From an uncultured Gemmatimonadaceae bacterium (GTDB lineage Bacteria; Gemmatimonadota; Gemmatimonadetes; Gemmatimonadales; Gemmatimonadaceae), in contig CAWBOC010000011.1 in NCBI GenBank assembly GCA_963790305.1, positions 1 to 46,571 of the forward strand: a stretch of 46,571 bases of DNA. The letters are read 5' to 3'. Made by a program: the position numbers and the translations under genes. The notes beneath the pieces are model-generated. The model did no database searches, was not told where the DNA came from, and saw only the letters and a list, made by a program, of their open reading frames with translations. Shown here in pieces: positions 1 to 46,571 of this stretch. Within the stretch, counting starts at the first letter, position 1; each line of letters opens with the position of its first letter.

Positions 1-1
1 C

Positions 2-202
2 GCCAACCGGGACTGTCTCGGTCCGTTCGGTTCCCTCGAGGGTTTTCAGCGCGTCAAAGGGGTGGGACCAGCCATGGTGAAAACCCTCGCTCCTTACGTG
101 ACGTTTTCGGGCACACCGCGTCCATCTCCCGTAGGCGCACGAGTTAGCACGCGGCGCCGCGTCTCTCCGCGAGAGGCGCGCGATGCTCGCGTGCCCCCCT
201 GA
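2..202 (+). CDS. comEA: ComEA-like helix-hairpin-helix DNA-uptake protein, C-terminal part (partial; not in the ORF track)
   Basis: Manual translation from nt 2: ANRDCLGPFGSLEGFQRVKGVGPAMVKTLAPYVTF...PP*. GPFxSxExxxRVKGVGP is the ComEA HhH signature; it lies directly upstream of pilB. Confidence 0.75.
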   Translation, partial: ANRDCLGPFGSLEGFQRVKGVGPAMVKTLAPYVTFSGTPRPSPVGARVSTRRRVSPREARDARVPP

Positions 203-204
203 GC

Positions 205-225
205 GTTCGCAGTCCGCAGTTCGCA
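205..225. repeat. 7-bp tandem repeat GTTCGCA-GTCCGCA-GTTCGCA
   Basis: Three copies right after the comEA stop; same unit family as the repeat at 11188-11252. Confidence 0.6.
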
Positions 226-256
226 AGCTCTCCTTCGAATACCCGCCTTCCCTTCC

Positions 257-2082
<1,826 letters not shown>

Positions 2083-2086
2083 TGAG

Positions 2087-2193
2087 CAGGTGTCAGGAGT
2101 CAGGAGTCAGGAATCAGGGGGTTCCACGAATGAGGGCACCCCAGGTCCTCACCCTGAAACCCCCTGATCCTGACTCCTGACTACTGACCCCTG
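2087..2193. repeat. Inverted pair of heptamer arrays (CAGGAGT)n ... (ACTCCTG)n forming a long hairpin
   Basis: CAGGTGT CAGGAGT CAGGAGT CAGGAAT CAGGGGGTT ... AACCCCCTG ATCCTG ACTCCTG ACTACTG ACCCCTG fills the pilB-pilT spacer. Confidence 0.9.
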
Positions 2194-2197
2194 TCAA

Positions 2198-3376
2198 ATG
2201 ACTGCACCATCAACCGCACCGGCCGGCGTCAACCTCCGATCACTCCTCGAGGAGATGATCGAGCGGGACGCATCCGACCTGCACATCACCGCGGGCGAGC
2301 GTCCGAAGCTCCGCATCGACGGCGACATTCAGAACTCGAATGTCGACTACGTCCTCACCCCGAAGGACACGCTGACGCTGGCGTACTCGATTCTCACCGA
2401 GAACCAGAAGAAGCGCTTCGAGACCGAGGACGAGCTCGACTTCTCGTTCGGCATTCAGAATCTGGCGCGCTTCCGCGGCAACTGCTTCAAGCAGCGCGGC
2501 TGCGTCTCGCTGGTGATCCGGCAGATCCCCTTCAACATCCGCACGTTCGAGGAGCTCGGTCTCGCCGGCGTGGTGGCGAAGATGGCGGAGAAGCCGCGCG
2601 GCCTCGTACTGGTTACCGGTCCCACTGGCTCCGGGAAATCGACGACGCTCGCCGCCATGCTCGACAAGATCAATCGCGAGCGCCGTGGCCACATCATCAC
2701 TGTCGAAGACCCGATCGAGTTCATTCACCGCCACCAGAACTGCATCGTCAACCAGCGCGAGGTCGGCAGCGACACCAAGTCGTTCGCCAACGCCCTCAAA
2801 TACGCGCTGCGTGAAGACCCCGACGTCATTCTGATCGGCGAAATGCGCGACCTGGAGACCATCCAGGCCGCGCTGACCATTGCCGAAACCGGTCACCTCG
2901 CGTTCGCCACGCTGCACACCAACTCGGCGGCCGAGGCGATCAATCGCATCATTGACGTGTTCCCGTCGCACCAGCAGTCGCAGGTGCGTGCGCAGCTCGC
3001 GTTCGTGCTCGAGGGCATCGTCACGCAGACGCTGCTCCCTCGCGCGAAGGGCCGCGGCCGCGTCATGGCGGCCGAGATCCTCGTGGTCACCGCCGCGATT
3101 CGCGCGCTCATCCGCGAGGACAAGATCCACCAGATCTACTCGTCAATGCAGTCAGGAAAGAAGTTCGGCATGCAGACGCTGAACGACGCGCTGTACCAGC
3201 TGTACATGTCGCGAGAAGTCACGGCGGACGAGTGTCTCCGTGTCTCCGGCGATCCGAACGAGTTTCTGCGCATGATCGGGCAGCCGGCCCTCGGTGATGA
3301 GAATCCCGTGGACGGCAAGGGCGGTCAGAAGCCCGGACTGCCGAATTCGAAAACCGCGTCGCCTGCCCGGCGATAG
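2198..3376 (+). CDS. pilT: Type IV pilus retraction ATPase PilT
   Basis: ASDLHI, GPTGSGKSTT, ALREDPDVILIGEMRD, AETGHL, AIRALIRE (AIRNLIRE-like), GMQT motifs. Confidence 0.97.
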   Translation: MTAPSTAPAGVNLRSLLEEMIERDASDLHITAGERPKLRIDGDIQNSNVDYVLTPKDTLTLAYSILTENQKKRFETEDELDFSFGIQNLARFRGNCFKQRGCVSLVIRQIPFNIRTFEELGLAGVVAKMAEKPRGLVLVTGPTGSGKSTTLAAMLDKINRERRGHIITVEDPIEFIHRHQNCIVNQREVGSDTKSFANALKYALREDPDVILIGEMRDLETIQAALTIAETGHLAFATLHTNSAAEAINRIIDVFPSHQQSQVRAQLAFVLEGIVTQTLLPRAKGRGRVMAAEILVVTAAIRALIREDKIHQIYSSMQSGKKFGMQTLNDALYQLYMSREVTADECLRVSGDPNEFLRMIGQPALGDENPVDGKGGQKPGLPNSKTASPARR

Positions 3377-3407
3377 CCGCCGCACGCACGACTAGAGAGG
3401 AGGCACG

Positions 3408-4604
3408 ATGCCCACGTTTGCATATACCGCCCGCACCCTGAGCGGCGACCTCAAGTCGTCGACGATGGATGCGAACACGCGCGAGGATGTCGTCGCGCAG
3501 CTCCGTCGTCAAAAGCTCATCGTCGTGAAAGTCGACGAGGAGCGCGGCAGAAAGAAGGGAGGCGGGGGGAAGATCAAGACCCGCGACATCGTCATCTTCA
3601 CGCGACAGTTCGCGACGATGATCAACGCCGGTCTGCCACTCGTCCAGGCGCTCGACATTCTGTCGAAGCAGAGCGAGAACAAGACGCTGAAAGAAGTGAC
3701 GCGCCAGGTCGTGTACGACGTCGAGTCGGGCCACACCGTCGCCGACGCGCTCGGCAAGCACCCCAAGGCGTTCAGCGAGCTTTATGTCAATATGGTTGCT
3801 GCCGGCGAAGCCGGCGGTATTCTCGACACGATTCTGGGTCGACTGGCCATCTTCATGGAAAAGAACGACGCCCTCGTCCGCAAGGTGAAGGGCGCCATGA
3901 TCTACCCTGGCGTGATCATCAGCGTCGCGGTCATCGCGATCACCGTGCTGCTCGTGTTCGTCATTCCGACCTTCGAGCAAATGTTCGCGTCGGTGAATCT
4001 CACGCTGCCGTTGCCGACCCGTGTCGTCATCGGGATGTCCCGATTCCTCACCGGCTACTGGTGGGCGGTCCTCGCCACAATGATCGGTGGCACCTTCATG
4101 CTGAGGCGCTACTACGCGACGTCGGGCGGCAAGCTGGCCATCGACCGGCTCATGCTCAGGCTGCCTGTGCTCGGCGACGTCATCCGCAAGTCGTCTGTCT
4201 CGCGCTTCACGCGCACGCTCGGCACGCTCATCTCCTCCGGCGTCTCGATTCTCGATGGCCTCGAGATCACCGCGAAGACGGCGGGCAACCGGGTCATCCA
4301 CGACGCGATCATGGCATCGCGCTCGTCGATCGCCGGCGGTGATACGATCGCGGCGCCGCTCGCCAAGTCGGAGGTCTTCCCGCCGATGGTGATCTCGATG
4401 ATCGCCGTCGGTGAGCAGACCGGTGGTCTCGACGAGATGTTGTCGAAGATCGCCGACTTCTATGATGAGGAAGTGGATGCGGCCGTCAGCGCGCTGCTGA
4501 GCCTGCTCGAGCCGATGATGATCGTGTTCCTCGGCGTGGTCGTCGGCGGCATGGTCGTCGCCATGTACCTGCCGATCTTCGACATGATCAACGCGGTACA
4601 GTAA
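3408..4604 (+). CDS. pilC: Type IV pilus platform protein PilC (GspF family)
   Basis: FTRQFATMINAGLPL, AGEAGGILD, GEQTGGLDEML, LLEP; RBS GAGGAGG upstream. Confidence 0.97.
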   Translation: MPTFAYTARTLSGDLKSSTMDANTREDVVAQLRRQKLIVVKVDEERGRKKGGGGKIKTRDIVIFTRQFATMINAGLPLVQALDILSKQSENKTLKEVTRQVVYDVESGHTVADALGKHPKAFSELYVNMVAAGEAGGILDTILGRLAIFMEKNDALVRKVKGAMIYPGVIISVAVIAITVLLVFVIPTFEQMFASVNLTLPLPTRVVIGMSRFLTGYWWAVLATMIGGTFMLRRYYATSGGKLAIDRLMLRLPVLGDVIRKSSVSRFTRTLGTLISSGVSILDGLEITAKTAGNRVIHDAIMASRSSIAGGDTIAAPLAKSEVFPPMVISMIAVGEQTGGLDEMLSKIADFYDEEVDAAVSALLSLLEPMMIVFLGVVVGGMVVAMYLPIFDMINAVQ

Positions 4605-4743
4605 GGCGAATGCGCGAATGCGGAATGCGGATTAACCGCGTAAGACCGTAAGCGACAGAGGGCTCCGAGAAGTGTCTCGGAGCCCTCTGCGTTTCAGGGT
4701 CCTATGCAGTTAATCCGCATTCCGCATTCCGCGCATTCGCCTT
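4603..4743. repeat. About 140-bp inverted repeat with (GAATGCG)n/(CGCATTC)n arms
   Basis: AAGGCGAATGCGCGAATGCGGAATGCGGATTAAC ... GTTAATCCGCATTCCGCATTCCGCGCATTCGCCTT between convergent genes. Confidence 0.9.
4656..4689. terminator. Perfect 15-bp stem hairpin, probable bidirectional terminator
   Basis: CAGAGGGCTCCGAGA-AGTG-TCTCGGAGCCCTCTG nested in the heptamer IR between convergent pilC and the TIR-like gene. Confidence 0.65.
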
Positions 4744-4746
4744 CCG

Positions 4747-5727
4747 TCAACCCGCGGCTTGCACGGCGACTTCCCCGAGCCGCGCCGTCAACGACGCCAT
4801 GCATCGCGCGGCGAGATCGCGTGACGTGTATGTCCCCAGGGGACGGCCGTCCCGCCGCCAACGCCAGGTCTGCTCGGTGGCCGCGTCCGCGACGAAGACA
4901 TCCTCGCGTAACAGAGTCGCCGGCTGGTACGTATGGCGCACCGGAGCGCGCTCGGGCACCTGGTCCGTTCCGCGACGCACGATGCCCTCCCACTCCATGA
5001 TCATCAGGCGCCCCTCGATCACCGCATCGGTGCGGGAGCGGATCCACGACATCGTGAGAGCGACCGGGCCGAGCTGGATGATGCAGCGACCAGCGCCGCG
5101 CCTCACCTCGATCTCTCCCGCTGCTTCATCGCGCTCCATCGACTCGACACGCTGGATGACATCATCGGCCAGACGCTCGAGCTCGCGAGCGCACGCAGGT
5201 CCCGAGCGGTGCGAGCCGAGGTACGTGTCCCGATCGCGAACGAGCCGCTCATAGTCCGCGGCGCGAGCGGTCGCGTCTTCCGGCACGTGGTCGCGAAGCC
5301 GACCGCCCTGGGCGCTGATCGACTCGAGCAGGATCTCGATGCTTTCCTCGAGTCCTTTCTTGCCGAGATCGGTGACCTTCGCCTTTCGCGCCCACGCGGG
5401 GAGGGGCGCCTCGTCGAGTGGGACGAAGAAGACCGTCGATGCCGCTCCACGCGCGATGCGCGTCTCGAGAGCGGCGCGATCCTCGCTGGTCGGCGGCCTG
5501 CGTCCCCACAGGCGGTCGTGCAGAACGACGACGGTGCGCGCACTGGCGCAGACGTCAGTCGTGGTCGTTCCTTCCGCGTCCGCCATCGACGGATCGCGCA
5601 TCCAGACGCAGCGTGACTCGTTGAGCCGCGCGCGGAGACGATCGGCGAGGAATCGCGCCGTGTCGCTCTCGTACTCCGCGCCGAGGATGGCCGTGTCGTA
5701 CTTCGGCCGGGCGGAGCCCTTGATCAT
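4747..5727 (-). CDS. Protein with an N-terminal degenerate TIR-like domain and an unknown C-terminal domain
   Basis: KYDTAILGAE..ARFLADRLRARL..VW..SARTVVVLHDRLWG..VFFVPLDEAPLPAW follows the TIR beta/alpha pattern. ATG overlaps the rpsU stop (ATGA). Confidence 0.6.
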   Translation of the reverse strand: MIKGSARPKYDTAILGAEYESDTARFLADRLRARLNESRCVWMRDPSMADAEGTTTTDVCASARTVVVLHDRLWGRRPPTSEDRAALETRIARGAASTVFFVPLDEAPLPAWARKAKVTDLGKKGLEESIEILLESISAQGGRLRDHVPEDATARAADYERLVRDRDTYLGSHRSGPACARELERLADDVIQRVESMERDEAAGEIEVRRGAGRCIIQLGPVALTMSWIRSRTDAVIEGRLMIMEWEGIVRRGTDQVPERAPVRHTYQPATLLREDVFVADAATEQTWRWRRDGRPLGTYTSRDLAARCMASLTARLGEVAVQAAG

Positions 5728-5912
5728 CGCTTCGACCTCGAGCGTTCACGCCGTCTCGCGGCCGCCGACTTGAGCTGGCGCGCCTCGCTCGGCTTTACGT
5801 AGTGACGGCGGCTGCGGAGATCCTTGAGGATCCCGGAGCGCATCACCTTCCGCTTGAATGCCTTGAGCGCCCATTCGATGCGGTCGCCTTCGGCGAGCTG
5901 AACTTCTACCAT
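5724..5912 (-). CDS. rpsU: 30S ribosomal protein S21
   Basis: MVEVQLAEGDRIEWALKAFKRKVMRSGILKDLRSRRHYVKPSEARQLK; RBS GGAGGAG before the ATG at 5912. Confidence 0.93.
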   Translation of the reverse strand: MVEVQLAEGDRIEWALKAFKRKVMRSGILKDLRSRRHYVKPSEARQLKSAAARRRERSRSKR

Positions 5913-5946
5913 GTCTCCTCCGGTTGTTTGGTCCCTACTGCCCATG

Positions 5947-5992
5947 AAAAAACCGTTGGGTCGGTCCGGCAATGGCCGAACCGACCCAACGG
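5947..5992 (-). terminator. Intrinsic terminator after cspA
   Basis: Minus strand CCGTTGGGTCGGTTCGGC-CATT-GCCGGACCGACCCAACGG-TTTTTT. Confidence 0.85.
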
Positions 5993-6019
5993 CTTCATCT
6001 CACGTGCGGTGCAACAGAA

Positions 6020-6232
6020 TCAACGACCCAGCTTGACGACGTTCTCCGCCGCTGGTCCCTTCTGGCCCTGCACGATGTCGAACTCCACTTTCTCGCCCTC
6101 GGCGAGCGACTTGAAGCCGCTGCCCTGGATGGCCGAGTGATGGACGAAGCAGTCCTTCTGACCGCCCTCCGGCGTGATAAAGCCGAAGCCCTTCGCGTCA
6201 TTGAACCACTTCACTGTTCCGGTCGAACGCAT
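6020..6232 (-). CDS. cspA: Cold-shock protein (CspA family)
   Basis: [27 protein letters not shown] (RNP1/RNP2), 70 aa, RBS GAGGAG. Confidence 0.97.
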
Positions 6233-6396
6233 ACGATACTCCTCTGGTGTACTGGGGTCGGGGTCCGGAAGAAGTACCGTACGTACCGACTCATGTTGTT
6301 TCGTGGTCAAGGCCGCCACGATCGGCTTTCCCGTCTCGCCAGACGAGTCTGGCCGGGAACAACGAACGGGGCTTCGCGAGAGCGAGGCCCCGTCAT
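6233..6396 (-). promoter_or_regulatory. Long structured 5' leader of cspA
   Basis: Consecutive hairpins on the minus strand (ACGGGGCCTCGC/GCGAAGCCCCGT; GCCAGAC/GTCTGGC; CGTGG/CCACG). Long structured UTRs are typical of csp genes. Confidence 0.5.
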
Positions 6397-6480
6397 TTCC
6401 TCGACGCCGCGCCCAAATCGCGCGATCGTCCACTGGCACGAAACATAGTGCCGACCCGGTCCGAAGTCAATGCGTGGGAG

Positions 6481-6613
6481 GAGGTTGTCGAGGAGGTCGA
6501 GGTCGTCCAGGGTGTCTAGGTAGACCCACTTCCTCAGGGGATCTTGGAGTATTCTCACGTCGCTGCCCCCGCCGACTACCTCGACGACCTCGATCACCTC
6601 GACGACCCTCGAC
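6481..6613. repeat. Inverted pair of 9-bp tandem arrays (GAGGTCGTC)n ... (GACGACCTC)n
   Basis: GAGGTTGTC GAGGAGGTC GAGGTCGTC CAGGGTGTC TAGGTAGAC ... GACTACCTC GACGACCTC GATCACCTC GACGACCCTC, ending just before ATG 6616. Confidence 0.8.
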
Positions 6614-6615
6614 AA

Positions 6616-8115
6616 ATGACATCACGCGACCTCCTTGCTTCGGTACACGACCTCGACTGGCCCGCCGAGCGCGCGGGAGAGCTCGGCGACGAAATGGTCG
6701 GCTTGTGGACCGAGTATCTCTCGCGCCTTCGTGAGCTTCCGATCACGCACCCGAGCTCGGCCGAAGAGGTCCGCGCTGCAGTCACGCGTGAGGTGCCTGA
6801 CGAGCCCGTTCCAGTCGCCGAGCTCATCGCGTACCTGCGCACGCTCGTTTTCGAGAACTCGACACTCACGGGGCATCCCGGCTTCGTGGCGTACATCTCT
6901 GGAGCGGGCACGGTTCCAGGCGCAGCCGCAGACCTCATCGCGGCCGCGATCAATCAGAACGTGGGCGGATGGCGTCTATCACCGGGCGCCACCGAGATCG
7001 AGCTGCACCTCATGCGCTGGTTTGGGGAGCGGCTCGGCTTTCCCGAGACGGCGGGTGGCTTCATCACAACGGGCGGGGCGATGGCCTCGCTGTTCGGACT
7101 GACGGTCGCGCGCGACGTGCGCGCCGGATGGGACGTTCGCAGGCTTGGCGTCGCCGCTGGTCCACCACTCACGCTCTATGCATCGGCCGAGGTGCACACC
7201 GTCAACGCGCGCGCGTGCGACATGCTCGGGCTGGGCGCCGACGCGCTGCGTCTCATTCCGGTGGACGACCAGCTGCGCATTCGAGTGGATCTCCTCAGCG
7301 AGGCGATCACACGCGACCGCGCGGCGGGGAAAAGGCCACTCGCCGTCATCGCGACGGCTGGCACCGTGGGGACCGGGGCGATCGATCCCATCGACGCGAT
7401 AGCGGATCTGTGCGAGCGCGAAGAGCTCTGGCTTCACGTCGACGGTGCGTACGGCGGTATCGCGGCGCTCACGGACCAGCTGCGTCCGCTGTTCGCCGGC
7501 ATTGAGCGCGCCGACTCAGTGGCGCTCGATCCGCACAAGTGGCTCTACACGCCGCACTCGGGAGGCGCGGTGATCGTGCGCGACCAACGCCAGCTCTCGC
7601 AGGCGTTCGGCGTGAATCCCTCGTATGTCCACGAGGACAAGGAGCTCACGCGTCGCGGCCTCGACTTCTATGCCCACAGCCCGAACTTTTCACGCGGCTT
7701 TCACGCGCTGAAGATCTGGGTCTCGCTGCTTGCCCACGGATGGAGCGCATACCAGCGCCGCATCACGCACGACGTCGCGCTGGCGCGCTATCTGTTCGAG
7801 AGCGCGGGCTCGCACGAGGAGCTCGAGACGGTCGGTCAGCCGCCTGACCTTTCGATTGCGTGCTTCCGCTACGTCCCCCGCGAGCTTCGCGGTGACGCAA
7901 GCGCCGAGCCCTACCTCAACGCGCTCAACGAGCGCCTGATGGCTGAGCTGCAGCTCGGCGGCCGCGTCTTCCCATCGAACGCGGTGATCAATGGCCGATT
8001 CGCCATTCGCGCATGCATCGTGAATTTTCGCACCGAGGTCGCGGACATGGATGCGCTGGTAGACGAAGCGGTCGCACATGGTCGTCGCCTGCACGCGGAG
8101 CGCGGCCGGGCGTGA
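6616..8115 (+). CDS. Group II PLP-dependent amino-acid decarboxylase (DDC/GadA family)
   Basis: HPGFVAYI, SPGATEIE, ATAGTVGTGAID, WLHVDGAYGG, DPHKWLY (PLP Lys), IRACIVNFRT. Start moved to 6616 because the upstream extension is repeat-derived. Confidence 0.93.
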   Translation: MTSRDLLASVHDLDWPAERAGELGDEMVGLWTEYLSRLRELPITHPSSAEEVRAAVTREVPDEPVPVAELIAYLRTLVFENSTLTGHPGFVAYISGAGTVPGAAADLIAAAINQNVGGWRLSPGATEIELHLMRWFGERLGFPETAGGFITTGGAMASLFGLTVARDVRAGWDVRRLGVAAGPPLTLYASAEVHTVNARACDMLGLGADALRLIPVDDQLRIRVDLLSEAITRDRAAGKRPLAVIATAGTVGTGAIDPIDAIADLCEREELWLHVDGAYGGIAALTDQLRPLFAGIERADSVALDPHKWLYTPHSGGAVIVRDQRQLSQAFGVNPSYVHEDKELTRRGLDFYAHSPNFSRGFHALKIWVSLLAHGWSAYQRRITHDVALARYLFESAGSHEELETVGQPPDLSIACFRYVPRELRGDASAEPYLNALNERLMAELQLGGRVFPSNAVINGRFAIRACIVNFRTEVADMDALVDEAVAHGRRLHAERGRA

Positions 8116-8148
8116 CGCCGCCCGGGCGAATCGAGTCTTTTCATCGAG

Positions 8149-8547
8149 ATGCTGATTCGCCATTCGTTCATCGGGCTCGCTCTGCTGGTCACCGCCTGCG
8201 GCGGTGACGTGGCATCCATGCGTCCTACGCCGGCGCAGGAGTTCGTCATCCAGGTGGAAGGCGAGCAGTTCCGCCTGCGCACCAGCAATCCGGCGACCGC
8301 GAGCGCCCTCGACGCGCGCCGCCGCTCCGGAACGCTCGGCGTCGTCTCCGGCCGCCTCGTGCGTGGCGACGGCGGCTTCAACGTGCCGTGGAGCTGGCAT
8401 CTCGACCCGCTCTCGATCGAGGTTCCCCAGGCCTCGATCGAGCTGTGCGATGGGCGGCCTTCAATGGTCCAGGGCGATCTCGAGTACTGGGTCGACACCG
8501 TAGGCAGGTACTGCCCCTGGGCCGCGCGAGTGTACGACGCTCAATAA
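8149..8547 (+). CDS. Small lipoprotein, probable BP74-N-like domain
   Basis: Lipobox LVTA-C; conserved-looking core PWSWHLDP..IELCDGRPS..YCPW. Confidence 0.65.
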   Translation: MLIRHSFIGLALLVTACGGDVASMRPTPAQEFVIQVEGEQFRLRTSNPATASALDARRRSGTLGVVSGRLVRGDGGFNVPWSWHLDPLSIEVPQASIELCDGRPSMVQGDLEYWVDTVGRYCPWAARVYDAQ

Positions 8548-8582
8548 CAGGGGTCAGGAGTCAGGGGTCAGGGATCAGGGGG
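8548..8582. repeat. Heptamer array (CAGGRGT)n
   Basis: CAGGGGT CAGGAGT CAGGGGT CAGGGAT CAGGGGG begins immediately after the TAA; same unit as 2087-2122. Confidence 0.85.
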
Positions 8583-8598
8583 TGTCGGGATGAAGGTT

Positions 8599-8626
8599 CG
8601 AGGAGAGCGCCGCCGTTCTCTCCTCG
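8599..8626 (+). terminator. Hairpin, possible terminator
   Basis: CGAGGAGAG-N10-CTCTCCTCG; no strong U-tract. Confidence 0.35.
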
Positions 8627-8629
8627 TAC

Positions 8630-8682
8630 ACACTTCTCTCACAACTGTAGCGTTGTATCCGGTCGAATGGCCGCCCTATCAT
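8630..8682 (+). promoter_or_regulatory. 22-bp putative regulator box plus sigma70-like promoter of the kinase gene
   Basis: ACACTTCTCTCACAACTGTAGC (8630-8651; 19/22 identical to 11146-11167), followed by TTGTAT-N18-TATCAT. Confidence 0.55.
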
Positions 8683-8691
8683 CTTGGTGTG

Positions 8692-10440
8692 ATGCGTGCC
8701 CTCCTGTCCCGGCGTCCCAGCTGGCCCCTCGTCCTTCTTTTTGCCAGCCTCGGCGCCACCGCCATTGCGGCCATCGAGGCTCATCGGACGGTTCGATCGC
8801 AACGCGCGCTCGCCGAGCACGCGCTGCGCGATTACGCGGCCTTCGCATCGTGGAGCTACCAGCAGCACCTCCGCGAGTCAATGAGCGGTGCCGTTCGGGA
8901 GGCGTTAGGTGCGGTGAATCACGGCGACAATCTCCACACCGCTCCGGAGATACCGGATGCCTCCGAAGTCCCGCACTACCTGCCGTGGGACGACGGCTGC
9001 TCCTGCCACAAGCCTCGGCTCGGCCCCATCCCGGCTGCCTTTTTCGGATTCACGTTAGGCGGTGACACGCTGGGTCTGGCGCTCAATACGCATACCCATC
9101 CCGAGCACGGCTGGCTTGTCCAGCCGCCGCGAGAGCCGGTGCCGGTACCGGCGACGCTGGTCAATGACCGCGAGGAGCGACGCTGGGTCACCGACACCCT
9201 CACCGCACAAATACGCGGGGGCGTCCGGTCGGACTGGCGGTACAACGTCGTGGTCGGTGAGTGGCGCGGGGAACCGCGCCTGCTCGCCTACACCCTCATG
9301 CCCACGACGCGTGGCGACACGGTCGTCTACGGCGCGACGTATACGCAAAGCTCGTTTGCCTCGCTGCTCGGCGGCATCCTCGACCGCGATGGTGTGCTAC
9401 CGGCGAGCTTCACGCGCGATCGTCGCAATCGCGACATCGTGACGATTGCCGTGACGAATGCGCGTGGTCGCGCACTGTACGAATCGAGCCCCGGAACCGA
9501 GTGGCGGTTCGACGCGTCGAGCACGCTTCCGCTGTCCTTCGGCGCGCTTCACGTGCGGGCGCAGATCCGGCCGGCGCTCGCGGGCGAGATCATCATCGGC
9601 GGGCTGCCGAGGTCTCGGCTTCCGTTCCTGCTCGCGCTCCTGGCACTGTCGGCGGCGCTGGCCGTGGTGGCCGTCATGCAGCTGCGTCGAGAAGAGGAGC
9701 TTTCCACCCAACGCGCTCGATTCGTCTCTGGCGTATCCCACGAGCTGCGCACGCCGCTGGCGCAGATTCGCCTCTATCTCGAGACGCTGCGCCTTGGGCG
9801 CTTTCGCACCGACGCCCAGCGTGAGCGCTCACTCGAGCAGATCGACCGGGAGACCCGGCGCCTCGCGCACCTGGTCGAGAACGTTTTGCGCTTCTCGCGT
9901 CGAGGCACGCAAGCGCCTGACGACGTTGCGAGGGAGCCGGTCGACGTCGCCAGCGAGGTGCAGGAGGTGGCGAGCGAGCTGGCCTTGCTCGCCGCGGCAC
10001 GGCGGGCGACCATCGCCGTCGAAGTGCGTGGTCACCCCACCGTGATCATGGTCCCCGGGACGCTGCGACAGGTCCTCATCAATCTCCTCGACAATGCCGT
10101 GAAATACGGGCCGCCCGAGCAGAGCGTTCGCGTCACCGTGGAAGGGGATGCACGCTCGGCGCGGATTGAAGTGCTCGACGAGGGGCCGGGGATACCCGCG
10201 CCGGAACGTGAGGTGGTCTTTCAGCCATTTCGCCGCGGACGCGCTGCGGCATTGAGCGGGGCGGGGGGTAGCGGCATCGGGCTGACGATCGTGCGCGAGA
10301 TCGTCGTGGCGCATGGCGGCGTGGTATCGGTCGCCGACTCTCAGCAGGGGGCAAGAATCGTCGTGGAGCTTCCCGCGGTCGCCGCGAGCTCGAGCGAGCG
10401 GCCGAGCATCGCGCGTGAGTCATCGCCAGTCGCGACCTGA
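8692..10440 (+). CDS. Membrane sensor histidine kinase (HisKA + HATPase_c)
   Basis: Two TM segments around a large extracytoplasmic domain; H-box VSHELRTPL, N-box NLLDNAVKY, DEGPGI, GSGIGL. Confidence 0.93.
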   Translation: MRALLSRRPSWPLVLLFASLGATAIAAIEAHRTVRSQRALAEHALRDYAAFASWSYQQHLRESMSGAVREALGAVNHGDNLHTAPEIPDASEVPHYLPWDDGCSCHKPRLGPIPAAFFGFTLGGDTLGLALNTHTHPEHGWLVQPPREPVPVPATLVNDREERRWVTDTLTAQIRGGVRSDWRYNVVVGEWRGEPRLLAYTLMPTTRGDTVVYGATYTQSSFASLLGGILDRDGVLPASFTRDRRNRDIVTIAVTNARGRALYESSPGTEWRFDASSTLPLSFGALHVRAQIRPALAGEIIIGGLPRSRLPFLLALLALSAALAVVAVMQLRREEELSTQRARFVSGVSHELRTPLAQIRLYLETLRLGRFRTDAQRERSLEQIDRETRRLAHLVENVLRFSRRGTQAPDDVAREPVDVASEVQEVASELALLAAARRATIAVEVRGHPTVIMVPGTLRQVLINLLDNAVKYGPPEQSVRVTVEGDARSARIEVLDEGPGIPAPEREVVFQPFRRGRAAALSGAGGSGIGLTIVREIVVAHGGVVSVADSQQGARIVVELPAVAASSSERPSIARESSPVAT

Positions 10441-11124
10441 ATGGCGCGCATTCTGATCGTCGAAGACAGCGAGGATCTCGCCGAAGCGCTCGCGCACAAT
10501 CTCGAGCTGGAAGGACATGATGCGAAGATCGCCGGCGACGGTCGTGTTGCCCTCGCGACCGCGAGCGAATGGGAGCCGCATCTCGTCATACTCGATCTCA
10601 TGCTGCCCGGCATCAATGGGTACGAAGTGCTGCGCCGGTTGCGCGGCAATGACTACGACGGCCCGGTGATGATCCTCACCGCGAAGGGCGAGGAAGCCGA
10701 CAAGGTGAGAGGCTTCCGGCTCGATGCCGATCAGTACGTCACGAAGCCGTTTGGTCTGCTGGAATTGCTCGAGCGCGTGTCCTCGCTGCTCCGGCGATCG
10801 GGCGCGCGCACCCCGCCTGAGCGGCCGCGGATCGAGTTCGGCACCATCGCGATCGACCCGGCTTCCCGCTCGGTGACCCGCGCCGGGGAGCGCGTAACGC
10901 TCACGCCAAAGGCGTACGATCTGCTAATGGCGCTCATCGAGCGCGACGGCGCCGTCATCTCGCGCGCCGAGCTTCTGCGTGAAGTGTGGGGCTACGGCGC
11001 GTTCGTGCTCTCCCGGACTGTCGACTCGCACGTTGCCGAGCTCCGGCGGAAGCTCGAGGGCGACCCGACGAACCCGCGCCACATCGTCACCGTGTGGAAG
11101 GTGGGATACCGGTTCGTGGTGTGA
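10441..11124 (+). CDS. OmpR/PhoB-family response regulator
   Basis: ILIVEDS..LDLMLP..KPF receiver; winged helix SRTVDSHVAELRRKL..TVWKVGYRF. Confidence 0.96.
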   Translation: MARILIVEDSEDLAEALAHNLELEGHDAKIAGDGRVALATASEWEPHLVILDLMLPGINGYEVLRRLRGNDYDGPVMILTAKGEEADKVRGFRLDADQYVTKPFGLLELLERVSSLLRRSGARTPPERPRIEFGTIAIDPASRSVTRAGERVTLTPKAYDLLMALIERDGAVISRAELLREVWGYGAFVLSRTVDSHVAELRRKLEGDPTNPRHIVTVWKVGYRFVV

Positions 11125-11145
11125 CCCTCGCGGGGACCCGCGCTA

Positions 11146-11167
11146 ACACATCTGTCACAACTGTCGC
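11146..11167 (+). promoter_or_regulatory. Putative response-regulator binding box upstream of the sulfur-relay operon
   Basis: ACACATCTGTCACAACTGTCGC; overlaps CTAACA-N5-GTCACA, an 11-bp-period direct repeat typical of OmpR/PhoB sites. Confidence 0.6.
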
Positions 11168-11187
11168 ACCGAACGGCCAACCATTCA

Positions 11188-11252
11188 GGACTGCGAGCTG
11201 CGAACTTCGAACCGCAAGCTGTTCCTCGTGCGCACTTCGCCGTCCGCAGTCT
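11188..11252. repeat. Inverted heptamer arrays (RACTGCG)n ... (CGCAGTC)-like
   Basis: GACTGCG AGCTGCG AACTTCG AACCGCA ... CACTTCGC CGTCCGC AGTC in the leader of the rhodanese gene. Confidence 0.7.
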
Positions 11253-11271
11253 TCTCTCTCTTGGAGGCCTC

Positions 11272-12171
11272 GTGCTTCTCTCCTTCGCCGTCGTTGTCGC
11301 GGTCGCGACCAGCACCCCAGCCGCATCCGACTCGGCGTGGCCCGCCTCAATGGTGGTATCCGCCGAGTGGCTCGCCAGCCATCGCGACGATCGCAGGGTC
11401 GTACTCCTGCACGTCGGCGAGCGGCGTGGCTACGAGCGCGAGCACATTCCCGGTGCGCGCTACATCTCCTTCGAGGACGTCGCACGGCGCGGCGAAGCGG
11501 CGGGCGGCAACACGCTGGAGATGCTCCCTCCGGAAGAGCTGCGCGCGAACCTGGAGCGATTCGGCATCTCCGACGATTCGCGCATTGTCGTGTACTACGC
11601 CGACGAATGGGTCTCGCCCGCAACCCGCGTCATCTTCACCCTCGATTGGTTCGGCCTCGGCGACCGCACGACACTCCTCGACGGCGGCATCGATGCCTGG
11701 AAGCGCCGAGGACTCCCGCTCACCAACGACGTTCCACCGGCTGCGAACGGAAGGCTGTCGTCGCGCACGCCGCGACCGATCATCGTCGACGCCGCCTGGG
11801 TTCGCGCGAACGCACCTGGGAAGGGCGTCGCATTGGTCGACGCGCGCGCGCCCGTGTACTACGACGGCCCAAAGCACGGCGAGCACCGTCCCGGACACAT
11901 TCCCGGCGCCGTGAACATCCCGTTCACGGCCCTCGCGGACGACAGCATGCGCCTCACGAGCCTCACCGCCTTGCGCGACCAGTTCCGAGCCGCCGGCGTG
12001 AAAGACGGCGACACCATCGTCGCGTACTGCCACATCGGTCAGCAGGCGACAGCGGTTCTGTTTGCGGCGCGCGCGCTCGGGTACCAGGTGAAGCTGTACG
12101 ACGGCTCATTCGACGATTGGTCGCGGCGCACCGAGCTCCCGGTGGAAAGCTCGCGGAAGGGCAGCGAGTGA
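11272..12171 (+). CDS. Exported tandem-domain rhodanese / sulfurtransferase (SseA/TST-like)
   Basis: Signal-peptide-like N-terminus; EHIPGA, GHIPGAVNIP, active site YCHIGQQA, LYDGSFDDW; GTG start with RBS GGAGG. Confidence 0.92.
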   Translation: MLLSFAVVVAVATSTPAASDSAWPASMVVSAEWLASHRDDRRVVLLHVGERRGYEREHIPGARYISFEDVARRGEAAGGNTLEMLPPEELRANLERFGISDDSRIVVYYADEWVSPATRVIFTLDWFGLGDRTTLLDGGIDAWKRRGLPLTNDVPPAANGRLSSRTPRPIIVDAAWVRANAPGKGVALVDARAPVYYDGPKHGEHRPGHIPGAVNIPFTALADDSMRLTSLTALRDQFRAAGVKDGDTIVAYCHIGQQATAVLFAARALGYQVKLYDGSFDDWSRRTELPVESSRKGSE

Positions 12172-12689
12172 GCTCCGGCGCGCGCGGGGCGCCGTACGGC
12201 AGCCCCTACCTCGCTGGCGTCGGGATCGGGGTCGTGCTGATCGTCACTTACGTCGTCATGGGCCACGGAATCGGCGTGTCCGGTGCGCTGACGAGCGTCG
12301 TCGGCACCGCGGCGACGGCCGCGTCGAACGCGCCGGCATTACCGGCGTGGGACGGGTATGCAGCCAGCGGATTTGGCGCGCTCCTCGGCGACTGGTTCGT
12401 CGTCGAGGTGATAGGGATCACGTTAGGCGGCCTCGCGTCGGCTGCGCTGGCGGGGCGGCTCCGCCGCGATACCGAGCGGGGCGACGGCGTCGGTGTGAGC
12501 CGGAGGTTGGCGTTCGCGGCAAGCGGCGGCGCCATCATGGGGATCGGGGCGCGGCTCGCGAAGGGATGCACGAGCGGGCAGGCACTCACGGGCGGGTCGC
12601 TGCTCAGCGTCGGCAGCTGGATCTTCATCGCCACGGCGTTCGCGGCGGCGTATCTCGTGGCACCGCTCGTGAGGCGCGAGTGGCGATGA
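12168..12689 (+). CDS. YeeE/YedE family sulfur-compound transporter subunit 1
   Basis: SPYLAGVGIG.., GARLAKGCTSGQALTGG; GTG overlaps the upstream TGA. Confidence 0.9.
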   Translation: MSSGARGAPYGSPYLAGVGIGVVLIVTYVVMGHGIGVSGALTSVVGTAATAASNAPALPAWDGYAASGFGALLGDWFVVEVIGITLGGLASAALAGRLRRDTERGDGVGVSRRLAFAASGGAIMGIGARLAKGCTSGQALTGGSLLSVGSWIFIATAFAAAYLVAPLVRREWR

Positions 12690-13276
12690 TCGCTCCTGTC
12701 TACGACACAGGCGCCCTGGGCCCGGGCAGCGGGCTCGCCGTTGCGTTGGCCGTTGGTGTTGCCTTCGGCTTCTTTCTCGAGCGCGCGGGACTCGGGAGCG
12801 CACGGAAGCTGTCCGCGCAATTCCAGCTCACCGATTTCACGGTGCTGAAGGTCATGTTCACCGCGATCATCACCGCCTCGCTGGGAATCTTCTGGCTCTC
12901 GCGACTTGGCGCACTCGATCTCACTCGCGTCTATGTCCCCGAGACCTATCTGGTGCCTCAGTTGGTCGGTGGGGCGGTGTTTGGCGCCGGATTCGTGATC
13001 GCGGGACTCTGCCCGGGCACGGCGTGCGTCTCGGCTGCAACGGGACGAGGCGATGGCGTGGCGGTCGTTGGCGGACTGTTGCTGGGCATTCTGGCGTACG
13101 GCGCGATGCATCCGGTCGTCGAGCGGTTCGCGAGCTCGACACCGCGTGGGACGTTCACGCTGCCGCAGCTCATCGGCACGTCGCACGGCGTGACCCTGCT
13201 GATTCTGGTGAGTGCCGGACTCGCGGCCTTCCGTGGAGCGCAGTGGCTCGAGTCGCGACGGGCGGCACGCGTATGA
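12686..13276 (+). CDS. YeeE/YedE family sulfur-compound transporter subunit 2
   Basis: GVAFGFFLERAG, DFTVLKVMFTAI, GFVIAGLCPGT; ATGA coupling. Confidence 0.9.
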   Translation: MIAPVYDTGALGPGSGLAVALAVGVAFGFFLERAGLGSARKLSAQFQLTDFTVLKVMFTAIITASLGIFWLSRLGALDLTRVYVPETYLVPQLVGGAVFGAGFVIAGLCPGTACVSAATGRGDGVAVVGGLLLGILAYGAMHPVVERFASSTPRGTFTLPQLIGTSHGVTLLILVSAGLAAFRGAQWLESRRAARV

Positions 13277-13848
13277 CGACGGTCGCCAAGCGCACCATCC
13301 ATCGCGGGCTTGCCGCGGCTGCACTGGTGCTGGCAACGCTCGCCGCGGTGACGGGCGATGCGTCTTCGAGCGGAACCTCCCGCGTCGGTGCGGAGGTGAC
13401 CGCTCTCGAGCTCGCTGGCTGGATTCGCGAGGCGAGGCCCAACCTGCGCGTCCTCGATCTTCGCGACGCCAGGGCGTTCGAATCATTCGCCATTCCCGGT
13501 GCCGAGCGCATGAGCGCGGCGGAGCTCGCCCGCGTGCGCTGGGAGCGTGAGGCGAACATCGTCGTCTACTCGGACAGCGAGAGCACCTCGCGGAATGCGA
13601 CGGAGGTGCTGCGCTCAGCCGGAGTGCGGAATGCATATGTCCTGCGCGGTGGCGTGGCAGAATGGGTGAGCACGATCGCCGCGCCGGTCCTGCCGGCGAA
13701 TCCGTCTCCCGAGCAGGCTGCGATTTCACGTGACATCGCCGAAATGAGTCGCTGGTTTGGTGGCGTGCCGCGCGTGGGCGATCCCGTTTCAACGACTGGC
13801 GACAGCCTCCGTGAAGCGCTCGGGCGCATCAGGCGGCGCGGATGCTGA
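13273..13848 (+). CDS. Membrane-anchored/exported single rhodanese-like domain lacking the active-site Cys, with C-terminal RRRGC
   Basis: N-terminal hydrophobic helix, VLDLRD..IPGA, IVVYS (Ser for Cys), LRGGVAEW; ends RRRGC*. Confidence 0.8.
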   Translation: MTTVAKRTIHRGLAAAALVLATLAAVTGDASSSGTSRVGAEVTALELAGWIREARPNLRVLDLRDARAFESFAIPGAERMSAAELARVRWEREANIVVYSDSESTSRNATEVLRSAGVRNAYVLRGGVAEWVSTIAAPVLPANPSPEQAAISRDIAEMSRWFGGVPRVGDPVSTTGDSLREALGRIRRRGC

Positions 13849-15230
13849 CAGGGGTCCGCGCTGCGACGCAGAGTGTCGAGGAGGCGCATGACGACGCGCG
13901 CTATTTCGCTCTCCTGCGCGCGCGTGAGCTCTCGCGCGTTGATCGTGAGCGCCAGACCTACCTCGACTGGACGGGAAGCGCATTACACCCCGAGTCGCTC
14001 GTCAGACGGCACGTTCAGGCCCTTCACGAGACCGTTCTGGGCAATCCCCACTCCGACAGTGTGGCCTCGCGGGCGAGCACAGAGCTGATCGAACAGGCGC
14101 GTGCCGCGGTACTGCGCTTTCTCGATGCGCCTGCCGAGGAGTACGACGTGTGCTTCAGCGCGAACGCCTCGGGCGCGATGCGGCTGGTCGGTGAGGCATA
14201 CCCGTTTGGGCGGGAATCTCAGCTCGTACTCGCCGCTGACAATCACAACTCTGTCAACGGTCTTCGCACCTACGCGCGCGCCGCCGGCGCCACGGTACGT
14301 GTGCTGTCGCTCGATGCAGACCTGCGGCTCGAGGGCGGCGTGGCAGCACTCGGTGTTGAACGCGTGGCTGGACCTTCGCTCATGGCGTTTCCGGCACAAT
14401 CCAACTTCTCCGGTGTGCGGCATCCGCTCGCGCTCGTCGATCGGGCGCACGAGCTGGGTTTCGATGTGCTGCTCGACGCCGCGGCCTTCTTGCCGACGTC
14501 GCCTCTATCGCTGCGCGACGTCCCAGCAGACTTCGTCGGTCTCTCGCTGTACAAGATCGCGGGCTATCCATCCGGCATCGGCGCGCTGGTCGCACGCCGG
14601 GCGGCACTGGCCGCGCTCCGGCGACCATCCTTCTCCGGGGGGACGGTCGAAGCCGTTTCCGCATGGGATGACGTCCACGTGCTCAAGGGCAACGCGGAAG
14701 CGTTCGAGGATGGAACGGTCAATTTCCTCGGCCTCGCCGCCGTCCCCGCGGCGCTCGAGTTCATGGCGACCATCGGCGTGCCGCGTATCTCACGTCGAGT
14801 CGGCGCACTCGGTCGCGAGCTGCAGCACCGGCTTGCATCGCTGCGCCATCGAAACGGCGCACCGCTCGTCGCGCTCTACGGCGCCCGCGGGGAGGATCGG
14901 GGCGCGACGATCGCCTTCAACGTGCTCGACGCGACCGGCACCGTTATTCCCTACTGGCTCGTCGAAGAGCGGGCTCGTGGAATGCGCGTGTCCATCCGCG
15001 GCGGCTGCTTCTGTAATCCCGGCGCGGCGGAGCGCGCGCTCGGGATCGATTCCAATGCACTCGCCGATTGCCTGCGCCAGGCACGCGAGCAGCGCGTCGC
15101 GTTCTCCCACGCGTGGCTGGCCGAATGCCTCGGCACACCGGTTGGCGCGCTACGGATCTCGCTCGGCTACGGGACAGACGCGGGCGATATTTCGCGTGGT
15201 CTTGGCGTTGTCGTGCGTTGGAGGACGTAG
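13842..15230 (+). CDS. Class V PLP enzyme, cysteine desulfurase of the molybdenum-cofactor-sulfurase (MOCOS/ABA3 NifS-domain) type
   Basis: YLDWTGS, GNPHS, DNHNSVNG, FPAQSNFSG, LLDAAA, SLYKIAGYPSGIGAL, FEDGT, RGGCFCNPG; no MOSC domain. Confidence 0.85.
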   Translation: MLTGVRAATQSVEEAHDDARYFALLRARELSRVDRERQTYLDWTGSALHPESLVRRHVQALHETVLGNPHSDSVASRASTELIEQARAAVLRFLDAPAEEYDVCFSANASGAMRLVGEAYPFGRESQLVLAADNHNSVNGLRTYARAAGATVRVLSLDADLRLEGGVAALGVERVAGPSLMAFPAQSNFSGVRHPLALVDRAHELGFDVLLDAAAFLPTSPLSLRDVPADFVGLSLYKIAGYPSGIGALVARRAALAALRRPSFSGGTVEAVSAWDDVHVLKGNAEAFEDGTVNFLGLAAVPAALEFMATIGVPRISRRVGALGRELQHRLASLRHRNGAPLVALYGARGEDRGATIAFNVLDATGTVIPYWLVEERARGMRVSIRGGCFCNPGAAERALGIDSNALADCLRQAREQRVAFSHAWLAECLGTPVGALRISLGYGTDAGDISRGLGVVVRWRT

Positions 15231-15245
15231 CCGGGAATTTGCCCC

Positions 15246-15275
15246 TTGAAATAGGGGTGGGGGGTATGCTAGCCT
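15246..15275 (+). promoter_or_regulatory. copZA promoter with overlapping CsoR/RcnR-like G-tract operator
   Basis: TTGAAA-N18-TAGCCT with an extended-10 TG; spacer contains ATAGGGGTGGGGGGTAT; ATG is 6 nt after the -10, so probably leaderless. Confidence 0.65.
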
Positions 15276-15280
15276 TCAGC

Positions 15281-15490
15281 ATGCGGACCCTCAATCTCAC
15301 TATCGACGGCATGTCCTGCGGCCACTGTGTCGCGCGCGTCACGAAGACGCTCGGCGCGATGAACGGGCTCGAGGTCGAGGCCGTGCGGATTGGCGCGGCC
15401 GAGCTTCGGTACGATCCCGAGCAGCGCTCGGTGGATGACATCCTCGAGGCGGTGCGCGACGCGGGGTACGAGCCGGCCGTCGCCGAGTAA
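15281..15490 (+). CDS. copZ: Copper chaperone CopZ (HMA domain)
   Basis: MRTLNLTIDGMSCGHCV..DAGY, 69 aa. Confidence 0.93.
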   Translation: MRTLNLTIDGMSCGHCVARVTKTLGAMNGLEVEAVRIGAAELRYDPEQRSVDDILEAVRDAGYEPAVAE

Positions 15491-15505
15491 GGGGCGAGCG
15501 GAATA

Positions 15506-17764
15506 GTGGCCGCGACACTCGAGACGCCCCCGCCACAGACGACGCGCGTCAGCATCCCGGTCGGCGGGATGACGTGCGCGGCCTGCCAGGCGAGCGTGCA
15601 GCGCGCGCTCTCGAAAGAGCCGGGCGTGCTCGACGCCTCCGTCAACCTCATGACCGAGAGCGCGGCGGTGACGTTCGACCCCGCCGTCACCACACCAGCG
15701 GCCCTCGTCAGCGCGATTCAGCGCACCGGCTATGACGCGGCGCTTCCATCGCCCGCGCGCGACACCTTCGCCGAGCAAGAGGCGCGCGAGCGCGATCAGG
15801 CCCGCGACTACGAAACGCTGCGCCGAAAGGCCATCGTCAGCGGGATCATCGGCGTCGTGGCGATGCTCGCGTCGATGTCGATGATGAGCGACGGCAACCA
15901 TGCCCCCGCGCTGTCATGGGCCTTGCTCGCGGTGACGGTGTTCGTGATGGCCTGGGCGGGCCGCCACTTCTACGTGCGCGGGTGGAGGAGTCTCCGGCGC
16001 CGCTCCCCCGACATGAATACGCTGATCGCGATCGGCACCGGCGCCGCGTTCCTGTACTCCGCCACCGCGACCATCGCACCTGGGCTGTTCCTGCGCCACG
16101 GGCTGACACCCGACGTGTACTACGAGGCGGTGATCATCATCATCGCGCTCATCCTCACCGGGAACACCCTCGAAGCACGTGCGAAACGCAACACGGCATC
16201 CGCGCTTCGGGCACTGGCGAGCTTGCAGCCAAAGGTGGCGCGGCTGGAGCGCGGAGGCGCCGACGTTGACGTGCCCGTTGAACAGGTGCGGCGTGGGGAC
16301 GTGGTGCTGGTGAGGCCGGGCGAGCGCATCCCGGTCGACGGCGAGCTCATTGCCGGCGAGAGCGCTGTCGACGAGTCGATGATCACTGGCGAATGGATGA
16401 CGGTGTCGAAGCGGGCGGGCGACCGTGTCACCGGAGGCACGATCAACCGCAGCGGAGCCTTTCGCTATCGCGCAACGACGCTCGGGGCCGACAGCGTGCT
16501 CGCGCGCATCGTCCGCGTCATGCGCGATGCACAGGCTTCACGCGCACCCGTGCAGGCGCTCGCGGACCGCATCAGCGCGATTTTCGTCCCGACGGTGCTG
16601 GCGATCGCGGTGGCGACGTTCGCCATCTGGATGCTGGTGGGCGGGGAGGCTTCGCTGGCCCACGCGCTGGCGGCTTCGGTCTCCGTACTGATCATCGCGT
16701 GCCCTTGCGCGATGGGACTCGCCGTTCCCACGGCGGTAATGGTCGCCACCGGCCGTGGCGCGCAGATGGGCGTGCTCATCAAGGGCGGAGAAGCGCTGCA
16801 GCGCGCCGGCGAAATAACACTGGTGGCGCTCGACAAGACAGGCACGCTCACGGAGGGACGGCCGACCGTCACCGACATCATCCCGGTGTCCGCCGAGCCC
16901 GGTGCGGACGAGCTGCTGCGACTCGCCGCCGCGGTCGAATCCGTGAGCGAGCATCCGCTGGCGGAAGCAATCGTGAGGCATGCAACGGAGCGCGGGCTCA
17001 CCAGCGAGCGGCCCCAGGCGTTCGATGCACGACCGGGACGAGGTGTGCGGGCCACGGTGGGGGGACGGACCGTCGCGATCGGCAACGAAGAGTTCATGCG
17101 AGAGCTTGGCGTCAATGTCGCGCCGCTTGGCCCCAACCTGGCGCGCGTGGCGGAGGCGGCCAGGACGCCGGTGTTGATAGCGGTCGATGGGATGTTGGCC
17201 GGCCTCATTGCGATCGCCGATCCGCTGCGAGCAACGGCGGTGGAAACCGTTCGCGCACTACGCAGGCGCGGCCTCGAGGTCGCGCTGATCACCGGTGATC
17301 ACCAGCGGACCGCCCAGGCGATCGCGCGCCAGGCAGGGATCGATCACGTCGTCGCGGGAGTCTCTCCCGAAGGCAAGGTCGCCGAGATCGAGCGCCTGCG
17401 CGCGAGTGGGCACGTCGTCGCGATGGTGGGTGACGGCATCAACGACGCGCCCGCGTTGGCGAGCGCGGATGTTGGCATCGCCATTGGCACGGGCACCGAC
17501 ATCGCGCTCGAGGCCGCCGACGTCGCCCTCATGCGGGGCGACCCGCAGGGCGTGGTCGATGCCATCGACCTGTCGCGGCGTACGATGCGCACGATGCGGC
17601 AGAATCTCTTCTGGGCATTCGTCTACAACGTGATCGGCATCCCCGTCGCGGCTGGCGTGCTCTATCCGGCGTTCGGGCTGCTGCTGAATCCCATCTTCGC
17701 CAGTGCGGCGATGGCATTCAGCTCTGTCAGCGTCGTGACGAACTCGCTCCGGCTGCGAGCCTAA
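15506..17764 (+). CDS. copA: Cu(I)-translocating P1B-type ATPase
   Basis: [37 protein letters not shown] motifs. Confidence 0.96.
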
Positions 17765-18636
17765 CCGCGCTTCGTCCCCCGGACATCGATACTGGGTGAC
17801 AATCGAGGCACGACGGCACGTGCGGCGAGTGTCGGCGCGATCAACGCGAGATCGAGCGCCTTCACGAGCGGGTTGCTCATGATTCCGTGCCGGCGCGCAA
17901 TCGGGAAGAGGCGCTTCACGGCGCTGTTCGCTTCGATCGTGAGCGAGTCGAGGATCGGAATCTCCACACGGACCTCGTGAAATCCCGCCTTCTCCAGCAT
18001 CCTGGTGAGGGACCGTCCGGAGAAGAAGTTCAGGTGCGTGGGATCTTCCAGATTCCACCACGTATCGCGAAAGATCTCCAGTCCCATCGACTCGGCGTTC
18101 GGGGTGACGAAATAGAACCGCCCGCCCGGCGCCAGCGACGTCGCCAGCTTGTCGAACACGCGTTGCGGGTCGCTCAGATGCTCGATCACGTGCACGCCGT
18201 ACACGAGATCGAAGTGATTCCGCGGCAGGTCGATATCCTCGGCGCGGCCGAGGTGGAGTGTCGCGCGCTCGCGCACCAGCGGATCGATGTCCACGTCGAG
18301 CATGCCAGCCTCGATGCCGTGGACCTCGTGCCCCCCGTCGAGGAACTGGCGGAGCATGAGGCCTCGTCCAAATCCGAGCTCCAGAATTCGCGCTTTTTTT
18401 CCGGTTGGCAGGAGCGAGCTCATGCGCTGCGTCGTGAGCGCGATGCGGACCTTGTCGAATGCTGCGCTCCCGCCCCATGCGTGACCGCGAACGGGGCCGC
18501 TCGAGTAGCGAAGATCACGCACGATATGCCCGCAGTTGGGGCACTTTCCGAGCAGGGTGTCGTTGCCAACGTCCCACCAGACGGTGCGGGTTGCGCACGC
18601 AGGACATTGAGGTGTCTCGGCTGCTGACGGTCTCAC
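17761..18636 (-). CDS. Class I SAM-dependent methyltransferase with N-terminal Zn-ribbon
   Basis: [43 protein letters not shown] start 8 nt after the copCD stop. Confidence 0.85.
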
Positions 18637-18643
18637 TGGGTCT

Positions 18644-20038
18644 TCACTCGGTGGGGGGCGGTGTGGCGACGAGCCAGGCCGTGAGGATGAGTACGACGAA
18701 TCCAAGGGCGAGCTCGGCGGTGGCGGTGCGACGCAACGTGCCTACGCGATCGGCGTCCATGGCGGGACGTAATCGCCTCCAGTTGTATGCGCCGGCGAGG
18801 AGCACGAGAACCACGCCACCGAGTTTCCAGAGGAAGATCCGTCCGTACTCCGATCCGGTGATCGCGCTCCATGCGCCGATTCGCAGTACGGCGGCGATCA
18901 CTCCGGTAACGGCGAGAGCGCCCGCCAGCGTGAGTGCCATGGGGGAGAACGCGTCTACCATGCCGCGCACGGCCAGGCCGCGGCCTAACGGTTCGAGCCG
19001 CGCGGTGGCTGGAACGCCGGCGGCGAGGACGAAGAGGAGCGCTCCGAGCCATCCGCCGGCGGCGAGAACGTGGACCGTGCTGCTGATCACGGCGGCGATC
19101 GTCCACTGACCCGAGGCCACAGCATGGCCGGACAGGGCCGTCGCGAGCGCGAGCCCAAGGATGCCCACTGCCGCGAGCGACCAGACGGCTCGTCGCGAGC
19201 GCGCGAGCGCAAGGAGGAGAGCGACCACCGACGCCGCGGCGAGCAGCAAGCCCCAGCCCCACGGTGTGCGGATCGCCGCGGAAAGAAAGCTGGCATCGGG
19301 TAACTCGCCGCGCACCGCATACGACTGCGCGACGAGTCGAGCGATGATCAGCACCGCGAGAACCCCGGTGGCGACGAGGGCCGCGCGTGCGGCGCGCTGG
19401 CGCGCGTCGACCACGAAGTCGGGGCCGAGGTCGGGTACGCGGTGGTGCGTCGCCGGCACGACGATGATCGAGAAGACCACGGCGCCAACCACGACGAGGA
19501 TCGTCGCGAAGGTAAGCAGGCGAATCACGGCGTAGGGCCAGGAGTCGACTCCGAAGGCGGTGGTGAGCTCTTCCGGTTCGTCTTGCGCGGCCGTGTCCGG
19601 AGTTGCCGGCGGCAGTGCCGCACTCGCGGCCGAATCCATCGGCGACACCGCCAGTCCGGTAGCATCGAGGGCGATGCGAAACGTCACGGCACCGCGAACC
19701 GGGTGACCATCGGCACTGGTGATCTGCCAGGCGATCCGATATCGGCCCGCGGTCAGGGGACCAAGGATGTCGGCGACGACCACGGCGGTGGAGTCCGGCG
19801 CGGCAACGCGAAGTGCCGAAAGCGCCACACGCTGCGAGTCCGGCCCGATGAGCTCGACCTGCGTGAACGCCAACTGCGGCGCCTCACTGAAGGTGAGCCG
19901 GATCACCTGCGGGGCAGCGCGGAGATTCGCCCCGTTGGCCGGCTCGGATTTGCGAAGCACGCCATGCGCGAAGATCACCGCTGGCCACACGATGACCGAT
20001 GCGGCGACGGCGAGCGCGCAGGTTCGTACGAATCGCAT
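18644..20038 (-). CDS. copCD: CopC-CopD fusion copper-binding/uptake protein
   Basis: Signal peptide then HGVLRKSEP (N-terminal His), LTFSE, SADGHPVRG; CopD TM region with SGHA and HVLAAGGWLG. Confidence 0.9.
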   Translation of the reverse strand: MRFVRTCALAVAASVIVWPAVIFAHGVLRKSEPANGANLRAAPQVIRLTFSEAPQLAFTQVELIGPDSQRVALSALRVAAPDSTAVVVADILGPLTAGRYRIAWQITSADGHPVRGAVTFRIALDATGLAVSPMDSAASAALPPATPDTAAQDEPEELTTAFGVDSWPYAVIRLLTFATILVVVGAVVFSIIVVPATHHRVPDLGPDFVVDARQRAARAALVATGVLAVLIIARLVAQSYAVRGELPDASFLSAAIRTPWGWGLLLAAASVVALLLALARSRRAVWSLAAVGILGLALATALSGHAVASGQWTIAAVISSTVHVLAAGGWLGALLFVLAAGVPATARLEPLGRGLAVRGMVDAFSPMALTLAGALAVTGVIAAVLRIGAWSAITGSEYGRIFLWKLGGVVLVLLAGAYNWRRLRPAMDADRVGTLRRTATAELALGFVVLILTAWLVATPPPTE

Positions 20039-20134
20039 GACTGATCTTATCGCGGCGTAGCGCCGCGAGGTAGCGCGCACGGGCACAGTTCGTGTACATG
20101 TCGTCCGCGGAACACTTTCTCCGGAGGAAACGCA

Positions 20135-20365
20135 ATGGGTGGGAGCAAGCCTAGTCAGTTCTGGCAGAAGGAGCCGGCGGCCACGGATCGCAAGTTTCGC
20201 GTCGAGGACGAAGGGGTGCTCGAGCGCGAGAAGCACGAGTTCGCGGCAAGCGAGGTCCAGGATCGGGAGATGATTCCCGGGCAGAAGCGCAAGCCGTCGA
20301 ACCGTGCAAAGACCCAACCGAAAGGGAAGAAATCCACGGGGAAGCGAGGGAAGTCCGGGCGCTGA
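20135..20365 (+). CDS. Small hypothetical protein with Lys-rich tail (76 aa)
   Basis: RBS GGAGGA, ATG, coding-like GC3; GC-rich hairpin-like sequence downstream. Confidence 0.55.
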   Translation: MGGSKPSQFWQKEPAATDRKFRVEDEGVLEREKHEFAASEVQDREMIPGQKRKPSNRAKTQPKGKKSTGKRGKSGR

Positions 20366-20446
20366 TCCGCACGGGCGGAGGGCGCGCCATCCGGCGCCCC
20401 CGCCACCCTTCCGGAACCATTCGCGCGTGCGGTGCGTAATGCCCGC

Positions 20447-21196
20447 ATGAGCACCACTGCGTCATCGTGGCCGCGCACGTACTGGCGGCAGAGCCGCGCC
20501 CACCGTTATAGCCTCCTCTTCGCGCTCCCGCTCCTCGTTGCCTACGAGGTGCTGGCCGCTATCCTCGGCCACGGGGAAGCACAGGCCATCCGTAACGGGG
20601 CCGACGTTCTTCTGAAGGGCGCCTTCATGGCGCTGTTGGGTGAGCACGGCCCGCTGGTATTCGGCGTGCTCCTGATCGGGGTCGCCCTCTGGCTGGTGAT
20701 CCGTGACATGCGGGCGCACGGCTCCAGGCTGTCTCCACGAATCTTCGCCGGGATGATGGCGGAGTCCATCGTGCTGGCGCTGGCGTTCGGGATCGTCGTA
20801 TCGACAATCACGAGCCGAGTGCTCGCGCCGTTCGCGGCACTCGTCCAGACGTCGATGGAGGAGCTCGACCTCATGACGCAGCTCATGGTTTCGCTCGGCG
20901 CGGGACTGTACGAGGAGCTGCTCTTCCGCGTGCTGTTGGTGGGGGCGATCGCGGCGTTAGGCGCCCGCGCTCTGGGATGGCGTCCCCTGACGGCGGGCGC
21001 CGTGGCGGTCGGCGTCGGGGCGCTGATCTTCTCGGCGTTCCATTACGTCGGTCCCTTCGGCGACCGACTGGAAGCTGGATCATTCACTTTTCGCCTCATC
21101 GCCGGCCTCTTCTTCAGCGCGCTGTTCGTCACTCGTGGATTTGGCATCACTGCCTGGACGCACGCGCTCTATGATGTCTTCCTGCTTTTTGGCTGA
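20447..21196 (+). CDS. CPBP (CAAX/Abi) family intramembrane protease
   Basis: EELLFR, FSAFHY, HALYD motifs; multiple TM helices. Confidence 0.9.
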   Translation: MSTTASSWPRTYWRQSRAHRYSLLFALPLLVAYEVLAAILGHGEAQAIRNGADVLLKGAFMALLGEHGPLVFGVLLIGVALWLVIRDMRAHGSRLSPRIFAGMMAESIVLALAFGIVVSTITSRVLAPFAALVQTSMEELDLMTQLMVSLGAGLYEELLFRVLLVGAIAALGARALGWRPLTAGAVAVGVGALIFSAFHYVGPFGDRLEAGSFTFRLIAGLFFSALFVTRGFGITAWTHALYDVFLLFG

Positions 21197-21199
21197 CGC

Positions 21200-21886
21200 A
21201 TGAGCGACGCTGAGCTTCCGATTGGCGAGCACCACCTGACGGTCCAGCGCACCGCGCGCTATTGCACGCTCGGCGATGTCGCGACGCCGGCGAGCGATGT
21301 CTGGATCGTCTGCCATGGCTTTGCCCAGCTGGCGCGCGCGTTCATCGAGGAATTTCGCGCGATCTCGCACGCCGGCCGGATGATCGTCGCTCCCGAGGCG
21401 CTGAACCGATTCTATCTGAGTCGGGAGGGCGGACGCGCGGGCGCGAGCGCCCGAGTCGGAGCGACCTGGATGACGCGCGAGGATCGTCTGGCGGAAATCG
21501 ACGACTACGTTCGGTACCTCGATGACCTGCATCGAGAGATCACTGAGGGACAGCAGCGAAAGAACGTTCGCGTCACCGCCCTCGGCTTCTCGCAGGGAAC
21601 GGCGACAGCCGCGCGGTGGCTCGTGCACGGCACGGCGAGGATCGATCGGCTGGTGTTGTGGGCCGGGCTTCTCCCACCCGAGATCGAACCAGGTGGTCCG
21701 CTGCGCGATCGCCTGCGGTCAACGGAGCTGGTGCTCGTGCGGGGCACTCGCGATGAAATGCTCGACGCTGAGCAGGTAAAGGCGCAGCAGGAGTCGCTCG
21801 AAAAAGCTGGGGTTCGCCCTACAGTCATCGAGTTCGAGGGCGGGCACCGTATGGACCGTCACACTTTGGTGCGACTCATTGGCTGA
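21200..21886 (+). CDS. Alpha/beta hydrolase (phospholipase/carboxylesterase family)
   Basis: HGFAQ, GFSQG nucleophile elbow, GTRDE, GGH. Confidence 0.9.
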   Translation: MSDAELPIGEHHLTVQRTARYCTLGDVATPASDVWIVCHGFAQLARAFIEEFRAISHAGRMIVAPEALNRFYLSREGGRAGASARVGATWMTREDRLAEIDDYVRYLDDLHREITEGQQRKNVRVTALGFSQGTATAARWLVHGTARIDRLVLWAGLLPPEIEPGGPLRDRLRSTELVLVRGTRDEMLDAEQVKAQQESLEKAGVRPTVIEFEGGHRMDRHTLVRLIG

Positions 21887-21928
21887 ACGGCACGATGTCA
21901 CAAGCATCCAGGTTCAAAGTTGGGACGA

Positions 21929-21960
21929 GGATTCGGCGGATGCAGCGGATCAGGCGGATC
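21929..21960. repeat. 9-bp tandem repeat (GGATNCRGC)n
   Basis: GGATTCGGC GGATGCAGC GGATCAGGC GGATC. Confidence 0.7.
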
Positions 21961-22062
21961 GCTCCTTGGCGCCGACAACTCTCCACGCGCAGCAACAAAA
22001 AAAGCGTTGCTTTGTGGGTGTAAAGGAGGGTTGAATGCGCGCGGAGATGCCAGCCCCAAGTT

Positions 22063-22097
22063 CTGCCTCCTGAAATCTGAAATCTGACATCTGACCC
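22063..22097. repeat. Heptamer array (CTGAAAT)n
   Basis: CTGCCTC CTGAAAT CTGAAAT CTGACAT CTGACCC just downstream of the deaminase stop (minus strand). Confidence 0.8.
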
Positions 22098-22103
22098 GTT
22101 GCC

Positions 22104-22670
22104 TCACCCGTTATAAATCTCCCCCGAGGCGGCGTACCGCTCGAGCACTGCACGAGCCTCCTCCCGCAGCACACCGTGCACGATCGTGATGCCCTTGTCC
22201 TCGAGATAGCGATACGACTCGGGAAACACCGGCCCCTCGTCGAAGTGCGCCTTCATCGCATCATCGCGCGTTGCGCCACACACCAGGCGTCGTACGCCGC
22301 TCCACAACGCCGCGCCCAGACACATCGCGCACGGATCGCACGAGGAGACGAGCGTGTGGGCGGGCAGCCCAGGCGCGCCTAACGTGTAGCTTCCCACGCG
22401 TCGCTGCGCCAGCATGCACGCGAGCACCTCCGCGTGCAGGATGGAGTTGTTCTCGGGAACCACTCGGTTCGTCCCGACGGACACGAGCCGGCCAGTTTCC
22501 TCCTCGACGACGATGGCGCCGAACGGGCCTCCCGCGCCGCGCGCCACGTTCTCCGCCGCCAGGGAGATCGCCAGCCGCATCCGGCCCTCATCGGTCGCAT
22601 AGGATCGCTTCCAATCGACTACGGCATCCACCCAGTCGGGAAGCGCGATCGACAGTGTGTGACGGCTCAT
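22104..22670 (-). CDS. Zn-dependent nucleoside/nucleobase deaminase (CDA/GuaD/TadA-like)
   Basis: GGPFGA, HAE, DPCAMC; start overlaps the mutY-like stop. Confidence 0.9.
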   Translation of the reverse strand: MSRHTLSIALPDWVDAVVDWKRSYATDEGRMRLAISLAAENVARGAGGPFGAIVVEEETGRLVSVGTNRVVPENNSILHAEVLACMLAQRRVGSYTLGAPGLPAHTLVSSCDPCAMCLGAALWSGVRRLVCGATRDDAMKAHFDEGPVFPESYRYLEDKGITIVHGVLREEARAVLERYAASGEIYNG

Positions 22671-23371
22671 GCGATCCGACCGCTGGAGAGGCGCCTGGCC
22701 GAGCGGCACATGGTGCGAACGGGACACACGCCGCAACGCGCCACGCGCGCCGTGCAGACGAGCGCGCCCAACTCCATGATCGCCTGGTTGTGCGTCCACG
22801 TCGCGCGTCCACTGCGGGGCAGCACGGCCTCGGCAATGGCCCACAGGGTTCGCTGTCCGCGCACGTTCCGCGGGTCGAGCCGCGGCGCGAAGACACGGCG
22901 CAGCACGCGCGCGACGTTGGTGTCGACGAGGGGCGCGCGTCGCTCGTACGCGAAGGACGCGACTGCGCCGGCGGTGTAGGCACCAATGCCCGGAAGGCGG
23001 CGCAGCTCGGCGGGGTCGGAGGGAAGCGTTCCGTCGCCTGTCGCCACGGAACGTGCGAGGGCGTGGAGATTGCGCGCCCGCGCGTAGTAGCCGAGCCCGG
23101 ACCATGCCTCCATCACCCGCGCGGGGCGCGATTGGGCAACGGCGTCGAGCGTAGGGAACTCCCGAAGAAACCCATCGTACCGCTCCAGCACGCGTGCGAC
23201 CTGCGTCTGCTGGAGCATGAGCTCCGAGACGAGCACCCGATACGGATCGCGCGTGCGGCGCCAGGGCAGGTCGCGACCGTTGGCGCGAAACCAGCTGCGG
23301 AGCTGGCGCCCGAAGCGGCGGCGCAGCTCATCCGGCACACGCGCGGCGCGCGGCAAGCGAGGAGATCTCAT
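22667..23371 (-). CDS. mutY: A/G-specific adenine glycosylase, short form (HhH-GPD + 4Fe-4S, no C-terminal domain)
   Basis: DLPWR, VSELMLQQTQV, WSGLGYYARARNLH, LPGIGAYTA, VDTNVARV, C-X6-C-X2-C-X5-C. Confidence 0.85.
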   Translation of the reverse strand: MRSPRLPRAARVPDELRRRFGRQLRSWFRANGRDLPWRRTRDPYRVLVSELMLQQTQVARVLERYDGFLREFPTLDAVAQSRPARVMEAWSGLGYYARARNLHALARSVATGDGTLPSDPAELRRLPGIGAYTAGAVASFAYERRAPLVDTNVARVLRRVFAPRLDPRNVRGQRTLWAIAEAVLPRSGRATWTHNQAIMELGALVCTARVARCGVCPVRTMCRSARRLSSGRIA

Positions 23372-23487
23372 CGCGGCGCGAACGATATGAGCGGGCAGGG
23401 GCCGGCGCCAGCGCAAAACGCTGTGCAAGGCATTAGACTTCAGGCGCTCTTTGCCCCCTTCCGCCTAACCCTCACAAGTCCGCGCCC

Positions 23488-24294
23488 ATGTTCATTCGAA
23501 CCGTTGCCCTCGCGCTGGGGACGCTCGCGCTCGTTGTCGCGCCGTCCGCGAAGGCTCAGTCCGCTTCGTTTACGTACGCGCCTGGCGCCTCGCAGTACCG
23601 CGTGCAGTCTTCGACCAAAATCGTCCAGGAGATCAGCGGTCAGACGACAGAGGGCGAGCTCAATACGCGCCATCTGCTGACGCTCGACATCGGGCGCAAG
23701 GCGAAGGACACCCTCGCGCTCACCTACACCTGGGATTCGGCGAGCGTGTCGACGACCCCAGGCATTCCCGTCCCCGATCTCTCCAAGGTGAGCGGGACGA
23801 AGGCCGCTGGCTTCGCGTCGGCCACCGGCCGGATGTATTCGTTCGACCCCGGCAAAGCGGCCGCGGACGGCATGCCGGACATGGCCGAATTCGAGATGTT
23901 CCTCCCCATCGTCACCGCCGCCAACAAAAAGGCCGGCGACAGCTGGGTCGACACCCTAACGGTGAAAGGGAAGCGTGGCGGCCTCGACGTCAACACCACC
24001 CTCATCGTCACGTCGACGATGGCGGGGGACACGACCTACGCGGGCGAGAAGTCGTGGCGCATTCAGCGCAATCTCGTGTTCACGGTGTCGGGCGCGGGAG
24101 AACAGCAGGGGATGGCCCTGGTGATCGAGGGCACGGGCACCGGCGAGCGCACCGACTACATCACCTCGAAAGGCGTGTACCTCGGCTCGGCGCTGAAGCA
24201 GACGTCGCAGAGCACCGTCTCACTGCCCGCCAACAACATGACCATCCCGATGACGACGACGGTGACGTCAAAGGTGGAGCGGGTGAAAGGCTAG
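23488..24294 (+). CDS. Secreted hypothetical protein, beta-rich
   Basis: Signal peptide ending AKA-Q; Thr-rich; 268 aa with coding-like codon usage. Confidence 0.75.
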   Translation: MFIRTVALALGTLALVVAPSAKAQSASFTYAPGASQYRVQSSTKIVQEISGQTTEGELNTRHLLTLDIGRKAKDTLALTYTWDSASVSTTPGIPVPDLSKVSGTKAAGFASATGRMYSFDPGKAAADGMPDMAEFEMFLPIVTAANKKAGDSWVDTLTVKGKRGGLDVNTTLIVTSTMAGDTTYAGEKSWRIQRNLVFTVSGAGEQQGMALVIEGTGTGERTDYITSKGVYLGSALKQTSQSTVSLPANNMTIPMTTTVTSKVERVKG

Positions 24295-24758
24295 GAGTCC
24301 TGCCCCTCGGGTCGTGCATAACGGCTGACGACGGCCAACAGCTCGCGGTCGCTAATCGGCTTGACGAGATAGTCATTTCCCCCGGCCGCGAGCGCCGTGT
24401 CACGATCGCCGGCCGCGGCGAGCGCGCTCAGAAACACGATCGGCACGCGCGCGACCCCCGCTGCCCCCGCCCGGATTCGGCGCGCGGCCGACACGCCGTC
24501 CATCGCCGGCATGGCGATGTCCATCACCACGAGATCGGGACTCGACAGCTTCACCAGCTCGATCGCCTCGCGGCCATCCCCGGCCTCGAGCACGTGATAG
24601 CCCGCGGCTTCGAGAAGGGTGCGCGCCATCATGCGCTGAAAGATGCTGTCATCCGCGAGCACGACCGTTGGAACGCGTCGGCCCACCCTGGTGGGCATCT
24701 GGGCGGGCCGGGACGAGCGCTTCTCGAGGGGCGAGTGCTGCATGGACGCCTGCTGCAT
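24291..24758 (-). CDS. Single-domain CheY-like response regulator (start uncertain)
   Basis: VVLADDS, MDIAMPAMDG, FLSA, KP. Confidence 0.88.
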   Translation of the reverse strand: MQQASMQHSPLEKRSSRPAQMPTRVGRRVPTVVLADDSIFQRMMARTLLEAAGYHVLEAGDGREAIELVKLSSPDLVVMDIAMPAMDGVSAARRIRAGAAGVARVPIVFLSALAAAGDRDTALAAGGNDYLVKPISDRELLAVVSRYARPEGQDS

Positions 24759-24822
24759 AGGTACCCCTCGAAAGGCAACGAGTGGGCCACCCAGACGTCA
24801 AACCGGTCTATTTTTCCGTTCT

Positions 24823-25251
24823 TCACTCATCTCCCTTCCAGCGACGTTGACGCTTTCGCTCGCGGACATGCCGTTTGTCCTCGAGACGCGCTTCGACAGC
24901 GCCGCGAGGGACTCGAGTTCGCTTCCGCGCCTTGGGCACGGCCAGAGCGCGCCGGATTAGATCGCTCAAACGAGCCTCCGCGCGCTCGCGGTTCTGCCGC
25001 TGGCTTCGGGAGTCACTCGCCACCACCCGCACCGTCCCTTCATCGCTCACTCGCGCGCCTAACCGCGCGATCGCGCGCGTCCGCTCGTCATCGGTCAGCG
25101 CGCGCGTGCGCGTCACGTCCCAGGTGATCTCGATCCGCGTCGAGGAGGTGTTGACGTGTTGCCCGCCCGGGCCGCCGGAGCGCGAGGCGCGAACGACGAG
25201 CTCGGAGCGAGGGATGGCCACCGTTTGTGTGACGCGGAATCGCATCGCCAT
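24823..25251 (-). CDS. arfB: Alternative ribosome rescue peptidyl-tRNA hydrolase ArfB
   Basis: SRSGGPGGQHVN, RSQRQNRERA, basic C-terminal tail. Confidence 0.93.
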   Translation of the reverse strand: MAMRFRVTQTVAIPRSELVVRASRSGGPGGQHVNTSSTRIEITWDVTRTRALTDDERTRAIARLGARVSDEGTVRVVASDSRSQRQNRERAEARLSDLIRRALAVPKARKRTRVPRGAVEARLEDKRHVRERKRQRRWKGDE

Positions 25252-25260
25252 CGGTGTCGC

Positions 25261-26604
25261 TCACGCGGCGCTGCCAGCTCCCGCGGGCGCCCGATGCACC
25301 CGCACCGCCGCGACGCGGCGCCCATCCATGGCGACGACCTCCAGCTCGCCCCCGGGAAACTTCACTCGGTCACCCACTCGCGGCAGGCGCCCGAGGCGCG
25401 AGAACACGTAGCCGCCGAGCGTCGACCAGCTTCCCTCGGGGATCGGGATGTTGTGGTCGGATCTCACGTCGATGAGCGACAGTGATCCGGCCAGCTCGAG
25501 CACGCCATCGCTCATGAGTGCGGTGCGCGTGGCGAGATCATACTCGTCCGCGATGTCGCCGACGACCTCCTCGACGAGATCCTCCATCGTCAGGATGCCG
25601 GCCGTCCCGCCGTATTCGTCGAGCACGATGGCCATGTGTGCGCGCGTGCGACGCAGGTCGTCGAGGACGCGCTCCGCAGGCCGGCTATCCGGCACGAAGA
25701 GGGGCTCACGCAGCAGATCACGCAGGTTGAACGCCTTCGAGCGGTCGTGGAGCCACAGGTCCTTCGCCAGGAAGACACCAATGACATCGTCCAGCGACTC
25801 GCCGTAGACCGGATAGCGAGAATATCGCTCGCGGCGGATCGTGTCCCAGACCTCGGCTTCGGAGGCATCGGCCGCGATCGCCACGATCTCGGTTCGGGGA
25901 CGCATGACGTCACGCGCCTTCTTGAAGTGAAAGTCGAAGACGCCCGCCAACATCGAGCGATCCGACTCGTCGAGCAGGCCGTGCGCGCTCGTCTGCATGA
26001 CGAGCATTCGGAGCTCTTCGGGCGAATGGACGCGCGCCGACTCTTCGACCGGCCGGAGTCCGAGCACCTTCAGCAGCCCATTGGCGGTTCCGTTGAGCAC
26101 CCAGATGAAAGGCGTCATGGCCTGGGCGAACCATCGCAATGGCCGAACGACCCACATGCTCACGACTTCCGGATGCAGCAGGGCGAGCGACTTCGGCATG
26201 AGCTCGCCTAGCACGATGTGCAGGAAGGTGATGATGAGGAACGCTGTCGTGATCGCCGCCACGCTGTGCACGGCGAGGCCCGACGCCTCGTATCCGAGCG
26301 CGGCCAGGGCCTGGTCGATGAGGGCCGCCAGGGTCGCTTCGCCGATCCAGCCCAGTCCGAGCGAGGCCAACGTGATGCCCAGCTGGGTCGCCGAGATGTA
26401 CTTGTCGAGGTGAGAGATCGTGTGCTGCACGATGCGCGCGGTGGTATTCCCGCGTGCCGCCAGCGCGTCGATCCGGCTCTTCCGGGCGCCCACGAGCGCG
26501 AACTCGGCCGCGACCATGAAGGCGTTGGCGAGCACGAGCACGATCACGGCCAATAGCCGGAGCGCAACCTGGCCGAGCGTCAAATGATCGACTAAGGGCT
26601 CCAC
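25261..26604 (-). CDS. Hemolysin-family CNNM/CorC-type membrane protein (DUF21 + CBS pair + CorC_HlyC)
   Basis: [61 protein letters not shown]. Confidence 0.93.
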
Positions 26605-26693
26605 GTAACCCCTTGGTGCGATGGTTCGTCGAAGATATAGCAAAATGCGACGGTCCGGGTACCTCGGCAGCGTCGCGAAACGCAAAACGGAGC

Positions 26694-26781
26694 GGATTGC
26701 CGATTGCCGATTGCGGGCTGCGGACCGCTATCGTGCGAATTCCCCTCCGGTTCGCCATCAGCAATCAGCAATCCGCAATCC
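26694..26781. repeat. Inverted heptamer arrays (GATTGCC)n ... (GCAATCA)n
   Basis: GGATTGC CGATTGC CGATTGC GGGCTGC ... ATCA GCAATCA GCAATCC GCAATCC, ending 15 nt before the pilS ATG. Confidence 0.85.
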
Positions 26782-26795
26782 TCGATCTCTCCCCC

Positions 26796-28436
26796 ATGCT
26801 AGACTCCCGCCGCATCGTTCGCTGGGCGTACATAGGCCGCCTGTCGCTGTCCGCCGCGATCTTCTCCGCGGCGCTTTTCGCGTGGGAAATCGCCAACCCG
26901 ACGAACACCCGCCTCGCCGCGCTCATGCTCGTTGGGGCCATGGTTTTCACCGTCGGCTCGGCGTGGTTCGAGATGACGCGCCCGGAACGGACCGGCCGCG
27001 CGTTCTTCTATCTGCAAACTCTGTTCGACCTCATCCTCGTGACCGCGACCGTGCACATCACGGGCGGGGCGAGCTCGCCGTTTGCGGCGCTGTACATCCT
27101 CGTCATCGCCTATGCGTCACTGGTGCTGCCCATTGGGAGCGGCCTCCTGGTGGCTGGGTTCGGCAACGTACTGTACATCGGCGACGTCGTCTGGAATCAC
27201 GGCCACGAGATTGGCGCAAGTGTCTGGCTGCAGCTCGCGATCTTCGCGCTGGCCGCCCTCGGGACGGGGGTGCTGGCCGCCCGGATGCGCGAGGCAGGTG
27301 CCGGTCATGCACTGCAACTCGAAGCCCAGCTCGAGCGCGTACGCCTTCAGGCGGATGACGTGCTTCGCACCATTCGCAGTGGAATTCTCACCGTCGAGCA
27401 TAACGGCGCCCTCGCGTTCGCCAATCCGGCCGCCGGGCGCATGCTCGGCTTCGAGCCCGCCCGGGCGATCGGGACTCCCATCCGCGAGCTCTTCGGCGAG
27501 AAAGCACCCGTTCTGGTCCAGGCGCTCGAGCGCACGATTCGCGATCGCATTCGCATCTCGCGCTGGGAAGCGACGATTGCTGGAGAAAGCGGCCCATTTC
27601 CCATCGGTCTGAACACGACCACCATCGACGCCGACGGCACGCCCGAGGGCATCTCGGCGACGGCGATCTTCCAGGACATCACGGACTCCAAGCGTCTCGA
27701 AGAGCTCCGCCTGCGGGCCGAGCGCCTGGAGGGCGTAGCGGAGCTGAGCGCGTCGCTCGCGCACGAGATCAAGAACCCGCTGGCCTCCATTCGCAGTGCG
27801 GTCGAGCAGCTCTCGCGAGCGCGGCAAACCACGGACGACGCGCGCACCCTTTCGGCGCTGATCATTCGTGAGTCGGACCGCCTCTCGCGGCTCCTTTCGG
27901 AGTTTCTCGATTTCGCGCGCACGCGCGTGACGCGCATCGCGGAAGTGGATCTCGGGGACCTGGTGAAAGGTGCTGTCAAGCTCGCCGCAACCCACCCCGA
28001 TGGTCACAAGCGCGTTCGCGTCTCGTGTGCGACCCCCACACACGGCATCCCGGTCGAAGGGGACGAGGACCTGCTTCATCGCGCGGTGTTCAACATCGCG
28101 CTCAACGCGGTGCAAGCGGCGCGCGATGACGGCCACGTCTGGGTAGAGGTTGCCTCGGTTCCGCCCGAGCAGCTGCCCGTCGGCGTGTCATTCGAGCGTG
28201 GCGCCGCTTCCGTCCGCATCACCGATGACGGTCCCGGCATTCCCGCCGAAGTTCGCGGCAAGATGTTCGACCCCTTTGTCACCACGAAACCCGGCGGCAC
28301 CGGTCTCGGCTTGCCGATCGTGCATCGCGCGATCGAAGCGCACCGCGGCCTCGTCTTCGTCGATAGCGGCACCTCAGGGACGCGCTTCACCGTGCTCCTG
28401 CCACGCCGCCAGCCCAAACCCGAGGAGTCTCAGTGA
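26796..28436 (+). CDS. pilS: PilS-type sensor histidine kinase (TM region + PAS + HisKA + HATPase)
   Basis: TGGASSPFAALY TM motif, PAS NPAA, AHEIKNPLASI, DPFVTTKPGGTGLGL. Confidence 0.85.
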   Translation: MLDSRRIVRWAYIGRLSLSAAIFSAALFAWEIANPTNTRLAALMLVGAMVFTVGSAWFEMTRPERTGRAFFYLQTLFDLILVTATVHITGGASSPFAALYILVIAYASLVLPIGSGLLVAGFGNVLYIGDVVWNHGHEIGASVWLQLAIFALAALGTGVLAARMREAGAGHALQLEAQLERVRLQADDVLRTIRSGILTVEHNGALAFANPAAGRMLGFEPARAIGTPIRELFGEKAPVLVQALERTIRDRIRISRWEATIAGESGPFPIGLNTTTIDADGTPEGISATAIFQDITDSKRLEELRLRAERLEGVAELSASLAHEIKNPLASIRSAVEQLSRARQTTDDARTLSALIIRESDRLSRLLSEFLDFARTRVTRIAEVDLGDLVKGAVKLAATHPDGHKRVRVSCATPTHGIPVEGDEDLLHRAVFNIALNAVQAARDDGHVWVEVASVPPEQLPVGVSFERGAASVRITDDGPGIPAEVRGKMFDPFVTTKPGGTGLGLPIVHRAIEAHRGLVFVDSGTSGTRFTVLLPRRQPKPEESQ

Positions 28437-29815
28437 TCGCCCCCGCCCCCGATCCACGCCCCAGCGTCCTGATCGTGGATGATGAATCCGCGATCCTGGA
28501 CACGCTGCGGATCTTGTTGAAGAACGAAGGCTTCGAGACGCACGTCGCGCTCGGTGGCAAGCAGGGCATCGAGCGCCTCCACGACGTGAAGCCCGACATC
28601 GTCATTACCGATGTGCGGATGCCTAACGTCGGCGGCCTCGAGGTGTTGAGCGCCGCACGCCAGCGCGACCCCGACCTTCCCGTGATCCTGATGACGGCGC
28701 AGGCCGACCTGCGCTCGGCGATCCAGGCCGTGAACGCGGGCGCGTACTACTACGTGCAGAAGCCGTTCGCCAACGATGACATCGTCGCGATTCTGCGCCG
28801 TGCCGCCGAGCACCGGCAGCTGCGGGTCGAAAACAAGTCGCTCAAGCAGGAGATCAAGCGGCGCGGCTTCGATACGTCCTCTCGCCCCATCGGCCGAAGC
28901 AAAGCTTGGCTCGACGTGCTGCGCCTCGCCGAGACCGTGGCACCATCCGAGTCAACGGTGTTGATCCAGGGCGAGTCGGGAACCGGTAAGGAAGTAGTCG
29001 CGCGGTACATTCACGAGCTCTCGGGAAGGGCCGATGCGCCTTTCCTCTCCATCAACTGTGGCGCGCTGCCGGAATCGCTACTCGAGAGCGAGCTTTTCGG
29101 ACACGTGAAGGGATCCTTCACCGGTGCGGTGAAGGACAAGGCTGGTCTGTTCACGGCCGCCGCGGGGGGAACGTTCTTCCTCGACGAAATTGGCGAGACG
29201 ACGCCCTCGACGCAGGTGAAGCTGCTGCGTGCATTGCAGGAGCGTGAGATCATCCCCGTCGGTGCGACGGAAGCCATTCCGACCGACGCCCGCGTGCTCG
29301 CGGCGACCAACCGAGAGCTCGAGGAGGAGATGAAGCGCGGGGGATTCCGCAGCGATCTCTTCTATCGCTTGAACGTGTTCGCGCTGCACCTGCCGCCGCT
29401 GCGGCATCGCAAGGAGGACATCCCACTCCTGGCGACGTCCTTCCTCGAGCGCACCTCGAAAGTGCGCGGGGAGCCGCTCAAGCGGCTCAGCGAGGAAGCG
29501 CTCGAGATCATGCGGGAGTACGCATGGCCGGGCAACGTGCGTGAGCTGGAGAACTCGCTCGAGCGCGCGGCCATTCTGACGGCGGGGGAGGTCATCGATC
29601 CCTCGACGCTGCCCGAGCGGATCACCGAGCGCAGATCCGAGCCGCTCATCAGCGAGCGCGGTCCCACCAACCCAACCCTCGACGTCATTGAGCGCGCCTA
29701 CATCATGTGGGTGCTCCAGAGCGAAGGGGGCAACAAGAGCCGCGCGGCCGAAGTGTTAGGCATCGATCCCTCCACGCTCTACCGCAAGCTCTCCCGGTTC
29801 GGCGTCGAAGCCTGA
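28433..29815 (+). CDS. pilR: Sigma54-dependent response regulator (PilR/NtrC type)
   Basis: Receiver, GESGTGKE, GSFTGA, FFLDEIG, WPGNVRELEN, Fis-type HTH. Confidence 0.85.
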   Translation: MIAPAPDPRPSVLIVDDESAILDTLRILLKNEGFETHVALGGKQGIERLHDVKPDIVITDVRMPNVGGLEVLSAARQRDPDLPVILMTAQADLRSAIQAVNAGAYYYVQKPFANDDIVAILRRAAEHRQLRVENKSLKQEIKRRGFDTSSRPIGRSKAWLDVLRLAETVAPSESTVLIQGESGTGKEVVARYIHELSGRADAPFLSINCGALPESLLESELFGHVKGSFTGAVKDKAGLFTAAAGGTFFLDEIGETTPSTQVKLLRALQEREIIPVGATEAIPTDARVLAATNRELEEEMKRGGFRSDLFYRLNVFALHLPPLRHRKEDIPLLATSFLERTSKVRGEPLKRLSEEALEIMREYAWPGNVRELENSLERAAILTAGEVIDPSTLPERITERRSEPLISERGPTNPTLDVIERAYIMWVLQSEGGNKSRAAEVLGIDPSTLYRKLSRFGVEA

Positions 29816-29817
29816 TC

Positions 29818-31032
29818 ATGACGGCGCGGCCGCTTCCGTCGCTCCGGTGGGAGCTGCTCGGGAACCTCGCGGTTCTCGCGACCGCCGCGCTCATGCTGGC
29901 GGTCGCCAGTTTGCTCGTGTTCACCGGCATCGCCGAGAGCCGGAACGCCGCGCTCTGGCTGACGCTGCTCATCATCGCTGACGTGATGATCTTCGTCGTG
30001 TTCGGGGGATACCTCGTGCGACGACTCGTCATTCGGCCGGTCGATGAGATCGTCGCCGCCGCGGAGGCGATCGCGCAAGGAGATCTGGCGCGACGCGCTC
30101 CACCCATGGGCTCGGTGGAGCTGGCGCGCCTTGCGACGAGCCTCAATCGCATGACCACACGCCTCCTGGAGGAGCAGACCCTGGTGGTGCGCGCCGAGAA
30201 GATGGCGAGCGTCGGGCGGTTGGCCGCGGGCATCGCCCACGAGATCGGCAATCCCCTTGGGGCGATCAATGGCTACACGCACCTCGCTCGGCGGCGGCTG
30301 CGCGACAGAGGGCTCGACGACGAGCTCGATGCCATCGAGCGCGAGACGGCCCGCATCGACCGCATCGTGCGCGGCCTGCTGGACTATTCCCGACCGCGTC
30401 GCACAACGCCGGAATTGATCGAGATCGACGAGTGCGTCCAACGAGTCGTGATGATGCTACGCGACCAGGGTGCACTCAAAGAGGTACAGGTTCACAGGGA
30501 AATCCTCGCCAGCGTCCCCGCGCTCACGGGCGACCGGCACGAGTTCGAGCAGGCGATCGTGAACCTGCTGCTCAACGCGATCGACGCGATGGAAGGCCGC
30601 GGAGCGGTGACGATCGCCGCGCGGGGCGATTCATTGGCGGCCCTGCGCGACAATGTCGCCCTGCGTAAGGGGGATTCCCCGAGCGTGCTGGCGGAGCGTG
30701 AGCGGAACCCGCGTGTACGCGCGTGGCTCCATCGAGTCGGGGAACCCTCGCGCATCCTTACCGTGACGGTCGCGGATTCAGGCCCCGGCGTCGATCCGGA
30801 GGACATGGAGCGCATCTTCGATCCATTCTTCACGACCAAGCCACCGGGGAAGGGCACTGGCCTCGGCCTCGCCATCGTTGCTCGCATCGTCGACAACCTC
30901 GGCGGCGTCGTGTGGGTGCGTCCGGCGCGGGAGGGCGGTGCCGCGTTCGTGATGATGTTCCCGCTCGGGGTGGTGGTCTCCTCGCCGGTGAGTCTCATGC
31001 CGCCGGTGCGCGAGGGAGCGCTCGTTCGGTGA
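29818..31032 (+). CDS. Second sensor histidine kinase (2 TM + HAMP + HisKA)
   Basis: EKMASVGRLAAGIAHEIGNPL, NLLLNAIDA, DPFFTTKPPGKGTGLGL. Confidence 0.92.
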   Translation: MTARPLPSLRWELLGNLAVLATAALMLAVASLLVFTGIAESRNAALWLTLLIIADVMIFVVFGGYLVRRLVIRPVDEIVAAAEAIAQGDLARRAPPMGSVELARLATSLNRMTTRLLEEQTLVVRAEKMASVGRLAAGIAHEIGNPLGAINGYTHLARRRLRDRGLDDELDAIERETARIDRIVRGLLDYSRPRRTTPELIEIDECVQRVVMMLRDQGALKEVQVHREILASVPALTGDRHEFEQAIVNLLLNAIDAMEGRGAVTIAARGDSLAALRDNVALRKGDSPSVLAERERNPRVRAWLHRVGEPSRILTVTVADSGPGVDPEDMERIFDPFFTTKPPGKGTGLGLAIVARIVDNLGGVVWVRPAREGGAAFVMMFPLGVVVSSPVSLMPPVREGALVR

Positions 31033-31037
31033 CTGGC

Positions 31038-32391
31038 ATGCGCATTCTCATCATCGATGATGAGCCCGCATTGAGACACACCATTCTCGGCAATCCTTCA
31101 CGACGAGGGACATGAGGTGACGACCGCGACCAATGGCGAGGACGCACTCGGCAAGCTCGCGGTCGCGCCGGCCGATCTCATCCTCTGCGACGTGCGCATG
31201 CCGACGATGGATGGTATGACCTTCCTGGGGCGTCACGTCGGTGGTGGAGGAGCGGGGCTGGTCGTGATGATGAGCGCCTATGGCGATTCGGAGACTGCGA
31301 TCGCCGCCATGCAACGCGGTGCCTACGACTGGATCCAGAAGCCGTTTCGCGCCGAGGAGATCGTGCTCGTCGTGCGAAAGGCAATGGAGCGGGAGCGACT
31401 GCGTGCCGAGGTAAAGCGGCTCGAGGGTGAGCTGTCGACGCTCCGTCAGTCAGGCGACGCGATCATCGGCCGCAGCGAGGTCATGCGCACGGCGCTCGAT
31501 GTCGCCCGCAAGGTTGCGCGGCATCCTGCGACGGTGCTGCTCACCGGTGAGAGCGGTACGGGAAAGGAGCTCGTGGCGCGTCTCATCCATCGCGCGAGCC
31601 CACGAGCGGAGGCGCCCTTCGTAGCAGTGAACTGCGGTGCGATTCCGGAAGCCCTGCTGGAAAGCGAGCTCTTCGGACACGAGAAGGGCGCTTTCACCGG
31701 GGCCACGCGCGACAAGGCCGGACTGTTCGAGGAAGCGCACGAGGGGACACTCTTTCTCGACGAGATCGGGGAGCTACCAGCCGCCTTACAGGTGAAGCTC
31801 CTGCGTGCGCTGCAGGAGGGTGAAGTGCGACGCGTGGGGGCCAACACCTCGAAGGCCGTTGATGTCAGGGTCGTCGCGGCAACGAATCGCGATCTTCAGG
31901 CAGACGTCGCGAGCGGGCGTTTTCGCGCCGATCTGTTTTATCGCATCAACGTGGTGGCGATCGCGCTCCCGCCGTTGCGCGAGCGGCCGGACGACGTGCC
32001 CGAGCTCGCGCTGTTCTTTCTCGAGCGACATGCGGCGCGAATGGGTCTCAAGGCGCACGGCATTTCGGCGAGCGCAATGCGGATTCTCGCTGAGCATCCA
32101 TGGCCGGGCAACGTGCGCGAGCTGGAGCATGCGATCGAGCGCGCGCTGGTGATGACGGGCGGGAAGACGATCGAGCCGTCGGATCTCCCGTCGCCGGTGC
32201 GCTCGAGCGGCCGGCACGCGGCGGTGACGGACGGGACGCTGTCGGTGAAGCAGCAGACGACCGAGCTCGAGAAGGCATTGATCCGCCGCGCCCTCGAGCA
32301 CACGCGCGGAAATCGAACCCGTGCAGCGCGGTTGCTGGAGCTCTCGCATCGCGCGCTGCTCTACAAGATCCGGGAATACGGATTGGAGTAG
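31038..32391 (+). CDS. Second sigma54-dependent response regulator (one frameshift near 31085)
   Basis: MRILIIDDEPALR in one frame joins the 31117-32391 ORF with DVRMP, GESGTGKE, GAFTGA and an HTH. Confidence 0.9.
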
Positions 32392-32414
32392 CGCAGTTCG
32401 CGGTGGCCTACTCT

Positions 32415-32452
32415 CTACGCAAACAGTTGCAACACTGAACTTCTTTGCGTAG
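32415..32452. promoter_or_regulatory. Inverted repeat: terminator-like hairpin or activator-binding site
   Basis: CTACGCAAA...TTTGCGTAG, 55-90 bp upstream of the -24 element. Confidence 0.4.
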
Positions 32453-32505
32453 CGACCGACCGGACCGAACAAACACAACGCTTTCGCCGATAACGAGTTA
32501 GCGCA

Positions 32506-32520
32506 TGGCATGGGTCGCGC
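32506..32520 (+). promoter_or_regulatory. Sigma54 (-24/-12) promoter of the minor-pilin operon
   Basis: TGGCATGGGTCGCGC = TGGCA with GG-N10-GC spacing; RBS AGGAG and ATG 30 nt downstream; adjacent to two bEBP genes. Confidence 0.6.
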
Positions 32521-32550
32521 CTATGTGTACCGCGTCACCCAGGAGCCTTC

Positions 32551-33000
32551 ATGCGCACTCACCGCTTCGCGTTCACGATTCTGGAGCTCATCACCGTGAT
32601 GAGCATCATCGGCATCCTAACCGTGATCGCCCTTCCGAAGTTCACCGAGACCGTCCGCAACTCCAAGGTGCGGTCGGCACGCGATGAGGTCGTCTCGTAC
32701 TTCATGCGCGCGCACGCCGTCGCCATTCAGCGCGGACAACGTACGCATGTGCGCGTCGCCGGCGATCGCATGTCCGTCGTCACTGTGGCCAATGGGGTCG
32801 AGGAGACGGTGCTGCAAAGCGATCTCTACTCCGGTCACGGCGTCTCGCTCTACGCCTCGCAGAACGAATTCACCTACGACCCACGCGGCTTCGCCCAGAA
32901 CATTCCCGGCATGGGCCGCGTGATGGTCACGCGTGACAGCCGATCAATGCCGGTGTGCGTAACCGGCCTTGGCAAAGCCTACCTCAACGGGTGCAACTGA
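32551..33000 (+). CDS. FimU/FimT-like minor pilin
   Basis: A|FTILELITVMSIIGILTVIALP class III signal with E5; C-terminal Cys pair. Confidence 0.85.
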   Translation: MRTHRFAFTILELITVMSIIGILTVIALPKFTETVRNSKVRSARDEVVSYFMRAHAVAIQRGQRTHVRVAGDRMSVVTVANGVEETVLQSDLYSGHGVSLYASQNEFTYDPRGFAQNIPGMGRVMVTRDSRSMPVCVTGLGKAYLNGCN

Positions 33001-33001
33001 C

Positions 33002-33412
33002 ATGCTGACCCGACTCTCTCGCACTCGCCGGGCGCGCCGCGCCCGCCGCTCCGGCTTCACCGTCATGGAGCTGATCGTCGCGATCGTGATCCTGTCGATT
33101 GGACTGCTCGGCCTGGCGGCAACCTCCGGAATCGTCATGCGCCTCATCGGTGGCGGCACTCATCAGACCGTGGCCGCGAACGTCGCGCTCGCTCGCTTCG
33201 AGCAGCTGCGCGCCCTGAGCTGCGGGCGGATGACCAGTGGATCGGCCATCAATCGCAACGTGCAGGAAGCCTGGTCGGTGACGCCGGTTGGACCGGTGGC
33301 AATGCCGGCCGCGATGGATGTGCGCCTGACGATTACCTATAACACCAACATGCGTCGCGGCGGGTCTTCGTCCCGCACGCAGAGCTACCGGAGCCAGATC
33401 GTATGCATCTGA
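33002..33412 (+). CDS. pilV: PilV-like minor pilin, copy 1
   Basis: G|FTVMELIVAIVILSIGLLGLA. Confidence 0.8.
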   Translation: MLTRLSRTRRARRARRSGFTVMELIVAIVILSIGLLGLAATSGIVMRLIGGGTHQTVAANVALARFEQLRALSCGRMTSGSAINRNVQEAWSVTPVGPVAMPAAMDVRLTITYNTNMRRGGSSSRTQSYRSQIVCI

Positions 33413-34368
33413 CCACATCGCACTGCGCGCCACGGCGCGCCGACCGCATGCGTCGAGGCATCACACTGCCCGAGATGATGGTCGTGCTCGTGCTGCTCGG
33501 GCTGGTCGTGGGCGGCCTCATGACCGTCCTCGTCCGCCAGCAGCGCTTCTACACGGGAACGAGCGAGATCATCCAGACGAAGGGCAGCGCGCGGCAGGCG
33601 ATCGATATCCTGTCGAGCGAGCTCCGCGGGATCTCCACCGGAACCCGCGGGGGAGCGCCCAACAACGTCGACATCTACGCGATGAGCGATTCGTCGCTCA
33701 CGTTCCGCTCGCAGTTCGGGGCTTCGGTGATGTGCAGCGTCGATCCGACGCGCACCATCATCACTCTGCCTCCACGCACGATGGTGGCGCAGAACGGGTT
33801 GACGTCGTTCCTCTCCGACGCGCGCGCCGGCGATTCCGTATTCGTCTTCGACGGGGGCGCGCAGCAAGGCACGATCGACGACCGCTGGTGGCGTGTCGCG
33901 CTCGCTCGCGACCCCGCCGTCGGCCCCTGCCCGGTAGCGCCCGCGGGCTTCACCGCGTCGGCTGCCGAGGCAGCACAGGGGATCGAGATTACGCTCACCG
34001 GTCCGCTGGCGCCGACGATTGTGGTCGGAGCTCCGATCAGATTCTTCCGCCCGGCGTCCTACAGCCTCTACCAGGAAGTCGACGGCAACTGGTGGCTCGG
34101 CTACTTCTCATGCCCAGCCAACGCGTGCTCGCCACGTCAGCCGGTGAGCGGCCCGTATCGGCCGTATGATCGACCGGGTGCCGCCAGTGGACTCTCCTTC
34201 GCGTACTTCGATTCCACTGGAGTCGCCACCGCCGATCCCCGCCAGGTGGCACGCATCGACGTCATCGCTCGCTCGCAGAGCCAATTCAATCTCGACGTCG
34301 CGAACACTCGCAACGCCAAGTATCAGGATTCGCTCGGCGTCTCCATCGCCGTGCGTAACCGGATCTGA
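33403..34368 (+). CDS. pilW: PilW-like minor pilin, copy 1
   Basis: G|ITLPEMMVVLVLLGLV, QQRFY..ARQAIDILSSELR, C-terminal IAVRN. Confidence 0.8.
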   Translation: MHLTTSHCAPRRADRMRRGITLPEMMVVLVLLGLVVGGLMTVLVRQQRFYTGTSEIIQTKGSARQAIDILSSELRGISTGTRGGAPNNVDIYAMSDSSLTFRSQFGASVMCSVDPTRTIITLPPRTMVAQNGLTSFLSDARAGDSVFVFDGGAQQGTIDDRWWRVALARDPAVGPCPVAPAGFTASAAEAAQGIEITLTGPLAPTIVVGAPIRFFRPASYSLYQEVDGNWWLGYFSCPANACSPRQPVSGPYRPYDRPGAASGLSFAYFDSTGVATADPRQVARIDVIARSQSQFNLDVANTRNAKYQDSLGVSIAVRNRI

Positions 34369-34370
34369 CG

Positions 34371-35504
34371 ATGTCCTCAGGAGAACCTCTCATGTCTCGC
34401 ATCGATTCCCGACGCAGCGGCTTCGCGCTCCCGGTGGCAGTATTCGCCATCGTGATCATCGGCGCGCTGGTCGCGGGCGCGTTCTTCGCCTCGACGCAAG
34501 AGTTCCGCATCGGCAGCAACACGATCCAGCAAACGCGCGCCCTCGGCGCAGCCGAATTCGGGCTGAACCAGACGCACGCGAACTGGAACCCTGCGTGGAA
34601 CACCACCATGCAGCGCGGGCAGGTGCAGACAGTCGTCCCGGCGACGTCGGACGGCTCCGTCGCGACGGTGCGGGTAACGCGACTGAATGACCAGGCTTTC
34701 CTCGTCGCGTCCGAGGGTGTCTCCGGGCAGGCACGCCGACGTACGGCGAAGCTACTGGTGCTGAACATTCCGCAGCTCAACATCCTCGCGGCACTCACTG
34801 CCCGCGGTGCGACGAGAATCGGCGGCAGCTCGTTCATCGACGGCAATGATCACAACTTTCCGGGTTGGGATTGCCCAGCGGCGGGGGCGCCCATGCCAGG
34901 CATCGCCACCACCGACTCGTCTGAGATCACTCGGTCGGGCTGCCAGAACTACAACTGCGTCGCTGGCGCTCCGAAGGTCATCGAGACACCTGCGGCCGGG
35001 GACACCAGCACCTATTTCAATTTCGGGGGTCTCGACTGGGCGCAGCTCACCGCGATGGCCAACAAGATCGTGAGCGGCAACACTCAGGGAATTGGTCCAA
35101 GCACCGCCAACGGGGCATGCAATACGGCCGACTTCAAGAACTTCGGCGAACCGAACAAGGCGAACGGCGGTCCATGCCTCGACTACTACCCGATCATCTA
35201 TTCGCCCGCCAACCTCACCCTCAACACCGGGCGCGGTCAGGGAATCCTCCTCGTCGAGGGCGACTTGCAAGTGCAGGGGGGATTCGAGTTCTACGGCCCC
35301 GTGATCGTGCGCGGAACGTTGAAGACGGCCGGTACCGGTGGCCACTTCAACGGGGGTGTCATGGCGGCGAACGTCGATCTCGACCAGAACGTCGTCATCG
35401 GTAACGCGCTGATCTCCTTCTCGCGCTGCGCCATTCTCAAGGCGCTCAACGCCAGCGCGCGGTTGGCGACGGCGACCGAGCGCTCGTGGTACGAGGTGTA
35501 CTAG
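34371..35504 (+). CDS. pilX: PilX-like minor pilin, copy 1
   Basis: G|FALPVAVFAIVII (no E5), RALGAAEFG, C-terminal SWYEV. Confidence 0.8.
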   Translation: MSSGEPLMSRIDSRRSGFALPVAVFAIVIIGALVAGAFFASTQEFRIGSNTIQQTRALGAAEFGLNQTHANWNPAWNTTMQRGQVQTVVPATSDGSVATVRVTRLNDQAFLVASEGVSGQARRRTAKLLVLNIPQLNILAALTARGATRIGGSSFIDGNDHNFPGWDCPAAGAPMPGIATTDSSEITRSGCQNYNCVAGAPKVIETPAAGDTSTYFNFGGLDWAQLTAMANKIVSGNTQGIGPSTANGACNTADFKNFGEPNKANGGPCLDYYPIIYSPANLTLNTGRGQGILLVEGDLQVQGGFEFYGPVIVRGTLKTAGTGGHFNGGVMAANVDLDQNVVIGNALISFSRCAILKALNASARLATATERSWYEVY

Positions 35505-35525
35505 ATCACGGCACCGATGACAGCT

Positions 35526-35553
35526 TTCAGAATAGAGAATTCAGAATTCAGCT
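35526..35553. repeat. Heptamer array (TTCAGAA)n
   Basis: TTCAGAA TAGAGAA TTCAGAA TTCAGCT after the pilX-1 stop. Confidence 0.7.
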
Positions 35554-35557
35554 AAAC

Positions 35558-35595
35558 CTACGGGGAGCCAGTCGTGGCTCCCCGTAGTCGTTTCT
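35558..35595 (+). terminator. Terminator hairpin between the two pilVWX cassettes
   Basis: CTACGGGGAGCCA-GTCG-TGGCTCCCCGTAG followed by TCGTTT. Confidence 0.75.
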
Positions 35596-35688
35596 GGACA
35601 TCGACTCCACCGTCGACGCTGCGGAGTTCCGCTTGCGTCAGCAACAGCCGGGTGACGCGTCGCAAGGCTGGAGCGCTATCGTCGCTCC

Positions 35689-36081
35689 ATGCGCACCCGC
35701 CTTCCTTCCCGCCGTCGAGCCTTCACCCTCCTCGAGGTCCTCGTCGCACTCGTCCTCCTCGGCGTCGGCATACTCGGCATCTCCGCGAGCGCCGCACTGG
35801 TGTCACGCATGGTCGGCGACGGGTCGCGCCTCAACCTCGCCGCGAGCATCGCCACAACCCGCCTCGAGCAGCTTCGAGCCATGCCGTGCGCGAGCGCGAC
35901 GTCAGGCGCCGCCACGACCCGAGGCGTTGAGGAGCGGTGGAGCATCGCCCCGATGGGCCCGGACCCTCTGCGTGCGCTCGAGGTCCAGCTCTCGGTGACG
36001 TATCGACTCCGGATGAATCACGGCGCGGGCGCCTCGCGCACGCAGCTGTTTCGAGGCGCGGTCCACTGCACCAATGCCTGA
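35689..36081 (+). CDS. pilV: PilV-like minor pilin, copy 2
   Basis: A|FTLLEVLVALVLLGVGILGIS; RLEQLRAMPC parallels RFEQLRALSC of copy 1. Confidence 0.8.
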   Translation: MRTRLPSRRRAFTLLEVLVALVLLGVGILGISASAALVSRMVGDGSRLNLAASIATTRLEQLRAMPCASATSGAATTRGVEERWSIAPMGPDPLRALEVQLSVTYRLRMNHGAGASRTQLFRGAVHCTNA

Positions 36082-36087
36082 CGACCG

Positions 36088-36990
36088 ATGCCCAACACAG
36101 CCCGCAGACCGGGTGTCACGCTCGTCGAGCTCCTCGTCGCGCTCACGCTCTTCGGTGTCGTCGCCACGATCATGCTGACCATTCTCCGCGAACAACAGCG
36201 TTTCCATTCCGGCTCGCTCGAGATCATCGACACCAGGCGGAGCGCCCAGCAGGCCATCGACCTCCTGTATGGAGAGCTGCGCGCCATATCGGGCGCGGAC
36301 ATCTACTCGATGAGCGACTCCTCGATCGCCTTTCGCACCGCGATCGGGGCGGCGCATCTCTGCGCAATCGATTCGGGGCGGGCATCCATCACAATTCCCT
36401 CGACCCGGACGACACGAGTCGCCCCGTTGTCGACCTTTCTTGCGCTACCACGCGCAGGCGATTCGCTTCTCGTCTTTGATGGGGGCGATGCACCTGAGCC
36501 TGACGATGATCGTTGGCATCCTCACGTACTCGTCGCCGATCCGGGCGGCGGAGCGTGCCCACGCCGGCCCCACGGGCTCGCGTCCGACGCAATCGAGGCC
36601 TCCGGGACGGCATTCCGGCTTGCACCGCCGTTGCCCGCGAGCATCGCCGTCGGATCGCCGCTCCGGGTCTTTCGCCCCGCCAGCTACTCCCTCTATCGCG
36701 GCAGCGGCGCAACCTGGATGCTCGGCTACTCCTCTTGCGCGGGTGGTACGTGCACGGTCCGTCAACCGCTGAGCGGTCCCTACCTCCCGTTCACCAGCGG
36801 CGGAGGGGGAGGCATCGCGTTCGCGTACTTCGACGCACAGGGAGCTCCAACCAGCGCTGGGTCGCAGGTCGCACGCATTGACGTAATCGCCCGCGCCCGT
36901 AGCACCTCGGCGGTCCAGGTCGGTCACGTGCGCGGTCAGCGCTATCGGGACTCGCTGGCCACAACGATCGCGCTCAGGAACCGCTTGTGA
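36088..36990 (+). CDS. pilW: PilW-like minor pilin, copy 2
   Basis: G|VTLVELLVAL; DIYSMSDSS, FRPASYSLY, RQPLSGPY shared with copy 1. Confidence 0.8.
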   Translation: MPNTARRPGVTLVELLVALTLFGVVATIMLTILREQQRFHSGSLEIIDTRRSAQQAIDLLYGELRAISGADIYSMSDSSIAFRTAIGAAHLCAIDSGRASITIPSTRTTRVAPLSTFLALPRAGDSLLVFDGGDAPEPDDDRWHPHVLVADPGGGACPRRPHGLASDAIEASGTAFRLAPPLPASIAVGSPLRVFRPASYSLYRGSGATWMLGYSSCAGGTCTVRQPLSGPYLPFTSGGGGGIAFAYFDAQGAPTSAGSQVARIDVIARARSTSAVQVGHVRGQRYRDSLATTIALRNRL

Positions 36991-38015
36991 CCGGATGCCG
37001 AGCTCGCGCGGGCTTCGCGGTTGCGACGGCAGTGTTTACGCTCGTCGTGATCGGCGCCCTCGCTCTCGGAACACTGTACGCCGCGACGCACGAGCTCCGC
37101 GGCGGCCGCGACGCCATCCACCAGGCGCGAGCGGTCATGGCAGCCGAGCTGGGGATCGAGCAGACGATCGCGGGCTGGAGCAGGGAATGGAACGGTGCGC
37201 TGGGCAGAGGTTATGGGCGGAGCTGGACGCACGCCACCCTCGAGGGAGCCCAGGTGACGATCAGTCTCACGCGTCTGGCGGACGATCTCTTCCTGATCAC
37301 GTCCGAGGCGCGCGCGGGACCGGCGCGCCGGCACGTCGCGAGAGTCGTTAGGCTCGACGTGGAGGATCCGCCGCCGCTGGCCGCCCTCGTGGCCACACCC
37401 GCCACCGACACCTCGGCAAGCTCCGGAGTCGATGCATCCGATCATCCGCCAGCGCAGTGGGACTGCCCCGCGCCCGGACCAGCCCTTCCCGGGATCGCCA
37501 TTACCGACACGATCACGGCGCTGCGCTTCGGTCACTTCGACTGGCCCACACTCGCTAGGCTGGCCAATTCGCGGGTAACTGTGCGCGTCACTGGTGCCGC
37601 GCCTCGAGACAGTGACGAAGAGTGCGACACCACGCTTCCCGACAATTGGGGAGAGCCTAACAGGTGGATGGGAGGCCCATGCACCGGCTACTACCCCGTG
37701 ATCCATGCCGCAAGCGACCTGGTCATCGACGGCGGACGGGGGCAGGGAGTGCTCGTCGTCGAAGGCAATCTCACGCTCCAGGGCGGCTTCGAGTTTACCG
37801 GAGCTGTGCTGGTGCGGGGCGCGCTGATCGGCGGTCCTGGTGGTGCGCGCATTACGGGAACGGTGTCCGTCGCCGGCCAAGGGGCCACGGGCTCTTCACT
37901 GGACGGCCTGGCGATCGACTTCTCGCGATGCGCGGCGCGCAAAGCCTTGCTCGGTATCGCGATGCCGATGGCGGTGGTCGAGCGGTCGTGGAGCGCGTGG
38001 TTTCGCGAGCAATGA
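36987..38015 (+). CDS. pilX: PilX-like minor pilin, copy 2
   Basis: G|FAVATAVF (no E5); WDCPA, GRGQGVLVVEGNL, FSRCA, ERSW shared with copy 1. Confidence 0.8.
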   Translation: MTGCRARAGFAVATAVFTLVVIGALALGTLYAATHELRGGRDAIHQARAVMAAELGIEQTIAGWSREWNGALGRGYGRSWTHATLEGAQVTISLTRLADDLFLITSEARAGPARRHVARVVRLDVEDPPPLAALVATPATDTSASSGVDASDHPPAQWDCPAPGPALPGIAITDTITALRFGHFDWPTLARLANSRVTVRVTGAAPRDSDEECDTTLPDNWGEPNRWMGGPCTGYYPVIHAASDLVIDGGRGQGVLVVEGNLTLQGGFEFTGAVLVRGALIGGPGGARITGTVSVAGQGATGSSLDGLAIDFSRCAARKALLGIAMPMAVVERSWSAWFREQ

Positions 38016-38084
38016 GGAATGAGCGGCGAGGAGTGAGGAATTCCATCGGGATACGACACTCCTCCTTCCGCGTTCCTCATCCTC
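38011..38084. repeat. Degenerate inverted heptamer arrays (GAATGAG)n ... (CTCATTC)-like
   Basis: AATGAG GAATGAG CGGCGAG GAGTGAG GAAT ... CACTC CTCCTTC CGCGTTC CTCATCC; starts on the pilX-2 stop codon. Confidence 0.7.
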
Positions 38085-38354
38085 CATATCCAGCTATCCC
38101 TTGATGTTACTTCTCCTTCGGTGGCGCGTATTCGGAGAAGAAAAGTCGAATCCCGAAGGTGGGATCTGTCGCGCGAGGCGCGGCGCGAAATGGGGCGCGA
38201 AGGGTAAGTGCAGGCCGCCTCGTTACTACAGCGACCCGCTTCCAGTCAGATAGCGAGGCCCGTCGCTCCGGTTTCCCAAACCGAAACGAGAAGACGCGCC
38301 GGCAAGTGAAGGTCGCACGTCCCCGCTGGCTCCACCTGACACCCCGGTCACACC

Positions 38355-39398
38355 ATGGGTCTCTTCGGTCGCAGGAAGACGACAATCGGCCTCGACATTG
38401 GGTCGGGCCTCATCAAGGTCGCGGTCATCGACCACGGCAAGGGCGAGCCCGAGCTGACGAAGGTCGCCATCGCTCCACTGCTCGCCGACGCGATCGTCGA
38501 AGGCGAGATCATGGACCCCGGCATTGTCGCCGACGCCATTCGCGCCGCGCTCTCCGAGGCGGGCATCAAGGGCAAGAACATCGTGACCGCCGTCGGCGGC
38601 CGCGACGTGATCATCAAGAAGATCCAGATCGACCGCATGAAGGAAGCGCAGGCGCGCGAGGTCATCCGCTGGGAGGCCGAGCAGCACGTGCCCTTCGACA
38701 TGGAGTCGGTCGAGCTCGATTTCCAGATTCTCGACCCCGATGCCGACGACCTGCAAATGAACGTGCTGCTCGTCGCGGCCAAGCGCGACCTCGTCGAGAA
38801 CAAGATTCGCCTGATGCACGACGCCGATCTCGATGCGCGCGTCGTCGACGTCGACGCCTTCGCGCTACATAACGCGTTCGAGGTGAACTACCCCGACGCC
38901 ATGATGGGCGTCGTCGGCCTCGTCAACATCGGGCACGAAGTCACCAACATCAACATCCTCGACGACGGCGTCCCGCTGCTCACGCGCGACATCGCGCTCG
39001 GCACCCGGCGTTTCCGCGAGGATCTCCAGCGCGAGCGCGGCTTGAGCGCCGAAGAGGCGGACGAGCTGCTGCAGGGCTACGATCGCTCGCCGCATCTGGA
39101 CGCCGTGATCGAAAGTCGCGGCGAGGAGATCGCGGTGGGTGTGGAGCGCGCGGCGGCCTTCCTGGCTTCGTCGACGCGGTCCGGCTCGACCATGAAGGCG
39201 GTGTACACGAGCGGCGGCGGGTCCCGCGTTCCAGGACTCACCGAGGCGCTCGCGAATCGGCTGCGTGTGCGCGTCGAGCAAGCGAACCCGCTGCAGCGCT
39301 TGACCGTTCGTGACGGCGCTTTCGGGTCTCTCGTCCTTGATGACGTCGCACCTCTCTTGATGCTCCCCATTGGGCTGGCGCTCCGCCAGGTCGCCTGA
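38355..39398 (+). CDS. pilM: Type IV pilus assembly protein PilM
   Basis: IGLDIGSGLIK actin-like motif, EAEQHVPF, SGGGS, IGLALR. Confidence 0.96.
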   Translation: MGLFGRRKTTIGLDIGSGLIKVAVIDHGKGEPELTKVAIAPLLADAIVEGEIMDPGIVADAIRAALSEAGIKGKNIVTAVGGRDVIIKKIQIDRMKEAQAREVIRWEAEQHVPFDMESVELDFQILDPDADDLQMNVLLVAAKRDLVENKIRLMHDADLDARVVDVDAFALHNAFEVNYPDAMMGVVGLVNIGHEVTNINILDDGVPLLTRDIALGTRRFREDLQRERGLSAEEADELLQGYDRSPHLDAVIESRGEEIAVGVERAAAFLASSTRSGSTMKAVYTSGGGSRVPGLTEALANRLRVRVEQANPLQRLTVRDGAFGSLVLDDVAPLLMLPIGLALRQVA

Positions 39399-39416
39399 CC
39401 CTCTCCCGACGACCCC

Positions 39417-40169
39417 ATGATCGAGATCAATCTCCTTCCCGGATCCGGGAAGAAAGCGCGAGGGAAATCCACGAGCTTCGCCTTTGGTGGCGTGCTCTCG
39501 GGGATCATCGCGCAGGTCAAAGATCCCTACCTGATGGGTGCCGCCGCGCTGGTGATTCTGTCGGCGGTCGCGACGGTGGGTCTCTGGGGTCTGCAGCAGT
39601 CCACGTCGTCGCGGCTCGATCGTGAGCTCCAAACGGCGGTGCAGGACTCCATTCGCTTCGGCCTCATGATCAAGGAGCGCCGCAAGGTGCTCGCGCAGCG
39701 CGATGAGGTGCTCGGCCAGCTGTCGATGATCAAGACCATCGACGACAACCGCTTCACCTGGCCGCACATCATGGACGAAGTGAGCCGCGCACTTCCGCCG
39801 TACACGTGGCTGACGTCGATGGCGCAGACCAGCGCCGTCCCCGCGCCTCCGGGCTCGGAGCCGCCGGCACCGGCAGCCGTGCCGGGTCGTCCCGCCGCGC
39901 CCGCCGGAGTCACCGCGCAGGCGGCGGCCGATAGCGTACCAACACGACTCACGTTCCGGTTGATCGGGCAGACCGTCGACATCCAGGCGCTCACGCGCTT
40001 CATGAAGGATCTCGAGGCGTCGCCCTTTATCGAAGACATACAGCTGATCAAGTCGGTGACCATCATCGTGGAGCAGCGCGAAGTCACCGAGTTCCAGCTC
40101 GACGCAGCGTGGGAGGTCCCGGATCCGTCCGTAATCCGTACCGTCCCCGTCTCTCTGGCGGTGAGGTAA
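39417..40169 (+). CDS. pilN: PilN
   Basis: MIEINLLP motif, TM segment, coiled coil, WLT. Confidence 0.93.
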   Translation: MIEINLLPGSGKKARGKSTSFAFGGVLSGIIAQVKDPYLMGAAALVILSAVATVGLWGLQQSTSSRLDRELQTAVQDSIRFGLMIKERRKVLAQRDEVLGQLSMIKTIDDNRFTWPHIMDEVSRALPPYTWLTSMAQTSAVPAPPGSEPPAPAAVPGRPAAPAGVTAQAAADSVPTRLTFRLIGQTVDIQALTRFMKDLEASPFIEDIQLIKSVTIIVEQREVTEFQLDAAWEVPDPSVIRTVPVSLAVR

Positions 40170-40171
40170 CC

Positions 40172-40789
40172 ATGGCTGGAATGGGACAGCGCGAAAAGAA
40201 TCTCGTCGGCATCGCGGCGCTCGCCGTGATGGCCGCCGGTGCCTACTGGTACTTCCTGCATCGCCCCAAGGCCATCGAGCTCGCCGATACGCGCACGCGT
40301 GTCGAGCGGCTGAAGACGGAGAACGACAAGGCGAAGGCCGAGGTTGCCAAGGGTCGCCCGGAAGAGATTCGGGCGCAGCTCGCGCAGTATCAGCAGAATC
40401 TCGCGCTCATTCGCACGCTGGTGCCGACGAGCAATGAAGTGCCGGCGCTGCTCGAGCAGGTCTCGACGGCGGCGCGCCGTGTCGGACTGGATCTGGCCGC
40501 GGTGACGCCGCAGCCGGTGATCCAGGGCGACCGGTACGACACCTATCGCTACAACATCGACATCGCGGGCAACTACCACGATCTGGCGACGTTCCTCACG
40601 AACGTCGGATCGCTCACGCGAATCGTCGCTCCGATGAATCTCCAGCTCTCGCAGCCGTCCAATCCGGCGGCGGCGAAGGCGCGCGCGCAGAAGGATGCGT
40701 CGGTCGTAGACGCGCGCTTCCTGATCCAGACGTACGTGTCGAAGACCATCAAGGATCTGCCGATGCCTTCGACGACGGGAGACAACTGA
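40172..40789 (+). CDS. pilO: PilO
   Basis: TM segment, LVPTSNEVPALL, GNYHDLATFL..LTRIV, TY. Confidence 0.92.
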   Translation: MAGMGQREKNLVGIAALAVMAAGAYWYFLHRPKAIELADTRTRVERLKTENDKAKAEVAKGRPEEIRAQLAQYQQNLALIRTLVPTSNEVPALLEQVSTAARRVGLDLAAVTPQPVIQGDRYDTYRYNIDIAGNYHDLATFLTNVGSLTRIVAPMNLQLSQPSNPAAAKARAQKDASVVDARFLIQTYVSKTIKDLPMPSTTGDN

Positions 40790-40790
40790 C

Positions 40791-41447
40791 ATGCGCCGCT
40801 CGCTCGCACTCCTGCTGCTCGCCGCCGCCGTGGCGGTTGGATCCCAGACGAGGGCACCCGTGCTCCTCGCGCAGTCGGGTCCGGGTGCCGCCGGCACGCG
40901 CGCGAAGAACGCGGCGCGCAACGCGGCGGCCAAGACCGATGCGCACACGCGCGCGGTTCAACAGCCAACGTCGTCGAGCGGGCCGGCGGCATCATCGACC
41001 GGTACCACCACCAAACAGCCCTCCAGCGGACAGGTCTCGCCAACGTCCGCCGCGCCCCAGGGCGTGCAGCACTCGGCGCCGAACGATCAGTCCTCGGTCG
41101 CGGTGCGTGGGGGCAAGGATGAAGTCGGGTTCCGTCGTGAGGCGTTCAGCTATGAGAAGTCGGGTCGACGCGACCCGTTCCTCTCTCTGCTGCACAGCAA
41201 CGACCTGAGGCCGATGATCAACGACCTCAAGCTGGTCGCCGTTCTGTACGATCCGGTCGGCCGCTCGTGGGCGGTCATGCGTGACATGACCACGAAGGAG
41301 CAGTACCGCGTCAAGGTCGGCCAGCAGCTCGGCCGTATGCGCGTCTCACAGATCCACCCGAAGTCCGTGACTTTCACGATCGAAGAGATCGGTTTTAGCC
41401 GTCAGCAGACGCTGGCGCTCAACGATTCAAAGGAGAGGGAACCATGA
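40791..41447 (+). CDS. pilP: PilP-like protein
   Basis: GRRDPF motif, LKLVAVL, VKVGQQLG; position between pilO and pilQ; low-complexity N-terminus. Confidence 0.75.
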   Translation: MRRSLALLLLAAAVAVGSQTRAPVLLAQSGPGAAGTRAKNAARNAAAKTDAHTRAVQQPTSSSGPAASSTGTTTKQPSSGQVSPTSAAPQGVQHSAPNDQSSVAVRGGKDEVGFRREAFSYEKSGRRDPFLSLLHSNDLRPMINDLKLVAVLYDPVGRSWAVMRDMTTKEQYRVKVGQQLGRMRVSQIHPKSVTFTIEEIGFSRQQTLALNDSKEREP

Positions 41448-43387
41448 GGCGAGTCTGGATGCTGGCAGCCGTGATCGGTATCGCCCTCGCGGGCGCGACC
41501 GACGGGCGTGCCGCAGACACGGATGCGCCGCGGGGAAGTGGGGAGGTGGTCTCGCTGAGCGTCGTCCCGATTACCGGACGTGCTGAAGTCGTCATTGCAG
41601 TGGACGGCTCGGTCAATGTCCAGGACTTTACCCTCTCGAAGCCCGCGCGCGTCGTCATCGATCTGAAAGGCGCGCGTCTCACCATGCCTGCGCGGCTGTA
41701 CGACAAGGTCCAGCGTGGCGCGATCATGAACCTTCGCGTCGCGCAGTATAAGGAAGAAGTCGTTCGCGTCGTGATCGACCTCGACCAGTCGCGTGACTAT
41801 TCGATCACGCGCGGCGAGGAATCCATCCGCGTGTCGATCGACGCCGAGGCGGGTGCCTTTAACGCCTGGCACGCGACACGTGAGATCGCGACGCCGGTCG
41901 AGAAGCGAATCGAGCCCGCGCCGAAGACCAAGGTCGGTCGCGGCTCGCAGCTCGCAGCTCGCAACTCGCCGCCGCCCGTTTCGCAGCAACCCCGCATCAC
42001 GGTGACCTACCAGGACGCCGACATTCGTGATGTCGTCGCGGCGTTCGCCGCGTTCAGCGGTCGCACGATCGTCGTCGGGAAAGAAATCGAGGGGAAGGTC
42101 ACCGCCGAGGTGCGCGACCAGCCCTGGGACGTTGCCCTGCGCGCGATCCTGCAATCGCAGGGGCTCGCCGCGGTCGAGGATGCCAACGGAATCATCGCCG
42201 TCGATTCGTACGAGAACATTGCGTCGCAGCAGGCCACCGAGCCGCTGTCCACGCAGATCGTTCCGGTCAACTATGCTCGTGCCGGCTCACTGGTCGAGAC
42301 CGTGCGGTCGCTGCTCTCCAAGGATTGCATGGCGGCACGCTCGGTGAGCGCGGGGGCGGCTGGACGCCCCACGATGGGTGGCGGCGAAGGCTGCATCACT
42401 CGTGGCTCCGTCGTCGCTGACTCGGGGACCAACAGACTGATCATCACCGACGTCCCGTCGCGCCTTGGCGAGATCTCGGGCTACGTACAGGACCTCGACG
42501 TTCGCACGCCGCAGGTCGCGATCAAGGCGAAGATCATCTTCGTCAACCGCACCGATATCGAGGCGCTCGGCGTCACCTACGACCTGGGCAGCCAGACGCA
42601 GTTCTTCAACAAGCTCGTCCAGCGCACCGACCCGAGCACCTTCGAGCCGGTGGACACCGATGGCGACGGCATCAACGACGCCTTCGGTGGAGAGCCGTTC
42701 GAGCAGAACACCAACATCATCGACATCGGCGGCAACGCACTCGCCGCGATCTCGAACGCGAACGCCCGTATCGTCAATCCGGCGCTCGAGCTGATCTTCT
42801 CGACCGCGATCGGCAAGTTCGACCTCACGGCGTTCATCGACGCGCTTCAGGAAGTCCGGCTTGCCGACATTCAGGCCGAGCCGAGCATCGTGACGCTCGA
42901 CAATCGGAAGGCGGAGATCCTCGTCGGTGAGGAGACCCCGATCCGCGTGATCGACCTGGGCTCGCAGGGCCAGGGCGGTGGCGGCGGCCAGCAGAACCAG
43001 CCGCGCGCGACCGTGAACTTCAAGGAGACGGGCATCATTCTCTCCGTCACGCCGCACATCACGAACAACCGCCACATCCTCATGACGCTGCACTCGGAGC
43101 GCTCCAACCTCCAGGCGGCGGCGTCGGACCTCGGATTTACCTTCCAGAAGCAGCGTGCGGACAACCAGCTCCTCGTTGCTGACGGCGAGACGGCCGTAAT
43201 CGGCGGGCTCACCGTGACCGAAGTGACGGTCTCGAAAGTCGGCATCCCGATTCTCGTGGACCTGCCGCTCATTGGAAAGCTCTTCGGTCAGACCACGACT
43301 CGGGAAGAGAAGCGCGACCTGCTGATTCTGGTCACGCCCCACATCATCGACGAAGGAGAGAGCATCGCGCCGCCTAACGGCCGCTGA
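41444..43387 (+). CDS. pilQ: Type IV pilus secretin PilQ (AMIN + STN/N domains + secretin)
   Basis: PARVVIDL AMIN domain, DQPWDVAL, QVAIKAKI, GIILSVTPHI, GIPILVDLPLIGKLF, LLILVTPHII. Confidence 0.95.
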   Translation: MRRVWMLAAVIGIALAGATDGRAADTDAPRGSGEVVSLSVVPITGRAEVVIAVDGSVNVQDFTLSKPARVVIDLKGARLTMPARLYDKVQRGAIMNLRVAQYKEEVVRVVIDLDQSRDYSITRGEESIRVSIDAEAGAFNAWHATREIATPVEKRIEPAPKTKVGRGSQLAARNSPPPVSQQPRITVTYQDADIRDVVAAFAAFSGRTIVVGKEIEGKVTAEVRDQPWDVALRAILQSQGLAAVEDANGIIAVDSYENIASQQATEPLSTQIVPVNYARAGSLVETVRSLLSKDCMAARSVSAGAAGRPTMGGGEGCITRGSVVADSGTNRLIITDVPSRLGEISGYVQDLDVRTPQVAIKAKIIFVNRTDIEALGVTYDLGSQTQFFNKLVQRTDPSTFEPVDTDGDGINDAFGGEPFEQNTNIIDIGGNALAAISNANARIVNPALELIFSTAIGKFDLTAFIDALQEVRLADIQAEPSIVTLDNRKAEILVGEETPIRVIDLGSQGQGGGGGQQNQPRATVNFKETGIILSVTPHITNNRHILMTLHSERSNLQAAASDLGFTFQKQRADNQLLVADGETAVIGGLTVTEVTVSKVGIPILVDLPLIGKLFGQTTTREEKRDLLILVTPHIIDEGESIAPPNGR

Positions 43388-43405
43388 TGCTATCCTGATC
43401 ACGCC

Positions 43406-45914
43406 ATGACGACCTTGCCGAACATGCTCCGCACCCGCGGAGTCGCCCTTGGCGCATTCGCCATCCTTCTCGGGATGGCGGCGTGCGCCGAGCAGCAGCC
43501 CTCGGGCTCGCTCGGTGATCTCGATTCGCCGGGCCTGACCCTGGCTCCTCTGGACGCCCCGAACGACAGCTCCATCGCCTTCACGGCGACCGCGGTCGAC
43601 AATCTCGGTATCAAGTCGATCCGGGTTCTCATCTCCGGCGGCGTCACCGGTGTGATCGACACGAACTTCACGGTCAACCAGACGCGCATTACGGTGCCGT
43701 ACACGCTCGCCATCCCGACGACGGTTCAGCCGGGTACGGCGATCATCCTCATTGGTACCTCGACGGACGGCGCACGCAACGTCTCGGCGCCCGACACGCT
43801 GACGCTCACCGTGGGCGGCGTCGCGCCCCCGACGGTTCGCATCGTCTCCCCGACGGCCGCCGATGCGGCGGTCGTGGGCCGCCAGCTCCTCATCACGATC
43901 ACCGGCTCGAGTGAGCTCAAGATTCGCTCGCTCGGCTACATTGCGACCGGCGCAGTGACCGGCGTCGACTCGATCGTGTATGGCAATCCGCTCCTCATCG
44001 ATCGGACTGCGATCGACACTCTCACGATTCCCGCGGGCGCCACTCCGGGTCCGCTGACATTACAGCCATTCCTCGTCGACTCGCTCGGACGCCAGCGCTT
44101 CCTCGGCTCACCGGTCACGCTGCAAGTGATCCCGGCTGCCGGCGCGGGTACGCGGCCGCTGGTCGACTTCGGCCTCAACGACCGTATCGAGGTCAGCGAC
44201 ACGATTTTCGTGACGGCGACCGATCCGGCGGGCATTCTCGATGCTCGGCTACGACGTGCGCCTCCTCGATGGCACGACGGTCGGGCAGGACTCGATAACG
44301 TCCAACGGTCAGATTACGTCGCTGCGCAACACGTTCACCATGCGACTGAACGTCACGACGTTCCCGACCCGGGTCATCGTTAGGGCCTGGGCGCGGAATT
44401 CCGCCGGCACCTCCGACTCGGCGCGAGTTGGTGGAGCCACGGGCCCGGTGCGAGTCGACACCGTGACAATCGTGGCGGGTAGCACGCGACCGCTGCCGGT
44501 TGGTGGCCTCGTCGCTGACGGGATCTATCACCAGGCGAGCGACAAGCTCTACCTCTCGAACATCGCGCGGAATCAGCTCGAGGTGTTCTACCTCGGCGAC
44601 TCCACGTTCAAGGCACCGGTACGCGTCGGCTCGCGTCCGTGGGGTCTCGCGGCCTGGCCGCGCGACCGCGGCGACGTCACGGTGCCGCGCTATGGACAGG
44701 GCGACACGATTCTCGTCGCCAACAACGGCGGAACGTCGATCAGTTACGTGCGGGTGAATCCCGCGGATCCGAATGACAGTGGGCTGGAGATGTACCGCTA
44801 CCCGCTGCCGAACATCATCGTCTACTCGATCACGGCCAAGCTCTCCGAAACGACGGGGCAGCTGCTCCAGGTCCGAACGCGCTACGACTTCAGCGATCGC
44901 CCGCAGTGGATCGGGGCGGTTTGCAATGGCGCCACGACTCCAGGAGCCCCATGCAACGAGGTGACTGTGGTCTACTCGACGTCGCCGACGCTCGGACAGT
45001 CGGTGCCGTTCGACAAGAAGAACGGGACGCTGCGGTGGGAGAACCTCACCCGCCGTCAGAGCCATTTCTTCTGGCAGCACGCGAGCGGCCAGGGCGACCG
45101 GCGCGCTGACACCATCGAGATCGAGCGCTTTGGCTCGATGGACGCCAGTGGCACCATCGTCGGTCACGCGGACTCGCTGCTCGTGCCCTTCCTGCAAATC
45201 GGTACCAATGCGACAGGCGATACCGCGCTCGTCGCGAACGTCTTCCGGATCGACGACATCGCGTTCCGCGACACCACGTTCGTGCGGAACTCAGGAAACT
45301 TCCGCCGCGCGATCATGGGCGAAGGCGGCCGCGTGTTGGGTCAGGACCTCGGGACCAACGCACGGGCGATCGGTTACGACGCCACCATTGGGATGAAGCG
45401 GAGCAACTACTCGCACCCCGGCTACGTGCTGCCGACGCCGGTAGCGGACTCCGGAATCTCACGCGCCATGGACGTCACCGACTACGTGGCCAACACGTCG
45501 GCCCGCGTCCTCGGCGTCAGTATCAATTTCGACGGCCAGATCGCCGCGCTTCGCGCCGACTCGGTCTACCTGATAGATCCGCTGCTCCGCTTGCAGGGTC
45601 TGCTCGAAGTCTCCGGCACCAATGCGGGCTTCGACTTCCACCCACTGAACTATGGTGGTGGTGACCCGGGCCTTCCCGGTTCGGTGCTGCCGACCGAGCG
45701 CCTCGCCTTCTCGGCGTCGCTGCAGCCGGAGATCGAAGTGTACGACACGTGGGAATACCGCCGCGTCGGTTGCGTACCGGTTCGCGACCCGATCATCGGT
45801 CCGATCAAGGCGTCAGTGCGCGGTGGCCAGGTGGTGTTGGTCGGCGCGACGGCGCGCGGCGTCATAATCGTGGCGCTGAGCAACGCACTCACGGCGGGCT
45901 GCCAGGTGCCCTGA
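43406..45914 (+). CDS. Large lipoprotein (about 835 aa if rejoined): Ig-like repeats + probable beta-propeller; one frameshift near 44235
   Basis: Lipobox MAA-C; repeated TATAVDNLGI / VTATDPAGI Ig-like strands; two overlapping ORFs join at GI(S)MLGY; RVGSRPWGLA..ILVANNGG is YVTN-like. Confidence 0.7.
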
Positions 45915-45946
45915 GTACCTACAGCCGCTCCGAGCTGATCTGAACT

Positions 45947-46005
45947 CGGAATGCGGAATGCGGAACTGCGGTGATCATATCCGCATTCCGCATTCCGCAT
46001 TCTGC
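45947..46005. repeat. Inverted heptamer arrays (GGAATGC)n ... (GCATTCC)n
   Basis: CGGAATGCGGAATGCGGAACTGCGG..CCGCATTCCGCATTCCGCATTCTG, 15 nt before the aroC ATG; same unit as 4603-4743. Confidence 0.9.
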
Positions 46006-46019
46006 TTTATGTTCTCGGC

Positions 46020-46571
46020 ATGCTCCGTTTCACGACTGCCGGTGAATCCCACGGGCCCGCGCTCATCTCCATCCTCGAGGGCCTTCCCGCCGGCCTGCCG
46101 CTGCTCGCAGAGCACGTGAATGCGGAGTTCGCGCGACGCCAGCGTGGATATGGGCGCGGGCGCCGCATGCAGATCGAGCAGGACGCAATCGAGTTCCTCG
46201 GCGGCGTGCGCGCAGGCGAGACCATTGGCTCCCCCGTCGCAATGCTCATTCGGAATCGGGATTGGGCGACGTGGCGGGAGATCATGGACCCGGCGCCGCA
46301 GGCCGGATCCCGAGCTCCGGCGGCGAGCCGTCAGGAGGCCGCGGCCGGGCACGCCGACCTTACCGGGCTCCTCAAGTATGCGCGCGACAATGCGCGCGAC
46401 ATCCTCGAGCGCGCCTCCGCGCGCGAGAGGACCGCGCGTGTAGCTGCTGCAGCCGTGTGCAAGCGACTGCTCGGCGAGTTCGGCGTTCGCGTCGGCAGTC
46501 ACGTCGTGCATCTGGGTGGTATCGATGCCGGGCGGCCCGGAGGATTTTCCTCCGATCTCGCGGCGGCCGCG
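46020..46571 (+). CDS. aroC: Chorismate synthase, N-terminal part (runs off the window; local indels near 46300-46350)
   Basis: MLRFTTAGESHG, RRQRGYGRG, PRPGHADL (frame-disturbed), ERASARE. Confidence 0.95.
   Translation, partial: MLRFTTAGESHGPALISILEGLPAGLPLLAEHVNAEFARRQRGYGRGRRMQIEQDAIEFLGGVRAGETIGSPVAMLIRNRDWATWREIMDPAPQAGSRAPAASRQEAAAGHADLTGLLKYARDNARDILERASARERTARVAAAAVCKRLLGEFGVRVGSHVVHLGGIDAGRPGGFSSDLAAAA

Follow-up and report, generated by a model that had tools for sequence, protein, structure and literature searches.

The closest described relatives of the locus analyzed here move sulfur inward. TsuA takes up thiosulfate and, in the available text of its description, has a pseudo-symmetric hourglass fold with the N-terminus outside and the H7–H8 loop and C-terminus inside (PMC7449682); it is a single chain of 330–350 amino acids with three cysteines, including Cys22, and its relay continues on the cysteine of the cytoplasmic TusA-family protein TsuB (YeeE-YeeD; PMC7449682, PMC11073785). 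PmpAB and YedE1E2, from Serratia and Cupriavidus, are split YeeE-family importers of zero-valent sulfur with halves of about 130 amino acids (PMC10812762, PMC11582611). PmpA and PmpB have four helices and one conserved cysteine each in the available part of their description (PMC11582611); for YedE1E2, export was tested, none was found, and transport was directional (PMC10812762). Desulfurases act as donors, and the available text of PMC8931425 has ABA3 handing its persulfide to a rhodanese; that of PMC2593051, on E. coli PspE, leaves the physiological role of periplasmic rhodaneses open.

The YeeE members that we found characterized in the literature are importers or signal relays. In Wolinella, the periplasmic rhodanese-fold carrier Sud serves the polysulfide reductase PsrABC, and the carrier SoxY bears its sulfur on a swinging arm that ends in a C-terminal Gly-Cys. 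The gene set reported below was not found described in a search mostly of openly available papers, main texts only.

Organization and regulation of the operon

The window, meaning the whole stretch of DNA analyzed (46,571 nucleotides; GCA_963790305.1, contig CAWBOC010000011.1, positions 1–46,571), comes from an uncultured Gemmatimonadaceae bacterium. The original prediction placed five overlapping sulfur genes directly after an HK/OmpR pair, and analysis of ORFs and Pfam domains confirmed that all are intact and lie on the + strand. The sensor HK (8692..10440, +; Pfam HisKA/HATPase) has two transmembrane helices and a periplasmic domain and is followed by an OmpR-family response regulator (RR; 10441..11124, +; Response_reg and Trans_reg_C). 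After a gap of 147 bp come the genes for the Sec-exported tandem rhodanese RhdA (11272..12171, +; Pfam rhodanese twice), the membrane proteins YeeE1 (12168..12689, +) and YeeE2 (12686..13276, +; both Sulf_transp), the anchored protein RhdB (13273..13848, +) and a class-V PLP enzyme, a putative desulfurase (13842..15230, +; Aminotran_5). Their successive junctions overlap in GTGA, ATGA, ATGA and ATGCTGA. The gene set lies far beyond chance, since Gemmatimonadota, Acidobacteriota, Bacteroidota and an alphaproteobacterium all have loci in which rhdA, yeeE1, yeeE2, rhdB and a desulfurase gene follow one another in this order; Ekhidna lutea DSM 19307 is a cultured carrier.

The HK gene is preceded by a direct-repeat box with a period of 11 bp (CACA-A/C-C/T-T; 8627..8651, +), a candidate site for RR autoregulation, and a tandem direct-repeat box upstream of rhdA (11143..11178, +) is a further candidate RR binding site. 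Scored with a matrix whose training sites, picked by eye, came from 10 other loci, the first box (20.9 bits) outranked every other site in the 4.3-Mb genome. The second ranked 9 in the genome at 15.3 bits, a score reached by 0/500 shuffles, of which the best came very close. A simple promoter scan gave nothing above shuffles. Because a direct-repeat box precedes both the HK gene and rhdA, these candidate sites support two-component control of the operon, and the regulation first proposed was in this form supported within Gemmatimonadota. The periplasmic domain of the HK contains conserved His residues, a CxC in 21/21 operon orthologues, which is also present in the genome's paralogue, and an NHG in 20/21.

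The split channel and its Cys-tipped arm

YeeE1 and YeeE2 both belong to PF04143 (70.2 and 50.7 bits; cut-off, 27) and score 31–32 with the NCBIfam TsuA model NF052577 (cut-off, 400). Aligned to 6LEO/8K1R, YeeE1 (173 amino acids, PmpA-like) matches the C-terminal half of a TsuA-type channel, and the cysteine of its GCTSG motif, Cys134, matches TsuA Cys293 on the periplasmic side. YeeE2 (196 amino acids, five hydrophobic segments, PmpB-like) matches the N-terminal half with an extra helix; Cys109 in its GLCPGTAC corresponds to TsuA Cys91, and the position of TsuA Cys22 reads ERAGLG. The two motifs first noted, GCTSG and GLCPG, are thus both present, but a second conserved cysteine of YeeE2, Cys114 (CPGTxC), had been missed. 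This mapping and the chain of conserved cysteines back the proposal of a trans-envelope cysteine relay.

The pair keeps the fold family and the Cys91/Cys293 positions of TsuA, although the gene is split and Cys22 is absent. Like PmpAB and YedE1E2, it is made up of two half-size proteins from adjacent genes, one equivalent to the N-half of TsuA and the other to the C-half; both retain the essential loop cysteine, and both lack a counterpart of Cys22. It differs from them in the length of its halves, in the extra helix and second cysteine of YeeE2, in its tethered RhdB arm and exported RhdA or PsrABC partner, and in having a cytoplasmic desulfurase where they have a persulfide dioxygenase or GSH sink. 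As with TsuA-TsuB, the relay would continue on the cysteine of a partner protein; here, however, the extra partner is RhdB, predicted to be periplasmic.

RhdB comprises an N-terminal membrane anchor, a rhodanese fold, a helical linker and a basic tail. It had been described as a Cys-less rhodanese ending in RRRGC. The ending is correct and the active-site cysteine is absent (0/125 alignment rows), but the terminal Cys191 is present and invariant in the same alignment; it recurs in 137/141 relatives and is the sole cysteine in 108. RhdB thereby resembles SoxY in its C-terminal Gly-Cys arm, with an unrelated fold, and unlike Sud it lacks the rhodanese catalytic cysteine and is membrane-anchored or fused to YeeE. 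Because natural YeeE2-RhdB fusions carry a basic linker before the anchor, and given the topology of TsuA, RhdB is predicted to reside in the periplasm. In standalone RhdB the positive-inside signal was modest (65/125 more basic before the helix, 21/125 after), which counts against the outward direction proposed below. The predicted complex of YeeE1, YeeE2 and RhdB, folded without controls, scored 0.29 against a mark of 0.32 and was given no weight either way.

CAAX-type lipidation of the RhdB cysteine was considered and set aside, as the Rce1-like family was not among the listed recurrent neighbors and most tails end at the cysteine. An Rce1-like gene is located at 20432–21196 in the window.

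A conserved core with two architectures

We surveyed the best 80 of at least 585 YeeE2 matches; YeeE2 was the query because the 125 aligned RhdB sequences diverge too much for scanning loci. The conserved core is yeeE1-yeeE2-rhdB, not the desulfurase. Among these 80 loci, RhdB was present, at the script's cut-off, in 71 of the 74 with at least 700 bp downstream, and the partner of the core was an exported tandem rhodanese in 48/80 and psrABC in 23/80, with both in 0/80. In the second, common architecture, psrABC occupies the place of RhdA and the desulfurase; many genomes of Bacteroidota/Ignavibacteria, Acidobacteriota and Verrucomicrobiota carry the core behind psrABC, an arrangement that recalls Sud and PsrABC in joining a periplasmic rhodanese-fold carrier to a polysulfide reductase. 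A relay built around the desulfurase, as originally pictured, was therefore not supported: in 11/41 RhdA-type loci the enzyme is missing from the neighborhood, and the psrABC architecture dispenses with it altogether. The YeeE tree (FastTree) was midpoint-rooted, and the order of events was not read from it. ExtM/ExtP-like cytochromes adjoin some psr-type loci.

RhdA has a signal-like N-terminus and a single cysteine, Cys253, in the catalytic loop YCHIGQQA; its relatives share signal-peptide-like N-termini and a CH[IVL]G loop. It matches tandem sulfurtransferases in the PDB (E 7e-27) and follows the TST/MST pattern of two rhodanese domains with a cysteine in the second only. Its loop, CHIGQQ, does not fit the TST/MST signature Cys-X-X-Gly-X-Arg given in the available text of PMC8931425, and its score for SseA is below cut-off (NF008557, 116.8 versus 250).

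The PLP enzyme and its association with the module

The PLP enzyme (462 amino acids) has Aminotran_5 as its sole Pfam domain and retains the catalytic residues Lys238 and RGGCFCNPG with Cys389/Cys391. It was aptly called Moco-sulfurase-like, being 33% identical to a named eukaryotic Moco sulfurase (E 1e-66), whereas the best match among solved desulfurases reached E 4e-21; it fell below cut-off in all named NCBIfam subfamilies. Judged by its sequence, the enzyme is like the NifS domain of ABA3/MOCOS over the whole domain, including the PLP lysine and RGGCFCNPG, and lacks their C-terminal MOSC domain. The pairing of a desulfurase with a rhodanese has parallels in ABA3-STR18 and in bacterial desulfurase-rhodanese fusions, as the available text of PMC8931425 describes them.

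In the best 80 YeeE2 loci, a desulfurase stood beside the core in 30/41 assessable RhdA-type loci and in 0/22 psr-type loci; in a separately drawn sample it was directly 3' of rhdB in 5/12 versus 0/25. Three subfamilies, placed by a quick tree and mutually 23–29% identical, fill this slot, which argues for functional coupling of the desulfurase to the module. The second of them occurs in E. lutea DSM 19307, whose locus is RhdA-type. Its conservation beside YeeE/rhodanese genes was thus upheld by the neighborhood comparison. The start codon of the PLP gene overlaps the Gly-Cys codons of rhdB, as it does in 24/28 loci. The desulfurase is nevertheless dispensable, and in six RhdA-type Gemmatimonadota genomes without one we detected no match to the window's PLP subfamily anywhere. 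The enzyme is also encoded away from the module in 21/31 genomes having it, with YeeE beside it in 0/20 fetched regions.

Direction of sulfur transfer

In our preferred reading, to which we give a probability of roughly 45%, sulfane sulfur derived from cysteine is exported to a periplasmic rhodanese by a persulfide relay that most likely runs outward. We infer its topology, transfer order, desulfurase activity, direction, acceptor and signal from the observed gene set, gene order, conserved cysteines, family placement and co-occurrence. The PLP enzyme would convert L-cysteine to alanine in the cytoplasm, loading sulfur onto its own cysteine, and pass this persulfide to a ladder in the YeeE1/YeeE2 heterodimer (YeeE2 Cys114/Cys109, then YeeE1 Cys134). 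Once the sulfur reached the periplasmic side, RhdB would take it over on its Cys-tipped arm and load exported RhdA, whose acceptors would be thiophiles of the periplasm: sulfite (yielding thiosulfate), protein thiols, and possibly cyanide or soft metals. The purpose would probably be to get rid of surplus cysteine sulfur or to provide the envelope with persulfide during a stress whose signal the His/CxC domain of the HK would sense. In the sister architecture, the core would feed PsrABC in place of RhdA. Somewhat more tentatively, YeeE1/YeeE2/RhdB may be a sulfane-sulfur exporter with a swinging Cys arm in the periplasm, part of a modular line by which a dedicated desulfurase in the cytoplasm would send persulfide from cysteine to exchangeable partners in the periplasm, RhdA and PsrABC.

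Export is favored by the nearly invariant core, the terminal cysteine of RhdB and its predicted place in the periplasm, the overlap of the PLP gene start with the rhdB Cys codon, and the precedent of desulfurases as donors, ABA3 among them. In addition, the desulfurase donor, in its three subfamilies, occurs only in RhdA-type loci, and among neighbor clusters of ORFs of at least 70 amino acids, some of them annotated, no cytoplasmic acceptor (TusA, persulfide dioxygenase or thioredoxin) recurred. Against it count the loci without a desulfurase, the genomes that encode the enzyme away from the module, and the import function of the characterized relatives found in the literature (TsuA, SoxT1A and YedE1E2, in the available text of PMC10812762). 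Moreover, PAPS reductase and sulfite reductase were not found in the window's genome (94% complete), and this organism may therefore have little cysteine to spare.

The main rival is import, which we consider rather unlikely. RhdA would split periplasmic thiosulfate or capture polysulfide, the RhdB arm would feed the channel, and the sulfur would enter cysteine or cofactor synthesis; the desulfurase would be a cytoplasmic persulfide hub or a back-up, and either PsrA/PhsA or RhdA would cleave thiosulfate at the front of the line. The family precedent, the mutual exclusion of RhdA and psrABC, the dispensable desulfurase and a genome that has a CysK-like gene yet lacks assimilatory sulfate reduction all fit this reading. 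However, the cytoplasmic slot holds a donor enzyme in three forms rather than an acceptor, no TusA-type partner recurred among those ORFs, and cysH is not depleted in genomes that bear the module (2/18) relative to the phylum sample (59/401), a comparison that gave no signal for a link to sulfur auxotrophy.

Transpersulfidation is reversible chemistry. The relay could accordingly equilibrate cytoplasmic and periplasmic persulfide pools, with supply setting the direction and RhdA storing or scavenging sulfur. The pseudo-symmetry of the TsuA fold (PMC7449682, available text) and the existence of loci both with and without a donor agree with such a buffer, but the directionality of YedE1E2 (PMC10812762) speaks against it, and we regard it as improbable.

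Selenium and copper

Were the PLP enzyme mainly a selenocysteine lyase, the relay would move or detoxify selenium. YedE relatives are linked to selenium in the parts of the literature available, the NCBIfam hits include weak ones to selenium families, the window's genome has a tRNA-Sec, and the psr-type loci with ExtM/ExtP-like cytochromes would also fit. Those NCBIfam scores are far below cut-off, however, and selD and sel genes were not found among recurrent neighbors. Selenocysteine read-through of RhdB, suggested by GC-TGA in 15/15 and the tRNA-Sec, was ruled out since TAG and TAA also follow GC; the TGA bias after the Gly-Cys codons arises because the next gene starts there in an overlapping ATG/GTG-CTG-A. 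A selenium role is thus highly improbable.

The original prediction also set the operon against copZA/copCD and suggested a copper-linked role, for instance in sequestering Cu-S or in sulfurating a periplasmic cofactor. Pfam domains confirmed the neighbors (HMA, P1B-ATPase, CopC+CopD), and copZA does adjoin the operon, in the window and in 3/3 same-genus loci; copCD, however, lies 3.4 kb past copZA on the opposite strand, behind a methyltransferase gene. CopA is found ~6 kb off in one more locus, and a soft metal could be a ligand of the His/CxC domain of the sensor. Nevertheless, CopA occurred in only 1/58 loci with at least 5 kb downstream (best 80 YeeE2 loci), that one being of the same genus, and in 1/16 of the phylum sample. 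A separate putative copZA promoter with a G-tract operator-like box (15246..15275, +) lies outside the sulfur operon and, on sequence grounds, marks its end. The box is kept in 4/4 same-genus loci although the spacer 3' of the PLP gene varies from ~50 to 180 bp, and a similar one precedes a csoR-family gene, so that copZ appears to have its own promoter of CsoR type. The copper link was not sustained, and we see only a very slight chance of it.

Implications

The operon may represent an outward route for reactive sulfur, whereas the studied channels of the family bring sulfur in. It offers donor, channel, tethered carrier and acceptor in one small transcript; as all parts are named and single cysteines can be mutated, the question of direction can be put to a direct test in E. 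coli or E. lutea DSM 19307. If export is correct, this would be the first defined route supplying persulfide sulfur to the periplasm and would give a function to stand-alone bacterial Moco-sulfurase-like enzymes. The core behind psrABC suggests how polysulfide reductases get supplied, a point relevant to the part that abundant heterotrophs of soil and sediment play in sulfur cycling.

Integrity and Distribution of the Sulfur Operon

The original prediction described five overlapping genes (rhdA, yeeE1, yeeE2, rhdB and a PLP enzyme gene) behind a histidine kinase (HK)/response regulator (RR) pair, and we found all of them intact on the + strand, overlapping as described and with the Pfam families named. 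The contig that forms the window belongs to a 4.3-Mb genome of 94% completeness (G000); the closest named relative, at 88% YeeE2 identity, is a genome of the Gemmatimonadaceae. A search of G000 found no PF04143 gene beyond yeeE1 and yeeE2. Because G000 encodes separate SufS- and IscS-like enzymes, the operon's PLP enzyme is extra to the housekeeping desulfurases. Elsewhere in the window, a pilB-like ATPase gene at the contig start (94-2082) and a gene close to the other end that encodes a large exported protein (43406-45914) seem split across frames, possibly by assembly indels. Translations alone indicate a type IV pilus region (26613-43387) with PilS/PilR-like pairs, two minor-pilin sets and pilMNO(P)Q. 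PLP decarboxylase and BP74-like lipoprotein genes (6544-8547) lie upstream of the HK gene in same-genus loci only.

Among 40 relatives, full-length RhdB orthologues occurred in 3 of 8 same-genus genomes, all three keeping the whole block from HK to copA, and in 0 of 32 others; 18 of 401 Gemmatimonadota genomes have a clear orthologue (E < 1e-30). The 16 Gemmatimonadota loci outside the genus carry an adjacent yeeE pair in 15 cases (one contig is cut), rhdA in 12, the desulfurase directly behind rhdB in 8 of those 12, the HK/RR pair in 7 and copA within the fetched region in 1. A YeeE2 scan of all species genomes gave at least 585 confirmed matches, and the best 80, which lean to close relatives, comprised 48 RhdA-type loci, 23 with psrABC, none with both and 9 with neither (mostly cut contigs). 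The psrABC genes are PhsA/NrfC/NrfD-like, with scores below NCBIfam cut-offs.

A desulfurase beside YeeE/rhodanese genes in other genomes, as the original prediction anticipated, was recovered in 30 of the 41 RhdA-type loci with at least 1.5 kb downstream (from the best 80 of at least 585): Moco-sulfurase-like in 23 (one upstream of rhdA), a second subfamily in 6 and a third in 1, the last scored as absent by script and identified separately; 11 had none. The psr-type loci from the same best 80 had no desulfurase (0/22). In a separately drawn sample, RhdB was present in 39/381 Bacteroidota-phylum and 5/351 Acidobacteriota genomes, at least five loci being common to more than one sample and related genomes not being independent. 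The 42 regions fetched from it were 25 psr-type, 13 RhdA-type, 3 cut and one with rhdA and psrAB but no yeeE. Of 12 assessable RhdA-type regions, 5 have the third subfamily directly behind rhdB. None of the 25 psr-type regions has a desulfurase in that position; one carries the enzyme 3.5 kb away.

The order psrABC-yeeE1-yeeE2-rhdB (RhdB tail KKK[KR]EGC) is a common operon, found at L141:5371-11250, at 22 further loci and in the 25 separate-sample regions, in Ignavibacteria/Bacteroidota, Acidobacteriaceae, Opitutaceae and some Gemmatimonadaceae. In some cases a cytochrome b/multihaem c fusion with 11 CxxCH, similar to Geobacter ExtP/ExtM, comes before it. One psr-type locus (L236:9032-12706) has several rhodanese-like ORFs, two with a PEGGC end.

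The proposed copper-linked role did not survive this comparison. copZA adjoins the operon here. CopA was found in 1 of 58 loci with at least 5 kb downstream (best 80 of at least 585). A separate promoter element precedes copZ; it is conserved in 4/4 same-genus loci and resembles the box before the CsoR-family gene of G000, judged against the CsoR operator pattern. The copper adjacency is local, and we regard a copper role as highly improbable.

Non-orthologous Desulfurases in One Slot

Lys238 and RGGCFCNPG of the PLP enzyme are retained in 11/11 aligned rows; the second Cys of this motif is catalytic in ABA3. Eukaryotic proteins combining Aminotran_5 and MOSC match its profile at E values from 1e-73 to 1e-84. 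The enzyme is 33% identical to a named Moco sulfurase across the whole domain, as against E 4e-21 for the best solved desulfurase, and lacks the MOSC domain. The three subfamilies found with the core share 23-29% identity and a CxC loop (RGGCSCAG in the second, RNGCFCAHP in the third). The YeeE tree places each in a supported clade of its own (35 rows, support 100; 5 rows, 97; 7 rows, 95), the 35-row and 7-row clades including loci without desulfurase. Non-orthologous desulfurases have thus filled or refilled this slot, and no other finding speaks as strongly for functional coupling. In 24 of 28 loci, the start of the desulfurase gene overlaps the Gly-Cys codons of rhdB.

Evidence against a relay "built around" the desulfurase is that 21 of 31 Gemmatimonadota genomes with the enzyme have it elsewhere. 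Twenty regions fetched around such genes (~6 kb each side where available) contained no YeeE; one had rhdA and one an adjacent persulfide-dioxygenase-like rhodanese fusion. Of two stand-alone Moco-sulfurase-like enzymes (L195:6476-9282 and L185:4435-7544), one directly adjoins a persulfide-dioxygenase-like MBL-rhodanese and the other has only rhdA next to it, which suggests that such enzymes also handle sulfane sulfur outside the YeeE operon. Eight proteins (P0193, P0195-P0201) fuse the same subfamily to an LmbE/PIG-L deacetylase and a cNMP-binding domain.

A Split Channel and a Tethered Cysteine

Profile alignment placed YeeE2 on the N-half and YeeE1 on the C-half of Spirochaeta TsuA, equating YeeE2 Cys109 with TsuA Cys91 and YeeE1 Cys134 with Cys293. 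In TsuA, Cys293 lies on the periplasmic side and Cys91 and Cys22 on the cytoplasmic side, while the N-terminus faces outward and the H7-H8 loop inward (PMC7449682, PMC11073785). The split pair differs from TsuA in that Cys22 has no equivalent in the aligned YeeE2, and YeeE2 has a second Cys within CPGTxC; C109 is invariant and C114 occurs in 90% or more of 68 rows, a figure biased upward because the pattern used for scanning included some of this motif. With five hydrophobic segments, YeeE2 should have a cytoplasmic C-terminus.

RhdB is predicted (pLDDT 89) to consist of an N-terminal helix, a rhodanese fold, for which single rhodanese domains are the best PDB matches, and two more helices. 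None of 125 alignment rows has Cys at the rhodanese catalytic position. Among 141 relatives (representatives no longer than 450 aa, with 5 above that length left out), 137 have a Cys within 7 residues of the C-terminus, 133 have basic residues before it, and in 108 it is the sole Cys. Natural YeeE2-RhdB fusions (loci L064, L066, L068 and L069; five proteins in the RhdB tail analysis) run from YeeE2 through a basic linker to the RhdB helix, a layout that would place the RhdB domain and its Cys tail in the periplasm. The charge bias of standalone RhdB is modest (65 for periplasmic placement, 39 equal, 21 against). One Acidobacteriota-sample region (L242:174-9561) holds rhdA, psrA/psrB-like and RhdB-like genes and no yeeE, a carrier arm without channel.

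RhdA, a tandem rhodanese, has an N-terminus resembling a signal peptide; the CH[IVL]G loop occurs in 47 of 48 relatives. Four loci (L062, L066, L084, L099) carry rhdA in tandem duplicate, the extra copy in L062 with a divergent loop, CMVGLRA.

Probable Lineage-specific Control

A CACA repeat with a 10-11-bp period recurs in the intergenic regions before rhdA; tandem direct repeats are known as OmpR-type sites. With a matrix trained on 10 loci, all outside the window's genus, the site before rhdA in the window scored 15.3 bits, reached by 0 of 500 shuffles (the best nearly did), and the best match in all of G000 lay directly upstream of the HK gene. Held-out loci scored at least 10 in 7 of 9 cases with an RR upstream (one same-genus) versus 5 of 32 without. 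The proposed two-component regulation gains support from the boxes before rhdA and HK. The HK orthologue was present in 13 of 39 assessable RhdA-type loci (best 80 of at least 585), all Gemmatimonadota, which makes this control lineage-specific. A paralogous HK/RR pair (G000:C10:43079-45560; 36%/58% identity) has a similar half-site downstream. The invariant periplasmic CxC of the HK is common to both kinases, and its conserved His residues have no counterpart in the paralogue. Cross-talk between the pairs is possible.

Direction of Sulfur Transfer

Sulfur would pass from the desulfurase through YeeE2 Cys114/Cys109, YeeE1 Cys134 and RhdB Cys191 to RhdA Cys253. Desulfurases hand persulfide to acceptors, and ABA3 hands it to a rhodanese (PMC8931425). 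We found no recurrent cytoplasmic sulfur sink among neighbour clusters of ORFs of at least 70 aa. Export, to which we give a probability of about 0.45, is the simplest way to read a cytoplasmic donor, an external acceptor and the lack of such a sink; it also suits PsrABC as periplasmic consumer. Import, the main rival and less probable than export, would agree with the relatives TsuA, SoxT1A and YedE1E2, all importers, YedE1E2 having tested negative for export (PMC11582611, PMC10812762), and with RhdA and PsrA/PhsA being readable as thiosulfate-splitting front ends. No sulfate assimilation genes were seen in the 94%-complete G000, but their absence is the phylum norm. Transfer in both directions seems improbable, and selenium handling more so.

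We found no description of the five-gene set or the RhdB arm in the openly accessible literature. Sud, SoxY and YnjE are comparable systems. PMC13047784, PMC9516567 and PMC2593051 describe other arrangements. The operon is real and, among YeeE sulfur relays, a variant that is apparently undescribed: the tethered Cys arm of RhdB is its one new part, and the direction of transfer may be reversed relative to known YeeE relays.
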